The position numbers and the translations under genes are program-made. The notes below the pieces were generated by a model, which was given only the letters and a program-made list of their open reading frames with translations, searched no databases and had not been told where the DNA came from. A stretch of 64,000 bases of DNA. Origin: a virus. Below are positions 1-64,000 of this stretch, one piece after another. The stretch covers positions 37,524-101,523 of IMG/VR virus record IMGVR_UViG_3300028610_001072; one strand, given 5' to 3'. The first letter of the stretch is position 1. Each line of letters starts with the position of its first letter.

Positions 1-360
1 CGATGACAAATTTGTCTCCGCCCCGGTGACTTTTTTATCACTCTTACGGTGAAACTTCTTCGATTTGTGGATAACTATGGTCAGCCCATGATGGGTATTG
101 CGGGTGTGGATATAATCTCCATCGCGCAGAATATCCAAGTATCGCAGATACTGGCGTCTGGTGATGGGCAGCTCTTTTTCAAAGGTCTTGTACGTGACTG
201 GCGTTCCACCAAGCACGTAGCCGTTGCCATTCTCTTCCTTGGTTACTTTGTCAATCAGCATACCAAACAACCAGATGGCGTTGCCCATCTTTTTCCAGTG
301 CTTCGCCTTGAATAATCCACTCCAGATTAACAAGGGAAACGAGTCATCCGTTGAGGTCAT
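1..360 (-). CDS. Phage replication initiator (winged-helix, O/DnaD-like), 5' part; runs off the window edge
   Basis: Not in the ORF track. Manual translation from ATG at 360: MTSTDDSFPLLIWSGLFKAKHWKKMGNAIWLFGMLIDKVTKEENGNGYVLGGTPVTYKTFEKELPITRRQYLRYLDILRDGDYIHTR...KSKKF...SDKKVTGAETNLSS. The wHTH-like N-terminus is followed by DNA palindromes in the linker, as in lambda O-type initiators. Confidence 0.65.
   Translation of the reverse strand, partial: MTSTDDSFPLLIWSGLFKAKHWKKMGNAIWLFGMLIDKVTKEENGNGYVLGGTPVTYKTFEKELPITRRQYLRYLDILRDGDYIHTRNTHHGLTIVIHKSKKFHRKSDKKVTGAETNLSS
4..40. repeat. Two iteron-like imperfect palindromes (TGACA-AATT-TGTCT at 4-17; TGACT-TTTT-TATCA at 27-40) inside the initiator gene; candidate origin
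   Basis: Seen in sequence. Position in the initiator linker is typical of phage ori iterons. Confidence 0.5.
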
Positions 361-417
361 AGGGACCCCCCAAGGGGACGAGCCAGCCGGACCCACCCCC
401 ATTGTTTAAGCAGCTTA

Positions 418-3400
418 TCATAGAATCTCTACGGCTGCTCCACCATCGACGGATATTACATGGATTGTGGTGTCAGCCACTTCCTGCAATACCGGGACAT
501 GGGTGATGTAGAAGAACTGGCCGAACTCAGCTCCCAGCTTCTCAATCATGCGGCGGGCCAGCAATAGATTGGGTGGATCAAATGCCCCCCAGCCCTCGTC
601 GAATATGCAGTGATTGATTGTTACGCCGGTGGCTTCGGCCTGAATCTTTGCCATAGCCGCCCTGAGTGAATAGCCGATGGCTACCCGTTGGAAGCCGGAC
701 GCTTCGCTCAGTGGATGATTACCACGATCATCATTGAACGTGATCACGACTTCATCCTTTTCCTTCCCGTCTTGAGTATCCTTAATTGGATCGATCTTGA
801 CCCGCAATGCTGAATCGAATCCTTCATCCACACATAGGAACTCATTAGCGAATTCCGCGAAACGTGGCAGGGATTTCTCCATCAGCAAATAAGGTATCCC
901 ATCCCGGCTGACTGCGGCCAAGTAATGTACGAAAGCGTTGATCCGGGACAGCCCTGATCTGTTGGTCTCTTCCAGCCCCCCAAGGTCAGCTCGAATTCCA
1001 TCCAGTCGCTCGAGGCTCTGCTTCAGTGCTCCAATTTGACCAACCACACTATCGCGCTGAGTTTCAATACTCGTAATGTTGGTGCTCAGGCTATCCACGG
1101 AGAGCGATAGGGTAGCTGTATCCACGGCTTCACCCATCGCTGCCAACTTGGAAATTACCTGAGCGAGATCGGTGTTCAGCTTATTCAGGTTGGATTGGGC
1201 ATTCTTCAATTCGGTATCGGCCACAAGGACCTTTGCCTGAACATCATCCCAATTCTGCTCTTTCTCTTTATTGAGATCGAAGCGCAACGTCAAAATCTCG
1301 GTTTTGGCAGTGTCGTACTGGGTTTGGTTGATCTCATGGGTAGTCTGCCGGGCATTGATCTGCTCAGTCAGTTCAGTGATCTCGGTATCAACCTTAGCCT
1401 TGGCATTAGCCTGTTGCTTGATGACCCGATCATTTTCGGAATGATCAGGGGGGTTGGCTACCAAATCATCATGGGTCTGCTTTAATGTGACCATTTCAGC
1501 TTTGGCCTCGTTGGCATTCTTCAGCAGCTTGCATTCGCTCTGGATGTCCATGCCAATACAGGGGACCTCAGCGGTTAGTGCAGCGGTCTCTTCAGCCCCT
1601 ATAACAGCAAGGTTCGCCGCACTGACTTGATTCCGATGCTGCTCATCGGCGTTATTTTTCTGATTTTGAATGGCATCGATACCCCCTTGGTGATTCGTGG
1701 ATGCGGTCTGAAGGCCATTGCGTTGGGTGAGCAGGGTAGTCTGTTCGGTGCTGAACTCCTGCATCAAGTTGGCTAGCTCAGTTTGAAGTTCCTGTTGAGT
1801 ATCGTGCTTGGATTGGAGATCGGCTTGCCGCTGGATACCAGCAGTGACCTGATCCTTTTTTGATAGGATGCTGGTCAGGCTGACAATCGATGTTGAGGTT
1901 GTCCCGACTGATCCTTCGAGTTCTGCTTTCTGGGTCTCCAGTGCAGTGCGATCATCCGTGATCTTTCGAGCGTCATCTATCTTGCGCTGAGCTTTAGTCC
2001 GTTGGGTACGCAGGGTTTCGATTTGCTCAACCTTTTGATCCTTGGACTCACCGAGCTGGGTCATTGATTTCCTGATGTCGGCTTCCTGCTCCAACTCAGT
2101 TTGCAGGTTCTCCATTTTCATGGTGACATTTTCATAATCACCACGGAGAGCCTTCAACTGATTCTCAGCGGCTTTGCGCCGAAGATCAAAGGCAGTGAAG
2201 TTCATAGCTTCTTGAAGAGTTTCCTTCATCTCAGATGGTGATAGGCCACACAGGCGATCAATATCCTGCTGTGATCCAAATCGGGTTGACCGATACATAT
2301 TGTAGCTGCCTACCAGTTTCTCAAGAGATATTTGGGTTTCTTTGGAATCGCCCTCATTCATTGGTTCCCAGCTCTCACCAACTTTCTTACTGAGGGTGAT
2401 CACGCTGCTGGCTTTCTCCCCCGTCTTATCCAGCTTTAAGGTTCGACTGGCCCGGTACTGCACAGCCGTCTCGTTCTGCTCACTGGCTGTAAACCAACTC
2501 GTTACCACTGTATCTGTGCAGCCAAGCCGGACAGCCGTATTGAGCTGGCTCCCCTTGCGGAGTTTCTTCCAGTTGACAAAACGTTCCAGTTCAGCCACCT
2601 GCGATTTACCGACGTGGTTGAGGCCGGTGATGCAGATAATGCTGCCCAGCTCATCAAAGTTGATGTCCACATCGATCAGCGGCTTGAAATTCACCCCCTT
2701 GATTCGCTGGAGCTTATAGTTGACCCCCTGAAGTTGATGGAGCACATCTGGGGGAATGTTGGCGGCCACTGCCTGATTGATCTCTTTCATCAGTGGGAGA
2801 CTGGCCGCTCGATCCTCGTCCAGCTCTGACCATATTGTGAGCATGTCATCCATGCCGCCTTCGGCGTTCAGTTTTTCTGCCCGGATGCGGATTGGGTCCA
2901 CGGTATCAACCATTACCTTATGACTGTGGACTTCGCGCTTATCCAGCATTCCCTCAATCATCGGGATGTCTATCAAGCTGCGCCGCTCGCTGGCGATTTC
3001 GATCCGTACCCGGACCTTGGCATCCTTGATTGCAATTGGCTCGATGGCCTTGAATACCACATCCACCGGGTCAACATTGAGATCGCTGAAACTTTCCTTG
3101 GGAACTTCCACCGTCAACATCTGGTGGGCCACCGGGATTTCAACAGGCACATGCTGCCCGGCTACGAGGTCCCAGAGCTCGAAACTGGGGATCATCTTTT
3201 CCTGTCCGAAAGTCATGGGTGCCGGTGCGCCGCTGTAGACTATTGATCCTACGCTCTGGCGCTTATGCAGATGGCCGTACATCACAGCATCAAAGTGATC
3301 ACCTATCCAGTGCCGGTCGATGACCAGATCATTCTCAGCCGTGAGGACTTTCTCGCTATCGGCCACACCGCCGTTGACCGTGCCATGCCCTACCAAGATC

Positions 3401-3939
3401 GGTATCTTGCCATTTGCCTTGAGTTCACCGGCCTCGACAGAGATTGCCAGTAAGATAGCTTCCATCTTTTTGGTCAGCTCTGCATCAACGTTGCGGGGTT
3501 CCACTTCATCGGTCTTCGCCAGATAAAGGTATTTGGACGGATGAGGCAAGGTGAAAAATCGTACATCTGGTAATTCAGGGCTAACAAGTAGCCCCGGCTT
3601 TGAACTTATCAATAGCCGATCATGCAGTGTTGGTACATCCGTTTTTAATCGCGCCAGTAGCCCCGTCACGGCATCAACCCGGTCATAGCGGTTAGATAGG
3701 TCGTGATTGCCCGGTATTACGATTGTAGGGGCAATCTCAGCACATCTGAGTACGCTCTCACGGATAATCAGAGCTTCCTGTGGGGATATGATTCCCCGCT
3801 TCATTATCAGATCGCCAGCTATTACAATGGCTTCTGGTTTGATGTCCTCAGCCTGTGCGACTATGAAGTCGATGGCGGGACCAATTACGTCGGCCAAGGC
3901 ATCGGTAAAATGCCAGTCAGCCGTATGTAGTATTCTCAT
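418..3939 (-). CDS. Fused SbcD(Mre11)-SbcC(Rad50) nuclease/ATPase
   Basis: N-terminal metallophosphoesterase motifs (HTADWH, AGDL, PGNHD, GHLH), then Walker A GLNHVGKS, a long coiled coil with central C-x8-C, signature ASGFQ, Walker B IFDEGWGAFD and H-loop ITH. Confidence 0.9.
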   Translation of the reverse strand: MRILHTADWHFTDALADVIGPAIDFIVAQAEDIKPEAIVIAGDLIMKRGIISPQEALIIRESVLRCAEIAPTIVIPGNHDLSNRYDRVDAVTGLLARLKTDVPTLHDRLLISSKPGLLVSPELPDVRFFTLPHPSKYLYLAKTDEVEPRNVDAELTKKMEAILLAISVEAGELKANGKIPILVGHGTVNGGVADSEKVLTAENDLVIDRHWIGDHFDAVMYGHLHKRQSVGSIVYSGAPAPMTFGQEKMIPSFELWDLVAGQHVPVEIPVAHQMLTVEVPKESFSDLNVDPVDVVFKAIEPIAIKDAKVRVRIEIASERRSLIDIPMIEGMLDKREVHSHKVMVDTVDPIRIRAEKLNAEGGMDDMLTIWSELDEDRAASLPLMKEINQAVAANIPPDVLHQLQGVNYKLQRIKGVNFKPLIDVDINFDELGSIICITGLNHVGKSQVAELERFVNWKKLRKGSQLNTAVRLGCTDTVVTSWFTASEQNETAVQYRASRTLKLDKTGEKASSVITLSKKVGESWEPMNEGDSKETQISLEKLVGSYNMYRSTRFGSQQDIDRLCGLSPSEMKETLQEAMNFTAFDLRRKAAENQLKALRGDYENVTMKMENLQTELEQEADIRKSMTQLGESKDQKVEQIETLRTQRTKAQRKIDDARKITDDRTALETQKAELEGSVGTTSTSIVSLTSILSKKDQVTAGIQRQADLQSKHDTQQELQTELANLMQEFSTEQTTLLTQRNGLQTASTNHQGGIDAIQNQKNNADEQHRNQVSAANLAVIGAEETAALTAEVPCIGMDIQSECKLLKNANEAKAEMVTLKQTHDDLVANPPDHSENDRVIKQQANAKAKVDTEITELTEQINARQTTHEINQTQYDTAKTEILTLRFDLNKEKEQNWDDVQAKVLVADTELKNAQSNLNKLNTDLAQVISKLAAMGEAVDTATLSLSVDSLSTNITSIETQRDSVVGQIGALKQSLERLDGIRADLGGLEETNRSGLSRINAFVHYLAAVSRDGIPYLLMEKSLPRFAEFANEFLCVDEGFDSALRVKIDPIKDTQDGKEKDEVVITFNDDRGNHPLSEASGFQRVAIGYSLRAAMAKIQAEATGVTINHCIFDEGWGAFDPPNLLLARRMIEKLGAEFGQFFYITHVPVLQEVADTTIHVISVDGGAAVEIL

Positions 3940-3951
3940 GGTTCGCAGTCC

Positions 3952-5082
3952 TTAGTGTGGTAGCCCGTCGGGCTTTGGTTGGTCGTATGCCCACATCAGA
4001 TTTTTCACCTGATCCTCACCGCTTCGCTTCTCCCAGTTAGCGACTTCGATAATGAGCACTTCATCGGTCCCTTTGGCCTTGAGCTGACGCGATTCAATCA
4101 GATGCTCCATTTGCCTGAAACGGGCCGTTATGTCCATTTCCTTACATTGCAGCTCGAACTCTTTCCGCAGGTCATCAGCATTAGGTTGGGTTATATCATC
4201 ATTATTAGACTCTGGGGAGTCATCGAAATCGGCATTAATAACACCCGGCATCCCACTGGGGGGATTGTCGCCAGCGGGATAGGTCATCCCGGTTGCATGT
4301 GACCCTGCGGCAATTACCTCAGCGCGGGTTTTAGGGTCGGCGGCCAGCTCTTCTACATTCCTGTCGATCCGGGCAACCACGAAGGGCTTTTCCAGCTCTG
4401 CTTTAGTGTACCACGGCTTCAGGTTTGTGATCTGGCGGACCAGTCGATTTTTCGCGCCGGTCTCAGCTAACTGGAGACCATGCTTCCGCATCTCGATCTC
4501 TCGAGCACGGCATTTTCGCTCGATGTGTACTTTAGCTTCGGCGTCGGTGAACGGTGTTAGCTTCCGCTTGGTTTTGGGGCCGCTCCATGTACCCAGATTT
4601 TTAGCCTCATGCTGCTGGGTCAGGTTCTCAAACATCTCTTCGACGTAGGCGCGGACATCAATACTCTTGGTGCCTGATACTTCCATCTTGCTGCCATCAG
4701 GTTTTGTCACCCGCCCAACAATAAGATACTCGAAGTAGTCCCGGTCAGACCGGTCATCCTTGCGCCCGCTCTTTTCAGGAACGGAGTCAATGCCCATTGC
4801 GAACCAGAGTTTATCCAATGCGGTTTTGGTGGGCGAGAGCTTATCAACCCATGTCTTTTTGCCCCCTATTGTTACTTCGGTTCTCCCAAGGGTAAAAACT
4901 TCTTGAGCGTCGGGGTCCGAGTTGATCACTACGGTTTCGACTGTCAGCTTACTAAATCGCTGGACGCTCTCCACCATTGTTTTGGAAGGTAGTAATGGGT
5001 TGTATTTGTCGATGGGATATTTGGTATCGAAATCGCTCACTGATACAAGTGCAGTCGAGATCGATGGTGTTTCTGTTGTCAT
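3952..5082 (-). CDS. Putative recombination / single-strand annealing protein
   Basis: LAETGAKNRLVRQITNLKPWYTKAELEKPFVV motif, acidic tail, and position directly upstream of the SbcCD gene. Family assignment is inferred. Confidence 0.45.
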   Translation of the reverse strand: MTTETPSISTALVSVSDFDTKYPIDKYNPLLPSKTMVESVQRFSKLTVETVVINSDPDAQEVFTLGRTEVTIGGKKTWVDKLSPTKTALDKLWFAMGIDSVPEKSGRKDDRSDRDYFEYLIVGRVTKPDGSKMEVSGTKSIDVRAYVEEMFENLTQQHEAKNLGTWSGPKTKRKLTPFTDAEAKVHIERKCRAREIEMRKHGLQLAETGAKNRLVRQITNLKPWYTKAELEKPFVVARIDRNVEELAADPKTRAEVIAAGSHATGMTYPAGDNPPSGMPGVINADFDDSPESNNDDITQPNADDLRKEFELQCKEMDITARFRQMEHLIESRQLKAKGTDEVLIIEVANWEKRSGEDQVKNLMWAYDQPKPDGLPH

Positions 5083-5124
5083 TTGATTCTCCAGACGGTT
5101 GTTATTAAATCTGTTCTAACACCC

Positions 5125-5170
5125 TATACATCCAACATTCCCAGAGCCTACAAACGAGACTGTGTGAACG
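5125..5170 (-). promoter_or_regulatory. Conserved promoter-like repeat, copy 1 (upstream of the recombination/replication operon)
   Basis: Minus strand CGTTCACACAGTCTCGT-TTGTAG-N19(ending ATGTTGGATG)-TATAGG. Matches five copies at 42-51 kb. Confidence 0.75.
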
Positions 5171-5190
5171 AGAATTCCCATTATAGGGAG

Positions 5191-5379
5191 CTATTGCGGT
5201 GATTTCCCCCTTAAGCTTTTCATTCGCTTGTGCTTCTGAATATGCCCCTTAACCCCCCGGCGGATTTCCGCTGAAAGAGTTCGCTCTCCCTCGGTAGCCA
5301 TCTGCCGGAGATAGGTAATATCATCATCATCAAATCTTACAGGAATGGGGGACGTTTTGGACTTTTCCACATTTGGCAT
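5191..5379 (-). CDS. Arc/ribbon-helix-helix DNA-binding protein
   Basis: Start moved to ATG 5379 (GGAG RBS). PIPVRFDDDDITYLRQMATEGERTLSAEIRRGV fits the RHH pattern. Confidence 0.7.
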   Translation of the reverse strand: MPNVEKSKTSPIPVRFDDDDITYLRQMATEGERTLSAEIRRGVKGHIQKHKRMKSLRGKSPQ

Positions 5380-5468
5380 AATATCTCCATTGGTGTATAA
5401 CAGCGTATAAAATCTATATACCACTCCGGTATTTATGCAAGCATTATTTTTATTTAATTTGATCCTCG

Positions 5469-5795
5469 ATGGAGCTGCCTGCCATATTCTCAACCCTTGA
5501 ATTATCACCAGCAATCACTACGCTCCCCCCGGATTTTAATCCCCTCGATACCGTGAAACATCTGGCTGCACTGATGGATACAGCTAAGGCTAACTATCGG
5601 CGGCTATCAATGGAATACCACCCGGATAGGGGGGGGGATATTGAGGCTATGAAGCGGTTGAATGAAGCTTATGAACAGGTACAGAAACTGCGGATCGCCC
5701 CCCGGCAGATGCCGGTTGTATCAATCGTTATCGACGCCAGTGGCATGAGTGTTCACACCGCCACATCGACCGCTACCAGCGGTTGGTCTTTCTAA
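5469..5795 (+). CDS. J-domain (DnaJ-like) protein
   Basis: AKANYRRLSMEYHPDRGGDIEAMKRLNEAYEQV with the HPD motif. The only convincing plus-strand gene. Confidence 0.8.
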   Translation: MELPAIFSTLELSPAITTLPPDFNPLDTVKHLAALMDTAKANYRRLSMEYHPDRGGDIEAMKRLNEAYEQVQKLRIAPRQMPVVSIVIDASGMSVHTATSTATSGWSF

Positions 5796-5898
5796 AGCAA
5801 GACCCCCGACAACAGAGCATAGGGATCTCCGTCACCGGGGGCTTATGGGACTCAACCAGCATACAGTTCCAAGGGCATTGCCAGCGTCCCACTTTTAA

Positions 5899-6462
5899 TT
5901 AATAGTCTTCTTCAGGCTCCGTAAACAGCCAGTCCAGTTCGTTCAGCACAAACGGTTCGAGCCGTGGTTTGTCCTCTACAAGATCGCTGGCGCTGGGGTT
6001 GTTCTTATCTCCCTTCACAACCGTTGCCGGAAGAGCACTGAGTATATCTTCAAGGCTGAATTGCAGGATGCCGGTGAGTGTGACTTCCTGCTTTAGACCC
6101 TCTTCGCTGTATTCGGTTAGCTTCAGCATCTTCTCGTCGTAATTGTCGTCACCCTTCCTAATCTCATACCCATTCGGGCCGGGTGTGCCACCCAAATCCT
6201 TGATGAATTTGCTGACGGCTTCATTATACTTCTCAACCTCAGCCTTAACCTTTCCCAGTGCCTTGGATATGCGGTAGGTCATCTTTATAGTCAGCGGCTT
6301 TTCAGCTAAATAATTCAGTGCTCCGAAACTTGTGATGAGTTGTTTTATTGTCAATACCACCTCTTCACCGCCGCTTTTTTTGGCATCCGTTTTCTCGGCT
6401 TCAATTTTTTCCTTCCGAGTAGTGGTTTTTCCGTTGGTCTCTTCTTCGCTTTTGGTCCCCAT
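5899..6462 (-). CDS. Hypothetical protein, last gene of the tail operon
   Basis: 187-aa ORF with RBS, in operon orientation. Confidence 0.6.
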   Translation of the reverse strand: MGTKSEEETNGKTTTRKEKIEAEKTDAKKSGGEEVVLTIKQLITSFGALNYLAEKPLTIKMTYRISKALGKVKAEVEKYNEAVSKFIKDLGGTPGPNGYEIRKGDDNYDEKMLKLTEYSEEGLKQEVTLTGILQFSLEDILSALPATVVKGDKNNPSASDLVEDKPRLEPFVLNELDWLFTEPEEDY

Positions 6463-6499
6463 TGGTTAGTCCCTTTTTATTCGTGTATTACTGGACGGC

Positions 6500-6772
6500 C
6501 TATCCGTTCTTTAATAATTCCGCTGCTTCTGCTATGGCTTCGCGCTCAGCCCTGTTCATGTATTCTGGTTGTGCAAATACAGCCTCCAAAAGTTCATCCT
6601 CATTTGTCACCAGTGGGTTGGCCAACATTCGAGGCATTTCAGATTTAACTAATCTTTTTTTGCACTTGTTTGCCTTACCGTCTAGGGCTAGTTGAATCCA
6701 ACTCTCCACACTAATAACCTCATGTGCCATCACTTTATAATTTAAGTCTGAAATTTTTACTATAATTTGCAT
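6500..6772 (-). CDS. Small protein following the tail fibre (possible fibre assembly partner)
   Basis: 90-aa ORF directly after the C1q-tipped fibre, with the same AT-rich composition as the fibre tip. Confidence 0.55.
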   Translation of the reverse strand: MQIIVKISDLNYKVMAHEVISVESWIQLALDGKANKCKKRLVKSEMPRMLANPLVTNEDELLEAVFAQPEYMNRAEREAIAEAAELLKNG

Positions 6773-6781
6773 TGTATTTCC

Positions 6782-9700
6782 TTACGTTGCCAAAAACCCT
6801 GAGAAAACTGTGGTTTGATTGCTTGTCACTCCAACAATATCTGATTGCGGTAATCCACCACTTTGATAAAACTCAACAAATGCTGTATCACCATCATCCA
6901 TTTCAGTGGTAACGCTAATATTGGCAGTGAATTGAGCAAGGTCTGCTGTAAAATTTGGATCAATTATCCACTGGTATCTACGTTTTGTTGTAGTAATATA
7001 GATTCTATAATTTGAAGCACCAGTATCAAGAGAATCAATACGAACAGCAGTATTAAGTTGATACTTCCCGTCAACTGGCGCAGTAAATATGTCCGTACCA
7101 TTATTATAATCACCACCTTGGTCAAATACTTCAGTATTAAATTCTACTGGATGGTATGTATTTACCGATTTATTAGAGTCTGTGACACTATTGTAGGCCA
7201 AAAACGCTGGATTTAGTGGTAGCGTCCTCTCACCATCCGTAGTTATTTGCTCAAGTAATGTTCCACCACTTGTCCTGAGTTGGAACGGGTCGTCGATCTT
7301 TAATTCAACAGCAATATATCCACCTTGGGCAACATACGGATGGTGCAAGCCCCAAGCATTACCCGGCCCCATGAACCCTTCATTTGCGCCCTCGTCTGGT
7401 ACTGTATAGCTGTTGAATGTAGCATTGTATCCATTCATAGAAACGTGGGCATTATTGGGGATGTACGGATGCGTGTGACTGTTTTTGGATGTAGAGGTAT
7501 TGGCAACAAGATCAATCTCTGTTGGCGTAGAAGCAAGCGAGTCACCAGCAATCCTCAGACTGCCAACAGAAGCCTGCCCGTTAATCGCTGCTGCGCCAGC
7601 ACAAAGGATGCTGGCAAAGTCGCCAACACCAGCCGAAGTGATCCCATAGGTCGAGGCATTTCCAACGTACAATCCACCCTTGAGCCATAAATCACCAAGA
7701 GTACCCGTAAGCTGTGCCAGAGCAGTCGTGGCGTTCATAAAAACAAAGCCACGCGCTGTACCAGATTTCATGCGGAAATACATATTATAGTCAGCAGTGT
7801 TCGTGATGTACCCGCCCCAAGTGCCGTTACCGTCGGCACTCATATGAATGGAATAATCGTCGCTATTCCAAAATCTATACCCAGCTCCGTCGGCTCCTCT
7901 GGTACGCACTTCGTTAAGGTCGTATATATCGTAACCATCCATGTCGATAGAGCCAGCCATCGTACCGCCAGATAGGGGCAGGTATCCATGATCATGATTT
8001 CCACGCGCTACTTGAGTTGACCCAGCACCTATTCCAAGACTAATAAATCCTGAACTATTCCTGCCAACCACGGCATTGATGCCAATAGCTAATGCTGAAT
8101 AAGGCCCAGTGCTACCTGCATTTCGTAATCCTATAGTATATGCGCCGCCTGTATGGGAAGTAACCTGATGACTGCTCGGGACTCTTGCATCAGATAATCT
8201 GGCGTCATCTCCCTCACAAACCTTACCTGTAGTTGAACCGAAATCCGCAGATATAGTACCGACGCCTATGATGGGACTTGGCGATGCGATAATTCCTGTC
8301 CCTGCTCCTACTGAGGTTACTGTTCCGCCACCAGCAGTTAATGAGACCCACGCTGAATCTAATAAAGCTTCTATTTTATCAGGTGTGCCAGCAGTATATC
8401 TCATCGCGCCATTAACATTCGCTCCTGCTGTGCCCCCTAATATAAGGTGCCGAGTAACATATAAGTCCTCTTGGAAAAGTGAATCGCCTCGGAATGTTTT
8501 GATCGCCCAATTATCCCCTGAAGCACCAGCCGCTATTGGAGCATCAGCATATACCGCAACATTCTCTCCTGACCCAGAGTTTAGCGAATGAAACCACCCA
8601 CCATATCCATGCGAGGTTGAACTATTATTTTGAATGGTAGATGAGCCATAGAATGCGTATCTCCACTTCGCATAATTGTCCAGATCGGCACTACTGTAAG
8701 AAGCACTCACTACCGTTGTTGACCCAGTTGTATTTGTAAAGGCATTACTAAAGACCGCTGTATTACCTCGGGTGGCATTGTAAGCATATATATACCCCCC
8801 ATAAATATTCGTGTAATGGTTGGCATCAAGAGGATTACGAATTTTCATACCAGAGTTTCCACTGCCCTCAATGTTTTCATCAATTATAACCACTTCCCCA
8901 TCGTCATCGTAAAAGATAAGATTATTACCTGCGCCCCCCATTTCAATCCTCTGAAGAGAGGCGGCGGTCTTAAATATCCCCCCCTGAATAACATTACTCG
9001 CTGTTGCTATGAAGGTCCCGTCCAGTGTGAAGTCACCCTTCATGTAGAACTCGTCGTCTGCCCCTTCACTTGTGTTCGGATGATTATTCCAGTTGATAAA
9101 GCTGGTACTATTCCCGAGAAACATGCGCGGATCGCTGGGGTAAAATACTTCAAATCCTGAACCGAGTGTGGTTATGAGAGCTGCGTTGGTGTTGTTTAGT
9201 GACATTCCTATCGGTGGAGAACCTGAAACGCTTGCCATATAACCAGTATTTATTGTCCAGCCAGTCGGACCGCCTATATATCCTGTGTCAGCCGTGAGAT
9301 CGCCGCGAATTATCAATCCATCCGTGGGATTGTATTTCAGATACTTGGTTGATTCCCCGATGGCGATCCCATACCTAACATTGGTTTCCCCTAAAAATCC
9401 CTTGGTATTACCAATTCGGACCCGAGTGGTCAGGACTGACTGTGGCGCACCGGCATGAGTGAAAATATCTATGTAGGGAGCATTGGTCCGATCCGCCGTC
9501 AGGATGATTCCACCTTGTCCCGATATTCCATAATCTGCAATGGCCGTGCCAATGGTGAATGTGTGCGCTGCCCCAGCTACCCACGTTGCGGTATAGTTGT
9601 AATGGGTGCCGCCTGTTAATGTCCCAGCCCCCGGTGTGAACCAGACTTCATTTGTCCCGTCATCCATAACGCAGAATGATGCCGATCCCAATGGGTTGCT

Positions 9701-11221
9701 GCCGCTGGGTGGCTTCGTAACCTTGAGGTTGAATGTACCTGAGCCAGTAGTTACTGCATTTGCAAATAATTCCCCTGCTGAAACTGCTATAACCTGAGTA
9801 CCACGGGTGACGGCCATCTCCTGAAATACAAACATCTGCGCGGCTATGTTGCCGCGAACCACAGTATTGTTGAACTCTGAATTACCGGCACCATCAATCT
9901 CCCAGCCTGTAGACCCGGAGACAAAATCTTCCATCCCTATGACTTTGCCAGCACCATCGATCTTGATTCGGTTCGAGGTTGCCCCCACATATATTAGGCC
10001 AAGGAAGTTCCCCGTTGTCGCTGTGAGCACTCCGCCCATTGTGACATTGAATGGAGCACTGCCTATGGCGGTGGCTCCAGCCCAGATTCCAGCCCCAGCC
10101 TTCATCTGGACCCTTGTGGCATCTGCTCCCGCATAAATTCCCTCAGTTGGGTCTAGGGTCATCCCTGCGGCACTTAGAACACTCCCTGACCATGTGAGTC
10201 CCGCCCCCATGCTAAAGCGGCCTGAAGCATCTGCGTAGAAGCCTGTATCGGCATTCCCGTAGTTACCAGCTCCCGCATAAATCGCTGTTGTAGCTTCTGC
10301 TGCGGTTCCAATGATTGTGATCTTGTTGCTATGGGACCCAACTGTCAAGGTCCCTAAGATGTATCCGGTGGTGGCCGTCAGTACCCCTGAAATCTCTACG
10401 CCGGTGGCATGGAGCGTACCATCCTTTTCTACTGCGTAGGCTGCCAGTGTGGGATCAGTCTTGTGGCCGATCCACTGCCGGTAGCTGGCATGGGTTGCAT
10501 CCATCCGAACAACATCATTGCCCGCCTGATCTCCCAGTATGATGTAACCAGCACTATTTAGTTCTGCATTGTTTTTCGACAGGCTTGAGGGGTTTGCGTC
10601 CCAGCCGGATAGAGTTGCCAGCGATACTGCCTGACTGTCTACCCAGTTGGCATGTTGATACCCGGTATCTTCGTTGCTTCCGCCGACACCATTGAAATAG
10701 GCATAGACCTTGATCGTGACATAATTATCCGCTGGTATCTTGATTGAGAAGTCCCGTGCTGCACTGTCAATCTTCCGGGATGGTGATGTGCCCGAAATCG
10801 CTTGGCTTGAACTTGCTCCATGTTCCCACCTGACCACAAATCCTTGATGTTTGTTCGTGGCGTCCGGTGTATAGGTCCATTGGATATAAGCATCTGACTC
10901 GATCCGGGTAATAACGTGAGTGATGGGAGCGGCCCCGTCGCCAAACGTACCAGATGGGGGAGTGTCATTAAGGAATTGTTCGCTGGACTCGAACTCTGAC
11001 ATATCCACGATCTCGATGCCGTAAATATCATCAGAATCAATAGTGTTCCGCCCGGAGAATAGAACGTTATATTTCCCTGTACCCGGCTCGACAAACTCCC
11101 AGTAGCCATCGGCTATCGAATGAGTTGTGTTAATCGTTGCGCCGGTGGTGAAATCCACCAGTGCAACAGCCACACCGGACAGGCCGCGAATATAGCCGCT
11201 AATATTCTCCCGCTGGGTCAC
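6782..11221 (-). CDS. Long tail fibre / receptor-binding protein with C-terminal C1q-like domain
   Basis: 1479 aa, Gly/Thr/Ala-rich beta repeats and HxH fibre motifs (NHDHGY, SHTHPY). C-terminus PAFLAY...VEFNTEVFDQGGDYNNGTDIFTAPVDGKYQLN is C1q/TNF-like. Confidence 0.85.
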   Translation of the reverse strand: MTQRENISGYIRGLSGVAVALVDFTTGATINTTHSIADGYWEFVEPGTGKYNVLFSGRNTIDSDDIYGIEIVDMSEFESSEQFLNDTPPSGTFGDGAAPITHVITRIESDAYIQWTYTPDATNKHQGFVVRWEHGASSSQAISGTSPSRKIDSAARDFSIKIPADNYVTIKVYAYFNGVGGSNEDTGYQHANWVDSQAVSLATLSGWDANPSSLSKNNAELNSAGYIILGDQAGNDVVRMDATHASYRQWIGHKTDPTLAAYAVEKDGTLHATGVEISGVLTATTGYILGTLTVGSHSNKITIIGTAAEATTAIYAGAGNYGNADTGFYADASGRFSMGAGLTWSGSVLSAAGMTLDPTEGIYAGADATRVQMKAGAGIWAGATAIGSAPFNVTMGGVLTATTGNFLGLIYVGATSNRIKIDGAGKVIGMEDFVSGSTGWEIDGAGNSEFNNTVVRGNIAAQMFVFQEMAVTRGTQVIAVSAGELFANAVTTGSGTFNLKVTKPPSGSNPLGSASFCVMDDGTNEVWFTPGAGTLTGGTHYNYTATWVAGAAHTFTIGTAIADYGISGQGGIILTADRTNAPYIDIFTHAGAPQSVLTTRVRIGNTKGFLGETNVRYGIAIGESTKYLKYNPTDGLIIRGDLTADTGYIGGPTGWTINTGYMASVSGSPPIGMSLNNTNAALITTLGSGFEVFYPSDPRMFLGNSTSFINWNNHPNTSEGADDEFYMKGDFTLDGTFIATASNVIQGGIFKTAASLQRIEMGGAGNNLIFYDDDGEVVIIDENIEGSGNSGMKIRNPLDANHYTNIYGGYIYAYNATRGNTAVFSNAFTNTTGSTTVVSASYSSADLDNYAKWRYAFYGSSTIQNNSSTSHGYGGWFHSLNSGSGENVAVYADAPIAAGASGDNWAIKTFRGDSLFQEDLYVTRHLILGGTAGANVNGAMRYTAGTPDKIEALLDSAWVSLTAGGGTVTSVGAGTGIIASPSPIIGVGTISADFGSTTGKVCEGDDARLSDARVPSSHQVTSHTGGAYTIGLRNAGSTGPYSALAIGINAVVGRNSSGFISLGIGAGSTQVARGNHDHGYLPLSGGTMAGSIDMDGYDIYDLNEVRTRGADGAGYRFWNSDDYSIHMSADGNGTWGGYITNTADYNMYFRMKSGTARGFVFMNATTALAQLTGTLGDLWLKGGLYVGNASTYGITSAGVGDFASILCAGAAAINGQASVGSLRIAGDSLASTPTEIDLVANTSTSKNSHTHPYIPNNAHVSMNGYNATFNSYTVPDEGANEGFMGPGNAWGLHHPYVAQGGYIAVELKIDDPFQLRTSGGTLLEQITTDGERTLPLNPAFLAYNSVTDSNKSVNTYHPVEFNTEVFDQGGDYNNGTDIFTAPVDGKYQLNTAVRIDSLDTGASNYRIYITTTKRRYQWIIDPNFTADLAQFTANISVTTEMDDGDTAFVEFYQSGGLPQSDIVGVTSNQTTVFSGFLAT

Positions 11222-11223
11222 TA

Positions 11224-11622
11224 TTACACTCCGCCAAGATCGATAAATACCGTGGCATCAGCGCCGGTTGTATCATGGGAATTATTTGTGAGTTTGATCG
11301 ATGTTATATCGGTATCCACCAACATGAACTGAGTCCCAGTCATGGTGATCTCACCGCCGCCATCATTGATCAATAGTTCAATCGTGGCATCTGTCTCGGT
11401 ATAGGTCGTTGGAAACACCGCCTTGATATACAGGAACTTGACTGTAGTGATCCCACCCAGACCTACTACGACATTAGCGCCAGCCTTTGCCAGTACAATG
11501 TCGGTCTTCAGGGGCATGGTCAGACCGGTCATGGCAATCGAGTAACTGCCTTGCAACCGTACATCACCAAGCTCGGCCCCTTCGGCTTCCATTGAATAGT
11601 TGATTTTTCCTATATTTTTCAT
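11224..11622 (-). CDS. Hypothetical virion protein
   Basis: Beta-rich 132-aa ORF within the tail operon. Confidence 0.55.
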   Translation of the reverse strand: MKNIGKINYSMEAEGAELGDVRLQGSYSIAMTGLTMPLKTDIVLAKAGANVVVGLGGITTVKFLYIKAVFPTTYTETDATIELLINDGGGEITMTGTQFMLVDTDITSIKLTNNSHDTTGADATVFIDLGGV

Positions 11623-11634
11623 CCCTACAGCTCC

Positions 11635-13626
11635 TTATAAATTCGCACCTTGGTTACTAAATTGTACTGGGGCCTCTGTGAGTCCTTCAGCATAGATAAT
11701 GAACAGGTCTGCCGTGAAGGCCGCTTGGACCGAGCCTGACTCGGCAGAATCATAACAATCGACTGTTACAAATCCAGCAGTGAACTCTGCCGTGGTCATT
11801 TCTACCTCAGCTTGCCCTGTTGCATTAAAGGTAATGTTCACGGATCCCGCTTCAGCATTATCACGATATATCCTGACCAGTCCCCGTGCGGAGTCGTTCC
11901 GGGCGAAAGTTTTGACATCTATCGCCAGCTTGACGATCTTGGCTGAGTTAGGCAGATATACCTGTTTCTGATACCGAGCCACCTTGCCGTCATCCGTTGC
12001 ATCGACACTGAGGTCCGGTGCTGGCAATACCTTTTCATTCGAGCGGATTATCGTACCACCGGCAATTGCGGACCCTTCGACTTCATTGGATACACTGTTA
12101 TTCGCCCGGCGAATCCTAACCCGGATACCTACCTCTGTTCCGGGTGATGTCGTAACAACGAATTCGCTATTGCTGGTTGAACCTACTTGGCTACTTCCCC
12201 AACGTGGCCGCTTCCCGTCAAAAGCCCAGCAATATTCAAATGCTGTGATCACTTCAGTCAGGTCCGCCCAGTCAACCAACACACCATCCGTAACAGGGGT
12301 CATGGTGATCAATGGCATGAGTACGCTATCATTGGCGTCATCATCCGAGCCTGCCCAGATGTTCCCCAGATTGGTGAATGCACTGGTGTTCTGGCTCAGG
12401 GAGTTATCCTTCGCCGCCACATACACATCATATTTGTCACCTATAGGAACTACAATCTTGACCTGAAGCTCGCTGAGGGAAGTATCGAAGCCCTGCAAGG
12501 TGTATTCCTGCGGATCGGCATTTGCTACCGTTGTTCCGTTTCGATACGTCAGCACTAGCTGGATAATGTACTCCCTGATCCCTGACGCATCGGTAACAGC
12601 TTCCCAGCGGGGAATGATGTTGACCGTATTGTTTGAAACTCCCAGCCCTGCATTTATGATCTGCTCTTGGGTCAGGCTGACCAGCACAGGGGCTGGTGGT
12701 GGAGTTATGTCGATCTGGCGCTGTCCCTTCAGTTTCAAAATAATATCGCCCCGCTTATCTATGATAGTCAGGGTCCCGCCGGTATTGCTGACCTGTGCCA
12801 GCCATAGTTCGTGCTGGTCGGCATCATTGATTGGACCCACTGAAGAGAGCTGGACAGTGATATTGTAGGAGTCGTCTCTCCGGGTGTATTCGGTGTCGCC
12901 CCCTGTAGGATAGCCACCTTCAAAGTTCCCAGTGACACTTTCCACACTGGCATATTCAATGATCACATCGTAATTGGCCGAGTCAGCGGGGATCGTATAG
13001 CCGCTGCCACCATTATAGGTATGTGGATATGCTCCCTCGCTCAGACCGAATATCTCATTGGTGGCATCGAGACTGGCGGGAGCCACGAATTCAACTTCCG
13101 AGCTGCCGCCGGTAGTAGCTGACTTCACTAAGATGTAGTCCCCGGATGTTATGGGATTACCTACTGAGTCTGCCCTGAATGCTATTGTCCCAAATCCAGC
13201 AGCATTGATAGCCGCTACTATTTCATCGATGGTGGTGGCCGCCGGGGTAGCTCCCCGGCAATCAATTTCGGCAGCTCCGGCGTCATCTACATCAATCTTG
13301 ACATTGTAATTTGTCGAGAGGTCGATGGGACTAGATAAGTCAACTGTTCCGATGTATTCACCGCTGGCCGAATCATCTACTGCGAGATAGAGCCGCTGCC
13401 CAAATTTGTCGTATCCAACTCCGGCCTTGACATTAATCACTCCGCCACCGGCATCGACCACCTGAAGGTCAGTATCCGCCAATGAATCAATGATCAAGCC
13501 GCCTTCTGTTGACATAATATCGACCAAGCGATCTGTCACGGCATCCGATGTTAAATCCCGATGAGTCTTGAAAACATTATCGGTTAGCCCTGTTGGGAAT
13601 AATGCTGATGGTATCTTGCCGCTCAT
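11635..13626 (-). CDS. Baseplate/tail-fibre attachment protein with FN3-like domains
   Basis: DITPPPAP...RWEAVTDASGIREY FN3-like repeats, and position after the baseplate wedge genes. Confidence 0.6.
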   Translation of the reverse strand: MSGKIPSALFPTGLTDNVFKTHRDLTSDAVTDRLVDIMSTEGGLIIDSLADTDLQVVDAGGGVINVKAGVGYDKFGQRLYLAVDDSASGEYIGTVDLSSPIDLSTNYNVKIDVDDAGAAEIDCRGATPAATTIDEIVAAINAAGFGTIAFRADSVGNPITSGDYILVKSATTGGSSEVEFVAPASLDATNEIFGLSEGAYPHTYNGGSGYTIPADSANYDVIIEYASVESVTGNFEGGYPTGGDTEYTRRDDSYNITVQLSSVGPINDADQHELWLAQVSNTGGTLTIIDKRGDIILKLKGQRQIDITPPPAPVLVSLTQEQIINAGLGVSNNTVNIIPRWEAVTDASGIREYIIQLVLTYRNGTTVANADPQEYTLQGFDTSLSELQVKIVVPIGDKYDVYVAAKDNSLSQNTSAFTNLGNIWAGSDDDANDSVLMPLITMTPVTDGVLVDWADLTEVITAFEYCWAFDGKRPRWGSSQVGSTSNSEFVVTTSPGTEVGIRVRIRRANNSVSNEVEGSAIAGGTIIRSNEKVLPAPDLSVDATDDGKVARYQKQVYLPNSAKIVKLAIDVKTFARNDSARGLVRIYRDNAEAGSVNITFNATGQAEVEMTTAEFTAGFVTVDCYDSAESGSVQAAFTADLFIIYAEGLTEAPVQFSNQGANL

Positions 13627-13641
13627 TGTTCTAATCCTTTA

Positions 13642-14949
13642 TTAATGTTGCTGATCCGGGCTGTAATCAATTTTAAGGACAACTGCGTAACGGGAGCCGT
13701 TTGCAGTGGCCTGTTTCCCAATCATTAAATCTCCAGAAGTTGAGTCTGCCCAAATATACAAATAATCATCTCCGGCAGAGGGCCTGAATCTCCAGCCCGG
13801 CAAAGTGCCTGCGCCTGATCTTCCACTCTCTGAATAAAATAGCCCGACAGCTAAATCGGCATCCGGTGTAACATCTTTTATCCCTGTTACTATATTATTA
13901 TCCTCTGCACCCCCCGGAATGCCCTTGGCTACGTCTGCGCCATCCTCTTTCATTCTGCCTAAGATGGTTATCATTCGATCTCGCCAGTTAATCGAATCAT
14001 CCAATGTAATAGCGTTTGTATCATTCGCCATCGCTTGGTCGGCCCATATCGTCCCACCGCCGTAGAGGTCCGGGTCTGGGGAGTCCCCCTGATTTAATGT
14101 GGATGTGCGGTGCCGGACGTTATCATTGATTGGAATCTTGCCCGCTTCAGCAGCCTCATTGGAATCAACAAGCTTCCCGGCCAGAGTTACTGAAATCTTT
14201 CCCGCTGCGCCTATTGTTGAAAGCTGGGGAATGTTCAGATTACCTGTCCCCACTTCCATGCCAAGTAAGGACGTATCTAACTGTCCTGCCGATGACCCTA
14301 ACTCGGGAATATCTCCAGCCACTTGGCCTACATCACGGCCATCTACCGAGTCGGCATCCTTGCCAGTCAAAGTAGCTGGTATATTAGAGAGCGGAAGATC
14401 ACCACTTGCATCGAGGATGGGAACATTCCCCGCTTCTGCACCTGCATGTCTTCCATCAACTTTATCGGCATTCAAATTCGTGACTACCGGCTTGGCCGCA
14501 TCAACTGACTGGCTGCTGTTGTCGGTTAGTATAGTGCCGGAACTATCCGCCTTGGCCGCCAGTGCTGCCCCGAGTTCCTGAATAGCTGCTTCAACATCCG
14601 TGCCGGAGATGTATGCACCGGCATCGACAATGGATACTTGTGCCGCTGCCATGCTATGCGGATCGGCCACACTATCAGCATGATCCTGTAGAGCTGTATA
14701 GCCGTGCTGGAATACCGCCTTGAAGACTCCCCCCACATAGACCTCGTATATGCCTTGAGGAAGAGCTGCTACCCCCCCAGCGGTTTCAATTTTATAATAA
14801 CCTGTGGCCCCTATTTCAGTTGTTGCAATGGCACCCCCCGGATAGGCATTTCCGTGCAAAACAAGTTCCACGGTTTCCCCGGTATCCAATCCGCCGGTGG
14901 AAAGGTCTATCAGTGGCAGGACTAAATTTGGTGACGCTAAAGTACCCAT
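13642..14949 (-). CDS. Short tail fibre-like protein
   Basis: NLNADKVDGRHA / KDADSVDGRDV fibre repeats and VPILDASGDLP repeats. Confidence 0.65.
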   Translation of the reverse strand: MGTLASPNLVLPLIDLSTGGLDTGETVELVLHGNAYPGGAIATTEIGATGYYKIETAGGVAALPQGIYEVYVGGVFKAVFQHGYTALQDHADSVADPHSMAAAQVSIVDAGAYISGTDVEAAIQELGAALAAKADSSGTILTDNSSQSVDAAKPVVTNLNADKVDGRHAGAEAGNVPILDASGDLPLSNIPATLTGKDADSVDGRDVGQVAGDIPELGSSAGQLDTSLLGMEVGTGNLNIPQLSTIGAAGKISVTLAGKLVDSNEAAEAGKIPINDNVRHRTSTLNQGDSPDPDLYGGGTIWADQAMANDTNAITLDDSINWRDRMITILGRMKEDGADVAKGIPGGAEDNNIVTGIKDVTPDADLAVGLFYSESGRSGAGTLPGWRFRPSAGDDYLYIWADSTSGDLMIGKQATANGSRYAVVLKIDYSPDQQH

Positions 14950-14960
14950 TTTCTACCTCT

Positions 14961-15950
14961 CTAATTGCCGATAGTCGGCAGTATTGTAATTGCTTTCTCA
15001 GCTTCGCCATAGCGTTGCTGGGTAGCCGTCAAGCCCTTCAGGATGAAACTCCTGAAAATATAATGATTAAAACTGCGATAAGTGGTCATTGTCAGGGTCA
15101 GCCTGAATTGGGCATATTGCTCCAGTTGCACTCCCTGTACCCATTGGTTCCGCTGGTACGGAGTCCATGCGTTCCAAGCTACTTCATCCGATGAAAACCG
15201 GACCTCGATCAGCACATCATGGTCTAAATCCCATGCTGCATAATCAGCCCAATCTACCAACCATTGATAGTTTGCGTAAGTGGCTCCCAGATCGATATTC
15301 CCAAAGGTGTATACTGGACTTTCATTCTCGGGGATTAGGGTGTTTTTATCATTGATAAAGCCCGTATTGGTAATCGTGAATGTTACGCCATCGAGCAGGT
15401 TTGCGTCCCTGATTGACTCATAGCCCCCACTCGCTCCATAAGCATCAATGGAGTCGATCCCCGCCTGAACATGCAGGGGCATTATTGCGCTCAATTGCGC
15501 CTCGAGAGATGCTTCCGTTCCGGGAGTATCATTCCAAAATTGAATCCATTCTGATCCCACACCGCCTAAAGCCCAACCGGTTCCAAGCCCTGATACCCCC
15601 AGTACAAATCTCATCTTCTGATTGTACGGAGTAACCTGTGCTATCTCCCGCCCTTCCCTTTCCAATCCCGCCTGTGTGCCACGTTCCTGATGGGTCTTAA
15701 TGGCATTCATTATGCGAATGCCCATGATCTTATCAGTATCGTTGTAATGGCGTACAAGGCCGTAATCTGCCGCAAGGGCATCCAACATCGAGGGATTGCC
15801 GTTTTCGATGGCAAGCCCGTCTTTGAACGTATCTGTGTCCAGATTAAGCTGATCTATCGCGGCTCCAATTGGGCCTAGCAGACTATCAAGGCGGGTGCCC
15901 CGGGTGATGAATGCCGGTAGTTTCGCTTTGATGTTGTCCAGTGTGCTCAT
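14961..15950 (-). CDS. Baseplate wedge protein (P2 gpI-like N-terminus)
   Basis: LDALAADYGLVRHYNDTD...RGTQAGLE; follows the baseplate J gene. Confidence 0.65.
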   Translation of the reverse strand: MSTLDNIKAKLPAFITRGTRLDSLLGPIGAAIDQLNLDTDTFKDGLAIENGNPSMLDALAADYGLVRHYNDTDKIMGIRIMNAIKTHQERGTQAGLEREGREIAQVTPYNQKMRFVLGVSGLGTGWALGGVGSEWIQFWNDTPGTEASLEAQLSAIMPLHVQAGIDSIDAYGASGGYESIRDANLLDGVTFTITNTGFINDKNTLIPENESPVYTFGNIDLGATYANYQWLVDWADYAAWDLDHDVLIEVRFSSDEVAWNAWTPYQRNQWVQGVQLEQYAQFRLTLTMTTYRSFNHYIFRSFILKGLTATQQRYGEAEKAITILPTIGN

Positions 15951-17020
15951 TACCAGTCCGTTATCTGTAGTGATGAAAAGCTGGGAAGTGAGTAATCACC
16001 AACAGTGATATTTGTCGAGGGACTGAATGCTGTTAGTGATACTTCATCCACGCCTAGAGTTGATCCCACTAATGAGTATAGGTCGGTCCAGTCAAGGTCG
16101 GTCCCCCAATCCCACTCCCTGTAGTCGAGATATAATCTGAGGTTCTTGGTAATCTTGCTGGTGACTTCTACCAACTCATATCCCGAAGCACGGCGCACCT
16201 GAGCAACGAGGGTGATGGCCGCCCAGACAATATTTGCACAAACTATCACTACTCCCAGTGGGGCCTTGCTCTGAATATAGTTTGCAATCTGGTCAAGGTC
16301 CGATGTCGTGAATAGTCCGGCGTTGGCCTTTACCAGATGAACCACGATTGTTTTATCGCTATAAGTTGGGTGTCCGTACTGGGGTCTCGCTCGGATTACA
16401 TCATCGCGGGCTTCCAATGCCCATGCTTCGTAACTGGCCTCAATCCCCTGAGATATTGTCGCCAACTGAATGATCGCCCGATTGCGGAGCTGTTCGTCAG
16501 CCTCAGCATTGTAGCCGCCGTCTGTGGGAGCAGCATTGCTTACGGCGGTCAAGCCGCTTACCTCGTCCACCATGACAGAAATTTCTCCGGCATTCACATT
16601 CCCTATCTCTCCTGCAACCGCTGCCTCAATATCCACGTCCACCCGCCCTATGGCCGGTACTGTGTCTCCCTCTGTAGTAACAAATCCAATCCCGTCAGGA
16701 GTTGCCAATTTCATGCCTGATGGAATCGCTGTTGTACTGGTGCCGGAAAAAGTTACAACCTTAGCTGCTTTCGTGGCCCCCCGCCGTATTATTGATCGAG
16801 GAGCTACCGCTGTATCGAGATCGGTCCCACTGGCATAGATGATCCGAGCTGAGCGATAGACCTTGTAGAGATTGTAGTACACTTGGGCCAGTATCGCTGC
16901 AATTGAATTATAGATACTTCGCATTACCCCCCCCTGATTGAAATCGGTGAGGTCTGAATTATTATTCCGCGCCCACTGGATCATATCAGCGAGAATTTGT
17001 TTGCGTGTTTTGATTATCAT
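15950..17020 (-). CDS. Baseplate J-like protein
   Basis: LTDFNQGGVMRSI, ASGTDLD, AGEIGNV...GGYNAEADEQLRNR are typical gpJ motifs. Confidence 0.9.
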   Translation of the reverse strand: MIIKTRKQILADMIQWARNNNSDLTDFNQGGVMRSIYNSIAAILAQVYYNLYKVYRSARIIYASGTDLDTAVAPRSIIRRGATKAAKVVTFSGTSTTAIPSGMKLATPDGIGFVTTEGDTVPAIGRVDVDIEAAVAGEIGNVNAGEISVMVDEVSGLTAVSNAAPTDGGYNAEADEQLRNRAIIQLATISQGIEASYEAWALEARDDVIRARPQYGHPTYSDKTIVVHLVKANAGLFTTSDLDQIANYIQSKAPLGVVIVCANIVWAAITLVAQVRRASGYELVEVTSKITKNLRLYLDYREWDWGTDLDWTDLYSLVGSTLGVDEVSLTAFSPSTNITVGDYSLPSFSSLQITDW

Positions 17021-18267
17021 GTCAACCTCAGACTTGCCTCTAAGTCAGCCTCTGTTAAATGGTTCACGGGTGTAACCTGATATTTCACCTTGAAGGCATC
17101 CTGCTCCCTTATTGCAGTAATCCCTGTAACGGATGCAATTCGAGGGTTGGTCATTAATGCCCGTTTTATTTCTGTTGAAATCATCTCCCCCGCTATCCGG
17201 GGAACGGCTCCGTTGCTTATCTGTAGAATCCTGTTGCCATACTCCGGGTCTTCGGGGATCGCTCCCGCCGGTGTTTGGATAATATTGTCGAGTGATTGGA
17301 ATAAGTTGGCTGTGTGCTGGTTGAGAACCAGATCGCCGCCTTGAACTTCGAGATCGTTGGTCAGGTCCCGCCCCAGAACCTTAACCCCGCTCTGTGAATC
17401 CAGCACAAAATTATTTGCCAGCCTCGCGTTGTTTGTTGGTTCTGAATAGGGTATCGAGAGCTCGCGTCCGTTCCAGTCGTCTGCAAATATATCTGATGGA
17501 GTCAGGTCGTTGAATTCCATGATTAGCGGAGCTTTATCTGCATCTCCTAATTCTCTTTGGGCCACTCGTTCTAATGACTCCCCGGTGCGGATAAATACTT
17601 TTTTCACCGGCACTTCGATCTTGTTTGTATTGCTATCGGTGGCCGTCCGGTAATATGCCGGTATGTTGAATAAGGTCTCAAGTTCCAGCCGGAGATTGTC
17701 CAGTATATTGAGCAGTCCATATAGGTTAGTCGTCGCCGGTGTTGCCCGTGTCTGAAGGCTCAGCCTACGTGCGCCGGTTATGTCGGGATTAAGTTCGGCT
17801 CCAGTGCGGTGCGCCCATGCCAGTAGGTCTTCTGTTCGACTTTCCCTACTGTCAAATTCCGCATTGGTATCCTTGACCTGATTGTCCACAAAATTGTATA
17901 TGTTCCTCACCAATTTCAGGGCTTGGGTGATATTATCCATCGATGTAGCTACCCTGCGAAGAGCTTTGCGGGTCTCCTCAATTACCGTCGAGTGCCGGGG
18001 GGGATTAGTTGTCCCAAACAGAGCTTGATCATCGAATGGATTCAGCGATCCCGGTGTCTCAAATATGTTAATTAAATCCCTGAAGAGCTCCCCGCTGCCA
18101 TAGGCATGAATATCTTTTTCAGCATCTCTAATCTTGAGCAGCAGGACTTGTAATTGAATGAATCGTTTCCTGACTCCTGCTCGGACAATAGTAGCTGCAA
18201 AATTGTTAGAGCGAATCGGGTCACGGCTTTCCATCTCTTTAGTGATCTCAATCTCGAGAAAATTCAT
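17017..18267 (-). CDS. Baseplate protein: LysM-like domain plus C-terminal gp25/gpW-like domain
   Basis: GESLERVAQRELGDA (LysM-like) and TPAGAIPEDPEYGNRI...ALMTNPRIASV (gp25-like). Confidence 0.7.
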   Translation of the reverse strand: MNFLEIEITKEMESRDPIRSNNFAATIVRAGVRKRFIQLQVLLLKIRDAEKDIHAYGSGELFRDLINIFETPGSLNPFDDQALFGTTNPPRHSTVIEETRKALRRVATSMDNITQALKLVRNIYNFVDNQVKDTNAEFDSRESRTEDLLAWAHRTGAELNPDITGARRLSLQTRATPATTNLYGLLNILDNLRLELETLFNIPAYYRTATDSNTNKIEVPVKKVFIRTGESLERVAQRELGDADKAPLIMEFNDLTPSDIFADDWNGRELSIPYSEPTNNARLANNFVLDSQSGVKVLGRDLTNDLEVQGGDLVLNQHTANLFQSLDNIIQTPAGAIPEDPEYGNRILQISNGAVPRIAGEMISTEIKRALMTNPRIASVTGITAIREQDAFKVKYQVTPVNHLTEADLEASLRLT

Positions 18268-18857
18268 AAGACTACATTCCCTAGATTGTTGATTGTATTC
18301 GAGACGGTTTGCGTTACCTGCTCAACCACGCTCCCAAGTATTACATCCTCGAGAGGGCTGCCTGTGATGGGACGCAGAACGGTTGACTTAACCGTATAGG
18401 TCCAGAGCATGTTTCTGGATATGCTCTCCCCCAGTGACATGCTTATCAATTCGACCTCGAGGAAATGCTGTGACACATGGCTCATCAACCAAACTTCCGG
18501 TAATTCCCCGTCGTCATCCCTCTCATGGGATAAATCGACCAGCCATTCCAGAAACTGTATCCAGCCAAATCCGTTATATAGCCCCCCGTTAAAATAGCCC
18601 TTCGTGTTATATCCGAAGGTTCCACTTATATCGAAAGGACTGGGGGCCGGGCCAAAGTCATCCACCCAACCGCCTTCCTGAGTAGATGTTACGGTTGTTA
18701 AATATTGCTTGAGATATGTCAGTGTCTCAGGCATTACCGGGAACTGCATGATGACTGGCGTTGCTATCCCGAGTATCTTCTTCCACACTATCAGCGATAG
18801 CATATTCGGCGGCTGTCGCTCGTTCACACCGTAGACCAGTGGCGGCAAGAGGGGCAT
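18264..18857 (-). CDS. Tail tube initiator / baseplate protein
   Basis: FPVMPETL...TQEGGWVDDFG...ISGTFG pattern and gene position. Confidence 0.6.
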   Translation of the reverse strand: MPLLPPLVYGVNERQPPNMLSLIVWKKILGIATPVIMQFPVMPETLTYLKQYLTTVTSTQEGGWVDDFGPAPSPFDISGTFGYNTKGYFNGGLYNGFGWIQFLEWLVDLSHERDDDGELPEVWLMSHVSQHFLEVELISMSLGESISRNMLWTYTVKSTVLRPITGSPLEDVILGSVVEQVTQTVSNTINNLGNVVL

Positions 18858-19078
18858 TACGATACCTCGCAATCAATTGTTTTTAAATTCTTCGTCACTA
18901 CTATCTGCCCTGTAGCATTCGTAACCACTTCACCCGCTGGGACCTTTACCTCGAGATTGACTTTTAGATAATCTACAATGGCCCCTGCCATGAGTTCTAT
19001 TGCGTCATCTTGGTTGTCCGGCTTGCCCGCCATCGCGGTAAGCATCGCACTTTTTAATCCGTCCTTCGAGATACCCAT
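18857..19078 (-). CDS. Hypothetical baseplate-region protein
   Basis: 73-aa coupled ORF. Confidence 0.5.
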   Translation of the reverse strand: MGISKDGLKSAMLTAMAGKPDNQDDAIELMAGAIVDYLKVNLEVKVPAGEVVTNATGQIVVTKNLKTIDCEVS

Positions 19079-19079
19079 C

Positions 19080-19754
19080 TCATGCCTTCACGTTTTTATT
19101 CCCAATGGAATGCTTGGCCCCTGTAATTATGCAGACAGGCAGATTATTCACCAACAACTTTGTCAAGTTATCCCCGAGCTCGACAGTAGCGCCATCTACT
19201 TTCGCGGTGCCTTTGGCAACGGCACTTATATCACCATCGGCTGTTGCCGAGATATTCCCCTTGGCCGTCACCGTTGCGCTCCCATCCGTACCCACATACA
19301 CATTCCCATCTGATATGATGGTTGTATCACCGGCGGCCTCGATGTTGATCTTACCCTCTTTCCCCTGAGCTTTTATGTTCAGGCTTCCCAATTCCCCCGA
19401 TAGGGTGAGGGTTAAGTTGCCGTTGGTATCAGTATGCACCTCAATCTTGCCTGTCACTTCAGTAAGGATACCCTTATCATCTCTCGGACCAACTTCGTGG
19501 ATCAGATGAATGTCGTCTCGCTCTGAACCTTCAATCCGGGGATCGCCGTGGAGCAGTACCTTGTCGAGCACTACCGGATTGTCGTTGCTCTCGATGTATC
19601 CAACCAGCACATAATCGCCCGGCTGGAGATTCCAATACACCCGGCCAGCAATTTTCACATCAGGGATTATCTCACTGGTGGATCGGAACTCAATATCAAC
19701 GCTATGATGAGCTGGGTTGACCTTTACGACTTTGGCATCTCGGAGCACTATCAA
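19080..19754 (-). CDS. Baseplate central spike (gpV/gp5-like)
   Basis: N-terminal OB fold (LQPGDYVLVGYIES..PVVL), beta-helix repeats (ATVTAKGNISATADGDIS) and a C-terminal CIITGAKH tip. Confidence 0.8.
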   Translation of the reverse strand: MIVLRDAKVVKVNPAHHSVDIEFRSTSEIIPDVKIAGRVYWNLQPGDYVLVGYIESNDNPVVLDKVLLHGDPRIEGSERDDIHLIHEVGPRDDKGILTEVTGKIEVHTDTNGNLTLTLSGELGSLNIKAQGKEGKINIEAAGDTTIISDGNVYVGTDGSATVTAKGNISATADGDISAVAKGTAKVDGATVELGDNLTKLLVNNLPVCIITGAKHSIGNKNVKA

Positions 19755-21127
19755 ATTCCTTTCAGGAAGTTCATTCCGGCCTCGTAGAGATTATCGCGGG
19801 TGTCCCGCCGCAATCCCCTACTGATGGCAACATTGGTGGTGAAGGGCTGGCCGAAAGCCCAATTATTGCTGACCCCTGTAACGTAAAATTCTGTATTCAG
19901 GTCCTCACGGAAAATCCTATCACCGGCTCGAATGTTTGAGTTGCCCATTAAGGTCATCGAGCCACCTTCCATTCGGTGATTATCCCTATTCCAGAGATAC
20001 AGCTTATTCCGATAATACTCATACCGTTCCAGTGATCCGTCGGTGGTTTTACCGTCTCCCACAATAGGGATATAATTCAGGCTAACCTGATTATCTCTGG
20101 TGCCAATTTCTTTTACCAGCGGGGAGTCAATCAGCGGATGGAACGTGGCATATTCCGCATCCGCCCCTGTAAACTTATCCGATGAGAGGACCGCAAACAC
20201 TGAGTAGGCATTGCCATGATCTCTTGATATGCGCTCTTCCCGGATGTCACTGGGGTTGATCACATGAAACGCACTGCCCCCAATCCAGTTTTTGGTGTCG
20301 TGCCAACTGCTGATTCGGGATTCGCCCAGCGCACTTTCCGCACTTTCGGGGTCCTTTTTTCCGTGGCTGAATGGTGTCGGTCTGGACCTCAGTACCAATT
20401 TCCCATCCCTCGAATCTGTCCACAACTCGTTGAATGGTTCTTGGATATACGTTTTGAAATAATCCCATACGCTACCGGCGTAAGGACTAATTCCCCGTGC
20501 AAATATTTTCTCGTCTTTACGGACAAATAACTCGCTGCCAACATCGAGGAAATCCTCTGCTGTTTTCCCCCCGTACAGCTCCATGCTGAACATAGGCAGA
20601 TGGGTATATATTTCTATGATGGCTTCATAAGGCGGCTTCTCTGCGAAGTTGAGTAATATCTGCCCCTGCTGAAGTAGTAGATTTCGATGTGCCAGATCAT
20701 CGGATAGCCCCAGTGCATTGGTGAAATACTTGATCAGGTCGAATTCCCAGATGGCCGATAATGACCTGCCGGTGATCTGCACCCCCCGCTTAACGTTCTT
20801 GGTCCCCACGACCGTACTTTTCTCCACCTTGTCAACGATCCCGATCATCGTGGTGGTGCCTTCCTCTAATTCGATCTCCACCACATCTAACGGATGGATC
20901 GTATCGTAGTAGTACGACTCTACATCGCTGGGGGGAACCTTATAATAGACCAGTTCGATGCTGAAGGTTCCTGATGCCGCTCCCATCTTGTTATCGGTCA
21001 TAATCCTAATAACATCCTTCATGGGAAACTTGGTAATTGCTGGATTGCTGCCAATGCCAAATGATCGCTCTTTCTTCGTGTGAAAAAGCAAATATGGGCT
21101 GGGCCGTCTTTTGGTATAATTTGCCAT
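19751..21127 (-). CDS. Baseplate hub (gp27-like)
   Basis: Follows the tape measure gene. PFNELW.D, GSMTLMGNSNIRAGD..FYVTGVSNNW....FTTNVAISRG. Confidence 0.75.
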   Translation of the reverse strand: MANYTKRRPSPYLLFHTKKERSFGIGSNPAITKFPMKDVIRIMTDNKMGAASGTFSIELVYYKVPPSDVESYYYDTIHPLDVVEIELEEGTTTMIGIVDKVEKSTVVGTKNVKRGVQITGRSLSAIWEFDLIKYFTNALGLSDDLAHRNLLLQQGQILLNFAEKPPYEAIIEIYTHLPMFSMELYGGKTAEDFLDVGSELFVRKDEKIFARGISPYAGSVWDYFKTYIQEPFNELWTDSRDGKLVLRSRPTPFSHGKKDPESAESALGESRISSWHDTKNWIGGSAFHVINPSDIREERISRDHGNAYSVFAVLSSDKFTGADAEYATFHPLIDSPLVKEIGTRDNQVSLNYIPIVGDGKTTDGSLERYEYYRNKLYLWNRDNHRMEGGSMTLMGNSNIRAGDRIFREDLNTEFYVTGVSNNWAFGQPFTTNVAISRGLRRDTRDNLYEAGMNFLKGI

Positions 21128-21133
21128 TATAAA

Positions 21134-22870
21134 TTACCGAGGCGGATACATTAACTTTCTTTTGGTTGTTGCATCATCACGGGGAATATCGTACTGTGAT
21201 AATATCGACTTCGCTGCTTCCGAGCCAAGACCCATTTCCGCAATTGCCAGTGCTCCCCGCAGGAATAGTTCATTGGCTTTTTCAAATGCCAGTGCTGCAA
21301 CTTCGATTTTTCCAATCTCGGTAGCAACTGCCCGCATCTGAACCTCGAATCCGGTAGCGCCTCGCATCTCTTCAACTCGCTTTGCAAAGTCTATTGGGAG
21401 TCCCTGATCGCTCATATCACCGAGCATTTTCCCGCCTAGAGATTTCCTTAATTCCAGCCAACTATTAATACCTTTGTCTGGATTATACAACGCTGAAATT
21501 GGTATCCCTCGACCGAGGCCACCAGTCCATTGATTCAGCAACATAGCTTGGCTGTAAGGATCATCTCCCCCCAGTTCCCCAGCTATCGCAAAAAATTCTT
21601 CCAGTAGTCGCGGGTCCTGTAACCCCTGTTCCTGTAACGCCATCACTTGCCCTATGGAATAATTCCCCGCTCCCTCTGTCCGGTCCAGTATCCTTCGAGC
21701 TGCTTGAAAGCCCATGCCGCCGCCGGTGATCGCCTGATTGAAACTGGTCAACTGCTGCATACCTCGTTGACCTTGGAATGGAGTCCCCAGAGTCCCAAGC
21801 CTACCGGCGTAACGCCCCATTAAGCCTGAGTCAGCGGTGACTGAGGTTCGCATCACCGTTTCTGTGAGGGTCATCACCCCTTGCAGAAATTCCGGCAAGC
21901 GGCCCTGCCCTATCCCGGAGCGGACCCCTTCAATGATGGCTTCTTGGAGTCGCCCGAGCGGAATTGGGTCCCTGCGATAGCCAGTCATTCCCATCCGGCC
22001 AGCAAACTCAACTCCCACCCCTTTATCGATCCCCAAACTTTGAGCCACGTTAACCACATCGTCCATCACGGTGCCATGCAATCGCTGACCAGTGAGGCGG
22101 ATGTAGGATTGCTCCAGTCCGCTCATCTCCTGCAAGGTGGTTGCCGTCAGCATTGCCACTGCTTCAAACTCTTCGCGGAATGCAGCAGCATCACCCCCCA
22201 GCCTTCCAGTCATCGCTGCAATCTGCATCAGGTCGGGAGCGATCTGCTTGAAAGCGTCTTTCCCCTCGACCATCCCTGAAATAAGTTTATATGCCCCAAA
22301 ACCTACCAGCCCGGCACCGGCTCCCACCCCCAGCTTAGCGAGGGTCCCCATCCCGGCCATCTTCCCTGTCACCCTGCTGGCGAACCTGCCCAATCCTGCT
22401 TGAGCCATGCTTCGGCCACCGGCCCCACGAATTCCCATTCCAGTGAGATCAGACAATAAATCAGGTGCGGCGGGGTCTCCGAATCCCTGCTCGGATGCCC
22501 ACTCTTTTCGGTATGCTTCGCCTTGGACTGAGGTAGTGGTATCAGAGATGTGCTCCTTCCTCAGTTGGTGCATTTCCTTGTCGATCCGGGCCTGAGCAAA
22601 TTTGCTACTGGTCCGTTTGCGTTGGTATGCAAGATCGGCCATCCTGTCCTGATGACCTACAGACTCCAAGCGGCTCATTAGAGCTATCTGCTCACGGATG
22701 TATTGGTTTTGCTTCTTTAGACTATCAGGATGTTGCTGCTCAGCTTCCCGTCGAACTTCATTGAAGTGACCCCAACCCGCATTCATCTGCCCCAGTGCCG
22801 CGATATGCTCTCGCATACCCTCGCCGCCGGTGGTCTTGGCATCTATAGTGATTCCTATGCGGTTTTCCAA
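21134..22870 (-). CDS. Tape measure protein
   Basis: Helical, Gly/Ala-rich; lies after the tail chaperones. Confidence 0.7.
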   Translation of the reverse strand: MENRIGITIDAKTTGGEGMREHIAALGQMNAGWGHFNEVRREAEQQHPDSLKKQNQYIREQIALMSRLESVGHQDRMADLAYQRKRTSSKFAQARIDKEMHQLRKEHISDTTTSVQGEAYRKEWASEQGFGDPAAPDLLSDLTGMGIRGAGGRSMAQAGLGRFASRVTGKMAGMGTLAKLGVGAGAGLVGFGAYKLISGMVEGKDAFKQIAPDLMQIAAMTGRLGGDAAAFREEFEAVAMLTATTLQEMSGLEQSYIRLTGQRLHGTVMDDVVNVAQSLGIDKGVGVEFAGRMGMTGYRRDPIPLGRLQEAIIEGVRSGIGQGRLPEFLQGVMTLTETVMRTSVTADSGLMGRYAGRLGTLGTPFQGQRGMQQLTSFNQAITGGGMGFQAARRILDRTEGAGNYSIGQVMALQEQGLQDPRLLEEFFAIAGELGGDDPYSQAMLLNQWTGGLGRGIPISALYNPDKGINSWLELRKSLGGKMLGDMSDQGLPIDFAKRVEEMRGATGFEVQMRAVATEIGKIEVAALAFEKANELFLRGALAIAEMGLGSEAAKSILSQYDIPRDDATTKRKLMYPPR

Positions 22871-22889
22871 ACCTCAATTCCTTTCAATC

Positions 22890-23273
22890 TTATTTCAGGT
22901 GGCTGGGAAGCTCAATACCGAGTTCGTTTTTCACGGTCTGAGCAAAATCATCATCGCGGTATTCGGTCTGATCGGATTCCTTTCCGGGAATCGTCATTTC
23001 AGCGCCGCATCGCGGGCAGAGGTCGTCCGAGCCGGGATGAGGCGGCCCCTCATACTTACAATCTTCACAATGCGGTATGAGAGCCTTGCGTTGTTCCTCG
23101 ACCCGACGGTCTAATTCCTGATGAATATAGAATTCTTGGTGAATTCCTTCATCAGTCATATCCAAATAGCGTTGGTCGGTTGGGGGGAAATTGTATTTTC
23201 TCCTGAACCAAATCCGAGTAAAGTCTTTATCTAGGAGCGATAATGCCTCAGCTTTGATCCTTTCCCTCTCCAT
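22890..23273 (-). CDS. Tail assembly chaperone, second ORF (gpT-like; contains CxxC...CxxC)
   Basis: WFRRKYNFPPTDQRYLDMT motif; overlaps the upstream chaperone in the +1 frame. Confidence 0.7.
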   Translation of the reverse strand: MERERIKAEALSLLDKDFTRIWFRRKYNFPPTDQRYLDMTDEGIHQEFYIHQELDRRVEEQRKALIPHCEDCKYEGPPHPGSDDLCPRCGAEMTIPGKESDQTEYRDDDFAQTVKNELGIELPSHLK

Positions 23274-23610
23274 CGCCGGAGTCTGGATCGGTAGATTTCT
23301 CTTTCCTGAGAAACAACCCGGACTTTACAGTCCATTCCTTCCATAACTCATCAAACTGATCGGATTGCAAGGACTCGACGCCTTCAAAATCCTCCGGCGC
23401 TTTAACCAATCGACCTTCCATCTCACTGGTTCTGAGCAGATTAAATGCTGCATTTACTTCTGTCGTATTTGGCGACTGCATCATCTGGCCGTACATGCCA
23501 TTTGAGATAGTCGCCCTATGAACCGCGATCTGGTTTTGTTCTCCAATAGTGAGGATATTTTTGAAGGTGAATCCTCCAAATGATACCTTCACTGTCGTAG
23601 TTTTATCCAT
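23248..23610 (-). CDS. Tail assembly chaperone (gpG-like)
   Basis: Lies between the tube and tape measure genes. Confidence 0.65.
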   Translation of the reverse strand: MDKTTTVKVSFGGFTFKNILTIGEQNQIAVHRATISNGMYGQMMQSPNTTEVNAAFNLLRTSEMEGRLVKAPEDFEGVESLQSDQFDELWKEWTVKSGLFLRKEKSTDPDSGDGEGKDQS

Positions 23611-23637
23611 TTTATTTTTCCCTATGTGGATAATTTA

Positions 23638-24072
23638 CTATGGTGAATTTACTGGCTCACCATACATACCTGAACCGCTCCGCTGAGTGATCGCATTCTC
23701 CCCTACCGTTAGGCTGAGGTTGCCAACCTTGCAGCCGGAAATGGTTGCAATATTCTCACCTGTGTACTTGTCCTCGATAACAATAATAAATCCCTCTTGT
23801 GTGAGGATATATTTCACTATGTCCTTGACGGTTTTACCCGCCCGTGGCCCAAATTTGAGGTCCGCGACAGTGCTCTCAGTCAGCACAAGTGATGTGAAAT
23901 TGAAGTTGCCAGAGAACCGAAGAGCCACGATCTCAAAGGGTTCCATTTGCCCGATGGCATAGGCCCCTTGAAGCCCATAGTCTTCATTCTCGGTGATGGT
24001 GCTCATCACACCAACTTTGGTGCCCCCGAAGAACACCAAGACTCTGGCACCGTGTACTACTTTTTTACTCAT
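23638..24072 (-). CDS. Tail tube protein
   Basis: 144 aa after the sheath; ENEDYGLQGAYAIGQMEPFEIVALRFSG, typical of SPO1-like tubes. Confidence 0.85.
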   Translation of the reverse strand: MSKKVVHGARVLVFFGGTKVGVMSTITENEDYGLQGAYAIGQMEPFEIVALRFSGNFNFTSLVLTESTVADLKFGPRAGKTVKDIVKYILTQEGFIIVIEDKYTGENIATISGCKVGNLSLTVGENAITQRSGSGMYGEPVNSP

Positions 24073-24099
24073 GAGTATAGTCTCCTAATTTTGGGCTAA

Positions 24100-25824
24100 T
24101 TACAGGACCGCGACGGTCTCAATTAAGAAGAAATTGAATGGATTATTTAGCCTGATTGGAACCTTCACGCTCCAGCCATCATCCAATCTGGTAGCCGCCA
24201 CCGGCTCCCATGCTGGCAAGGGATTATCTGGATCAGAATCATCTCCTGCTAATACACCCTCGGCTTCCTTGGCCTTGCAGTGGGCTTCGACGAATCCAAT
24301 TATGGTTGCCCGGCCTACCCCAACCGTCCCGCCAACGAATTCTCTAGCAGCGGCGACTTCCAGCTCTTTATTGAACTGTCCCGCAGATCGCATTAACGAA
24401 ATCTCCGGGGATGACTGACTAGCCACATCCCACAAGTTCAGATTGTTCTGGAGAGTATTCACCCCTTGGGTGATCACCAGCCCAACACTTTCCATATTCT
24501 TCGGAGAAATCGCACCGGCACGAATCAATGTTTCCCGTTGTGCTTTGCTGAATTCGTATTGCAATCCCTGAGCACTGAAGACCTTCAGGGTTAATGGCTC
24601 CTGTACCGGCAGCCCCGCTGCCAGTCCCGCACATTTTGCGGCAAAGAATTTGGGAGCGATGGCTTCTGCTCCTGATCCGTCATCCGCAAAGTCATCAATC
24701 CCACAGGCCACCAATGCCCCGTAGGCAGTATTCATCACTGCCGCTGCCGCTGCCGTTACTGAAACTGATAATGCGGCTGTGGCCTGAGTGACAAGGCCGA
24801 AAAATCCCATACGGAAAAAGGTATTCGACTGGCAATGGGCTGTGACCAAGGCATGATCTGCTGCTGTCTCTGAATCGATCCAGATGACCTGACAGTTTGC
24901 CTCTTCAATCAGGGTCAGAGCAGCGGTGATTGCTGATGTATCCATCGCAGGGGATGTCCCGCCTGCAAGTAAGGCCCACGTAGCCTGTGTAGTAAGCTGA
25001 GTCCCATCGACGACTACCGTACCGTCCACGTATGCACTGAGGCTATCCAGAGCATGTTTGGCGATATTCGGATAAGCTTCCAAGTTCACCGCAGCGGTTT
25101 TCACGTCCGCCGCCGCCAGAGTGTTCAGGAAGATACTGGTCAATGTGCCGGTGCCTGATGGTGCAAGACCGAAAATCGTACATTCCCAATCCGCCAAGGC
25201 ATCGATAATCGCTACCAGTTTCGAGATGGTATTGTAATCTGACTGGGTGAGATCATAATCGAATTCGACCTCGTCTGTGGCCGTGGCCCCAGACGCCCCG
25301 ATTATATGATCCCCTGCTGTGACCTCAATATCTGCCAAGGTTGCGGCCCCGACATATTGAATCGTCATCGCCAGATCAAGGTTATCAAAAACCTCAAGGT
25401 CGTCGGCATAGGCCACGGAGATTTTTGTTGAGTTGGCTGTGGTTCCATCTTCGATTTTAATCTTGATGCTATTAACCCACAGACCATAATCTTTTGATAC
25501 TATTTTACCGCTGGTAGCATCATGCTCAGCGGTCGTTGCTGTTTGAGCACGGACAAATCCGCAATAGGGCGCTCCGTTATGCTGGGGAGAGGGGTTAAAA
25601 ATATACCCCATCGCCCGCAAGGCGTCACCGCCTCTGAGCACATCTTTTGCACCCGGTTTATCGGTGAACCAGTGAATTTCGCTGGGTGCTCCCCCCTCGC
25701 TTTCACCAATTACGATCACCCTGCCCGTAGCCAACGGATTGGCTTTGGGTGTGACCCCGACAGTAATTTTGCTTGCTGCCTGTGGCTCAACCAGAATTCT
25801 GTTGTCAAATTTCTGTTGGCTCAT
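24100..25824 (-). CDS. Tail sheath protein
   Basis: VIVIGESEGGAPSEIH...LRGGDAL, SKDYGLWVNSI, EPLTLK, VITQGVNT. Confidence 0.9.
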   Translation of the reverse strand: MSQQKFDNRILVEPQAASKITVGVTPKANPLATGRVIVIGESEGGAPSEIHWFTDKPGAKDVLRGGDALRAMGYIFNPSPQHNGAPYCGFVRAQTATTAEHDATSGKIVSKDYGLWVNSIKIKIEDGTTANSTKISVAYADDLEVFDNLDLAMTIQYVGAATLADIEVTAGDHIIGASGATATDEVEFDYDLTQSDYNTISKLVAIIDALADWECTIFGLAPSGTGTLTSIFLNTLAAADVKTAAVNLEAYPNIAKHALDSLSAYVDGTVVVDGTQLTTQATWALLAGGTSPAMDTSAITAALTLIEEANCQVIWIDSETAADHALVTAHCQSNTFFRMGFFGLVTQATAALSVSVTAAAAAVMNTAYGALVACGIDDFADDGSGAEAIAPKFFAAKCAGLAAGLPVQEPLTLKVFSAQGLQYEFSKAQRETLIRAGAISPKNMESVGLVITQGVNTLQNNLNLWDVASQSSPEISLMRSAGQFNKELEVAAAREFVGGTVGVGRATIIGFVEAHCKAKEAEGVLAGDDSDPDNPLPAWEPVAATRLDDGWSVKVPIRLNNPFNFFLIETVAVL

Positions 25825-25834
25825 AATTCGCTCC

Positions 25835-26110
25835 TTATGACTTTAAGTATTCCTCAATAAGTTTTTCCCAGTCGCCAAAGGTCCGGGAACGTAGCGGCTC
25901 TTGTTTGGCCGTCTTCATCCAGACTCTAAATCCCTGCTCGAGCACGAATGTAATATCATCACGCTTGGCATTTTCCTTATACTCAGAAAACGAAATCAAC
26001 TGCAAAGGTTTCTGCTCCGGCTTTTCCTTTGGGGCTGTTTTTTTGGCTTCAGCCTTTGGGGTATCGGATGCTGCCTCTGGAGTAATATCCTGCTGCTCAT
26101 TTTTTGCCAT
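25835..26110 (-). CDS. Hypothetical protein
   Basis: 91-aa ORF in the operon. Confidence 0.55.
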   Translation of the reverse strand: MAKNEQQDITPEAASDTPKAEAKKTAPKEKPEQKPLQLISFSEYKENAKRDDITFVLEQGFRVWMKTAKQEPLRSRTFGDWEKLIEEYLKS

Positions 26111-26121
26111 TGGTTTTGTCC

Positions 26122-27012
26122 CTAGTTCTGAGGCTCGCCCTTACCTTCCAGCCATGATGCAAGGTTGGGCTGCAATGTGACCTCTGAGGAGATGGCGCAG
26201 GAAAGCATCATCATGCCCCCTACTTGGACCCTATCCCTCACCGCCTCATTTATCACATCGCCCTCAATTAAAATTTCTACCCATTCCATATCACCGCCCT
26301 CTCCACGTATGCAATATTGGCGGATGAACTCTTTTGATTCTCGGAACATCTTGGTGATCGTGTCCCGACGTATCGAGTTGGGGTCTTCCCAGACCACCTG
26401 AATATTATCCATCTCCAGCTCGCCGTAGGTATTCTTTAGGTCTGCTTCGAGCTGCCTGAAATAACCCATGTACTGATGCAGCACTTGGCCGCCTACGCGA
26501 GTGACGTAAAGTGTGGGTGGCTGCATCCCCGGAAGCGCATACTCTCGCATGAGCTGATAGTGCTGGTCTTTCTTCATCCCGTAAGCTTCCATCACCCGCT
26601 CAATCACAGCTAGTATAACTTCCTTCGCATCGATGATACTGGTCTCCACGGTTTTCTTGCACAGGGCATTCGTACTGGCATTTGTGGATACTGCATCATC
26701 ACTCGAATCTTGTAGCACTGCCTTGTAGTAATAGGTGCTGTTATTTTCCGGTGCGTAGTCAGAAATCCCTGTAACCCCGTCGGGATATAGTTCATTATCA
26801 ATCGAGTCCGCTGTCATATCCGCTGGTAACGAATTTGGATCAGCAAAGTAACTGGTGATCTCTGCATCTAGCACATCTGATCCCTCTCTGCGGAACAACC
26901 AGATTCTCCACCCGCTCGGCATGGTCGATGGTAATGTCCATACCATTTCGATTTCCTGACCGAGCGGATGGCCGAATGCTTGAAAGTTCGTAAGTGGACT
27001 TGGTGACGGCAT
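26122..27012 (-). CDS. Putative tail completion/terminator protein (N-terminal FN3-like domain)
   Basis: Position before the sheath gene; N-terminal beta-sandwich pattern. Confidence 0.5.
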   Translation of the reverse strand: MPSPSPLTNFQAFGHPLGQEIEMVWTLPSTMPSGWRIWLFRREGSDVLDAEITSYFADPNSLPADMTADSIDNELYPDGVTGISDYAPENNSTYYYKAVLQDSSDDAVSTNASTNALCKKTVETSIIDAKEVILAVIERVMEAYGMKKDQHYQLMREYALPGMQPPTLYVTRVGGQVLHQYMGYFRQLEADLKNTYGELEMDNIQVVWEDPNSIRRDTITKMFRESKEFIRQYCIRGEGGDMEWVEILIEGDVINEAVRDRVQVGGMMMLSCAISSEVTLQPNLASWLEGKGEPQN

Positions 27013-27015
27013 CGG

Positions 27016-27321
27016 TTAGAGTTTCTTTTTAATCTCCTCGAGCCAAGTGTCGTCAACTTTTGTCTTGGTGCTGTCAACCAGCTTCTGAGCGATCTCGAGG
27101 AAGATTTTCTTCAACACCGCCTCACTGACCAGCGTTTTCAGCGCCAGCACCATTATGGTTCGTAATCCCGGTATCCAGAACATTCCGAATACTGCGATCA
27201 GTACCCCTACGATTGTTTTCCAGCTATCCTGTAGGTATCCCATGATGCCGCCGTCAGCTCCGAAGAGCATCACCGGCAGTAATAGGATTGCCAATACCAC
27301 TATGAGATTGAATCGCTTCAT
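27016..27321 (-). CDS. Holin-like membrane protein
   Basis: Two hydrophobic segments and a charged C-terminus; lies in the lysis cluster. Confidence 0.55.
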   Translation of the reverse strand: MKRFNLIVVLAILLLPVMLFGADGGIMGYLQDSWKTIVGVLIAVFGMFWIPGLRTIMVLALKTLVSEAVLKKIFLEIAQKLVDSTKTKVDDTWLEEIKKKL

Positions 27322-27325
27322 CTTA

Positions 27326-27646
27326 TCAGCCCCCTGTTTTACTCAAATTAGTGATCAGTGCCACCACAAGGGAAGTCACGATCACGTTTGCTACCAAAAT
27401 TATTATACCTACCCACATCCGGGACATCTCGTCTTCTTTTTTCTCCCGGAATGCCGTGTTCGCCTTATGGTCTGCTGCATTAAACTGTTCCAGCTCGACC
27501 ATCGCCCCTATCAAATTGCCCTTCATCCCGGTATCGTTGGGATCGAAAGGGTCCCCACTGATCATTTTGCACAGGTCTTTAACCTCTTGTGCAAGTTTCG
27601 CTACTGCATCAGACAGGGCTGCTAAGATTACCGCTTCCGTTGGCAT
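27326..27646 (-). CDS. Coiled-coil protein with C-terminal TM helix (holin/antiholin-like)
   Basis: Start moved to ATG 27646 (AAGGA RBS); MWVGIIILVANVIVTSLVVALI is a TM segment. Confidence 0.55.
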   Translation of the reverse strand: MPTEAVILAALSDAVAKLAQEVKDLCKMISGDPFDPNDTGMKGNLIGAMVELEQFNAADHKANTAFREKKEDEMSRMWVGIIILVANVIVTSLVVALITNLSKTGG

Positions 27647-28103
27647 AGGCCAGTTCCTTCGATAATTGTTGCTTCGCTTCGCTGACGTTTGCCACAGCTT
27701 CCTGCACAATAGTTAGGTTGTGCATCAGGAGCAGGAATCGCTCCACCCGACTGAGAAAGTATGCCCTTCGGCCTTTGATCGGTTTCTGAAAGTATTCAAC
27801 TCCCGGATACCGTTTCTCTAGTTTTCTTTTACCGCCCGGCCCCGAGATGAAAATGACTGGCGTACTGCCATAATTCTCGATGCTTCCCAGAGCTGAGGCT
27901 GTATCAAGGCCATCGATCTCCGGGAGCTCCAGCTCTATAATGAATAGATCGTAACGCTTGGCAGTAGCCCAGATAATTGCATCATGGGCATGGCCTGCTC
28001 GATCCACCCGCACACCCGGAAGCTTGTCGTTCAGCATTGCAGATAACTGCTGCCGGGTTGGCTGGTCTCCATCAACAATTAATACATTGCCGCTAATGAT
28101 CAT
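27609..28103 (-). CDS. CheY-like pseudo-receiver domain protein
   Basis: VLIVDGD...YDLFIIELELPEIDGLD...TPVIFISG...YFQKPI. The phospho-acceptor Asp is replaced by Glu. Confidence 0.85.
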   Translation of the reverse strand: MIISGNVLIVDGDQPTRQQLSAMLNDKLPGVRVDRAGHAHDAIIWATAKRYDLFIIELELPEIDGLDTASALGSIENYGSTPVIFISGPGGKRKLEKRYPGVEYFQKPIKGRRAYFLSRVERFLLLMHNLTIVQEAVANVSEAKQQLSKELAYANGSGNLSSPV

Positions 28104-28654
28104 TGTACTGCCGTCCTCGCTGCTGCTCTACGGAACTTTGCTACCGTGCCCTTACCGCCAGCATTGTAATATTTCAGATAGTATTTGGCTTGGCCCAATA
28201 TATCGTTGGCTGACGGTATGGGACGGGGTACGGGGCGATACTTCATTCTGATCAGGGCGATATTCAGCAGGATGTTGCCCTGTAGTTGTAGGTCCATCAG
28301 CGCCATCTCTTGGGGGGTCTCGTCATCGATCATTGATAGATCGCAGAGACATATCCCCTCGATGTCCTCTTTCAGAGATGGACGGTAATCTAAATAATCA
28401 TTGATCACTGATCGAGCTACCCACGGTTCAAACTGGGCTATCCCCCGCGCCACCCCGATCCGGCCACCACCTAATTTTTGTCGTAGATGAAAATTATTGC
28501 CGATTAATCCCTCGGCTGCTATGCTTCTCAGCACAAGCTCAATAGCACCCTCTGATGCCATGCTGCTACTGTTTTTCGCTCCGATTGCCAACCCCTCAAG
28601 TACCTTCGTGACGAGGTTGCGTAAATCATCTTTATGGATTCCGGTATTGCTCAT
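28100..28654 (-). CDS. Putative endolysin (lysozyme-like fold)
   Basis: IAAE...ARGIAQFEP...YYLKYYNAGGKGT; adjacent to holin-like genes. Confidence 0.6.
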   Translation of the reverse strand: MSNTGIHKDDLRNLVTKVLEGLAIGAKNSSSMASEGAIELVLRSIAAEGLIGNNFHLRQKLGGGRIGVARGIAQFEPWVARSVINDYLDYRPSLKEDIEGICLCDLSMIDDETPQEMALMDLQLQGNILLNIALIRMKYRPVPRPIPSANDILGQAKYYLKYYNAGGKGTVAKFRRAAARTAVQ

Positions 28655-28758
28655 TAGAACATCCTATTCACTGCTGCTGTATGGTCTTCAGGTCTCCGAG
28701 TTGCCGGTGTTGATTCCGGCAGGCTCGCTTTTTTTCTTAGCCTATCTGAAAATTTCAT
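28654..28758 (-). CDS. Small 34-aa ORF coupled to the endolysin gene
   Basis: MKFSDRLRKKASLPESTPATRRPEDHTAAVNRMF; its stop overlaps the next ATG (TAATG). Confidence 0.35.
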   Translation of the reverse strand: MKFSDRLRKKASLPESTPATRRPEDHTAAVNRMF

Positions 28759-28773
28759 ACCTGATTCCCTATG

Positions 28774-29442
28774 TTAATCGATCAGCCAATTATCTCCGTC
28801 ACAGTGGTATCTCTGTACGGCTTTATCTACATTGATGACATCATTGGCTCCGCCATCCAAAGTTTCGCTGTCAGCACCTACCACTGTAATGTTGTTAGTG
28901 TTTGCATTGAATCCAGCATCCTTCACCAATAAAGTATTACCGGCAACTACGTGCTGCCCGCCGCCGGTGAAGTCCGGGACAAGGAAGTCTGGGTCTGTGA
29001 TCCCCTCAGAATTCGCCCGGTTGCCTGCGGCTCCCTTGGTTGCCTGCACGGCTGTTACCGCTGCTACTGAGGATGTAGCTGTGAAACTTGCATGGCCGTC
29101 AATATCTGTAGCTGTCTTGGTGCCTACCTGAGTGGGGGTATCCGCACTGTTGATGGCAATGGCAACATCTTCTCCAGATACTCCACCACCATCAATATTA
29201 TACTTGAATACCACGGAAGTCCCGGCTGCATTGACAAGGGTGAATCCTTCGTCATTGACCAGATCGGCTCCCCCAAGTACGGTCAGGATCGATTGAGCTG
29301 CCAGTACGATCTCCGGCAATGTGACCTGAATAGCCTTTGACGAGGTATCCACATCGATTATATCATCACTGGGGACCGCCAGATAATCATCGCTGATGGC
29401 TATATAAACCGCATCATCTGTTAGCCTACGTACAATTCCCAT
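28774..29442 (-). CDS. Virion structural/decoration protein
   Basis: VDTSSKAIQVTLP...VKDAGFNANTNNITV...YHCDGDNWLI, a fibre-like domain interrupted by an insert. Confidence 0.55.
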   Translation of the reverse strand: MGIVRRLTDDAVYIAISDDYLAVPSDDIIDVDTSSKAIQVTLPEIVLAAQSILTVLGGADLVNDEGFTLVNAAGTSVVFKYNIDGGGVSGEDVAIAINSADTPTQVGTKTATDIDGHASFTATSSVAAVTAVQATKGAAGNRANSEGITDPDFLVPDFTGGGQHVVAGNTLLVKDAGFNANTNNITVVGADSETLDGGANDVINVDKAVQRYHCDGDNWLID

Positions 29443-29444
29443 GA

Positions 29445-29783
29445 TTATGAGCTCCTTCCGAGACCTGTCCAAATCATAATTTCAAGTTTCTGACTGGCAG
29501 ATGCCGTGGCAAAGTAAAGGGTTAGCCCATCTTCCCGAGTTTGACTCTCTGCCCTTGGTTCCCGTAGATCATCCTCGTCCCAACTTGCATCGGCAGGAAG
29601 GGTAAAATGAGGATCGGCTGAGGTTGCCACCTTACCTGCGATATGAGACACCCGTAGTTTCACACTGGTATCGCGGAGCTGGACCCGATACTTCTCAGTA
29701 TTGGTCGGGAGCTGATACGAATATTCCGTGTTGGCCGTAGTGAGCGCCAGTGTATCAAATTTAAGTTCGTTTTTCGATCCCAT
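29445..29783 (-). CDS. Hypothetical virion protein
   Basis: 112-aa beta-rich ORF. Confidence 0.5.
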   Translation of the reverse strand: MGSKNELKFDTLALTTANTEYSYQLPTNTEKYRVQLRDTSVKLRVSHIAGKVATSADPHFTLPADASWDEDDLREPRAESQTREDGLTLYFATASASQKLEIMIWTGLGRSS

Positions 29784-29793
29784 AGTTTTGCTC

Positions 29794-30318
29794 CTATCCT
29801 ATTCTGACGGCCACAAGTTGTCCATCGGTCATTGTAATCGTGCAATCGTTATCCGCCTCAATTAGTATACTCAACACTTCTGCTGCGTTAATTAGCACAA
29901 TGTCGAAGCAGGCCCCTGACCCAACATCGCCGCCGGGTGCAATTTTTTGATGGAATCCTCCATCCTCAATACCGGCATCAATCGCAAAGTGAGCATATAT
30001 CGTTGTATTTACTACATTGCTCTCTATCGATGCCGCGAAACATAAAACATACACCCCCGTCTTATCGACGGTAATCTGATTATTGTCCTTGTCTGGGGTC
30101 ATTCCTACAGCAAGGCCATTTGTGCAGAAGTTCTCCAACTTCTCTGCGACACCATCTGCCACGGTCTGAGGGGTGGAGCGATCAATACACTTAATGACCC
30201 CATAGACCCCAAATATTGAGACTAGCATATCTCTCAGGTCCTGTGCGCTGATCTCTCCGGTAGTATTATCCGCCAGTAAGGCAAGTAGTGCTGCTCTGGT
30301 TCTGATTGTATCCGCCAT
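29794..30318 (-). CDS. Hypothetical virion protein (C1q/BclA-like C-terminus)
   Basis: LLADNTTGEISAQDLRD; ITVDKTGVYVLCF. Confidence 0.5.
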   Translation of the reverse strand: MADTIRTRAALLALLADNTTGEISAQDLRDMLVSIFGVYGVIKCIDRSTPQTVADGVAEKLENFCTNGLAVGMTPDKDNNQITVDKTGVYVLCFAASIESNVVNTTIYAHFAIDAGIEDGGFHQKIAPGGDVGSGACFDIVLINAAEVLSILIEADNDCTITMTDGQLVAVRIG

Positions 30319-30320
30319 AG

Positions 30321-31418
30321 TTAATTCCCCAGTTGAAATCCGTGATCGAAGCTGTTATCGAATTGTGGTAGCCGATCAATGGGTAGGTTCATCACCAGTC
30401 CAGCCTCAACATAGTTCCTCAGTGCCAGATGAATTCTTTTTGCTATGATGTCGGTGTCAGCTCCCCGATCCGTGGGCAGCTCCTCGAATACCACATAGTT
30501 AGGCTGGGCAAGATATTCCACCATGTAATTTTCACCAGTCGCCGGTCCCTTGTTTGCCAGCCATGTAATTATCGATCCATCGAAAGTGAAATCGATGTTC
30601 TCTCTGTAGAATGTCTCCCCCTTGGCAACTTGCGTGATTCGGGTCACATTAAATGATTTGATCCGATCCAAAGTCCCCCGCTTCAGGACCGCATTGTCCC
30701 GGCGGCCCCGGTCATCGATCACCATGACATCGCCACGGCTTACCCGGTCGTAAAGTCTCAGGAACTGCATATCTACTGTGTGTGGAACATACCGGTACGG
30801 ATAAGTAGCTGGATTCAGATCGAAAATTGCATTAATCCCATCGCTCGTATCTGGGGGTAAGAATACAAGGCTGGAGCTGCTACCGGCCTTCAGCGAAATT
30901 ATGCTGACATAGCCTGCACTGTCTGGGTCCCCGTCGGACCCTGATTCATAGGCAACCTCACCCAGTCCGGCACTGTTGATGCTCCAGATAATCTCGGCCA
31001 CACTTACATCGGTTTCATCGGCGGCCTTGAGCTTGCAGTTGATCCGGGTAGAGGTCCCCCCGTCAACCATCACTTGGATATTGAACTTGGTAGACAGGTT
31101 CACCCCTGCTGACAGGTCCGTGCTGGTCAGTATGGCGTGATGACTTAGCTGCACTCTGGGGATCGTGATTTGACAACCGCCCTGTAGGATCATTCCGGCC
31201 TTTTCACTCACCCGGCGGAAATCAATCGAGGTCCGCAAAAGATTGTATTCCACAACCGGCTTGTATCGAAATCCATTAATGCAGTTATCCCCCGGATCAT
31301 AGCTGCCATGATTTGCACCTACGCAATCACACATCCGGGCTTCATAATAGAGCACTTTCACATTCAGATCATTGATCAGTTTAGCGGTTTCCCTTGATAT
31401 ATTCAGAGAGGATGTCAT
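30321..31418 (-). CDS. Neck / head-closure protein with an inserted domain
   Basis: N-terminal ARMCDC...CINGFRY pattern of SPO1-like neck proteins. Confidence 0.6.
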   Translation of the reverse strand: MTSSLNISRETAKLINDLNVKVLYYEARMCDCVGANHGSYDPGDNCINGFRYKPVVEYNLLRTSIDFRRVSEKAGMILQGGCQITIPRVQLSHHAILTSTDLSAGVNLSTKFNIQVMVDGGTSTRINCKLKAADETDVSVAEIIWSINSAGLGEVAYESGSDGDPDSAGYVSIISLKAGSSSSLVFLPPDTSDGINAIFDLNPATYPYRYVPHTVDMQFLRLYDRVSRGDVMVIDDRGRRDNAVLKRGTLDRIKSFNVTRITQVAKGETFYRENIDFTFDGSIITWLANKGPATGENYMVEYLAQPNYVVFEELPTDRGADTDIIAKRIHLALRNYVEAGLVMNLPIDRLPQFDNSFDHGFQLGN

Positions 31419-32278
31419 TACGCCACACCAAGAAAATTTCGCATATCAGTATCGAAGCCCATCTCGATGATCCGCACCACTACTGGATTCATCTCGTCGG
31501 CTGTCTTTTTCGCCAGATTCAACGGTGGTGTTCCGGGGTGCATCCAGCCGTTGCTGTCTTCGTGCATCACCCGGAAAGTCAGATATGTGCTCTGGCCGGT
31601 TGCTTCATGTCTGGGGAATCGCACCATGCCCGCATAGGGGCTGGATTTCCAGTGTGGCCGTCTGTTCTTATCCCCGATACCGGCGGCATCTAAATCCCCC
31701 TGAGTCAGCTTACTTGCCCACTGGTATGAGTAGCGGATTGCTGTTTTGTTCGTGGCTGGATTATGAACCTGATATGCACCGGCCATCCGGCTTCGGTTCA
31801 TATTTTTCGCCATCGCATACACAGCTTGCGGCATGGTCTGAAGGGTGGCCCGGTTAGTTCCGACTCCCCCTTCATGGCTGCCCGCACTGGGCGTACCATG
31901 CCGGAAAGGAATAATCAGATACCGTTTCCCCTTCGCTGAAATTCTGACTTGTGCAGATGTGTATAACGCTCTTTTGAGATCGTGAGCTGGTGTTCCGTGT
32001 TCTACCCATTCAGCATGACGGACAGTATTGATAACCGCCCCTTTGTAGACATCCTGCTCGTAAGGGTATTGGAGACCATCCTTGATCCCCTGTAGGTAAT
32101 CACCCTTTGGACGCTTGAATGCCCCTTCAGAGTTGTCAATCCATCGCTGCTGAACTGCTGCGGTGGAACGCTCGACAGCCTGTGCAGTCGCTGGGAGCTT
32201 GTTAGCTCCCAACGCCTGCAAAGCGAAGACTACATCGGCAAGGCGCTTGGTTTCAACCTGCGCTGTAACATTAAACAT
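31418..32278 (-). CDS. Neck/tail-completion protein
   Basis: HAEWVEHGTPAHDLK, KRYLIIPFRHGTP, YLTFRVM....GWMHPG. Confidence 0.7.
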   Translation of the reverse strand: MFNVTAQVETKRLADVVFALQALGANKLPATAQAVERSTAAVQQRWIDNSEGAFKRPKGDYLQGIKDGLQYPYEQDVYKGAVINTVRHAEWVEHGTPAHDLKRALYTSAQVRISAKGKRYLIIPFRHGTPSAGSHEGGVGTNRATLQTMPQAVYAMAKNMNRSRMAGAYQVHNPATNKTAIRYSYQWASKLTQGDLDAAGIGDKNRRPHWKSSPYAGMVRFPRHEATGQSTYLTFRVMHEDSNGWMHPGTPPLNLAKKTADEMNPVVVRIIEMGFDTDMRNFLGVA

Positions 32279-32284
32279 CGGCTG

Positions 32285-33958
32285 CTAGTCACCAACAGCG
32301 CCCGTAATGTCTTCAACTGCGGCAGCATCAACCGCTTGGACACCTTCTCCAATCAGACGCATTCTGAATAGGCTCTCAGTCACATCCCCTCCGTCAGTGA
32401 TGTCATCAGTCTGTGCGGTCCACGGTGCCTTGACTCCGTTATGGATGAAGAGCACACCGAGCACCACAAAACGATTGGGCATCGCGGCGATCATTGCATC
32501 GGCTGGAACCTTCGCCAGAACAAAGGTATCGTATGCCATGAGTGATGCAGCCATATCACCATCAACTGATTGGACATAATGAGCCGTCCCAGCCAGATCG
32601 CTTACGACCAGCCATGCTCCCCATTTCAGGGCAGTCACAGTGTCAATAAGCGGGAATGGTAATGTCAGATCGGCAGCAACTTCTGCCAACTGGACACCAT
32701 TCACCTTGATAGTCGCGGCCCCGATATTCAACTCTTCTGGTGTACCACTTACTGCACCTGTAGCGGCTGCAACAAGGCCAGTATCACCACTCACATCATA
32801 GTAAGTAGCGGCTGTGACATTTGCATCGGATGTGATTGGTAAGTCAGTGCCGATGGTAAAGCCTGAGCCAGTTGCTTCGATCACCAGATAACCCACCACG
32901 ACAGTATTGGCAGTCAGAGATTGAGTAGCGAGTGCCAGCAGTGCGAGCTCCGCAGACTCATAAGCCATCGTGCCTGTTCCGCCGTTGGAATTGGTTGTGG
33001 TCAGTGCGCCAGTCTTACTGATCTGGAAACGCCATGCACCAAACTTGGCAGCAGTAATATCTTCGGCAGCTCCATCAAGCACCGCTTCTGCGGCACCATC
33101 AAGAACGTCGGCAGCAGCAGCAGCAAGTGAACCGGGAGCTGATGTACCAACAGCAGCACCCATAATGGCATCACCTACATATTGATTATTAACATAGGTG
33201 GTTGAGTTAGCTACGTCACCTCCAGAACCACTTGTCAGAGCGTCAGTACCAGCTTCCCAAGGTTCGCTTGCGCCACCCTTGGCTTCAACGATTACATAAC
33301 CGCAAACTACAGCTCCGGCTGCTGTCACAGCCGCCAGATTTGTGAGGGCTGTAGCTGCGTCAACAGCCTCTGCACCCCAGTCAACATGGGTAGTTGCATT
33401 GGCATCGATGGACAGTATAGCCCCAGCGAAATATGCGTCTGTTGCGATTTTCACACCAGTACCTGTATCAAAATTCTGGTCGATTGAGATTGTCACCAGA
33501 ACACCGGCAACAATGATCTCGAATGCAACACTATTCTTAATGTCGAAGTCGGTATCGATTACAAAAGTTGGCGGTGTGACACACCGGGTTAATTCCTGTG
33601 TACGTAGAGCATTTACCAGTGTTTTGATGTCGGTCACAACTGTCTTGGATGTGGCGTGATCGGTTCTGAGCTCATTCGCCATTGCAATTAACTGAGCTAT
33701 TTTTTCCGACAGGCCAACATCAGCAGATGAATATCGCTGCCCGCCAATCTGATATTGGATCGGGCCGTTCATCCTGACTTTCGTGGCTGTGCCTATGCCA
33801 AATCCACAACCCGGCATACCCGCCAAGATTTTATTCTCAACCACTACAGCGGTTCGTAGTTGGTTGCTCAGTGTTATGATTCGTTTCAACTTATCCCCGA
33901 AACGCATATCGTGGAATAATTTGTTGATCCGATGGTTAAGGTTATAAACTTGTGACAT
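32285..33958 (-). CDS. Head-associated structural protein with internal repeats
   Basis: Ala/Gly/Thr-rich; repeated (F/W)GAW...MAY...VVVGYL units. Confidence 0.55.
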   Translation of the reverse strand: MSQVYNLNHRINKLFHDMRFGDKLKRIITLSNQLRTAVVVENKILAGMPGCGFGIGTATKVRMNGPIQYQIGGQRYSSADVGLSEKIAQLIAMANELRTDHATSKTVVTDIKTLVNALRTQELTRCVTPPTFVIDTDFDIKNSVAFEIIVAGVLVTISIDQNFDTGTGVKIATDAYFAGAILSIDANATTHVDWGAEAVDAATALTNLAAVTAAGAVVCGYVIVEAKGGASEPWEAGTDALTSGSGGDVANSTTYVNNQYVGDAIMGAAVGTSAPGSLAAAAADVLDGAAEAVLDGAAEDITAAKFGAWRFQISKTGALTTTNSNGGTGTMAYESAELALLALATQSLTANTVVVGYLVIEATGSGFTIGTDLPITSDANVTAATYYDVSGDTGLVAAATGAVSGTPEELNIGAATIKVNGVQLAEVAADLTLPFPLIDTVTALKWGAWLVVSDLAGTAHYVQSVDGDMAASLMAYDTFVLAKVPADAMIAAMPNRFVVLGVLFIHNGVKAPWTAQTDDITDGGDVTESLFRMRLIGEGVQAVDAAAVEDITGAVGD

Positions 33959-33976
33959 TGTTGTAATCTCCCTTAG

Positions 33977-35062
33977 TTACTGATACCCGTCGAGTATCAA
34001 TCGTTTTAAATATCTTCCCTTGAACTCGTCAACCCATGCTTTTTCCAGAACCTGATATTCCTTGATCGCTGCTGAATGCTCCCCGAAGGTCGCACTCGAA
34101 GTATAGGAAACTGAAGCACTGGCTCCATCAATGGATTTTGATTCAGAGGCTTTCCCCCGGTGAACGTCAAGGTTGGGCAGCATATTCAGCGCCACCCGTC
34201 GGCCTATCGCATTCTTTATACTGGTCGTTTCATCAGTTTCAAGGTTGTCCCAGTCCAGCCCCCCTACATAGGTGTATAGGAAAAAGTCGGGATAATAATG
34301 TACTCCCCCCTGCAAGATTGCCAGTGTATGCCCCACCGTCATTATGAGACGGAAAGCAAAGCCTGATGCTCCACCGGCATAGGGGATCACCTTGACCAAC
34401 CCTTGTTTTTTATTTCCCACCTGTAGCCATTCGGCTGGAATCTCTGCAAGCTCCTGATCCTTAAGCATGAGCTTCATGCTCGAAACAGATTGCACAGGAA
34501 AATGAAACAACCTCTGGGTCCAGAACTTCTCATAGAGCGGAGTCTTATCATAATCGTGAGCTTCGTCCGTGATCGTTCTGGATGTGAAATAGGTCTTGGT
34601 CTTGGTCTGCATCTCAGCAGTGGCAACCTGAATCTGGCTCCTGATTGTTTCCCTGAATCCCAGCCCCGGATAGGTGGCTTCAATTTCGGCTTCATTGATG
34701 CCCCGGAGAAAGTTATCAAGGATAAATGAGGGAGATACTAAATAGCGGTCGGTGCTGACTGTTTCAACTACGACTGCATCTTCGGGATCGAATTTGGACT
34801 CCAGCTTAACTGTAATTGAGCTGATCGTTGCTTCCCAATACAGGTAGGCATCGTCAGCAGTTGCTGAACTGGAGAATGTTACATCGAGGTAAAATCTTCC
34901 GCTGGAACCATCGAGCGTACAATCTTTCTGACTGAGATCGGCATCACCTGAGTCTTGCATGAAAACTCCGGTGGGATCAACTATCGAAAGCTTTACCGCA
35001 TCGACACTCTCATCGGTGTCCAAAAAGACCCGATTAGACCTCCCGAGGAATAGCTTTTGCAT
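33977..35062 (-). CDS. Head-tail adaptor
   Basis: LFHFPVQSVSSM, YTYVGGL, SESKSIDGASASVSYTSSATFG. Confidence 0.7.
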   Translation of the reverse strand: MQKLFLGRSNRVFLDTDESVDAVKLSIVDPTGVFMQDSGDADLSQKDCTLDGSSGRFYLDVTFSSSATADDAYLYWEATISSITVKLESKFDPEDAVVVETVSTDRYLVSPSFILDNFLRGINEAEIEATYPGLGFRETIRSQIQVATAEMQTKTKTYFTSRTITDEAHDYDKTPLYEKFWTQRLFHFPVQSVSSMKLMLKDQELAEIPAEWLQVGNKKQGLVKVIPYAGGASGFAFRLIMTVGHTLAILQGGVHYYPDFFLYTYVGGLDWDNLETDETTSIKNAIGRRVALNMLPNLDVHRGKASESKSIDGASASVSYTSSATFGEHSAAIKEYQVLEKAWVDEFKGRYLKRLILDGYQ

Positions 35063-35068
35063 AGGCCC

Positions 35069-35926
35069 TTATTTTTTCTTAAAGCGCTCATCAGCATAAA
35101 TTCGTTCAAGCATTACTGCTTTGTTTCCACTATCATCAATATCATGCTTCCGGCAGAACTGACGTATGTATTTCTTTTTGTTCTGTGTAGTTGGAAGCGT
35201 GACTTCTTCAGAGGTTTTTCCACCAGCACCGTCAGCGGCGGTTGCGCCGCCTTCATCGGCGGGGGCATCGCCATCGCCAGCAGGCGGGATTACGTCAATA
35301 CCGACCGGGCCTATAAACGAATCTTCTCCAGAAACTTCCTCACCTTCAAATCGCACTTCGTAGGCACAATCTTTTGGTTCGGGTAATTCCCAGTCTCCGT
35401 TATCATCGGACGTTGTAGAATCTACAAGGGTATCCGTATCCGTATTATAGGAAGTGATGGTGATCCCGGCAAGTCCTCTAATATTGCCCCCTAGTGTGAA
35501 GCCGTCTCCATCCCCATCTTGACCGTCATCTTGGCCGTCGCCATTATTTTGGTCGCCTTCCCCGTCATCTTGACCCTCAGTGCCTTCGTCGGAAGAAGTG
35601 CCTGTAGGGGCCGCCTGTGCGCCTTCTGGGGCATCCTGTGATGCTTCAGTGGCAGCTTCGGTTTTTTCGGTTTTGGGCGGATCGACCTCAGCAGCGGATT
35701 CCTCCGGCTTCGGAGCCTCATCCGTTGCTTTTTCAGTTTTGGCTTCCGCCGCTGGGGGAGCGGCCTCATCCTCGATTTCCTGAAGCTCGAAGCCCCTCTG
35801 TCTTTCACAGAAAAACTGGGCTTGCTCATCATTGAAATTTGTGGCGATGCCGTTCTCAAAGTGAACTGTCCCCACCGACGTTACTCTGTCAAGAGTATGC
35901 TTGTTGGGTGCTACTAAAACTTTCAT
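35069..35926 (-). CDS. Acidic protein following the capsid gene (Ig-like domain, C-terminal SAP-like motif)
   Basis: C-terminal IRQFCRKHDIDDSGNKAVMLERI is SAP-like; low-complexity acidic linkers. Confidence 0.55.
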   Translation of the reverse strand: MKVLVAPNKHTLDRVTSVGTVHFENGIATNFNDEQAQFFCERQRGFELQEIEDEAAPPAAEAKTEKATDEAPKPEESAAEVDPPKTEKTEAATEASQDAPEGAQAAPTGTSSDEGTEGQDDGEGDQNNGDGQDDGQDGDGDGFTLGGNIRGLAGITITSYNTDTDTLVDSTTSDDNGDWELPEPKDCAYEVRFEGEEVSGEDSFIGPVGIDVIPPAGDGDAPADEGGATAADGAGGKTSEEVTLPTTQNKKKYIRQFCRKHDIDDSGNKAVMLERIYADERFKKK

Positions 35927-35953
35927 CTCGTATCCCTATTTTGAAGTTGAGGA

Positions 35954-35983
35954 TATGCCCAGTGAGCTTTCTCACTGGGCATA
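35954..35983 (-). terminator. Hairpin downstream of the major capsid gene
   Basis: TATGCCCAGTGAG-CTTT-CTCACTGGGCATA, a perfect 13-bp stem with a weak U-tail. Confidence 0.6.
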
Positions 35984-36004
35984 ATTCCTTCAGTTTATAG
36001 TAAC

Positions 36005-37597
36005 CTATACAACTGGATTGAATGTTGATTCGGTCCAGCGAATGTTTGTGTATAGGACATGGTATGTCCCGCCCACCCGTTCATTGATCAACTTCTGAAC
36101 TCGTAGATACATATACAGCATGTAGAGATATGGGAATCCCACGATGTTGTTAAGACCAAAGGCAAGTTCCATCCTTACGAATGGCATGAGCTGCCTGTAG
36201 TCCAACGCATCGGTTTCTTCTGCATTGGAGATCAAGATTGCACATGACGTTCCGGGCAGAATTAGGTTCAGGTCTACATACGCTGTGGTACTCACCGGGT
36301 TGGTGACTGCAACGTCCCCGATCCAGCGGCAATCGGTTGCGGCAGCCGCATTCATTGCACTACGATATACTGACAGGCCGGTAATGGTTGCGTCATTACA
36401 GGTAATTGTCAGGGTGACTTTTTGGCCCTGTGCCACAGTGATAGCTGCGGCTGTGGCTGTACCTATTGAAATACCGTCGGGATCAACCGAAGATACCACG
36501 TACCAGTAATCGCCTGCATCTCCTGCCCCAAACTTGGAGCTGGCATCGCTGGCGGTTGCGCCGGTTACGCCGGTAGGCTCTGCCGGTGCATTGGTAGTGT
36601 CCGGGAAGTCGGCTACCGGTGCCACTACATCGGCGGCTTCTCCACTCGGGAAGAAGGTATCAATCGAGCTTACAAATTTGAAGTGAGGATCGGCCTCACC
36701 ACCCCAACCTTGGAAAGCGAAATCGCTGTAGTAACCCGATGCGGGCTGACCAAGCAGTAAGTCTCGCGCTCCGGCCTGCTGGGCACCGGGTAGGTTTACC
36801 CGGCGGCTGACCGGCAAAATCTTGTTAAGGTCAGATTTGACCTTCGTTGGCATAAGCATGTGAGTTGCAATTCCGAGGTTAGTCAGAATGCGCTCGGCAC
36901 CCGTTTCCAACTTGTCTTCAGTAATGTCGCCCCCCTTACTGTAACTGGCAGTGCCAATGGCCCGGCAGTCTACGATACCGTCAGTCGCCCCTGCATTATA
37001 GGCGGCTAGTATCTTGGTGTAAAGGCCATCAAACTGGGTCGGCATCATTGCCGCATTCCCAAAGATGGTTGCCAGCTCGACACCTTCCAAAACGGTGACG
37101 GCTGCGGCGTTGTTGATGATCTGATGTTTCTCGGCGTAAGTCTTTGTAGTTTCAGCTACATGGGATAAATCTCGCATATCGCGGATAAATTTCGTCGAGT
37201 CAACTTTACGTTCTAATGTCACGTCGGAAACAATCGGGAATGCTGTTTCTGAACGCCACTTACCGTAGGCATGGCGCTTGACATTAGTACCGTGATCTGA
37301 TAATACCATCCACTGGTCAAGGACCGCATAGATGGGCTTTTTGCGAAGAAGGTTATAAACCTTCAATTGGCTCTTATTCTCGGCAGTCACTTTGAGCTCG
37401 GTATCGATATTCTCCACTGTGATCGCCCGGCCACCTGTCAGGGTGTCCAGATCGGTCATGTCGGAGCCAACACCTTCGCCCGCCACGAATGCTTTTTCGA
37501 GGCCGCGAGCCGAGAATTGAAGTGAGCCATTATCGAGCAACGACTTATTCAGTTCGTTGATCTGCTCGAAGCTCATACTCGGATTCAAGAGTTGCAT
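36005..37597 (-). CDS. Major capsid protein (SPO1/Herelleviridae-like)
   Basis: GLEKAFVAGEG...LTGGRAITVENIDTELKV, VELATIFGNA...QFDGL, HMLMPTKVKSDL. Confidence 0.9.
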   Translation of the reverse strand: MQLLNPSMSFEQINELNKSLLDNGSLQFSARGLEKAFVAGEGVGSDMTDLDTLTGGRAITVENIDTELKVTAENKSQLKVYNLLRKKPIYAVLDQWMVLSDHGTNVKRHAYGKWRSETAFPIVSDVTLERKVDSTKFIRDMRDLSHVAETTKTYAEKHQIINNAAAVTVLEGVELATIFGNAAMMPTQFDGLYTKILAAYNAGATDGIVDCRAIGTASYSKGGDITEDKLETGAERILTNLGIATHMLMPTKVKSDLNKILPVSRRVNLPGAQQAGARDLLLGQPASGYYSDFAFQGWGGEADPHFKFVSSIDTFFPSGEAADVVAPVADFPDTTNAPAEPTGVTGATASDASSKFGAGDAGDYWYVVSSVDPDGISIGTATAAAITVAQGQKVTLTITCNDATITGLSVYRSAMNAAAATDCRWIGDVAVTNPVSTTAYVDLNLILPGTSCAILISNAEETDALDYRQLMPFVRMELAFGLNNIVGFPYLYMLYMYLRVQKLINERVGGTYHVLYTNIRWTESTFNPVV

Positions 37598-37652
37598 GAT
37601 TAACTCCTAATCATAAGGTTTAAAAAAAAATTTTACTGTTCAGGAAAGGGCA

Positions 37653-39269
37653 CTAGGCAGTACCCTTATCCAGTATCGTTTTCACTGTATCATATTCGCG
37701 TGTGCGATATGCATTCTCCGCTGTTGACATTTCGGAAGTCGTGATCTTCCCCGCCTCATTGGCAGTAGTCAAGCTCTTGGTGAGCTCACCGAAGGTTTTC
37801 GGAATACCTTCAGGACGACCAGTGGATGCGGCATTGCCGTCACCGGCACCCTCTTCGCCTAAGCCGAATTGTGAAAGGTCAACTGGTCCACCGGGACGCG
37901 ATTTCAGGATGACCTGAAAAGCTGTGCCTATCGGGACTTTTTTGTCGCCCTCACCGATATAGAGTGATTTCTCGACTATATCAATTTTGGACGCCAAGGT
38001 TTCACGCATTACTTCTACCTCACCCAGAGCCTTTGCCATAGCCTGATCTCTTTCGTGATCATAGGCAACTTTCTGGGTCAGGAGATTGGCTACATCACCA
38101 ACGCTTTTCTGGATGTCCATCAGCATCGGTCCTGCATCCAAGTATTCTTCACCATCTCCGTCACCGGGGATGGTTACAATTTCGTCTGCTTCTTCAAGGC
38201 CGCCACCGTCACCGGCTGGAACGGACTTGAATATACGTTCCCTGATTTCTGACATATTGGTAACAAGGCTCTTCAGTAATGAAGTGGGGGTCTCCGGGCC
38301 ACCACCACCGCCATCGCCGCCGCCATCGCCGCCGCCATCGCCGCCGCCATCGCCGCCGCCATCGCCGCCGCCATCGCCGCCGCCCTCTTCGGGGAACAGG
38401 GATTTTGCGAGCCTGCCCGCAACTTCTTCGTCATGTCCTTCATCGACAAAATGTTGTTTGGCCTGTTCTTCGGTTTCAAAAGTCTTCATCGGTAAACTCC
38501 CGTTTTCAGATTTTTTGAGTTTGTTTTTCTTCCGTGTTTTATCCTTAGAACCGGCTGCCTTAATCTGCTCAGCGGTCTCTTTGATCTCGTCGTCGATATT
38601 TTCCTTGGTAATGGCATCCACTCCAGTTTTCGATGCAAGATCGGTACTGGTTGGTGTGGCCGTCATTGCCTTTTCGACTTCTTCCTTGTAACCCAAGGAT
38701 TTGGCAAATCGTGCATGGTTCTCCTGAAGTGCATGGAGATATACAGATTTATTCACTGGGCTGGGGGTGATTACTACATTGACCACTTTCGCTTTGCGAT
38801 AGCCGCCTTTTTCGACTTTGCCGTCGGTGTAATTGCCTTCAACAGACCAGCCCAAAGTTTTTTGATTGTTGGGAAATTGGCGATTGTGCGTCTCGATGTT
38901 CTGGATCAACTGCCATACATCGTTTGAATATTTTCCGTCCGCGAACAGTGCCCCTTTGATCAGCGTCCCGCCTTCAGGGGTGGTGGCTCGCTCATGGGGA
39001 CACCCAATAATATGAGCCGGGTCATTCGCAACATGCTCATATTTGATCCAGCCCTGATCATCGAAGTATGAGAAATCGAGCGATTTACTGATCAGCCTCT
39101 CTTTGTCCTCATCCTCATTGGAGTTGGTTATCTCTCCCCAGATCAGTCGCCGGGTGATCAGTTTACCGCTGTCATCCGCCACCTTTTCCTTGGCCGAATC
39201 TACGGACTTTTGGAGATTGATCATCCCGTGTAGTATGAAGTCAGGTTGCTGCTGTTGTTCATTACTCAT
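37653..39269 (-). CDS. Prohead protease fused to scaffold
   Basis: DEDKERLISKSLDFSYF...WIKYEH...IIG.P, LGWSVEG, NVVITPSPVN protease motifs, followed by an acidic tail with many xxKS/KA sites. Confidence 0.85.
   Translation of the reverse strand: MSNEQQQQPDFILHGMINLQKSVDSAKEKVADDSGKLITRRLIWGEITNSNEDEDKERLISKSLDFSYFDDQGWIKYEHVANDPAHIIGCPHERATTPEGGTLIKGALFADGKYSNDVWQLIQNIETHNRQFPNNQKTLGWSVEGNYTDGKVEKGGYRKAKVVNVVITPSPVNKSVYLHALQENHARFAKSLGYKEEVEKAMTATPTSTDLASKTGVDAITKENIDDEIKETAEQIKAAGSKDKTRKKNKLKKSENGSLPMKTFETEEQAKQHFVDEGHDEEVAGRLAKSLFPEEGGGDGGGDGGGDGGGDGGGDGGGDGGGGGPETPTSLLKSLVTNMSEIRERIFKSVPAGDGGGLEEADEIVTIPGDGDGEEYLDAGPMLMDIQKSVGDVANLLTQKVAYDHERDQAMAKALGEVEVMRETLASKIDIVEKSLYIGEGDKKVPIGTAFQVILKSRPGGPVDLSQFGLGEEGAGDGNAASTGRPEGIPKTFGELTKSLTTANEAGKITTSEMSTAENAYRTREYDTVKTILDKGTA
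38308..38379. repeat. Perfect 12-bp tandem repeat x6 (CCGCCATCGCCG) encoding (GGGD)6 in the scaffold
   Basis: Seen directly in sequence. Confidence 0.95.
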
Positions 39270-39366
39270 GGTAAAAAAAATGCCCAATCCCCCTGTGGGA
39301 ACTGGGCCTATGACCTTATTACTATGCTTCGCAAATTGAAGCTGTGATGTCCTTGCCTCGGATGAG

Positions 39367-39395
39367 AATGTACTATCCTATATTTGGCAAGTCAA
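39367..39395 (-). promoter_or_regulatory. Sigma70-type promoter of the morphogenesis operon
   Basis: Minus strand TTGACT-17bp-TACATT upstream of the protease gene. Confidence 0.7.
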
Positions 39396-39402
39396 TACTT
39401 CT

Positions 39403-39442
39403 GATGACATTTTTGTCAGGAGCTGATGACAATATTGTCATC
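39403..39442. promoter_or_regulatory. Tandem TGACA-N4-TGTCA palindromes (39405-39418, 39427-39440)
   Basis: The second lies in a perfect 18-bp palindrome GATGACAATATTGTCATC. Spacing is 22 bp, just upstream of the -35 box. Confidence 0.7.
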
Positions 39443-39465
39443 GCGTCGTCTATTGTTTTGGAAAT

Positions 39466-39490
39466 AAAAAAGGCCCCGGATGGGGCCTTT
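39466..39490 (-). terminator. Intrinsic terminator ending the early island
   Basis: AAAGGCCCC-ggat-GGGGCCTTT stem followed by a T-run on the minus strand. Confidence 0.8.
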
Positions 39491-39504
39491 CTATTGCGGT
39501 GGGA

Positions 39505-39957
39505 TTATGGGAAATGGGGTTGGAAGTGGTTCAGTGCCTGATACACCAAGTTTTGCATCTTGACAAATAGGTGGTGTGATTCAATGCTGAGCTGTACTCC
39601 AGCGAAGGGGATGTTGCGGATTGCTATCAATGCCGTAGCCAGTTTTGGGGCTGACTTCCGCAGACACTTGAGCGTACACCAGTAGCCGATGCCGTGGATA
39701 CCGTACTCGATTGAGTTCAGTTCCACGTTACTGGTTTCGTTGTTGATCTTCACCCGGACCCGCTTGAGCAGGACCTTGCCACAGGTCAGGCAGTGCCGTG
39801 GTGGAGCTTCCATCCGGGCCAGTTTTTCCAGCTCCGCCTGCTTGGGATATTTGATCGTGGGTTTATATGGACTCCGGCCCTCTTCCATAACCCCGATGAC
39901 ATGCCGGTTGTCTACCAATGGGAAAACTTCATTATCCCAGTAGTTGGTTTTACTCAT
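39505..39957 (-). CDS. Hypothetical protein with Cys motif (CxxC...CxxxC)
   Basis: HCLTCGK...WCTLKC. Confidence 0.55.
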   Translation of the reverse strand: MSKTNYWDNEVFPLVDNRHVIGVMEEGRSPYKPTIKYPKQAELEKLARMEAPPRHCLTCGKVLLKRVRVKINNETSNVELNSIEYGIHGIGYWCTLKCLRKSAPKLATALIAIRNIPFAGVQLSIESHHLFVKMQNLVYQALNHFQPHFP

Positions 39958-40780
39958 TCCAGCCAATCCTTTCTGACTGCTGCTTGGAGATTTCCATCCA
40001 GCCTTCCGGTATCTCAGTTTCCATGATGTTGTAAGTCAACCGTGGATCGGCTGTCCATTCGATACCGCGCACCTTGCAATCATAGAGCAATATGTCGATC
40101 AGCTCTGTCAGGTCATCGTACAGCATCCCTCGATCTAGGGGATACCTCAACTCCAATGGCTTCCCGTTGGAGCGTTGCACCTGCACCCTGCCTTCCCACT
40201 GATCCCCCCATGCCCATACTTCGAGCAGGGTGGCGCTTTGCTCCAGCGGGTACAGGGTCAATGCTCCGGGACTGTGTATATCCATCCGGGCCAGCATTTC
40301 TTTATCGTAGCTGATGCCGCACTGATCCAATAGCCATGTCATTCCTGTGAAGCCGGTCCCTTGAAATCCAATCCCAAAGCCGGACAGGCTTATGATGCTG
40401 CCATCAGCGCCATGCACTTGGGTTTCGGTTTGCACCATTTCTCCATCCCAACTGATCGTAACCTGCTGGATCGGGTAGACAAGATGCCGGTTCTCCTGAA
40501 ACACCCTCTCGGATTTTCTGGTCTCTCCCGAGCCGTCGTCATCGATGTAGGTTAAGGTTTGCAGGTCCTCTTCCATGCCCGTACATATTGCACATCCCCC
40601 GGCGAGGATCAGGAAGCCGCCGGGTTTGCAGCGTTCCATCCAGCCCCGCAACTCTTCACGCTCAGGGGCGGTTGCCCGCTCCAGCAATGCCTTGATCTCA
40701 TCGCCGGACCATTGCCATTTCTGGGTCATCCCTATGCTGAAGACGAATGCGAAGGTCTTGTGTTGATTCATCTCATTCAT
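39950..40780 (-). CDS. Hypothetical protein
   Basis: 276-aa ORF coupled to its neighbours. Confidence 0.6.
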   Translation of the reverse strand: MNEMNQHKTFAFVFSIGMTQKWQWSGDEIKALLERATAPEREELRGWMERCKPGGFLILAGGCAICTGMEEDLQTLTYIDDDGSGETRKSERVFQENRHLVYPIQQVTISWDGEMVQTETQVHGADGSIISLSGFGIGFQGTGFTGMTWLLDQCGISYDKEMLARMDIHSPGALTLYPLEQSATLLEVWAWGDQWEGRVQVQRSNGKPLELRYPLDRGMLYDDLTELIDILLYDCKVRGIEWTADPRLTYNIMETEIPEGWMEISKQQSERIGWNE

Positions 40781-42230
40781 TCGTCATTTCCTTTATTGAA
40801 AATCCTAAGTGACTGTCGTTATTCTTCATCACTTCGAGCACCAGCAGATTCATTATCTTGCCAGTCACCCGCAGTAATTCTTTTTGCCAGCCCTCGTCGT
40901 GAGCGATCCCTTTTTCGTGAGAGAACTCATGTGCCAGCAGGGACATGAACCAGTAGGGGTCCGCCTCTGCTGCACCGGGCATGAAATGGGCTATGTTGAT
41001 CACCAATGTTTTACTGCCTCGCACATATCCAGCTTGTATTGTTGCTCTACCTTCGCGGATAAAGTCCACCGATAAAGCAGCATCAAATGGGTAGAGGTTT
41101 CTCCAAACGTACCGGGCTGCCCGGTCCATGATGGTCATGTGCTCATCCCATTCATGTCGATCTATTGGATCAACCGCTCTTCCGGCACTATTACCAAACT
41201 GGACACTGGAATGCTCCATACCTACATGCTCGAATCTGGTCCGCTCGCTGGGGGACATGGTTCTGGGGTGGATCACTTCCAGCCCTTTTTCCATTGCCAG
41301 TTGATTGGCTTCCAGATCGGATGACCAGAGTACAGCATTGCCGTAACGTTTTTGCCGGACCTTGCTTATGGTCTCATCAGTTACCATCTCGTCTTCGCTG
41401 GCAATCCGCACCCACTCGTCAGAGATGTCCTCTTCATCCATATCATCAATTGTGACCTCGAGAGCCAGCGCATAGACATCCCTGAGATAGCCACTGGAGA
41501 CGCTTTCGCGGTTAGGTGACAGGGGGATTTTCTGCATCACATTGATATGATGTCGGCTCTCGATAGGTTGGACCGGGATTCCCATTTCATAGAGCCACGG
41601 CTGCACTTGGATCGGGCAGTCATATAGCTCGATGGCGGTCTTCCGCTTGGTTGGCCGGATCGCACCATCGTTAAAAATCACGGTGGGCAGAGTTCCTTCG
41701 GTCTGGTATTCGACTGGCATTCTGTGCAAGGTCTTCCCATTCACCGCGAATGCGATCCCCGCCGGTGGTAAGAATAATCGCAGCATCTTTACCACTTCTT
41801 CAACCTCAGCCTTGGTCCAGTTGATGTGCGCTTGGATGAATGTCCCTTGAGGAGTTTTGAAAGCCTTCCCCTTTTTGACTACGCACTGGCGAGACTTCGT
41901 GAAAAATACCGATCCCTTGGTGGTCCTGATTTCCATATCATTTGCAATCGCAGCCAGCTCTTTTTCACCCAAATTGAACCGACCTCGGACACTAGGATCA
42001 CCCCGCTTGGGTGTGTGACCGAAAAGGGTGTAGGCATCTGCCAGATCGGCAAAGCCGGGACCGTCATCGATGATCCTGATCTCAGCTAATCTATTCCCTT
42101 CCTTTTCCACAGCCACGGAGCAGGTTTCAATATTTTCATCCCAAGCATTTGATACCAACTCCCGGACGAAATTCCATGCAGGTCTACCAGCTTGCAGCTC
42201 GGCAAAGCCTGCGGTATTTATCTTCAGCAT
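40773..42230 (-). CDS. GHKL (Hsp90/MORC-like) ATPase with C-terminal HExxH metallopeptidase-like motif
   Basis: RELVSNAWD, IIDDGPGF, RGRFNLGEK; LLAHEFSHEKGIAHDEGW. Confidence 0.8.
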   Translation of the reverse strand: MLKINTAGFAELQAGRPAWNFVRELVSNAWDENIETCSVAVEKEGNRLAEIRIIDDGPGFADLADAYTLFGHTPKRGDPSVRGRFNLGEKELAAIANDMEIRTTKGSVFFTKSRQCVVKKGKAFKTPQGTFIQAHINWTKAEVEEVVKMLRLFLPPAGIAFAVNGKTLHRMPVEYQTEGTLPTVIFNDGAIRPTKRKTAIELYDCPIQVQPWLYEMGIPVQPIESRHHINVMQKIPLSPNRESVSSGYLRDVYALALEVTIDDMDEEDISDEWVRIASEDEMVTDETISKVRQKRYGNAVLWSSDLEANQLAMEKGLEVIHPRTMSPSERTRFEHVGMEHSSVQFGNSAGRAVDPIDRHEWDEHMTIMDRAARYVWRNLYPFDAALSVDFIREGRATIQAGYVRGSKTLVINIAHFMPGAAEADPYWFMSLLAHEFSHEKGIAHDEGWQKELLRVTGKIMNLLVLEVMKNNDSHLGFSIKEMTNE

Positions 42231-42257
42231 AGGTACTTCCTTTCTGTTATACGTTAC

Positions 42258-42301
42258 AATACACCCAATATTTTTATCCCTACAAATGAGACTACGTGAA
42301 T
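42258..42301 (-). promoter_or_regulatory. Conserved promoter-like repeat, copy 2 (most diverged)
   Basis: ATTCACGTAGTCTCAT-TTGTAG-N18-TATTGT on the minus strand. Confidence 0.7.
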
Positions 42302-42312
42302 ATCAGTTACAT

Positions 42313-42355
42313 AAAATAAAACATCCCCCCTCGGTGGCCTGCCAAAGGGGGGATG
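42313..42355 (-). terminator. Intrinsic terminator
   Basis: CATCCCCCC...GGGGGGATG stem with TTTTATTTT tail on the minus strand. Confidence 0.7.
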
Positions 42356-42388
42356 CAAAGTCTCGAACCAATAGATACAGGTGATCGA

Positions 42389-42790
42389 CTAAGCCAGATA
42401 ACGCATGGTGTAACTAATTATAGCTTTCCTCGCGCCAAGTCCGTATGATGTCATATATCTATTATCTTCTCGCAGTTTCGTCTCGGGATACGACCAGAAT
42501 TCATGCTGGTGTCGTTCCGGTTTCGCTACTGAAAAGCTGCCTAACCCGGCAGTAGGTTGTAGCGTGTTGTCTAAGATAGAAGCAACAATTTCCTCTGCCG
42601 TGGTCGTTCTCTCAACCCCCCCTACTATTAGGTTCGCCGTGGTTCCATCCTCGAATACCACTTCGGCTATTGCGAGTGGGGCAAACTCAGCATCGACCAT
42701 GCTGAGTTCCGGCCCCCTGATCCAGCCTGCAAATGCGACTAACGCCACAATGAAGACCGTGATAATTCCGAGTATATATCTCATACTCAT
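42389..42790 (-). CDS. Hypothetical membrane-anchored protein
   Basis: N-terminal hydrophobic helix. Confidence 0.55.
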   Translation of the reverse strand: MSMRYILGIITVFIVALVAFAGWIRGPELSMVDAEFAPLAIAEVVFEDGTTANLIVGGVERTTTAEEIVASILDNTLQPTAGLGSFSVAKPERHQHEFWSYPETKLREDNRYMTSYGLGARKAIISYTMRYLA

Positions 42791-42892
42791 CTCCTGTTTT
42801 TTGGGTTTGTCTTACTGTCTTCGTAAGCCTCTGGAATCTAATAAATTTTTGGGGCCGAGAGCAAGTGCTCAACGGCCCCTTTACCACAGGGA

Positions 42893-43636
42893 TCAAGCGG
42901 CTACAACGGAAGCGAATTCGCCTTCGATGAAATATTCATGGAGCCGCTGGTGGTGCTCGATGATTTTGCCGGGTGGTGTCCGCTTCAATGCTGCTGTGAG
43001 AGCATTGTAGAGGCTCCATTTATTACGTGGCTCGAAGTCAACATGGGTGGGATTCTCCCATTCCTTCCGAGCTTCTGACATCATAGGATTGGTCAGTAGA
43101 CGCTCTCCGTAGAGTTCGCCCATTACCCGGTATGCACACAGATCACTGATGTTCACAGTGCGCATTTTGTTGGCATCTTCCACCACCGTCTCGAAGTTTA
43201 TCTCAGCCTGAGCGATCCTCTCCATAATTGCTTTTTCGAGGTCTTCCCAGACATTCGAGGTATGCTTGCGAGCATAGGTGATCCCACCGGACAGCGCCAG
43301 ATTGTCACAGACAAATATACTGGCACCGGCGGCCAGCCTAACCTGTAGGGATTTGTTGTAGCTGTTTACCAGCCCGACACACAATCCCATCACGTTATTG
43401 CCCTTGCCGTTTTTGAATCGTAAGTGAGCGAACAACTGATCGCCGTCCCGCGCCAGTCCAAAAGCTTCCGCTTCCAGTTTGACAGGTAGTACATCCTGCG
43501 TGATCTCGATCACCTTGTCCACCAGTAGATTGTGGGCCACTGGCTTGTAGGTGTCGGTCTCCGCCGGGAGTCCTACCGCAATGATTTCATCGCGGGTGGC
43601 TACTTTGCCGCCACAGTGCATCATTAATCCATCCAT
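42893..43636 (-). CDS. DUF932-like protein
   Basis: TDTYKPVAH, GLVNSYNKSL...FVCDNL, KWSLYNALT. Confidence 0.8.
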   Translation of the reverse strand: MDGLMMHCGGKVATRDEIIAVGLPAETDTYKPVAHNLLVDKVIEITQDVLPVKLEAEAFGLARDGDQLFAHLRFKNGKGNNVMGLCVGLVNSYNKSLQVRLAAGASIFVCDNLALSGGITYARKHTSNVWEDLEKAIMERIAQAEINFETVVEDANKMRTVNISDLCAYRVMGELYGERLLTNPMMSEARKEWENPTHVDFEPRNKWSLYNALTAALKRTPPGKIIEHHQRLHEYFIEGEFASVVAA

Positions 43637-43664
43637 AGGATTTTCTCCGTTTCGTTGTTGTGGT

Positions 43665-43979
43665 TTACTTGAATGCAGCCACGATCTTGGAAAGCTTCGC
43701 TTCCGTTAGATCGTTGATGCTTATTTCTATCCTGCCGAATGCGTCCATGACAATACCGCCTTTGCACTTCCGGCTTTTAGTTCCCGGTATTCCGAGTGCG
43801 AGCTCGAATTCGGATTTCTTCCAGACCTGCTTTGGCCTGATACCGAATGCCTTCTTTACTCGCTTCACTGATGCCGCGAATCTGTCCCATGTGATCGTGT
43901 CCTTTTTAACTCGCTGGACAGCTTCGTCATATAGGACCTGTCGATTTTGCAGGAGCCTTACAATCGCATTGGCCTGCAC
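43665..43979 (-). CDS. Hypothetical protein
   Basis: ORF in operon orientation; start uncertain. Confidence 0.45.
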   Translation of the reverse strand: MQANAIVRLLQNRQVLYDEAVQRVKKDTITWDRFAASVKRVKKAFGIRPKQVWKKSEFELALGIPGTKSRKCKGGIVMDAFGRIEISINDLTEAKLSKIVAAFK

Positions 43980-44039
43980 ATGGCGGGCACGGCTGCGATC
44001 AAAGGTGATCTCGTTGTCATTACCCCTACCCCAAATAGA

Positions 44040-44384
44040 TTACTGGAGTGTGTGGCTATATGGCTCAGTGATCTCTACTCGGGCTTCCCCGCTGATACGG
44101 GCAACTACTCGTTCCTGTCGATTGTTGTGGTTCCAGTTACGGCCAGCCGTCTCAAATGACAGGTGTAGTAATTGGTACAAGCGATCTTTTTTCGCGCTCT
44201 CGATCAGGGCGTACACAGCACGGTAGCCATCACGATGGCCGCCATACTCTTCATCGGTCCTGCGGAACTTGTACCGCTTGGCATCCTTGCCAAGATTCGT
44301 GATCATCCCATTGATGATCTCCCGGATGAGCTTGCGCTCTTTTGCCAGTTCCGGGGAACCGGCTCTGATTAGATTATCATTCAT
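44040..44384 (-). CDS. Hypothetical protein
   Basis: ORF with AGGGG RBS. Confidence 0.55.
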   Translation of the reverse strand: MNDNLIRAGSPELAKERKLIREIINGMITNLGKDAKRYKFRRTDEEYGGHRDGYRAVYALIESAKKDRLYQLLHLSFETAGRNWNHNNRQERVVARISGEARVEITEPYSHTLQ

Positions 44385-44469
44385 GTTGATGATCCCCTGT
44401 GAGTGAGAATCCGGGGAAGCGTCGGAATGTTTCAGATTCCAATGCGCCCCCCCCGAGTCTCGTTACGGC

Positions 44470-44685
44470 CTACTTCTTACGGTCCAGCGTCACGTCGGAC
44501 GCTCCCCGGTTTCGGCAGTATTGAATGCACCGTCTGAGGGTATCGGCTGAGAGGTCATCGCCACGCCTCTCGGCAAAGCCTATGGCTTGCTCATAGTGCG
44601 TGATCGCGGCTTCTACGCTACCTTCGTGTTTGATGGTTAATTCGGCTGCTATCTCGATGTTGGCCTTGGTTGGTTTTTTGGGCAT
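44470..44685 (-). CDS. Hypothetical protein
   Basis: First ORF after promoter repeat copy 3. Confidence 0.55.
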   Translation of the reverse strand: MPKKPTKANIEIAAELTIKHEGSVEAAITHYEQAIGFAERRGDDLSADTLRRCIQYCRNRGASDVTLDRKK

Positions 44686-44706
44686 TACCCCTTCCTTCCA
44701 CTTATA

Positions 44707-44752
44707 CTATACATCCAACATTTCAGTCCCTACAAATGAGACTGTGTGAATG
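44707..44752 (-). promoter_or_regulatory. Conserved promoter-like repeat, copy 3
   Basis: CATTCACACAGTCTCAT-TTGTAG-N18-TATAGT; overlaps the 3' end of the upstream ORF. Confidence 0.8.
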
Positions 44753-44983
44753 TAATTCACACTCATTGGGTGATAACAGGTTGAGAACTTCCTGCAATTC
44801 CTGATCGTTGTCGGGTTGCACTGTATATCCCCATGGGTGTTGCGACCATAGCACACCTATCTTGGATAGTCCTAACTGGTCAACAGTATCGCTGCCAGTA
44901 ATATCAACCACGACCTCTAAATCATTCATAATTGCGATGGTGTAGTCCTCCTCTGTAATACACCGTAGTTCTGTCTGACTCAT
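44723..44983 (-). CDS. Hypothetical acidic protein
   Basis: Start moved to ATG 44983 (GGAGG RBS). Confidence 0.5.
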   Translation of the reverse strand: MSQTELRCITEEDYTIAIMNDLEVVVDITGSDTVDQLGLSKIGVLWSQHPWGYTVQPDNDQELQEVLNLLSPNECELHSHSLICRD

Positions 44984-44999
44984 ATTGCCTCCGTGTGTT

Positions 45000-46001
45000 T
45001 TAGCAGGCTCTGACATCCAGAGCGTTATCAGCTTCTTCATTCAAGGTAATTGCACGATCCAGTAATTCGTCACGGTTGCCGATGTAGTTTCCTAATCTGT
45101 CCGTGATACCGTTCACCCGTGCCCATTGGCCCCATGCTACTTTCCGCCCCAGTCCAACAGTGGTATTGGTGCTGGGGAAACTGTCGGCGTCTCTCACCAT
45201 GTCTTCCCATGATGCGCCGAACTCTACTTCATCGTATCTGGAGTGATGCCCGGTAAGCGCTACATACTCCATATTCAATGCCCGCATAAACAGGTCCGGG
45301 TGCATGGCCGCGAGCCAAAACATTTCCCACTGCTTACTTGCCGGGCAGAAGAAACATGCACTTTTAATCGGGATCGGTAATCCTTCCTCAGTGATTGCTT
45401 TTACGCAATCCCTGCGATCCCAGCCAAGTTGCTGGAGTGGATACCGATACCTGAAATTTGTGTCAAATTTCTTCAAGCTCTTCGACCTGCGGATGTCCGC
45501 CTTGCCAGCATCATAGCCGATTAATTTTATCGGCTTTATGCCGCGCTTTTTGCACTCCGTCCAAACTGGGTGCGGGTCATACTGTATGAGACTCCGCTTG
45601 CTGGTTCCCATTATGAATTTATCCTGTGGTGTCTGCTTCCATTTCACTGAACAGCTTTTCATGCCAAAGGCCAAACTGGGTAAAGTCTCGTTGCTGATAC
45701 AATTTCCCTCGAGGTTGTTGTATGGCGTCTCTGGTTTCGTGGTCAGCTTGCATACCGTAGTCTTGGGGAAGCTTACGCTATCCAGCCAGTCATCCAGTAT
45801 TGCCAGTGCGTCATAGGTCTCGGGTTTTTCGCATTCCAGATCGGCAAAGGTGATTACTTCGGGCCTGATCTTTTTGCGGTTCATTGCTATGAGCATGGCG
45901 TAGGAATTGACTCCCACTCCATTACAAACTATCAAAGGTTCATTGGCGGGGAGCCTGATGTATCCCCGCCGTTTTTTCTTCTCAAATAATGCTGTCTGCA
46001 T
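45000..46001 (-). CDS. PAPS-reductase-like / PP-loop adenine nucleotide alpha-hydrolase
   Basis: Variant PP-loop CNGVGVNS, FADLECEKPETY, CSVKWK, YPL, KSACFFCP. Confidence 0.75.
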   Translation of the reverse strand: MQTALFEKKKRRGYIRLPANEPLIVCNGVGVNSYAMLIAMNRKKIRPEVITFADLECEKPETYDALAILDDWLDSVSFPKTTVCKLTTKPETPYNNLEGNCISNETLPSLAFGMKSCSVKWKQTPQDKFIMGTSKRSLIQYDPHPVWTECKKRGIKPIKLIGYDAGKADIRRSKSLKKFDTNFRYRYPLQQLGWDRRDCVKAITEEGLPIPIKSACFFCPASKQWEMFWLAAMHPDLFMRALNMEYVALTGHHSRYDEVEFGASWEDMVRDADSFPSTNTTVGLGRKVAWGQWARVNGITDRLGNYIGNRDELLDRAITLNEEADNALDVRAC

Positions 46002-46297
46002 TAGTTGCTGCGTTGCTTCGCGGCCTCAAGTTTCAGGTCGCGTGTTTTGATGTCAACCAACTTTTCTGCTGCTTCGGTCGCACTGTGCTTGCTGATGTAT
46101 CTATACAGGTTCAGGGCAAGCTTGCCGCCGGGATTCTTTTTTGCCCGACGTACAAGGGCAGTGGCAACCGCATCGCCGTCTCCCATCTCGAAGCACGTAT
46201 CGAAGGTCCGTGATGTATTTCGGCCCTTACTGATATACGATGCTGCAAGATTGACCCGGCCAGCAAAGTTGTCTGATTGATAAACTGCTGGTGTCAT
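46001..46297 (-). CDS. Hypothetical protein
   Basis: ORF with AGGAG RBS. Confidence 0.55.
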   Translation of the reverse strand: MTPAVYQSDNFAGRVNLAASYISKGRNTSRTFDTCFEMGDGDAVATALVRRAKKNPGGKLALNLYRYISKHSATEAAEKLVDIKTRDLKLEAAKQRSN

Positions 46298-46375
46298 GGT
46301 GATTCTCCTGTGGTTGTTATCGAAATCTTTCAGGGAAGAGGCGGTGACATTTCTGTCACCGCGCCCTCTATTGTT

Positions 46376-46657
46376 TTAGTGATCGCCTGCCGGTCCCAGC
46401 CTGTAGCCTTCGCACTGCACTCGAAAGCCTTGCCCACCAAGCAATCCCGTTTTCCGGTCATCCTCGATGTTTAAGCTGACTTGCGGTTTCGTGGCCGTGA
46501 AAAAGTCGATGGCCGCGATTGTCACGTCGATCTGTGGACCCAGCACAACTGCATCGATTTCAGCTCTCCAGTCTTCTGGATCACTGACATTATCGAATGC
46601 CTGTTTTAGTTCGCCTCGGGAAAATCCCGCATGGACGATCTCTGTCGCTTCGCTCAT
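46376..46657 (-). CDS. Hypothetical protein
   Basis: Start moved to ATG 46657 (AAGGAG RBS). Confidence 0.6.
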   Translation of the reverse strand: MSEATEIVHAGFSRGELKQAFDNVSDPEDWRAEIDAVVLGPQIDVTIAAIDFFTATKPQVSLNIEDDRKTGLLGGQGFRVQCEGYRLGPAGDH

Positions 46658-46742
46658 TGTGAGCTCCTTTCCCTGTGTTGAAAGTAGTGCGAGCATCGGA
46701 GATGAATCCGCTCGCGGCCTAACCGCTTGCTCGCTGTTGGTG

Positions 46743-46850
46743 CTATCCAACTATTGCATGGTATATCAGGATTACGACTGGTGCCGCTTTCGCTGCTATA
46801 CTCTCCCAAGGATGATGAATGAAAAACCGTTTGATCTGACTGTGCTTCAT
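46743..46850 (-). CDS. Small 35-aa ORF, first after promoter copy 4
   Basis: GGGAG RBS; MKHSQIKRFFIHHPWESIAAKAAPVVILIYHAIVG. Confidence 0.35.
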   Translation of the reverse strand: MKHSQIKRFFIHHPWESIAAKAAPVVILIYHAIVG

Positions 46851-46910
46851 TTCGCTATCTCCCTATGTGATTAGCATCGAGGGGGAAAACCTCTCCCCCT
46901 CTCACTAATA

Positions 46911-46956
46911 CTATACATCCAACATTTGAAAGCCTACAAACGAGACTGTGTGAACG
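46911..46956 (-). promoter_or_regulatory. Conserved promoter-like repeat, copy 4
   Basis: CGTTCACACAGTCTCGT-TTGTAG-N18-TATAGT. Confidence 0.8.
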
Positions 46957-46974
46957 TAATAACGCTGACAGGGG

Positions 46975-47220
46975 TTAACTAGGCTCTATGCCGTTGTGAC
47001 CCGGTTGAGAGTTATGCAGGCCGAAGTCGTCAATGATCTCATGCTCTGACATTTCGACATCGCTGCCGGTCACGACTAAGCTGGCTGTAAGTGCCTCAGC
47101 ACCTACCCGGCCCTTGGTGTCGATCTCGACTCGGTTATCGTCGTCGTCATAGACCACAACGCTGTACGCTTCGGAGCGGTCGCTCAGCATCCTGACGAGG
47201 ATTTTGGCTTGAATGCTCAT
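46975..47220 (-). CDS. Hypothetical protein
   Basis: ORF with AAGGAG RBS. Confidence 0.5.
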   Translation of the reverse strand: MSIQAKILVRMLSDRSEAYSVVVYDDDDNRVEIDTKGRVGAEALTASLVVTGSDVEMSEHEIIDDFGLHNSQPGHNGIEPS

Positions 47221-47375
47221 CGGTTAGACTCCTTCCTTCTTTGGTATTGAGTTTGAATAGGTGATAGTCAACCGTCCGATTGAACCACGTCCACGGTTTG
47301 TACCATTTTCGCTGTGGCACAAACTTATCGGAGAGGGTCGGATGGTCGCTCTTTACAACAATTCGCATGACTACC

Positions 47376-47606
47376 TCATAATCCGTGATTGGTTTCCAGC
47401 TCTTCTACCACTTCATCGGGTAGATAATCATTGGCGTCTCGGTCGATACAAATATAGGTTATACTATTTTTCTCAACCGCCGTCACAACGGGATATTCCA
47501 AAGGGTCTCTCATTCGCTGTAGCAGCGCCAGTGCAACCGGATTGTCCCCATCGCACTGTTGCAGAAAACCAATCAATTCCGTTGTGTTAATTTGATTCAT
47601 TGACAT
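47376..47606 (-). CDS. Hypothetical protein
   Basis: ORF with GGAG RBS. Confidence 0.5.
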   Translation of the reverse strand: MSMNQINTTELIGFLQQCDGDNPVALALLQRMRDPLEYPVVTAVEKNSITYICIDRDANDYLPDEVVEELETNHGL

Positions 47607-47616
47607 CGCTTTCTCC

Positions 47617-48591
47617 CTAAGATGGTCCGGCGGATTCTCCGAAAGCTCCCGCCGGTAGTTCCCATTGTCCTGTACCGATGATCGGCAGATCGTAAGTCAG
47701 TCCCTGTGAAATCTGGACCAACTCAGGATGATCCGCAACCGCTTGGTAAGGTGTTCCTTCAGCCACCATCTCCCGGACAGTTTTCGTCCTGTTGATGGTG
47801 TGCTCGAATTCGTCTTCGTACTGTGCGATCCGCTTCACTTTATCCGGAGCAATCGCGTTGTACGATGCCCACTGGTTAGGTGATCCGAATATGCACGTTG
47901 CACATGACAGCCGTCCCCAGCCAAGACGGTAAGCTGGGTGAGGTATGATGTTGTTCCCCTCGAGGATGTCCCATACCTTTTTTTCCTTCCACTTGTGGAC
48001 TGGCCGCCAGTGGTCAATATGGCGTTTGACTTTGCCATTTCGTAGATCAGCCCTGTCCGGCTCGAAGGTTTTATACTTCGCTCTGGCCGCTGACTCTTCT
48101 GCCCGTTCCCCAGTTACTGCCAAGGTCCGGGAATCTCGGAATCTCTCCTGATTTCTCAATGCCGCCGATGCTGGGTCTATCTTGCAATAGGCACTGCACC
48201 AGCGGGTTTTGAGATCGGCTGCCTGTTGGGGGAACATCCGGCGAGTTGATAACTTGCCACGATCCCCCCCAACAGTACAGCTACCACAGGGAGATTCAAA
48301 TGTGGTGGGTTTTGTGAGCGCATTTTCCCGGAGCATTTCCCCGAGAAATCCGTCCACTTTCCAACTGAAGTAAATCGGTAATCCGAGGGCTTGCGCGAAT
48401 GCTCGGCAATATGCCCCTGTGACCGGCCAATCCATAAAAGTCGGCCCCTGTCCATCAACTAAGTGATGCCAGAGCTCGAGCTTCGACGGATCGACTCCAA
48501 GGTCTAATAGGTGCAGGACCTCAGCGGTGGAATCCTTCCCACCGCTGTACATCGCTACAATCCTGTCGTATGAATTGAGATCGATTTTCAT
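47617..48591 (-). CDS. PAPS reductase family protein
   Basis: YSGGKDS, RWCSAYCKI, GERAEESAARA, HPAYRLGWGRLSCATCIF. Confidence 0.85.
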   Translation of the reverse strand: MKIDLNSYDRIVAMYSGGKDSTAEVLHLLDLGVDPSKLELWHHLVDGQGPTFMDWPVTGAYCRAFAQALGLPIYFSWKVDGFLGEMLRENALTKPTTFESPCGSCTVGGDRGKLSTRRMFPQQAADLKTRWCSAYCKIDPASAALRNQERFRDSRTLAVTGERAEESAARAKYKTFEPDRADLRNGKVKRHIDHWRPVHKWKEKKVWDILEGNNIIPHPAYRLGWGRLSCATCIFGSPNQWASYNAIAPDKVKRIAQYEDEFEHTINRTKTVREMVAEGTPYQAVADHPELVQISQGLTYDLPIIGTGQWELPAGAFGESAGPS

Positions 48592-49235
48592 TGTCCCGGC
48601 AACATACTGGTATGACCGCCGCAGTCGGGGTCATCACAATATTCGCAAGCGTTGAGATCGATTTCTCTCATCTTGCCAGTGAGATGCAATACTCCGTCAT
48701 CGTCGGGCTTCGCTTCAGCTTCAATCGTTTTGTCCTTACCTGAAGCTAAATCGATACCGTGGAATAGGTCCTTACCGGCTGTGCAGCCTTCGTCGTGATC
48801 AGGCTCTGGTGCGCCGCAAACTATACACGGTGCCTCTTCCAGCACCGCGAGAGCCTTATCCCGATTTGCCCAACAAACTACCGTTTGCTCGGGTAATAGG
48901 ACGAAGGGTAGCACGGTGTCGAACTTCCCGCACTCTTCGCAGAGCTCAAAGTCACTGCCAATATGGCCGCAGTTTTGACATCTGCCCTTACCGGGCCGGG
49001 CGTCATCGATGACCTCTTCAACATAGCGAGCGTGAATCCTTATTCCCTTTTCGCTGATGCTGTAGATAGGCACTGTATTGAATTGATCCCCGAACAGATG
49101 CTCGGTTTCAACTTCAATGATCTTGCCTTGGATTTTGAGTAGAGTCTGTCGGCGTTCCTCGCTGTAGGTCTCATTGCCGCAATTGACATGCCCTACAAAG
49201 AGACTACCGGCATTCTCCGTGATCTTGATTTTCAT
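48588..49235 (-). CDS. Hypothetical Cys-rich (zinc-binding) protein
   Basis: Start moved to ATG 49235 (AGGAG RBS); several CxxC pairs. Confidence 0.6.
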   Translation of the reverse strand: MKIKITENAGSLFVGHVNCGNETYSEERRQTLLKIQGKIIEVETEHLFGDQFNTVPIYSISEKGIRIHARYVEEVIDDARPGKGRCQNCGHIGSDFELCEECGKFDTVLPFVLLPEQTVVCWANRDKALAVLEEAPCIVCGAPEPDHDEGCTAGKDLFHGIDLASGKDKTIEAEAKPDDDGVLHLTGKMREIDLNACEYCDDPDCGGHTSMLPGQ

Positions 49236-49404
49236 GGTTTTACTCCTGTGGTTTAACTGTGATAATCGTGCCAGCCCCAGAAACGATCTGGGGCCAGAAC
49301 CGTTGTGCGCTCTGGATACCAATCTGGCTTGTGTGGTTTGTTGTACGGTCAGGATGACCGCATGGCAGACTCCTATGTTAGTTGCCGGTTTCTTCTCACA
49401 GATA

Positions 49405-49450
49405 CCATACATCCAACCTCTCAGCATCTACAAATGAGACTGTGTGAACG
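49405..49450 (-). promoter_or_regulatory. Conserved promoter-like repeat, copy 5
   Basis: CGTTCACACAGTCTCAT-TTGTAG-N18-TATGGT; extended identity with copy 6. Confidence 0.8.
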
Positions 49451-49458
49451 GCAGTACG

Positions 49459-50217
49459 CTATCCGTAGGTGATTTCCCCCAGTACAGCTAGTTGCAGCCA
49501 TGCGTCGGCAGTGTTGGCATCCCAGTTTTCTGCCAGTAAATCATCCCAGTGATTTGGGCATTGTTTCTTCAGCAGATGGAAGCCCCGCTCGACTTCGGCC
49601 ATTGTCAGTAGATGCTTAGCGGCACCGTCTCCAGTGTCATCAACTTCTCGCAGTTCTATTTTGAAATCATCTCCATAGAATTTGCCATCCGAATACCACG
49701 GCTTTTCCATACCCTCGGTTGATGTAATAGCATCAGCACCTTCCAGCCAATGATTGCTCGCGCCCTCAAAGGCTGTCACAATCAGGTCCGCAATGGTCTG
49801 CGGGCTTTGCGGATCGTACTCCGGGTATTCCGGCGGTTTGATTGGTGCCGGGCCTGAAGACTTTTCCAGTTGAGTATAACTGCCGGTGATCGGTCTTAGG
49901 TTATCTTTCCGGTAACTATCTGGATCAGCGCCGGGTACTCCCCAACCGAACATTGAGCCGATTTCCATAGCCGTGGCCTGAAAAGCATCAACTCCTATTC
50001 GGTGATTGAATTTATCCGGGTCTGCGATAATCCCTTCCATCGGGACGTACCCCAATTCCCCCCGGATGATCAGGGTTGGCTTTCCATCCACATTATTCCG
50101 ATGAGCGCAGAGTGCTGGCAACTTCGTGAGGATGAAGTGATCTATCGACTTATGCTTGGCTACCTCTCTCCTGAGCTGGTCTCGCTCCCGTTCAACTTTT
50201 TCGTATGTCTCGGCCAT
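49459..50217 (-). CDS. Hypothetical two-domain protein
   Basis: AMEIGSMFGWGVPGADP module plus a C-terminal DANTADAWLQLAVLGEITYG module. Confidence 0.65.
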   Translation of the reverse strand: MAETYEKVERERDQLRREVAKHKSIDHFILTKLPALCAHRNNVDGKPTLIIRGELGYVPMEGIIADPDKFNHRIGVDAFQATAMEIGSMFGWGVPGADPDSYRKDNLRPITGSYTQLEKSSGPAPIKPPEYPEYDPQSPQTIADLIVTAFEGASNHWLEGADAITSTEGMEKPWYSDGKFYGDDFKIELREVDDTGDGAAKHLLTMAEVERGFHLLKKQCPNHWDDLLAENWDANTADAWLQLAVLGEITYG

Positions 50218-50219
50218 AA

Positions 50220-50609
50220 TCAGTTTGCCTCTCTGCTGTAGGACGCCCGGCTCCAGCACATTTCAACGAGCTGGGCAAAGCGGCCACGGTTATCATTATC
50301 CAGAAAATCACGGGTCTTCTTCTGGTTCTCTGGTTTAAGCATGTCATGCAATTGGATTAGCAGACTTGCCGTTCCCATGTCAACAATCAATGGCTCAAAC
50401 TTGGTCGGCGTTGTGTGGGCTTCATTGAAGGTCCAATTACCACCTTCGTCGAATTCGCCCTCGTCTGCCCATACTACGGACAGTGAGCACTTATTCTCAG
50501 CCATCGATTTAAAGAGCTCGAAACTGGCAAGGTGGCAATGTGCGATTGCATCCGCCACAGCAGCTTCATGCTCTGGTGATTCGATCTGTGTGTAGTCCAT
50601 GTGATTCAT
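50220..50609 (-). CDS. Hypothetical protein
   Basis: AGGAG RBS; VDMGTASLLIQLHDML. Confidence 0.6.
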   Translation of the reverse strand: MNHMDYTQIESPEHEAAVADAIAHCHLASFELFKSMAENKCSLSVVWADEGEFDEGGNWTFNEAHTTPTKFEPLIVDMGTASLLIQLHDMLKPENQKKTRDFLDNDNRGRFAQLVEMCWSRASYSREAN

Positions 50610-50723
50610 AGGTTATTCTCCTGTGATTGGAGTCCCGCATTTTCGGGATTCCCGTTTTTGATTTCCCGAATTTTCGGGATTTCGTACCGGCAGAGGGAGT
50701 CGAACCGCCTGCCGGTTATCATT

Positions 50724-51116
50724 TCAGCCTTGCAGTCTGCCAGATGCCCGTGCATCCTTCGTCCAGCTTTCGCCGGGTTGCAGAGTCTCTTCCATTAGGA
50801 ATTCGTAAGCCTCTGGGCAGTATTTCCGCAATGTATCCACTGCGATCTGCTGCAACTCCTCGAATGGATATTCCATATCGTGAGTCTCCTCGAATATCTC
50901 CGGGAAGGTCAGAAATGGGATTGCCCATTCACAATCCTCTTCATACCAGCCGCCACGTTTACGCATCTCCGCTGGGACCTGTGCATTAAGCTTTCGGTCC
51001 AACTTGAAGCCGCCATGACCTGCTGTGCTGGCAAAGAGAATTCCGGGGGCCACATTGGATATGATCTGTGACCATCCCCAAGGTGTTCTGATTTGATCGT
51101 ATATCGTTGTTGACAT
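50724..51116 (-). CDS. DUF7007-like protein
   Basis: TPWG...PGILFASTAGHGGFKL...WYEEDCEWA; start moved to ATG 51116. Confidence 0.7.
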   Translation of the reverse strand: MSTTIYDQIRTPWGWSQIISNVAPGILFASTAGHGGFKLDRKLNAQVPAEMRKRGGWYEEDCEWAIPFLTFPEIFEETHDMEYPFEELQQIAVDTLRKYCPEAYEFLMEETLQPGESWTKDARASGRLQG

Positions 51117-51177
51117 TTTGATCTCCTGTGTTAAATCGTGCCAGCCGGAGAATCGAACTCCGGCGGAACCGTTCTGG

Positions 51178-51402
51178 CTATTCTTCTTGAATACCCCCCT
51201 CACCAAGGCATTGGTTCAGTAAATGGAACGCATCCCTGTATTCCACCACCACTTTTTTAGGTGGTCTGTAAATTGAGATTCCCGGCAATTCAGGATCGCC
51301 TTGAGTATCAATCATTTTCTGTACTGCTTTTTTGGTTTTGGCTCGCAAGTGATATGCTGGTCTATCAGCGTTTTGCGTTGCTACCCAATAAATGAGCTTC
51401 AT
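51178..51402 (-). CDS. Hypothetical protein, first gene of the early island
   Basis: Start moved to ATG 51402 (AGGAG RBS), just after promoter copy 6. Confidence 0.6.
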   Translation of the reverse strand: MKLIYWVATQNADRPAYHLRAKTKKAVQKMIDTQGDPELPGISIYRPPKKVVVEYRDAFHLLNQCLGEGGIQEE

Positions 51403-51434
51403 CTGTTCTCCTATGGTTTTCTTCTCACAAATAT

Positions 51435-51479
51435 CATACATCCAACATTTTTTTATCTACAAACGAGACTGAGTGAACG
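51435..51479 (-). promoter_or_regulatory. Conserved promoter-like repeat, copy 6
   Basis: CGTTCACTCAGTCTCGT-TTGTAG-N18-TATGAT. Confidence 0.8.
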
Positions 51480-51545
51480 GCAGTACGCTTTTAGGGGTAC
51501 AAATTGATCTTCTTTCGTAATCGGTGGGTCATTTGTGGGTACATG

Positions 51546-51578
51546 AAAAAGCCCCAGAGATGGGAGGCTCTGGGGCTT
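51546..51578 (-). terminator. Intrinsic terminator after the sigma-like gene
   Basis: AAGCCCCAGAG...CTCTGGGGCTT followed by TTTTT on the minus strand. Confidence 0.8.
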
Positions 51579-51622
51579 GAGGACCTTCCTGCGCTGAAGG
51601 TCCTGTGGTCCGGCTGGAAAAT

Positions 51623-52945
51623 CTACAGGCGGATCGGGATGATCACCCTGATTGACTTCTGCACTAATGCTAGTGCTCGTTTCAAATTTTCTGGCGCACT
51701 GGCATGTTCTAATATCTTTTCGACTCCAGCCTGATAGGTTCGATAGACATCCATCTGGCCGGTGGCTTTTTCCTTGAATGGCGGCGTACCGATGATCCGC
51801 CATTTCTGCCCGCCACGCTCGACAATGAATGACTTCCCTGTCACGTTGACTATTTCAGCACGGATGGGATGCTTATAGCGTTCATTGACATAGGTGGTAT
51901 AGCGTTTCTTTTTAACAGTGCGCCGCCCCCGTTGATCCTTGCCCCGGACAACTCTCGTCACATCCTTGCGAACTTTCTTCATCGGCTTGAACCGGTGGAA
52001 ATCACCTACCGTCTTCCTGACCTTGATTTTTCTAATGCCGCGCTTTTGGTCGAGCAACTTTGCCACAGTCTCGAATGATCGCGGATTCATCCCCCGGCTG
52101 CTTTCCGGCTTATCCACATAGAACCTGAGATACAGGACATCCCGCTCATCCGGGGTCAAGGCTTTCTCTTTTACCAGACTGGTTATTACCCTGTGGGTGG
52201 TCTCCCTGAGTTCCCGCTCCTCAATAGTCCACTTGCTCCAGAAAGCCACATCCTCTTCTTCAATGTGGGGAGTGGTGTCCATGTCATCGGTTAGCTGAGC
52301 GCCTTTGTAACCTTCCAGTGCTTCTATTCGGACAAGTTTTTCTTCCGGGCTTAATTCTACATATTCGCCATCGCGGGTTCGCTTATGCAGGATCACCATG
52401 TCGGCAAGGTCTTCCCGGCTGGGCTTCTCCCCGTTATTGAGCTTCATATATTTTTCAGTGGCACTGGAGATGATTGCCAATTGCCTGATCATATCTCTGG
52501 GGAGCTGGACCCCGCTACCCCGGAGCTTCTTAGCCATGAGCCGCATCCGTTGCTTGGCTCTGGTCTTCATCTGCATAAATTTCAGATCGCCGGTTTTCTT
52601 CGACCTGATTGCTTCCATCCCGCCAATGAGCATTCCCTGCTTGCCCTCAGAGATCAGGTCCGCAACATCTCCCACCGGCTGACCATCGATGAACCTCACA
52701 TCCAGCCCATGCACTCGAGCGATCTCTTTCCCCATGTAAACCAGATAGGCGATATTCTTTTGAATAATCCGCCCCAGTTCCTGCATCTGTGGCATGGTGG
52801 CTTTTAGCCGCATTTTCGGTGTTTTCCGGGCCTGTTTTGGTTTGCCGGTACGAATGTGTGCAGCAACCGGTTTCCCGCTCCTGACGTGCGCCCTGACGTG
52901 CTCAGGCTGGGCTTTTAGGAGTGTGGGGAGTTTAACGCGCTGCAT
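51623..52945 (-). CDS. Sigma-70 family RNA polymerase sigma-factor-like protein with N-terminal basic tag
   Basis: Region 2 DVADLISEGKQGML; VQLPRDM (compare IRIPVHM); region 3 GEKPSREDLADMV; region 4 LTPDERDVLYLRFY...RSFETVAKLL...VYRTYQAGVEKI. Confidence 0.75.
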   Translation of the reverse strand: MQRVKLPTLLKAQPEHVRAHVRSGKPVAAHIRTGKPKQARKTPKMRLKATMPQMQELGRIIQKNIAYLVYMGKEIARVHGLDVRFIDGQPVGDVADLISEGKQGMLIGGMEAIRSKKTGDLKFMQMKTRAKQRMRLMAKKLRGSGVQLPRDMIRQLAIISSATEKYMKLNNGEKPSREDLADMVILHKRTRDGEYVELSPEEKLVRIEALEGYKGAQLTDDMDTTPHIEEEDVAFWSKWTIEERELRETTHRVITSLVKEKALTPDERDVLYLRFYVDKPESSRGMNPRSFETVAKLLDQKRGIRKIKVRKTVGDFHRFKPMKKVRKDVTRVVRGKDQRGRRTVKKKRYTTYVNERYKHPIRAEIVNVTGKSFIVERGGQKWRIIGTPPFKEKATGQMDVYRTYQAGVEKILEHASAPENLKRALALVQKSIRVIIPIRL

Positions 52946-53159
52946 TATTTTTCTTTCTGACCTTCCGTGGCATTTTCACCGCTGGCATTTCCAATTCGGT
53001 CTTGCAATGCGAGCACATGCAAATTACAGCTCCGTTGACCTGATTGATAGTCATCGACTTAACCCGGTAGAACATTCGTTGGGGGTCCTTCGCGTCGGGC
53101 TTGGCAATCTTCAACGTGCAGGTAGGGCATCTACCGTCGGCTGTAAGTTTAACCGCCAT
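52932..53159 (-). CDS. Small zinc-ribbon protein
   Basis: CPTC...CSHC. Confidence 0.6.
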   Translation of the reverse strand: MAVKLTADGRCPTCTLKIAKPDAKDPQRMFYRVKSMTINQVNGAVICMCSHCKTELEMPAVKMPRKVRKKNNAAR

Positions 53160-53451
53160 CCTGCCCTTCATTCTCAATTAATGCAGTATTCAGCTCCGCT
53201 GCATGGTGAAACATCTTCCGCCCACTCACAGCACCGGCGTATTCTTTTTGGAGCTTCTTATTCTCCGGGTTCTTTTCAAGTTGTTTCCCCAGAGTTACCG
53301 CCGCCCGTGCGGTCTGGTCATGTTTGCTGATGGCCTCTCCCCTGAGAGTCTTTAGGTCCTGTATGGCTTCGCTGCGCACTGTATCGCAGGTCTCCATCCG
53401 CTTGAGCAGTTTCGAGGTCATGGTTTTTTGCAGTTTCTCAGGCTTGGACAT
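53149..53451 (-). CDS. Hypothetical helical protein
   Basis: AGGAG RBS; coupled to its neighbours. Confidence 0.55.
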   Translation of the reverse strand: MSKPEKLQKTMTSKLLKRMETCDTVRSEAIQDLKTLRGEAISKHDQTARAAVTLGKQLEKNPENKKLQKEYAGAVSGRKMFHHAAELNTALIENEGQDGG

Positions 53452-56400
53452 GAATTCTCCTATTTATCATAATTCGGGGGGACATCGATTTGGCTACTGG
53501 TTGGGATGCTGCTGCAACTTTCTGCTTCAGGACATTCATATCATCCAACTTCGATCCTTCATGCAGCATATTCATTACCGCTTTCTTTTCGCTTAACCGC
53601 TCCTCGGTAGCCATATCGTGCGGCGTATCGGTTAAGATTATGTGGCCGTGGACATCCTTATTCGCTCCCTTGCGATAGCCGCGACTGAAAAACTGATCCA
53701 TTGTTGACCAGCTGTGAGCACCGGACCCCATCGCTATTGCGGTTGTGGCTCCGTATGGGCGATCCGCTTCCCCAGTGTGCTGGAGATTTAATCCCTCAGT
53801 ACCGGCATCGGTATGGATCGCAAATAATACTTTGGGGTCTTTCAGGTAGGTTTCTTTAGCCTTGGCAATAGCTGCTTGACTTATGGCACGGCCATTCTTA
53901 TCCTGCCCGGCGAATCGCACCATCTTCTTACCCGGGTAGTTCGCCCGGATAAATTTCTCAATCTCATTCACCGTGCTGTAATTTTTCGCATACATCAAGA
54001 CCTTTTCCGTCGCTGCCTTGGTGGCAATATGATCATCGATGATCGATTTCATCTGGGCATATTTAGGATTAGTCTTGTGATCGGAGTCATTCAGAATCCG
54101 GCTGATGTGCTGGTCCCGGCTCATGGGATTGATCCGTCCCTTCAGGTATTTCTTCTGGATTTTCTGATAGTCGGCTTTCTGCTTTGGGGACAGCTCGGCG
54201 GTGTGGGTATTCATATGGAAGTTTGATCCTTCAACCTTTTTCTTTACGGTGAATATCCGGTCATCCAGCTCGGCATTCAGGATGTCTTGTAATTTCTCTT
54301 TCAGACCAGCTCCCTTGTGGAGATTTCGGTACTTCTCCATGAAGGCTTTTTTATTACCATATTTTTCCGGGTCCATGATATTCAGATGGAAATATAGCTC
54401 GCTCAGGTCGTTGGGAGTGGGGGTCCCGGACCCCGTTACATAGTACGGTACTTCCTTGGCGATCTTCGCTAACCCACGGCTCATTTGACTGCCAGTTTCG
54501 GGACCTTTAGTTCCGGCAACATCCCGTTGGGTGATCTTATGCCCCTCATCAGCCACCACCATATCGAAGCCAGCGTCTTTAACCAGATCGTGATCGAAGT
54601 AGAATTTTTCCTTATTCACCAGCACAATATAAGAGGGGTCCGCCTTGTAGGCTTCGGCGCGTTTCGATTTATCGGCGTAATCTACTTGCACCACTTTATA
54701 ATCGGAAAACTTCTCCACTTCCTCAGCGAAATTGGGCATCAACTTTTTAGGCATGGCAATAACTGTTTTCACCGGTTTACCGGTGGTCTCTTCAAGGTGT
54801 GCTTTCTGAAGGAGATACGCCAGCGATTTCCCGGTTCCCGCCTCGAAATTCAAATAGACCTTTTTCTGGAGTCCGATAAATCGGGCGGCGGCCTGTTGCT
54901 CGGGTGTCGGTATGATCTTGGTCATGGTGCCATCGGCATTTTCGATATAGGGCTTGATGCCGGTGGGTAGCCAGTCCTGCTCATTTTCACGGAGACTCTT
55001 AATGCTCTGGGGACTCGGCTCCCTTCCTAGTTCCTTGAATTGAGCCACGACTTTTTCATTGATTAGTTTTTCGTATGCCTTCGCTTTGATGATCATCGTA
55101 TAATCGCCGTGGCCGTGGCGCTCGATGTTGACATCACCCTTATTTAATCCCAGTTTATCGATCTTGGCATTTAATGCCTGTCGATTCGAGCTCTTGATTG
55201 TCAGGTCCTTTTTGTGGCTCTGAAATTGGTACAGGAGCTCGGCGGCCATGTGCAGACCACCTTCGGCTTGACCATACGCGAGGTATGCCCGATTTACATA
55301 AGCCAGCTTGGCGGCTGATCCCTGCTGACGGGTAGCGAATAGCATATCCTTGCCCTTGGCAAATTTCGTGACGTGCTGCGCTCGCTCGAGATACTTATCA
55401 CCTTTATTGACGGCATCGAGGGCAATCTCATTACCCTTGTCCTCAATGTATTTCTGATAGCGGCCAACCGATCCGGCGTAATCCTCTTCCCCTAGAGTAT
55501 TCCGTAGATAGTAGTCTGCCAGTATGGCGGCGTTAGCTGCGCCAAGTTCATTCATAAAGTCTTCATTGATGATACTGGTGCCAGCCATTTCGCCGGTGAT
55601 GCCGTTGATGGCTTCGATTGATCCCTGAGCGATCATCTTATCCATATCCTTCCGCTCAGCACCTTTGCTCTCAATTTCCTTACCATTCTGATCGATCCCG
55701 CCACGGGTGTTGACAATCAGGGTATAGTGAGCGGCAATCTCATCCCGCAATGCTTTCTCATCCTCGACCATCCGCATTAGGTCCGCACTGGTAATATCAG
55801 AGACTCCTACAATGTCTGAGCCAGCGTGTGTTACCATGCCGGTACGGAGCTGCTTATTAATGACCTTCAACTCCCGCTCATGCCCCTTGATGGCATAATG
55901 GGCTTTCAGGAATTCTTCTGCATTCTCCCGGATCACCTGAGCAATACGTTTCTTCTCGGCATCGTGCTGGTCATCGATACCAACCTCATCCCCCAACATG
56001 ACCTTTTTGGCATCCTCGATGATGCTATTCAATGCCCGGCGGCGTTCATTGGCAATCTTGTTGATTTCCTTCAGTCGCTCCCCCCGCTGCTCGGGCTTGG
56101 ACATCTTCTCAATTCTTTTCTCGATGGCCGCCCGTTCCTTGGCAGTGACTTCAGTTTCGACGCCAGCTTTTTCCCGAACCATTTCATGTAGTTTCCCCTT
56201 GGCCTCAGTGCGCTTCGCACCTACCTCTTCCTTGCGAGTTGCGAGTTTTTCAACATCTTCTTCGGCCATCTCTTCCCGGCGTTTCGCACGGGCGTCTTCC
56301 TTCGCCTGTTTGGATTTTTCCCGTGCCAGCTTGGCCTCTTCGGTGTCAGCCTCTTTTTTCTTCGGCTGTAGGATTTTGTGGGTGAGACCTGATTGCTCTG

Positions 56401-57145
56401 GTGCCCAGACTATTGAGGCGGTCCCGTTGGCATGAGGCATTATCAGGATATGGCGGCCATGTAGAGGACTGCTGGCATCCGTGATCGTAACCCAGCGAGC
56501 ACCGGGATGCTGGCGCATGATATTTGCACTCCAGCTCTTTTCCATCTCCTGCGGATTTCCGTGCCGCCCAGCTTTTACCCTGTATTTCTTTTTCGATTTG
56601 GGATGCGTGAGATAGAACTCACCCCCCTTACAAGTATGATCCTTGTGCATCGAATAGTAGCAGCCCTTCCGCATAATCGATGATCCCCGAGCCACCAATA
56701 GAGGGCCGACTTTATTGAGATTGAGGTTTGCTGTTCTGCCCTTTTGTAGATCGGGGACCATTGAGATCGACTTCCCAAAATTCTTTAGTTTCTCCTGATA
56801 GATACCGGCGGCTTTCTTCCAGAATGCCTTATACTCATCCTTGGCCCATTTCGGAGCCATGGCACTGTCATATACTGACCACTGCTGCATCGACTGTTCG
56901 CTACCGTTCATGTGTGGCTTCAGCCAGATAAACGATGATCCCACCATCTTGGCGCTCTGCTGGGCCAGTGCCAATTTCTTCTGCAACTCCTGCTTGGTTT
57001 CACAGGCATTCGCCCATTTGCGGTGAGCACTGATACCGGTATTCATGGCCGCCTGTCGGACCTGTTGCGCTGCCCGGTTATAGGATGATACCCGGATCAT
57101 CAATCCTGATCTCAGCTTACGTGCATGTCCTTTGACTTGACTCAT
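53438..57145 (-). CDS. Large protein with C-terminal SNF2/SWI2-like helicase
   Basis: FEAGTGKS, VADEGHKI, GSGTPTPNDLSELY, DAGTEGLNLQ, DQFFSRGYRKG. Confidence 0.85.
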   Translation of the reverse strand: MSQVKGHARKLRSGLMIRVSSYNRAAQQVRQAAMNTGISAHRKWANACETKQELQKKLALAQQSAKMVGSSFIWLKPHMNGSEQSMQQWSVYDSAMAPKWAKDEYKAFWKKAAGIYQEKLKNFGKSISMVPDLQKGRTANLNLNKVGPLLVARGSSIMRKGCYYSMHKDHTCKGGEFYLTHPKSKKKYRVKAGRHGNPQEMEKSWSANIMRQHPGARWVTITDASSPLHGRHILIMPHANGTASIVWAPEQSGLTHKILQPKKKEADTEEAKLAREKSKQAKEDARAKRREEMAEEDVEKLATRKEEVGAKRTEAKGKLHEMVREKAGVETEVTAKERAAIEKRIEKMSKPEQRGERLKEINKIANERRRALNSIIEDAKKVMLGDEVGIDDQHDAEKKRIAQVIRENAEEFLKAHYAIKGHERELKVINKQLRTGMVTHAGSDIVGVSDITSADLMRMVEDEKALRDEIAAHYTLIVNTRGGIDQNGKEIESKGAERKDMDKMIAQGSIEAINGITGEMAGTSIINEDFMNELGAANAAILADYYLRNTLGEEDYAGSVGRYQKYIEDKGNEIALDAVNKGDKYLERAQHVTKFAKGKDMLFATRQQGSAAKLAYVNRAYLAYGQAEGGLHMAAELLYQFQSHKKDLTIKSSNRQALNAKIDKLGLNKGDVNIERHGHGDYTMIIKAKAYEKLINEKVVAQFKELGREPSPQSIKSLRENEQDWLPTGIKPYIENADGTMTKIIPTPEQQAAARFIGLQKKVYLNFEAGTGKSLAYLLQKAHLEETTGKPVKTVIAMPKKLMPNFAEEVEKFSDYKVVQVDYADKSKRAEAYKADPSYIVLVNKEKFYFDHDLVKDAGFDMVVADEGHKITQRDVAGTKGPETGSQMSRGLAKIAKEVPYYVTGSGTPTPNDLSELYFHLNIMDPEKYGNKKAFMEKYRNLHKGAGLKEKLQDILNAELDDRIFTVKKKVEGSNFHMNTHTAELSPKQKADYQKIQKKYLKGRINPMSRDQHISRILNDSDHKTNPKYAQMKSIIDDHIATKAATEKVLMYAKNYSTVNEIEKFIRANYPGKKMVRFAGQDKNGRAISQAAIAKAKETYLKDPKVLFAIHTDAGTEGLNLQHTGEADRPYGATTAIAMGSGAHSWSTMDQFFSRGYRKGANKDVHGHIILTDTPHDMATEERLSEKKAVMNMLHEGSKLDDMNVLKQKVAAASQPVAKSMSPRIMINRRIHVQA

Positions 57146-58305
57146 GCTGCGGCTCCAACTTTAATTATGGTCTCCAATGATTTGCGAGCTTTCCGGCGGC
57201 GGCGTTTCCCCTTAATCCCCTTGGCATTCAGGTAGCCGTCAATGGTGCCGCCACTCTCGAAAAACTTCTGAGCGAATTGCATTTCCCGGTCCAGTTTCTT
57301 CATCTCTTCATTGATGAGAGCCACCTTGCGGGCAGTGACGGCCAGCTTGCCTTTTTCCTTCGCTAGTGCAGGAATGATCTTCGCGCCGTTCTTTTCGCTT
57401 ACTCGATCCATTAGGCTTCCGAAGTCATCCAGTAATTTCCCAAGGTCGCGCTCCAGTGAATTCCTGCGCTGCTTTGTGATCCGCTGGCCGATGGTGTTAC
57501 CCTCGATGCTAAATAGCCCGGTCTGGGTCTGTGAACTTTGATAGCGGCCAACCATCCCCCGTAACGCTTCAGTGGAGATTTTTCCCATATTCAGCCGCTT
57601 GATAATATTCTGCTGGTAAGCTGGTTTAAGGTTTGCGGTGGATATGATTTCCGCCCGGCGTACTGTCATTGAGCCATGCCTCACCATCTCCTGCAACTGG
57701 GGGATCAGGCTCAGGAATGATATGCGCCGCTCAACCGTCACTTTGGATGTGCCAACCGCCTCAGCTATATCGTCCGCCGTTGCGCCGGTGTCAACCAACT
57801 TTTGATAGGCTGTGGCCTCTTCCATCGGATTCATTTCCTCACGGCCAACATTCTCCGCCACCTGAATCTCAGCAATTTCTTTCTCGTCGGTAATGTGATA
57901 AACCTTCGCATTGGCGATTTCAACCCCTGCGATCTGCATGGCTCTCCAGCGCCGCTCCCCTGCGATCAGCATGTAGTCGCCTTTAAGGTCCGGGTGTGGC
58001 CGGATTACAATATCCTGTAGTAGTCCTATTTTTTTAATACTGGCGGCCAGCTCCTTCAATTTGCCTTCATCGAAGTGCTCCCGTGGCTGGGTAGGATCGC
58101 GGTGGATCGCGCCAACCGGCACCTGAGCCTTACTGGTTTTCGCCTCGACCTTGACAAGCTGCTTCCCGCCGAAAAGGTCCTCTGGATATTCGTACTGGTA
58201 ATGGCCGGGCGCACCGATTCGCTTGGTGTATTTATGACCGGGCTTCATTGTGCCGGTAGCACTCTTCCTGAGTCTCGACTTGATTAAGATTTGAACGCCT
58301 TCCAT
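57142..58305 (-). CDS. ParB/Spo0J-like protein with N-terminal extension
   Basis: QPREHFDEGKLKELAASIKKIGLLQDIVIR...LIAGERRWRA...ENVGREEMNPMEEA followed by an HTH. Confidence 0.9.
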   Translation of the reverse strand: MEGVQILIKSRLRKSATGTMKPGHKYTKRIGAPGHYQYEYPEDLFGGKQLVKVEAKTSKAQVPVGAIHRDPTQPREHFDEGKLKELAASIKKIGLLQDIVIRPHPDLKGDYMLIAGERRWRAMQIAGVEIANAKVYHITDEKEIAEIQVAENVGREEMNPMEEATAYQKLVDTGATADDIAEAVGTSKVTVERRISFLSLIPQLQEMVRHGSMTVRRAEIISTANLKPAYQQNIIKRLNMGKISTEALRGMVGRYQSSQTQTGLFSIEGNTIGQRITKQRRNSLERDLGKLLDDFGSLMDRVSEKNGAKIIPALAKEKGKLAVTARKVALINEEMKKLDREMQFAQKFFESGGTIDGYLNAKGIKGKRRRRKARKSLETIIKVGAAA

Positions 58306-58571
58306 AATTCCTTCAGTATATATCCCAGTCCTGTTAATGCCAGCAGCGCAGTGCCGCTATCTTTTGCCATATTCGTAACTACTTGCGTAACCGTCTTGAC
58401 TTCATCGGCGGCCACATGAATTGCATCCGGCATAAATACTCTGACCGTGATAATCGCGCCTGCCAACATAACCCCAACGGTTATATGTTGCCGGTGTTTC
58501 TTGATAGCAGCCAGCTTTGCAGCCTCTCGTTTTTTAGCCCGCTCACGCTTGGCTTTGGTTGACAATTTCAT
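58284..58571 (-). CDS. Hypothetical membrane protein
   Basis: Basic N-terminus and two hydrophobic segments. Confidence 0.55.
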   Translation of the reverse strand: MKLSTKAKRERAKKREAAKLAAIKKHRQHITVGVMLAGAIITVRVFMPDAIHVAADEVKTVTQVVTNMAKDSGTALLALTGLGYILKELWKAFKS

Positions 58572-60274
58572 CGTGCGCCTGCTTTGGTCCTGCCCATAAT
58601 TATTATGGATTTCTGGACTCCGGTATAGGTCATACCCCGAGCACTGTAATAGCCCTGCCCTGTCTCGAATACTGCATCGAGTAACTGGTATCCTGATGGT
58701 TTGAAATATTTCTCAGCCGTTTCTCGATAGGCGTGTGCATCTCGGGCGCTGGGATGTGATCCCACCGTGATGCAATTCACGGACCCTGTATCGAGCATGT
58801 GCTTCATTAGGGCCTTGCTGTACTTCGTCTGGGTGGCACTGAGATTCAGGTGATTATCTCCCAGTAGAAAAAATCCCGTGACATTATTCTGCCCGTTTAG
58901 GGTGATCCCCCAGACCCCCTTCCCATGCTCGGCTTGTATCCATTTCCCTAACCGAGCAGCGTCTTGGGCTGAAGTGACCGCCATATCTGGCATACCTGAA
59001 GGAGCTGATTCTCGGCTTGTCACCTTGATTTCGGAAATGGGATGCTCAACCCAGCTACGTTTTTGCGTTGGGACGTAATCGTCTTTAGCCCTGTCAATGT
59101 ATGGCTCAAATGTGGTGAAGGTTAGCTTGCCACCATGAATGATAACATCGCCCTGATGTTCAATCCCGAATTTCTTGGCGAAGGCTTTTATCCTGTCAGT
59201 GATGGCATAGTCGTCCCGTGAGGGATTAGGGCTGCCTGATGGGTGATTGTGAATTCCCCAATACTTCTTTGCCTTATTGGCTCTCAATACGCTGAGGATC
59301 ACCCGTGGATCAACTGTTGAATCGGTTATGCCGCCCATGCTATGCAGTTCGACTGATATGAGTTTATCATCCTTATCCGTGCCAACTACCCAGTATTTTT
59401 CCCGTGCGTCATCCCGCATACTTTTAAATATCGCGGCTATATCTCCAGCCTTCGTGATCTTGGTTCCCGGTACTTTAATTGACCCGGTTGGCATGGCTCC
59501 GACTTTTACGAAGGACATTCCCTTGATTTTACGGGACTTACCTTTTTTGGTCCGGCTGTCCTGATGCTCACGGACAGTTGTAATCTTACCAGATTTCGTG
59601 TGCCGGAGATGGGTTTTAATCTTGGCCTTGATCATCTGGGGCTTATTCGCCGTCGCCAGTACCTTCGGCTTGAACTTATCGAAGGTCATGGTGGTGCAGC
59701 TCATAAACATATCGCGGCGGTCATAATTCTTTAGATAATCCTCAATGGCCTGCTCTCTCGATCTCCAGCCCAACATGCACTTGTCTTCATCATACTTGCC
59801 GGTTTTCACATTCCTTTGATGGATCACGTACACCTTTGGAGCATTCGGCTCGGGACCCATAAAGCAGTCTACATGATCTTTATCAACTCCAGTAGTCCCC
59901 CGGATGTAGCCATAATCGAAATGGAGCAGGCTTCGCCATTCGTTCCCGTCGGGGTCTTTCCCAGTTCGATAGGTCCCGGCGGGATTCTCTATGGAAATTT
60001 TCAGACCCCTGAAAGTCAGACGTTTGCGGATAGGATGCCCGCTCCATGTTTTCGACTTCAGTAAAATTTGGGGGATAGGCGGAATACGGTTATCACCCCG
60101 CACCCCGTCCCTATCCCCTCCGCCCTTGGAAGCACTCACACTCAAAGCTTTTTCCAGTTGTCCAGATATAATCAGATCATGGACATCCGGCACTCCAGCT
60201 AAGGGGACGCCTAAATAGACATCCCCCTCTGCACTCAGGCAGAACCGGTCGCCGTTTGGGGTAGAATTATTCAC
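58568..60274 (-). CDS. Polyvalent protein: inorganic-pyrophosphatase-like domain plus RadC-like JAB domain(s)
   Basis: ISIENPAGTYRTG...DYGYIRGTTGVDKDHVDCFMGP...YDEDKCMLG; REKYWVV...HNHPSGSPNPSRDD; second degenerate JAB (GSHPS). Confidence 0.85.
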   Translation of the reverse strand: MNNSTPNGDRFCLSAEGDVYLGVPLAGVPDVHDLIISGQLEKALSVSASKGGGDRDGVRGDNRIPPIPQILLKSKTWSGHPIRKRLTFRGLKISIENPAGTYRTGKDPDGNEWRSLLHFDYGYIRGTTGVDKDHVDCFMGPEPNAPKVYVIHQRNVKTGKYDEDKCMLGWRSREQAIEDYLKNYDRRDMFMSCTTMTFDKFKPKVLATANKPQMIKAKIKTHLRHTKSGKITTVREHQDSRTKKGKSRKIKGMSFVKVGAMPTGSIKVPGTKITKAGDIAAIFKSMRDDAREKYWVVGTDKDDKLISVELHSMGGITDSTVDPRVILSVLRANKAKKYWGIHNHPSGSPNPSRDDYAITDRIKAFAKKFGIEHQGDVIIHGGKLTFTTFEPYIDRAKDDYVPTQKRSWVEHPISEIKVTSRESAPSGMPDMAVTSAQDAARLGKWIQAEHGKGVWGITLNGQNNVTGFFLLGDNHLNLSATQTKYSKALMKHMLDTGSVNCITVGSHPSARDAHAYRETAEKYFKPSGYQLLDAVFETGQGYYSARGMTYTGVQKSIIIMGRTKAGAR

Positions 60275-62964
60275 TACAGCCCGTACTCATGGAGATCATA
60301 CTCCGACAGTTTGTACTTCTTTTTCGGGTCCAGATTCCGGGCGATCCTATCCAGCTTCTCGATCCTCTGGCGTAGGTTGCGAAGCCTGTACGGCTCTACG
60401 GGTGGCTTCGCGTCTGTCTCCACAGATGCCGCCATGTCGGGTGCCATTTCATTATTATCGGTTGGCGTCGGCTTTAGCCCGGCCCGCCATTCAGCTAACC
60501 CTCGCAGGAGATCGCCCTGACATTCACCAATTTTGCAGCGTGTGGCAAATATAATATCCTTCCCGCTCTTCGTGAATTCGAGAGACTTGGAAAGCTTGCC
60601 AACCTCGACCGCTTTTTGAAGGACTGGATATTGATTCATGTCGATGGATTTCTTTGCGGGCTGTTTCCGAGCGGCTTCAATCATAGCTGCTTCTTTGGCG
60701 GCAGCCCTTTCAGGATTCTTTTTTCGATCTGCCTTGGTCGGGAGACCTGCATCGGCCCTATGCCCCTCCCATTTGCTTTCATGGTGAGCCGACCTTTCAT
60801 AGTGATGTTCATATTTGGATGAACCTTTTTTATGCCTTTTTAGCCGCTCGTCGTGATGCTCCATTCTGGCTTTATGGTGCTCAGCCATCTCTACAAAATG
60901 ATGTGTCCCCCCGTATTGATGGGCTGACACGAATCCACGCTGACCCGGTTTCCGAGTCTTTTGATGTTCCCGGACGGTTGTAATCGTTCCTGATTTGGTC
61001 CGGCGCTGATGTTGCTTGACTGTCCCGACTGCTTTTTGCAGTAGGGGGTATTTATCGAGATCATTCATTGTTCCGCTCTCCATTGATTTCTTAGCTGATG
61101 TGTATGCCGCTCTGAATTCCTTGAGTCCAAGATAGCCCTCTGTTTGTGCTGGAGTTAAGCCAAATTCTTCCCCCTTCTTATGGAGATTGGTGAGCGTATC
61201 CGCAGCACCTTTTTTGTTACCAGCCTTGAATTGCTGGATGTACTCATTGGCCCATTTTCGCATTCCTACCCTATCCTCGAGGGGGATTTTATTTTCCTGT
61301 CCTCGGTGCTGGGTTTGATGTTCCCGGACGGTTGTGATCTTCCCTGATTTGGTCCGGCGTTGATGCTGCTTGACCGTGCCGACTGCCTTTGCCAGCAGGG
61401 GGTAATTTTCGAGGCCATTCATATCTGACTCCATTGACTTCGTGAATCGGGGTGTGCCATGCTTCTTTTTTAGCAGCTCGAATGCCAGATCGGATACCTT
61501 ATAGATATTGAATCCATCGCCGGTTGTATCGGTTTTTTTAATACCCCGGCCTTTCAATTCGATATTGGTCGTGAGATAAATCGATCCATAATGACCGTAT
61601 TCATAGTCCCATACTCCGGGACGATCACCGGTGTACTTTTTCTTGTATTCGGATTCCATGTTATCAATTCTGGTCTGGAGTAGTTTTCTCTTCCCAGATT
61701 CTTTATCACCGATCCGGTTCCGTTTTTCCTTCAGGCTATTGATAGCCTTTCTGGCTGTGAGCTGCTGGGCAGCTTTTTGGGATTCAGCGTGACCAATATC
61801 CGCTTTTTCTCGGGCTGTTATTAGCGCCTTATCTTTGCGCCGTTGCTCGTCATGGGTTAAGGATTCTCCCGTATTATTATACTGAAATTCCCCGTGCTGC
61901 TGCTGTATCTTTTTAAGTGCTGCCTCGGTGACACTATAGGTTTTCAGCCCGAGCCGGTGATCACTGCCATCCCCTGACTGTCTGATTCCCCGCCCTTTAA
62001 GGTCCAAGTGTGTTGTGACGTAGTAGTCTCCCCCGTGGGATACTTTATATTCCCGGACCTGTGCCGGTTTCCCTGTGAATGGCTTCAAGTCGGATTCCTT
62101 GGGCAGTGCTTCTCTCAGAAAGTGGCTCCGTTGATTAACATAGTGCTTCGCCTCAGCGTTGGTCATCTTGCCGGTGTATTTGAAATGATCTATTATTTCG
62201 GCGTCTGATGAGCTCTCGTCATTGGATAGGACGGACGCAATCCATTGACGTTTCAGGCCATCTTTTTGCTTCTTAGTCCGGCTATCGGTGTGCTCCCGGA
62301 CAGTGCCAGTTTTACCGCTTTTGTAATGACGGATGTGCGCTACAACCTTGCCCTTCCGCAATAACATCATTGCTTTGCCCATAGTCCCCAGACTGGTAGC
62401 CATTCCGGTGTGCATCTCAATGACATCCGTGAGCATATCGTTATAGATACCCTTGGCGTCAGTGACCTTTTTGTACGTTGGTCCTTTGGTGATCCGTCCA
62501 AATTCCACATCGTAGGTATCCACCGCATTTAGGGTGATCCTGATCATGTGGATGCTGCTGGAGTTCCGGCCAATCCTGAATTGGAGATAGGCATCGCCGT
62601 TCTCATGGGTCCCGGCTCCGTAGCCTTTGGCACCGATCATGTACAGGGCTTGCCTACCAATTTGCTTCTGGATAGTGTGAGCCACAGCCAGCGCATATTT
62701 ATTATCGGCGGCTCGCCTCTTCTGGCGGCTGTCTTCATGCTCCCTGACATTGACCACCTTACCCGCTTGGCGGCGCTGGTGAGCCTTAACATGAGCTTTG
62801 AGTAATATGGGTTGCATGGCTTTCTTCCCCTTCATCTGTTGGTAGATGCCCATCGTGTAAGCATAGAATTCGTCGGAGCCTTCGGATTTCGTTTTCCGGG
62901 CAATTCCCTTCGCCTTATTCCACAGGTGCTCATCACGTTCGTTTTTGACGACGTTGGTTGGCAT
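60274..62964 (-). CDS. Modular polyprotein, probable internal head protein
   Basis: Four copies of the V..H.R...GK...VREH tag, each preceded by LxK[A/G], separating unrelated small domains. Confidence 0.75.
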   Translation of the reverse strand: MPTNVVKNERDEHLWNKAKGIARKTKSEGSDEFYAYTMGIYQQMKGKKAMQPILLKAHVKAHQRRQAGKVVNVREHEDSRQKRRAADNKYALAVAHTIQKQIGRQALYMIGAKGYGAGTHENGDAYLQFRIGRNSSSIHMIRITLNAVDTYDVEFGRITKGPTYKKVTDAKGIYNDMLTDVIEMHTGMATSLGTMGKAMMLLRKGKVVAHIRHYKSGKTGTVREHTDSRTKKQKDGLKRQWIASVLSNDESSSDAEIIDHFKYTGKMTNAEAKHYVNQRSHFLREALPKESDLKPFTGKPAQVREYKVSHGGDYYVTTHLDLKGRGIRQSGDGSDHRLGLKTYSVTEAALKKIQQQHGEFQYNNTGESLTHDEQRRKDKALITAREKADIGHAESQKAAQQLTARKAINSLKEKRNRIGDKESGKRKLLQTRIDNMESEYKKKYTGDRPGVWDYEYGHYGSIYLTTNIELKGRGIKKTDTTGDGFNIYKVSDLAFELLKKKHGTPRFTKSMESDMNGLENYPLLAKAVGTVKQHQRRTKSGKITTVREHQTQHRGQENKIPLEDRVGMRKWANEYIQQFKAGNKKGAADTLTNLHKKGEEFGLTPAQTEGYLGLKEFRAAYTSAKKSMESGTMNDLDKYPLLQKAVGTVKQHQRRTKSGTITTVREHQKTRKPGQRGFVSAHQYGGTHHFVEMAEHHKARMEHHDERLKRHKKGSSKYEHHYERSAHHESKWEGHRADAGLPTKADRKKNPERAAAKEAAMIEAARKQPAKKSIDMNQYPVLQKAVEVGKLSKSLEFTKSGKDIIFATRCKIGECQGDLLRGLAEWRAGLKPTPTDNNEMAPDMAASVETDAKPPVEPYRLRNLRQRIEKLDRIARNLDPKKKYKLSEYDLHEYGL
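60960..61404. repeat. ~90-bp imperfect direct repeat (60960-61050 and 61314-61404) encoding YPLL.KAVGTVKQHQRRTKSG.ITTVREHQ
   Basis: Seen at DNA and protein level; the differences are mostly synonymous. Confidence 0.9.
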
Positions 62965-62965
62965 C

Positions 62966-63283
62966 TCAGCTACCCCCGTCTCCCCCTATTTTACTGTAAT
63001 GGTACTGGAGTGTGGCATCGATCTCAGCCTTGAGCTTATCCAGTGTCTCGATGTCCAATTGGGCCAGATCACAATCACGGGCCACCATAAGTATCCCCGG
63101 ATCGTGGCCGGTTTTTTCATGGACAACTTGCCTGATTAAATCTAGGGTATATTTCCCCTCTTCCTTGCTCATCTCCATTGGCACCCGGACCAGTAGCACA
63201 GTATCATCTTTAACGTCCAAAGCTGATAGATGGTCGTCAGTGACCATAAACTGGGTTTCGTTGGCGAGGCGTTCTTCCATCAT
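62966..63283 (-). CDS. Hypothetical protein
   Basis: Start moved to ATG 63283 (AGGTG RBS). Confidence 0.55.
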   Translation of the reverse strand: MMEERLANETQFMVTDDHLSALDVKDDTVLLVRVPMEMSKEEGKYTLDLIRQVVHEKTGHDPGILMVARDCDLAQLDIETLDKLKAEIDATLQYHYSKIGGDGGS

Positions 63284-63507
63284 TTCACACCTACTTCCGG
63301 TGTGATCTCCAGAGCCGGTTTTCCCCTGAACGGCTTTGTGAGTACCCGCCAGATTGCCACTACTAAATCCTTGAGCCGGATGTACCAGAATCGTTTCAGC
63401 CGTAGTGGTGCTCTCAGGAATTCCGGCACCCACATTTCTGGATAGTCCCCATCGATGACAATTGATACATAGTTTTTATTGGCCTTGCCTCTATTTTTCT
63501 TCGCCAT
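63280..63507 (-). CDS. Hypothetical protein
   Basis: Coupled ORF. Confidence 0.5.
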   Translation of the reverse strand: MAKKNRGKANKNYVSIVIDGDYPEMWVPEFLRAPLRLKRFWYIRLKDLVVAIWRVLTKPFRGKPALEITPEVGVK

Positions 63508-63878
63508 TATTCAGCCTCTCCCTTCCGCACCATTTTCTTGAACTGTTTTTCGCGCTTCCCAGTGAGTGTAGCGCGATCTTTTTCAGCGGCCTTGGTTTTA
63601 ATCTGCTCCTCTACCTCACGGAGAGCTCGCTCCTGCTGCCGCATTTCAATATTGCGGAGTTCGGCTTCGAGATCATTGATCTTAACCTTTTCGGCCTCGA
63701 TCTTCCATTGGGCGAACCAGCGGGTGAGAATCCAACTACCGTTGATAATATTCTCATAGGCCCGGATTGTTAGGATGTGAGAGGATGTAGCTGATGTTAG
63801 GGTATTGACCGCCTGAGTGAGCTTATCACATCGCAGGTGCAATTCCTTGAATTCTAATATCTGCTGTGCATCATTCAT
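63507..63878 (-). CDS. Hypothetical coiled-coil protein
   Basis: Coupled ORF. Confidence 0.55.
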   Translation of the reverse strand: MNDAQQILEFKELHLRCDKLTQAVNTLTSATSSHILTIRAYENIINGSWILTRWFAQWKIEAEKVKINDLEAELRNIEMRQQERALREVEEQIKTKAAEKDRATLTGKREKQFKKMVRKGEAE

Positions 63879-64000
63879 GCTGGGACCTCAAACTTTTCCA
63901 GTAATGTATTGATGGTGTCGCGCAGTCGGGTAAGTTCCTCACGATCTTGGATTGCCGATACATCAGCACCTTTCCCAAGGAATAGGGCCGGGAAAATAAT

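Follow-up and report, generated by a model that had tools for sequence, protein, structure and literature searches.

Phage-type polyvalent proteins (Iyer, Burroughs, Anand, de Souza and Aravind 2017) are predicted to be delivered coupled to the DNA (PMC5512222). A zincin-like domain proposed to be a processing peptidase (MPTase) is frequent, but not universal, in these proteins (PMC5512222). In phage T4, internal proteins with an N-terminal capsid targeting sequence (CTS) of about 10 residues give rise to basic products that are injected with the DNA (PMC12373910). In giant phages of the phiKZ/SPN3US type, the prohead protease removes propeptides from head proteins, and a single short motif serves for the processing of many head-internal and ejection proteins and also of scaffold-like proteins (PMC5694885, PMC10052503). 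Thermus phage Lalka27a, a capsid relative of the phage described here, codes for a 1715-aa SF2 helicase among its structural genes, and this helicase was experimentally found in virions. The C-terminal capsid-targeting tail of the HK97-type protease and the cargo-loading peptides of encapsulins are short C-terminal peptides that dock cargo inside an HK97-fold shell.

We analyzed an uncultured 101-kb phage of the myovirus type from a subsurface metagenome (146 ORFs). Positions refer to a window of 64,000 nucleotides of its record, and all features with window positions are on the minus strand. A basic hairpin of about 30 residues, previously unannotated, occurs in this phage on unrelated enzymes that are encoded beside the head genes. 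On the circular map, the gene order is TerS, TerL, portal, MuF, three small ORFs and the cluster of tagged genes (cargo cluster). The cluster is part of the head module. This synteny is retained in the relatives L004, L007/L011, L010, L012 and L027, and tag-bearing proteins are placed between the portal/MuF and the protease/capsid genes. In the analyzed genome, about 25 small, early-looking genes stand between the cluster and the protease; in G002, G006 and PHB04, the cargo genes are directly beside protease, scaffold and major capsid protein. The cluster ends at a strong terminator-like hairpin (51549..51578; 11-bp stem with 7 GC pairs). MuF is encoded by its own gene (422 aa, record positions 435-1703). 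An assignment as MuF-fused effector (MuF polymorphic toxin) was rejected because this separate gene is not fused to an effector.

The cluster codes for a cassette polyprotein of 896 aa with four tag units, recognized by profile matches (60274..62964), an InPase-tag-RadC/JAB protein of 568 aa (58568..60274; Pfam InPase 6e-42, RadC 7e-25), a membrane-type protein of 95 aa that is conserved in L012 (58284..58571), a ParB protein with the N-terminal domain and an HTH (57142..58305; Pfam ParB_N 4e-22) and an SNF2-family ATPase whose 1235 aa include a long extension at the N-terminus (53438..57145; Pfam SNF2-rel_dom 6e-13, phrog_62 3e-40). The only PHROG match of the 896-aa protein is phrog_9437, which covers aa 94-192. 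The JAMM motif HNHPS..S..D is present in the sequence of the 568-aa protein. The Pfam matches thus agree with the polyvalent-type domains (InPase, RadC/JAB, ParB, SNF2) that had been recognized initially. The last gene (51623..52945) codes for a sigma-like protein of 440 aa with orthologs in L008 and G006. Its earlier assignment as a sigma factor is weak, as the only match is to Sigma70_r4 at E 0.007, which is under the Pfam threshold, and a PDB sequence search gave no match. A Pfam search of the five cargo proteins (E<=0.01) revealed no MPTase or other peptidase domain.

The tag has the consensus H-V-K-x-H-x-R-R-T-K-S-G-K-V-x-x-V-K-E-H-x-D-S-R-x-K-K. The five strong copies that had been reported initially score 60-70 bits each, far above chance. 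Four of them are in the 896-aa protein: tag 1 (aa 51-84; 62710..62814) follows PILLK|A, tag 2 (aa 199-233; 62266..62370) follows LLRK|G, and tags 3 (aa 523-556; 61294..61398, a profile match) and 4 (aa 641-675; 60940..61044) follow YPLLAK|AVG and YPLLQK|AVG, respectively. The fifth (aa 211-245 of the 568-aa protein; 59540..59644) follows MIK|A and has the InPase domain before and the RadC/JAB domain after it. AlphaFold2 predicts a beta-hairpin for the tag (E59-66/E69-76 in tag 1, E207-213/E219-225 in tag 2, E222-225/E231-234 in the InPase-JAB protein), preceded by a flexible low-pLDDT linker into which the cleavage-type site falls (aa 48-57 and 193-204 in tags 1 and 2, each with pLDDT<50; irregular in the InPase-JAB protein). 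In the model of aa 1-260 of the 896-aa protein, folded cassettes lie between such linkers and hairpins. A linker-hairpin geometry is thus predicted for site and tag.

When a profile of the strong tags was searched against the 146 ORFs, nothing beyond these copies matched, and the degenerate copies at the beginning of the SNF2 and sigma-like proteins were below significance. With a broad profile built from 249 database copies, these two proteins ranked third and fourth among the 146, which supports the degenerate tags as initially described: one at the SNF2 N-terminus (57074..57142; E 3e-5), conserved in L012, and a short variant that follows TLLK|A at the N-terminus of the sigma-like protein (52841..52924; E 6e-3), conserved in L008. 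The sigma-like ortholog from G006 has an RGG-YW hairpin after MIIIK|A instead.

Searched against 1.84 billion protein clusters (50% identity), the tag profile matched 345 of them when the cutoff was E<=1e-3 and 66 when it was E<=1e-10. The matching proteins are 50-3447 aa long, have 1-5 copies apiece and are all unnamed or "hypothetical". The tag itself had no match in Pfam (searched to E<=10), among solved structures in PDB or in Atlas. Pfam domains in 55 tag proteins include InPase (14), ART-PolyVal (5), SAM lyase (5), SNF2 (4), LPD1 (4) and RadC (4), and further ddrB-ParB, Topo-IB, Zeta and GNAT. In the phage G004, which has a different head module, tag copies are upstream of TerL. The tag is thus a widespread, portable, unannotated module that is associated with polyvalent domains and head-gene neighborhoods, and hundreds of metagenomic relatives bear the same element of site and hairpin on enzymes.

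Alternatively, the main role of the tag may be at the DNA level, as a recombination linker for the exchange of cassettes between genes and phages. Among homologues of the 896-aa protein, cassettes are reordered or missing, with tags at the boundaries, and protein P0154 has retained InPase and tag with a different downstream domain. However, the tag copies share only 62-72% DNA identity (86% for the units of tags 3 and 4) and differ at many synonymous positions, yet the peptide is maintained across very distant sequences. This points to selection on the protein, any recombination at the tags then being a side effect, and we consider the linker explanation very improbable.

The hairpin is preceded by a step of the type phi-x-K-[A/S/G] in 257 of 269 database copies, and this step is the most conserved part of the tag. 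Lysine is found at P1 in all 257, P3 is L, M, I or F in 97% of the copies, and P1' is A, S or G. The initial annotation had joined basic tag and site in one portable grammar; the two elements are, however, separable. The N-terminal tags in G002 and G004 begin at Met without a site, the remaining 12 database copies lack the step, and in G009, site and hairpin are 0-12 residues apart. Moreover, the basic tag is one among at least four interchangeable hairpin-type modules preceded by phi-x-K-[S/A]. Within the SNF2 protein, a MEK|SWS site with an ARWVT module (56465..56545) is conserved in five orthologs, and the same combination is found at the N-terminus of the PHB04 helicase. At the N-terminus of the ParB protein, an LIK|S leader precedes a hairpin-type motif, GHKY..YxY, and both are conserved in L012.

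These observations bear on the question of whether the step is cleaved. The proteins may be packaged while phi-x-K-[S/A] is an uncleaved structural strand or cap, its likeness to the scaffold sites being coincidental. The lysine is invariant in the 257 copies, whichever phage they are from, and InPase followed by tag recurs as a unit. In 37 copies, the lysine is within the first 10 residues, some leaders having just 3-5 residues (e.g., M-I-K); leaders of this size are too short to be plausible as a targeting propeptide, so that the step could be structural. Because all copies found have K, there is also no co-variation with another protease specificity that would prove the link. We nevertheless consider an uncleaved step quite unlikely: it can be missing at tags that start at Met and in the 12 database copies, its distance from the hairpin varies, it stands ahead of three unrelated hairpin motifs, and it is in low-confidence linkers outside the predicted hairpin.

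The step before the tag matches the motif for which scaffold and capsid leader are enriched. The genome codes for a prohead protease of the Herelleviridae/PHB04 type with an acidic scaffold-like C-terminal half (37653..39287; phrog_1028, E 2e-20). For this protein, about 15 sites had been noted initially; we counted 17 loose phi-x-K-[SAG] sites (2.7 expected) and 12 strict ones (0.4 expected; p<0.001). Observed versus expected numbers are 7 vs 1.0 in G001, 6 vs 1.3 in G002, 19 vs 2.7 in G006, 7 vs 1.3 and 7 vs 1.1 in G007, and 8 vs 1.5 and 11 vs 1.3 in G008, and the cultured, tag-free relatives PMS2 and PHB04 show the same enrichment. Overall, the protease/scaffold is 6- to 30-fold enriched in the site, both in this phage and in five other phages with the tag, as well as in the two tag-free relatives. 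The K|S/A preference is thus a trait of the whole protease lineage. The major capsid protein (36005..37597; phrog_752, 3e-49) is 25-29% identical to the PHB04-like, Thermus Lalka and Herelleviridae capsids. Its leader (37493..37597) has the previously noted sites LNK|SL and LEK|AF, with equivalents in G001, G002, G006, G007, G008 and PHB04; a site is found at the end of every capsid leader examined.

The cargo cluster has 34 sites (20.4 expected, p 0.001), 17 of them strict (4.3 expected), and portal plus MuF have 13 (5.1 expected). Thus, the site is not at background in the genes for which the initial annotation had proposed a count against tail and early genes. Tail genes (28 vs 32.3), the remaining genes (54 vs 46) and the terminase are at expectation. 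Enrichment is specific to head-internal proteins, although ParB (2 vs 2.3) and the sigma-like protein (2 vs 2.1) are not enriched overall. Of the 6 contiguous cluster genes, 5 have a strict site within 20 residues of the C-terminus, vs 5 of the 140 others (Fisher p 3e-6); among 150 database proteins, 39 have a C-terminal site (14.7+-3.2 in internal control windows). The four C-termini with KS and a hydrophobic tail are as quoted in the initial annotation. They are SIIIMGRTKAGAR after VQK|S in the InPase-JAB protein (58571..58609), the ARK|S tail of ParB, the SNF2 tail after VAK|S (53441..53488; L008 has the similar tail SPKRILIPGRIL) and SIRVIIPIRL after VQK|S in the sigma-like protein (51626..51655). 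The latter is conserved as KRIRIVIPRRL in L008, but with K-R in place of K-S.

It has to be considered that these proteins may stay out of the virion and act within the cell as ordinary enzymes of replication, transcription or anti-defence. In that case, the tag would be a nucleic-acid-binding or localisation hairpin, with L-x-K-S/A as part of its fold or linker. In phages, SNF2, ParB and sigma-like proteins commonly have non-virion functions, and the three proteins here could just as well be expressed in the usual way and act in the cell. The hairpin of the strongly basic tag bears conserved His/Tyr and Arg, and the copies upstream of TerL in G004 accompany a different head module. We take this explanation seriously but consider it unlikely: many genomes have retained the position between portal/MuF and protease/MCP, the domains are those known from packaged polyvalent proteins, the enrichment is common to scaffold, portal and MuF while being absent from tail and early genes, and the C-terminal tails look cleavable.

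From the sequence evidence, site and hairpin on the cargo enzymes suggest modular loading and trimming of DNA-delivered proteins; that the proteins are packaged and cleaved, and what the hairpin does, we infer. We lean slightly towards a split polyvalent-protein arsenal (cassette polyprotein, InPase-RadC/JAB protein, ParB, SNF2 ATPase and sigma-like protein) that would be co-transcribed with portal and MuF and enter the prohead. The phrog_1028-family protease may then cleave it at phi-x-K|S/A, as on its own scaffold half and the capsid leader; the cargo proteins carry the motif of scaffold and capsid-leader ends, as expected for substrates of this protease. The cuts would part the modules and strip short hydrophobic leaders from the N-termini and hydrophobic-basic tails from the C-termini, and these removed parts are the better candidates for head-targeting peptides. 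By analogy with the docking peptides of HK97-fold shells, tails of the K|S-phi-x-phi-I-P-x-R type would fit a docking role before being cut off. The hairpin, just downstream of sites or at true N-termini, lies C-terminal to the proposed cut and would thus be retained as the N-terminal handle of the mature fragment. Most likely, it would serve in binding to nucleic acid or to the inside of the head, which would let the fragments travel with the DNA. The proposed portable grammar therefore stands in part: the shared element on unrelated enzymes, the site match, the domains and the head location are borne out computationally, while the basic tag is not the part that would be removed. It is tempting to speculate that the site, a small N-terminal hairpin, be it the basic tag or any of the three alternatives, and the cleavable tails are a general, portable loading-and-release code of the phrog_1028 lineage, which is possible but which we doubt. 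If true, the code would put arbitrary enzymes into the capsid and cut them into units, each attached to DNA for ejection.

As in T4, unrelated proteins share only a short terminal element beside a prohead-protease site with a hydrophobic P3. There is, however, no sequence similarity to the T4 CTS, and P1 is Glu in T4 (gp21, L/I-x-E) but Lys here. The T4 CTS is removable, whereas the element described here is after the cut and would be retained, also occurs internally and repeated, and is accompanied by C-terminal tails. CTS internal proteins of the T4 type were rejected, as phi-x-K stands at the end of the leaders and phrog_1028 is not a gp21-like protease. The phiKZ/SPN3US system has a protease of another lineage with the motif A/S/G-x-E, and a portable hairpin module is not described there. 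In Lalka27a, with its large virionic helicase (Lvh) and DarB homologue, a phage of related capsid type likewise has a large SF2/SNF2-type helicase encoded among its structural genes; a tag is not reported for Lvh, unlike the SNF2 protein, and full-length homology between the two was not detected. The closest likeness is to polyvalent proteins, which share InPase, RadC/JAB, ParB, SNF2, ART, SAM lyase and LPD1 (PMC5512222) and the adjacency to portal, terminase and MuF late genes. Their polypeptides have 2-15 unrelated domains, for which the InPase-JAB and 896-aa proteins qualify. Unlike a single polyvalent polypeptide, the arsenal is split here, with ParB, SNF2 and sigma-like protein as separate genes and MuF also separate. 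The described polyvalent domains do not include the basic hairpin, which also has no Pfam model. Finally, the modules are bounded by K|S/A sites of the prohead-protease type, as opposed to the proposed MPTase processing of the polyvalent family; if the loading-and-release code considered above exists, it would make polyvalent delivery MPTase-independent here and could be transplantable onto foreign cargo.

A basic element of about 30 residues is carried by unrelated enzymes of this phage, and a step, phi-x-K-[S/A], stands just before it. A cut, marked "|" in the motifs given here, is proposed after the lysine of this step. The initial annotation had placed four copies of the tag in an 896-aa protein and a fifth in the middle of a second protein, where it separates the InPase and JAB domains. 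These are present, with 60-70 bits each when every strong copy is scored against a profile built from the other copies. Together with composition-preserving shuffles, such scores rule out chance or low complexity as the cause. DNA identity among the copies is 62-72%, with many synonymous differences, and thus conservation acts on the peptide. Between tags 3 and 4, DNA identity reaches 86%, which indicates a more recent duplication. Degenerate copies had also been claimed for the N-termini of the SNF2 and sigma-like proteins. They are missed by the profile of strong copies, which detects no further scoring copy in the 146-ORF genome, but are recovered by a broader profile built from 249 database copies (E 3e-5 and 6e-3, ranks 3 and 4 of 146). 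Both are also kept in orthologs from other contigs.

In the AlphaFold2 model of the InPase-tag-JAB protein, the InPase domain is confident (pLDDT about 90), MIK|A sits in an irregular linker, and the tag is predicted as a hairpin of two strands that turns at T-K-S-G-K (pLDDT about 70). A shallow alignment leaves the JAB half of the model with low confidence. In the model of residues 1-260 of the 896-aa protein, the two tags are modeled as hairpins between confidently folded cassettes, and the two sites lie in linkers (pLDDT below 50). For the cassette fold, Foldseek of the N-terminal model gave no clear PDB match (best E 0.015, TM<0.25). A histidine-rich helical cassette (HH..H..HH runs) is found at aa ~680-760 of this protein (window 60655-61000, approximately). 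A similar His-rich region occurs downstream of the tag in protein P0159 from the bacterium Oryzomonas rubra.

A seven-sequence profile of the tag was searched against 1.84 billion cluster representatives and matched 345 proteins at E<=1e-3, of which 66 reached E<=1e-10. Tag proteins have 50 to 3447 residues and one to five copies each, and the tag is often at the extreme N-terminus. The consensus, taken from 269 copies in the best 150 proteins, is phi-x-K-[S/A]-H-V-K-x-[H/Y]-x-R-[R/K]-T-K-S-G-K-V-x-x-V-[K/R]-E-[H/Y]-x-D-[S/K]-R-x-K-K. The step ahead of the hairpin is the most conserved section. It is present in 257 of the 269 copies; in these, P1 is K throughout, P1' is A (50%), S (47%) or G (3%), and P3 is L, M, I or F in 97%. 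All named database matches are called "hypothetical protein", including one from O. rubra. No Pfam model matched the tag even at E<=10, no PDB chain matched by sequence, and there was no Atlas match. The tag is absent from the domains described in the polyvalent-protein reference paper (PMC5512222), and the 35-aa tag has no tblastn match in cultured phages. Two degenerate DNA patterns of the tag were without a match in 185,579 prokaryote genomes; given the O. rubra copy found by protein search, the tag is rare in prokaryote genomes, not absent. To judge from these searches, the tag is a widespread unannotated module.

The tag was initially described as a mark of unrelated enzymes of the polyvalent (delivered) type, and the Pfam repertoire of 55 tag-bearing proteins agrees with this: InPase (14), ART-PolyVal (5), SAM lyase (5), SNF2 (4), LPD1 (4) and RadC/JAB (4), and further ddrB-ParB, Topo-IB, ParB, Zeta toxin and GNAT. 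This set is the phage-type polyvalent-protein repertoire (PMC5512222). Close homologs swap the domain downstream of the tag, and the cassettes of the 896-aa protein are shuffled among its homologs, with tags at the junctions. A C-terminal module of ~125 residues in this protein (aa 771-896, window 60277-60654) ends in ...KLSEYDLxEYGL. It also ends many otherwise different tag proteins, encoded on relatives' contigs (L004, 139 aa; L008, 1358 aa; L012, 607 aa; L027, 270 aa) or found as several database proteins. The module may serve as the constant anchor of this polyprotein family.

The window covers the final 64 kb of an IMG/VR virus record of 101,523 bp. The record ends share an exact 144-bp terminal repeat (window 63857-64000 and record 1-144). 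Being exact and just 144 bp long, it fits an assembly overlap rather than physical terminal redundancy and most likely reflects circular assembly. The record was found in a single sequencing run, a DNA subsurface metagenome, which is probably its source; no RNA run is listed. The minus strand carries all long ORFs. On the circular map, read along that strand, the small terminase is followed by the probable large terminase (736 aa), the portal (696 aa), a MuF-like minor head protein (422 aa), three small ORFs and then the cargo cluster (window 51623-62964). This consists of the 896-aa protein, InPase-RadC/JAB (568 aa), a membrane-type protein (95 aa), ParB (387 aa), an SNF2 ATPase (1235 aa), two small ORFs and the sigma-like protein (440 aa; no PDB sequence match). 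After a strong terminator and about 25 small genes come the protease/scaffold (phrog_1028), the major capsid protein (phrog_752) and the tail genes. Capsids of Bordetella phage PHB04-like phages, Thermus Lalka phages and Herelleviridae share 25-29% identity with that of the present phage. A peptide-pattern search revealed no close relative of the protease/scaffold in IMG/VR. Two genes upstream of the protease, a 485-aa protein (window 40773-42230) has a weak GHKL-type ATPase match (HATPase_c_3, E 4e-5). The portal, one ORF here, is two ORFs in several relatives (L004:2-1458; L012:11702-13659; L013:8118-9979), which could be due to an assembly error, a frameshift or an insertion.

Tag-gene contexts were taken from IMG/VR pattern scans. 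Tag genes come after portal and MuF in contigs L004, L007/L011, L010, L012 and L027, and adjoin protease-scaffold-capsid in genomes G002 and G006. In the tag-free cultured phage PHB04 (L038, MF663786.1 17423-32555), a 2097-aa N6-methylase and a 1518-aa SF2 helicase are encoded directly upstream of protease-scaffold-capsid, and the helicase N-terminus carries the same leader, MKPILFLK|A. In the capsid relative Lalka27a, experiments have shown packaging of an SF2 helicase whose gene lies among structural genes. The similarity of the SNF2 protein to cultured-phage helicases is restricted to helicase motifs, and no homology to Lalka Lvh or the PHB04 helicase is detectable.

The loose motif [LIVMF]-x-K-[SAG], counted against composition-preserving shuffles, is enriched in the scaffold and cargo genes, as the initial annotation anticipated, and also in portal plus MuF, in contrast to the tail genes. 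The protease/scaffold has 17 sites (2.7 expected; strict form 12, 0.4 expected), portal plus MuF 13 (5.1), the cargo cluster 34 (20.4; strict 17, 4.3 expected), the tail genes 28 (32.3), the terminase 2 (3.6) and all remaining genes 54 (46). The scaffold sites yield a sharp consensus, phi-x-K|S-phi, and the sites noted in the capsid leader are indeed there (LNK|SL and LEK|AF). Enrichment recurs in all tag-bearing genomes with an identified protease: G001 (7 sites, 1.0 expected), the G002 scaffold (6, 1.3), G006 (19, 2.7), G007 (7, 1.3 and 7, 1.1) and G008 (8, 1.5 and 11, 1.3). The capsid leaders of these genomes all end in the site, directly before the conserved mature N-terminus. Tag-free cultured phages are enriched as well: the protease of the Twortvirinae phage PMS2 has 7 sites (1.0 expected), and PHB04 has 6 (1.2) and 8 (1.4), with the capsid leader ELQK|AL. 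Since these two lack the tag, the statistics argue that the K-[S/A] preference belongs to the protease lineage. Felix O1 was discarded as a model for this lineage, having an S49-type protease and a seemingly uncleaved capsid.

In the initial model, the basic tag helped to load cargo into the prohead, where the protease trimmed the cargo. The hairpin follows the proposed cut and would remain on the mature fragment. The pieces removed would be short hydrophobic leaders (e.g., M..YPLLxK|) and C-terminal tails. In G002 and G004, N-terminal tags begin at Met without a leader, and G004 has another capsid family and no phrog_1028 match. Because the G004 tags belong to a phage with a different head module, the hairpin is not restricted to one capsid lineage. 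This phage has a phrog_1357 capsid and a phrog_64 portal, with two leaderless N-terminal tags (L020:13712-15355) upstream of its large terminase. In G009, the spacing from site to hairpin is 0-12 residues. By this comparison, site and hairpin are separable. At least four predicted small hairpin-type modules come after phi-x-K-[S/A], the basic tag among them. RGG-x-YW-x-D-x-x-G-x-x-x-YG takes the place of the basic tag on the sigma-like ortholog of G006. GHKY...G-x-Y-x-Y-x-Y (GHKYxxRxGxPGxYxYxY) is at the ParB N-terminus (window 58216-58305) and also in L012. ARW[IV]T (...HILI) follows MEK|S in the SNF2 protein (aa 201-227, window 56465-56545) and is found in five orthologs and at the PHB04 helicase N-terminus. 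These three hairpin-like motifs recur at N-termini or module starts, with occurrences also at L035:13880-14833 and L004:4466-5128 and 7179-9575, and look like unannotated substitutes for the basic tag.

The four C-terminal endings described as K-S plus a tail are all present. A strict site lies within the last 20 residues in 5 of 6 contiguous cluster genes vs 5 of 140 other ORFs (Fisher p 3e-6). Among tag proteins, 39 of 150 have a site within the last 25 residues (14.7+-3.2 for internal windows). The tails have a common hydrophobic-basic pattern, which is phi-phi-I-P-x-R in the clade of the present phage. From their position, candidate cleavable tails are a general feature of tag proteins. 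The conserved tail of the L008 ortholog has K-R at this point, which counts against cleavage. Also counting against it, some leaders are just 3-5 residues long, and the K never varies among the copies, which leaves no co-variation to compare. One main rival reading, in which the step plays a structural part and stays uncleaved, strikes us as quite improbable.

We lean, with slightly better than even confidence, towards a split polyvalent arsenal. The cargo cluster would be loaded into the prohead, the prohead protease would cut it at phi-x-K|S/A, and the hairpin would be kept as an N-terminal handle that binds nucleic acid or the head interior. Two points weigh against packaging and cleavage: a block of early-looking genes separates cluster and protease in the present genome, and neither ParB nor the sigma-like protein is enriched in sites overall. 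The enzymes might instead not be packaged, the hairpin being merely a nucleic-acid-binding module; we consider this unlikely, with tag genes adjoining head genes in several genomes. Even then, it would be a new small domain family.

To our knowledge, loading and release of DNA-delivered enzymes by phages is understood in few models only (T4, P1 and phiKZ-type phages). In metagenomic phages, the sharply defined element, on at least 345 unannotated protein clusters, flags proteins that may be delivered. Cleavage is predicted at exact points, and these are tied to a single protease lineage with cultured members, Herelleviridae and PHB04-type phages. These cultured members allow a direct test, with PHB04 as a tractable model for the cleavage grammar. 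If the preferred reading is true, the element would aid the annotation of anti-defense arsenals in uncultured phages and would account for polyvalent effector processing without an MPTase domain.

Injected proteins that combine a short common element with a prohead-protease site already have precedents in T4 internal proteins and giant phages, and tag proteins carry known polyvalent-protein domains. New, as read from sequence, are the element itself as an unannotated family, its position after the proposed cut, its interchangeability with other predicted hairpins, the candidate cleavable C-terminal tails and, by implication, the processing of polyvalent effectors by the prohead protease instead of an MPTase.

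Follow-up and report, generated by a model that had tools for sequence, protein, structure and literature searches.

Characterised phage sigma factors, such as SPO1 gp28 and gp34 and T4 gp55, are made after infection and serve later gene classes. Virion RNA polymerases are found in N4 (vRNAP), in phiKZ and AR9 (multisubunit vRNAP) and in crAss-like phages. The T4 internal proteins, including Alt, carry a capsid targeting sequence, are cleaved by gp21 and are injected, with Alt ADP-ribosylating the host polymerase. Mass spectrometry has revealed a virion helicase and a homologue of DarB in the Thermus Lalka phages, whose capsid protein is distantly related. For polyvalent proteins, packaging and injection are predicted (Iyer et al. 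2017, PMC5512222); that paper mentions sigma zero times, and our literature search found no published packaged sigma. We analysed a 64,000-nt stretch (the window; all positions refer to it unless stated otherwise) of an uncultured phage with a 101-kb genome, in which a sigma-70-family ORF lies among head-assembly genes. At roughly even odds (probability about 0.5), its product is a sigma that is packaged and injected, and it would then be one cassette of a virion cargo system of this phage clade.

The ORF (51623-52945, minus strand; stop codon 51623-51625) encodes 440 aa (50.8 kDa, pI 10.3), and the product, although highly derived, is a true member of the sigma-70 family that comprises sigma-2, sigma-3 and sigma-4 domains. 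The full-length AlphaFold model had a pLDDT of 74. Of the 48 PDB matches listed by Foldseek, nearly all were sigma factors (E from 3.6e-4, most with probability 1.00), with low global TM-scores (~0.2-0.3), and in a viral structure library the top matches were mostly named sigma factors, the nearest models being annotated phage sigma factors. Using VIA, residues 4-139 of sigma-28 were matched by ORF residues 50-217 (Z 9.4), SigE sigma-2 by residues 55-142 (74 aa, 2.4 Å, Z 8.0), and residues 177-315 of T. thermophilus sigma-A by residues 50-219 (139 aa, 4.1 Å). When the C-terminal half was modelled separately with AlphaFold (pLDDT 81), Foldseek with this half alone returned no significant match, whereas an exhaustive VIA search of 48,161 PDB representatives did find sigma-4: the best 12 matches were all sigma-4 domains, and SigF sigma-4 superposed over 57 of 57 residues at 1.6 Å. 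Alignment of the 19-member family to E. coli RpoD, RpoS, FliA and RpoH by hhalign (E 5.3e-5) covered 196 collinear columns from region 2.1 to 4.2, i.e., ORF residues 55-299 against sigma-70 residues 376-582.

Sequence searches were far less telling. Pfam gave a Sigma70_r4 match of 16.3 bits (gathering cut-off 24.1) and no r2 or r3 match in the ORF; weak r4 matches occurred in 9 of the 19 homologues, and r2 or r3 matches in none. Neither the protein nor the family profile retrieved a sigma from the PDB by sequence, just noise such as bL17, and the protein matched no PHROGs family. The tblastn search of 50,697 phage records matched nothing, no cultured relatives were found there, and no public RNA run was found that contains the sequence; the one DNA run that does is probably the source sample. 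Sigma regions 2, 3 and 4, described as recognisable in the initial annotation, are thus borne out by Foldseek, VIA and hhalign, with Pfam alone weak. No other sigma-like gene was detected in the complete genome, nor was a T7-type polymerase in a Pfam RNA_pol search run without a positive control.

The domains follow one another along the minus strand, with sigma-2 at residues 51-145 (52511-52795; delimited by VIA, hhalign and homologue alignment) and sigma-3 at residues 146-220 (52286-52510, LPRDMIRQLAIISSATEKYMKLNNGEKPSREDLADM; VIA and hhalign). The first part of sigma-4 (residues 241-304, 52034-52225) comprises the region 4.1 helices and the first helix-turn-helix (HTH) helix, and the second (residues 395-430, 51656-51763) a putative recognition helix (397-413) and the last helix, ending in VQK↓S (↓, putative cleavage site). 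In the AlphaFold models, built on 19 sequences only, the HTH turn between them is occupied by an insertion (residues 305-394, 51764-52033), predicted to form a very basic SH3/Tudor-like beta barrel of ~85 aa with a net charge of +23, which the VIA alignment to sigma-4 domains bridges. The sigma-4 HTH of this protein would thus appear to tolerate a whole inserted domain; to our knowledge, no known phage sigma has an insertion in sigma-4. The core-binding DLIxEG motif of region 2.2 is kept (D96, L97, E100 and G101; ADLISEGK aligns with LDLIQEGN of sigma-70), with D96, L97 and G101 invariant among the 19 homologues and E100 conserved in at least 90% of them. Judged by this conservation, the protein may bind host core RNA polymerase via region 2.2.

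On the circular map, the sigma gene closes a unit ordered TerS-TerL-portal-MuF-[tag polyprotein, InPase-RadC, ParB, SNF2]-Zn ribbon-sigma. Genome positions 8860-435 hold the genes for TerS, a large terminase (putative, from its size and place), the portal and a MuF-like protein, and the 144-bp end repeat falls inside coding sequence. The cargo genes, all on the minus strand, encode an 896-aa polyprotein of repeated cassettes (60274-62964; K↓S, linker, PxLxK↓A, tag; pI 9.8), an InPase plus RadC/JAB protein (58568-60274; internal MIK↓A plus tag, VQK↓S tail, pI 9.6), a ParB N-terminal plus HTH protein (57142-58305; LIK↓S leader, RK↓S tail, pI 9.8) and a 1235-aa SNF2 helicase (53438-57145; degenerate N-terminal tag, VAK↓S tail, pI 9.5). 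Two small untagged proteins separate the helicase from the sigma: a helical protein of 100 aa (53149-53451, minus), conserved in close relatives, and a CxxC...CxxC protein of 81 aa (52932-53177, minus), whose gene overlaps the sigma start by its last 14 nt and which lies upstream of sigma in every relative. Between TerS and the terminator behind sigma, the minus strand has no strong terminator-like site and two weak ones only. That terminator (51549-51578, minus) is a strong intrinsic one with an 11-bp stem including 7 G-C pairs; it closes the head/cargo unit and is followed by the first promoter-like module (51436-51477, minus; TTCACnnAGTCTCnTTTGTAG-N11-TTGGATGTAT). Location in a head module does not on its own prove encapsidation.

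The proteins of this unit are also set apart by charge. Among the 29 ORFs of at least 300 aa, only five exceed pI 9, and these are the large cargo-operon proteins, sigma included; the sigma has a net charge of +42, and E. coli sigmas have pI values of 4.7-5.6. A high pI could equally reflect DNA binding.

Both ends of the sigma protein are shared with its neighbours. It starts with MQRVKLPTLLK↓A followed by HVRAHVRSGKPVAAHIR, and ends in LALVQK↓SIRVIIPIRL. The leader (residues 1-11, MQRVKLPTLLK; 52913-52945, minus) ends in the putative cleavage motif LLK↓A, the basic tag region (residues 12-50; 52796-52912, minus; V-R-x-H-x-R-x-G-K-x-V-x-x-H-x-R) has a net charge of +10 and is modelled as a beta-meander, and the C-terminal tail (residues 431-440, SIRVIIPIRL; 51626-51655, minus) follows the invariant K430-S431. 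Three to four copies of the same leader and tag are found in 60274-62964 and one within 58568-60274, and 53438-57145 carries them at its N-terminus. K-S plus a hydrophobic tail closes 58568-60274, 57142-58305, 53438-57145 and the sigma ORF; no further plausible gene in the 101-kb genome has this ending. Among the 19 homologues, both termini are conserved down to 39% identity, with V17, H20, G24, R32, K430 and S431 invariant. The earlier description of this gene, as beginning with LLKA plus tag, ending with VQKS plus a hydrophobic tail like its neighbours, and standing last in the cargo operon before a terminator and a promoter, was therefore accurate on each point. A Pfam search with the tag found no family, and tblastn with one tag cassette gave just a weak match in Bacteroides phage BS162P1.

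The motif at these ends, [LIVMF]-x-K-[SA], is distributed unevenly among the head proteins. The prohead protease fused to scaffold (37653-39287, minus) has 14 such sites against 1.3 expected (tenfold), a count reached in 0 of 500 shuffles. The major capsid protein (36005-37597, minus) has two only, both within the first 36 residues: they span residues 16-19 and 33-36, inside the N-terminal propeptide, and are conserved in the relatives L009 and L017. The sigma ORF contains exactly two, one per end, and its 19 homologues have 7 internal sites against 23 expected, a count that overstates independence because the homologues are related. The predicted specificity of the prohead protease for K↓S/A comes from these motif statistics alone; our literature search yielded nothing of use on lysine-specific prohead protease motifs or on the site of HK97 cleavage, so the K↓S/A reading has no published protease specificity behind it.

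The association of sigma with packaging genes and cargo domains extends to relatives. In L007 and L009, portal, MuF, cargo and sigma lie on a single contig, and in the distant relative L017 the sigma gene has LPD1/SNF2/InPase genes on one side and the protease and capsid genes on the other. Polyvalent-type multidomain proteins of distant relatives, into which sigma is fused, range from 557 to 1782 aa. The longest, P0041 (1782 aa), has sigma regions 2-4 (E 5e-7) fused to SNF2 and ends in VKK↓S plus a hydrophobic tail; its sigma is more canonical, matching those of E. coli with 92% probability over 232 columns. Three others (P0032, P0037 and P0046) are arranged as leader-tag-sigma-LLEK↓S-linker-YILK↓S-tag-second domain, and a further tagged relative (P0035) carries an ADP-ribosyltransferase. 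Based on the end motifs, the motif statistics, the pI, the position in the unit and the fusions in relatives, we consider it probable, and well supported in silico, that the sigma is made late and packaged. The fold, domain order, end motifs, synteny, motif statistics, charge and fusions were all obtained computationally.

The alternative that survives best, though we consider it unlikely, is an ordinary non-packaged phage sigma that, within the same infection cycle, moves transcription by the host polymerase on to a later class of genes. It would be expressed from the long head/cargo transcript or an undetected internal promoter, and the end motifs would be relics of a polyprotein or turnover sites. 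All characterised phage sigmas named above work in this way, the ORF is the sole sigma-like gene of the genome, and a promoter-like site upstream of TerS (TTGCAC-17-TAATAT plus a TTGG element) could let the sigma feed back on its own unit. However, a sigma whose gene comes last in the packaging/head unit would appear later than the genes it might switch on. The end motifs appear to be under selection, being invariant down to 39% identity while internal copies are depleted, a pI of 10.3 is unlike that of every cellular sigma tested, and fusions to SNF2 and tagged cassettes make little sense for a free, cycling initiation factor.

The complete genome has exactly six promoter-like modules, the first behind the sigma terminator and the other five at 49407-49448, 46913-46954, 44709-44750, 42259-42300 and 5126-5168, all with sigma-70-like -35 and -10 boxes; in L017, the sigma gene is followed by a promoter with a perfect TTGACA-17-TATATT. 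Because these repeats resemble host sigma-70 promoters, the idea that the sigma ORF drives them is not supported, and we regard it as rather unlikely. Host sigma may suffice for the six repeats, and an injected sigma therefore has no demonstrated need. The sigma ORF also lacks the canonical residues for reading and melting a TATAAT box: regions 2.3/2.4 form a basic helix (QMKTRAKQRMR) free of aromatic residues, hhalign places the sigma-70 melting residues Y425, F427, Y430, W433 and W434 opposite M, M, R and a four-residue gap, and region 2.3 is also one helical turn short. Canonical promoter melting is doubtful because these aromatics are absent. Equivalents of sigma-70 Q437 and R436 are retained as Q132 and K131, and both the basic helix of region 2.4 (M126, K127, R129, A130, K131 and Q132) and the sigma-4 recognition helix are invariant or nearly so. 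The initial annotation had proposed a sigma made late, packaged and delivered for the early promoters; position, motif, pI and fusions favour the first part, while the sigma-70-like boxes and the missing residues speak against the second. A suggestive pattern across relatives, in which the recognition helix of sigma co-varies with the -35 portion of the module, is based on too few promoters. ATAGGG[GA] was considered as a late-promoter motif for the sigma and rejected because it is placed like a Shine-Dalgarno variant, 3-14 nt (mostly 5-9) before start codons.

The loss of the region 2.3 aromatics and of one helical turn, with core-binding DLIxEG retained, is what one would expect of a protein that is packaged and injected yet not promoter-specific, either a sigma-derived decoy that sits on the core polymerase of the host and stops host transcription or a DNA-bound head protein that does no more than condense or escort the genome. 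Its extreme charge, the +23 insertion and the link to SNF2 helicases, a class including the polymerase-recycling RapA (PMC7824862), point the same way. We nevertheless find this improbable, given that the recognition helix and the region 2.4 helix are (nearly) invariant, which points to specific DNA reading. Moreover, promoters are opened without a tryptophan dyad by ECF sigmas too. That the protein is no sigma relative at all, its helical bundles matching by chance and its end motifs coincidental, would fit the sub-threshold Pfam matches, the PDB sequence search without a sigma and the low global TM-scores, but is very improbable given that four methods (Foldseek, VIA, hhalign and a protein atlas) agree on a collinear region 2-3-4 order, that single domains superpose at 1.6-2.4 Å, and that the more canonical P0041 matches E. 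coli sigmas.

For a packaged and injected sigma, we propose the following course, in which cleavage, encapsidation, ejection, core binding and the choice of promoters are all inferred steps. The sigma would be produced late, as the final product of the terminase-portal-MuF-cargo unit, and would join the other very basic cargo proteins in the prohead. There the prohead protease would cut behind residue 11 (PTLLK↓A) and behind residue 430 (VQK↓S), and the remaining basic core of ~48 kDa would stay with the DNA in the head and enter the next host alongside it. Region 2.2 would then bind host core RNA polymerase, biasing the first transcription to phage DNA. A broader version, which we hold only tentatively, is that a late, inactive, tagged pro-sigma is trimmed at both ends, travels as a DNA-borne polycation and retargets core polymerase before phage expression, with the barrel reading additional promoter DNA, the tag and hydrophobic-x-K↓S/A cassette acting as a general loading system by which these phages could package any enzyme, and the sigma constituting a new polyvalent domain.

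Compared with known systems, the protein shares a homologous sigma-2/3/4 architecture with phage sigma-70-family factors (SPO1 gp28/gp34, T4 gp55 and SigF/FliA-like factors of Bacillus, Vibrio and cyanophages). Those are products of early or middle genes and lack a cargo tag, whereas this one is encoded in a head module, has a pI of 10.3 and a predicted barrel inside the sigma-4 HTH, and is without the aromatic residues of region 2.3. With polyvalent proteins it shares the location by portal and MuF (L007, L009, L017 and the circular map) and the companion domains, i.e., InPase, RadC/JAB, ParB and SNF2 here, and LPD1 and ADP-ribosyltransferase in relatives; here, however, the domains mostly form separate genes or cassettes, bracketed by hydrophobic-x-K↓S/A and headed by the basic tag. 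The T4 internal proteins and Alt are similar in having a short N-terminal leader that ends in a presumed protease motif and in being basic and, putatively for the sigma, in the head, and Alt also in acting on the host polymerase as infection begins, as proposed here for the sigma. In T4 the motif is L/I-x-E↓ rather than hydrophobic-x-K↓S/A, the present protein also has a C-terminal site and tail, and Alt modifies the polymerase whereas the sigma would become one of its subunits. Maturation of pro-sigma-E and pro-sigma-K in Bacillus subtilis sporulation by removal of a short terminal peptide is analogous to the activation that the prohead protease might bring about here, although neither the pro-sequences nor the proteases are homologous. 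Virion RNA polymerases solve the same problem, in that transcription competence arrives with the genome, but they are catalytic enzymes independent of host polymerase, whereas here a specificity subunit only would be delivered and transcription would stay rifampicin-sensitive. If the proposal holds, sigma would join the list of polyvalent-protein domains, the short tag-and-cut signal might serve to load foreign proteins into capsids, and delivery of a specificity subunit alone would add a third and minimal route to the known ones of delivering whole polymerases (N4, phiKZ and crAss-like phages) or polymerase modifiers (T4 Alt).

The ORF at 51623-52945 (minus strand, 440 aa; hereafter sigma) is almost certainly a real homologue of the sigma-70 family, with a group-3-like layout of regions 2-3-4. 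Sequence methods by themselves were weak for this assignment: Pfam returned Sigma70_r4 alone, scoring 16.3 bits where the cut-off is 24.1 (similar sub-threshold matches occurred in 9 of 19 homologues), and PDB sequence searches found no sigma factor. Structure and profile methods were mutually consistent. An AlphaFold model was built from the 19-sequence alignment (pLDDT 74); among the PDB matches listed by Foldseek almost all were sigma factors, and the top matches in a viral structure library were mostly annotated as such. VIA-align placed residues 50-217 on residues 4-139 of sigma-28 (Z 9.4) and residues 55-142 on the SigE sigma-2 domain (74 residues, 2.4 Å), and when hhalign was used to align the family with E. 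coli RpoD, RpoS, FliA and RpoH, the result was a single collinear alignment (E 5.3e-5) in which residues 55-299 correspond to 376-582 of sigma-70. Sigma clusters were listed in the protein atlas by features and by structure. Foldseek, VIA-align and hhalign, with Pfam weak, thus bear out the regions 2, 3 and 4 recognised in the initial annotation.

The region 2.2 core-binding motif is kept (ADLISEGK versus LDLIQEGN, with D96, L97 and G101 invariant). In region 2.3, aromatic residues of the sigma-70 family capture the flipped -10 bases; at their positions hhalign placed M, M, R and a four-residue gap, and an invariant run of basic character, QMKTRAKQRMR, forms the helix in their place. A separate model of the C-terminal half (pLDDT 81) was compared with 48,161 PDB representatives, the best 12 matches being all sigma-4 domains; SigF sigma-4 aligned over 57/57 residues at 1.6 Å, across model residues 14-181, and SigW domain 4 over 53/53 at 2.0 Å. 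These alignments span an inserted, predicted SH3/Tudor-like barrel of ~85 residues (308-392; net charge +23; Tudor and SH3 matches in the PDB at Z 5.3-5.9), which in the predicted structure separates helix one (291-302) of the helix-turn-helix from the recognition helix (397-413). Because sigma-4 is uninterrupted in more distant relatives from a wide profile search (P0028, P0032, P0037 and P0041), the insertion is specific to the clade of the present phage.

Sigma starts with MQRVKLPTLLK↓A, then HVRAHVRSGKPVAAHIR, and ends with LALVQK↓SIRVIIPIRL (arrows mark putative cleavage points). In the same operon, the tag polyprotein at 60274-62964 (896 aa) is a chain of cassettes, ...K↓S, a 13-18-residue linker, (Y/Q)P(L/I/V)LxK↓A and V(G)TVKQHQRRTKSGKITTVREH; the InPase-RadC protein (58568-60274) has one cassette junction inside, the SNF2 protein (53438-57145) and sigma start with degenerate tags, and K-S plus a hydrophobic tail ends four proteins (InPase-RadC, ParB at 57142-58305, SNF2 and sigma). 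No other plausible gene of the genome carried the tag or the tail. The LLKA-plus-tag start and VQKS-plus-hydrophobic end, noted initially as resembling those of the neighbours, hold up well, both being conserved in 19/19 homologues and also in operon mates of the related loci L003-L009 and L017. The basic tag has no Pfam family. Two adjacent small proteins (locus L016, 7445-7780 and 7787-8482) of Bacteroides phage BS162P1 (OP172706.1), a cultured phage, start with the same basic tag, MKKEK(T/Q)(I/V)K(T/S)YQRRTK(T/S)GK.VTV(R/K)AH.

Occurrences of the motif [LIVMF]-x-K-[SA] were compared with those in shuffled sequences. The protease-scaffold protein has 14 sites against 1.3 expected (0/500 shuffles reach 14), and the L009 and L017 scaffolds are equally rich. 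Two sites are present in the capsid protein, both in the first 36 residues, with identical placement in L009 and L017 and directly preceding the part alignable to capsid proteins of other phages. Tail and other large proteins have 0-4 sites, the chance expectation. In sigma there are precisely two (residues 9-12 and 428-431), and its 19 homologues have 7 internal sites versus 23 expected, although these sequences are related and the comparison is not a clean test. From this distribution, the prohead protease would cut after the motif lysine, with sigma among its substrates. Sigma has a pI of 10.3 and a net charge of +42; E. coli RpoD, RpoS, FliA and RpoH have pI 4.7-5.6. Among the 29 ORFs of at least 300 aa in the genome, only the five from the cargo operon lie above pI 9 (9.5-10.3) and the remainder at 4.2-8.8, as would suit proteins packed together with DNA in the head.

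The source record, from a subsurface metagenome, is complete (101,523 bp, the window covering 37524-101523), with all genes on the minus strand. Its 144-bp "direct terminal repeat" (genome 1-144 = 101380-101523, window 63857-64000) is located in coding sequence and makes a seamless join between two neighbouring genes: in the repeat, the ORF at genome 19-426 reaches its stop codon directly against the start of the next ORF. The map is therefore effectively circular (or permuted), and the "ends" are most likely an assembly overlap rather than physical ends. The phage is a myovirus by its capsid protein (36005-37597), protease-scaffold fusion (37653-39287) and tail sheath, and its capsid protein shares only 23-29% identity with those of FelixO1-like, SPO1-like and Thermus Lalka phages.

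Genome 8860-435 encodes TerS (small terminase), a protein whose size and position make it the probable large terminase, the portal, and a minor head protein resembling MuF. Beyond the record junction come three small genes, the tag polyprotein, InPase-RadC, ParB, SNF2, a 100-aa protein, an 81-aa zinc-ribbon protein (CxxC...CxxC) with its end running into the start of sigma, and sigma. Terminators lie at both limits of this unit, before TerS and after sigma; from TerS to sigma the minus strand has no strong terminator, only two weak terminator-like sites, and promoter-like sites are not above chance. Sigma is last in the cargo operon, before a terminator and a promoter module, as originally annotated. 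Upstream of TerS (genome 8861-8961), TTGCAC-17-TAATAT comes after a strong terminator and has a TGTTGG element in its spacer; it is similar to the -10-proximal part of the six modules described below and may drive transcription of the entire head/cargo/sigma unit. Past the stop codon of sigma and ahead of the terminator (51579-51622) is a second hairpin, GGACCTTC...GAAGGTCC, and the intergenic stretch in front of the gene for the putative large terminase (genome 5607-5712) contains a sequence resembling a tRNA T-arm and acceptor end (GGTTCGACTCCCCC).

The metagenomic relatives L007 and L009 carry portal-MuF-cargo-sigma on single contigs. The cargo set is variable (L009 is without ParB, RadC and helicase), whereas sigma and the zinc-ribbon gene are constant and always last. 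The zinc-ribbon protein is untagged and translationally coupled to sigma, for which it could be a chaperone or anti-sigma. In L017 (32% G+C), an LPD1 protein, SNF2, InPase-SNF2, an 89-aa protein, the zinc ribbon and the sigma cassette precede two small genes, the protease-scaffold and the capsid protein, so sigma is enclosed by head genes; in the present phage, the operons headed by promoters that come after sigma (9 kb) look inserted.

Only 25 proteins were found by the sigma-family profile among 1.84 billion representatives (E < 1e-3). Among these metagenomic proteins, P0041 (1782 aa) has sigma regions 2-4 at 155-460 (hhalign versus E. coli sigmas E 5.1e-7, 92% probability, 232 columns), a SNF2 helicase C-terminal to them and the terminus VKK↓SMVLYVLGRGK. 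The order in P0032, P0037 and P0046 is LLIK↓A, tag, sigma, LLEK↓S, linker, YILK↓S, tag and second domain; P0035 (1165 aa) combines InPase and ADP-ribosyltransferase with five tags, and P0040 (1692 aa) has six tags and a weak GNAT match. Sigma is thus an interchangeable module in a system of tagged polyproteins. SNF2 repeatedly adjoins sigma, which hints at a RapA-like partnership on the polymerase.

Head-module position, motif statistics, pI and fusions support the part of the initial annotation in which sigma is made late and packaged, and we consider it a virion cargo cut by the prohead protease (probability roughly 0.6). The chief alternatives are a sigma factor of the usual kind that is not packaged, which is unlikely, and a decoy or DNA escort that derives from sigma and is packaged, which is less likely still.

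The module TTCACnnAGTCTCnTTTGTAG-N11/12-TTGGATGTAT has exactly six copies in the genome. Five head consecutive ~2-2.8 kb units of small non-structural genes (51.4 to 39.5 kb), with terminators after the two units checked (~42.3 kb and ~39.5 kb), and genes for recombination and replication follow the sixth, at 5126; this makes "early" a plausible label. The boxes are sigma-70-like (TTGTAG, 18-bp spacer, TATAGT). In relatives, -10 regions of the TTGG(A/T)(T/G)GTA type are kept, with a drifting -35 part (TCTGTAC in L005 and L007, TCTGTAT in L009), and the L017 promoter after sigma is a perfect TTGACA-17-TATATT. The protease/capsid genes have a terminator upstream, then their own canonical TTGACT-17-TACATT promoter (39288-39504), preceded by two palindromes, ATGACAATATTGTCAT and TGACAAAAATGTCA; it looks like an operator-controlled late promoter of another type than the six modules. 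A sequence similar to these palindromes, GTGACAGAAATGTCAC, is located at 46298-46375. Lacking the canonical -10-reading residues, sigma would be an odd match for TATAAT-like boxes, and host sigma could well be sufficient for all these promoters. Because the module boxes are sigma-70-like and these residues are missing, it is doubtful that sigma is required for or directs the six modules, and its proposed role at the early promoters was not upheld. Whether sigma would be delivered and act on host polymerase at the start of infection is evenly balanced.

Within the module operons, a PAPS-reductase-like protein (PF01507; 47617-48591) may be a DNA- or nucleotide-modifying enzyme. Many start codons are preceded by ATAGGG[GA] at a distance of 3-14 nt, mostly 5-9 (for example window 35939 and 23625; genome 20717, 4881 and 438), with 44 copies on the coding strand versus 21 on the other across the whole genome; other genes have GGAG instead. 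The motif was rejected as a promoter and, from its spacing to start codons, looks like a second Shine-Dalgarno type.

No account of a sigma factor packaged in virions turned up in full-text literature searches. The remaining modules of the tagged polyprotein system are the domains of polyvalent proteins, for which packaging and injection have been predicted (PMC5512222); sigma is nowhere mentioned in that paper. Virions of Lalka phages, which have a distantly related capsid protein, contain a helicase and a DarB homologue; these phages encode no sigma. The end peptides may hold the sigma precursor inactive in the late cell, a possible parallel to pro-sigma-E and pro-sigma-K, which are kept inactive as precursors.
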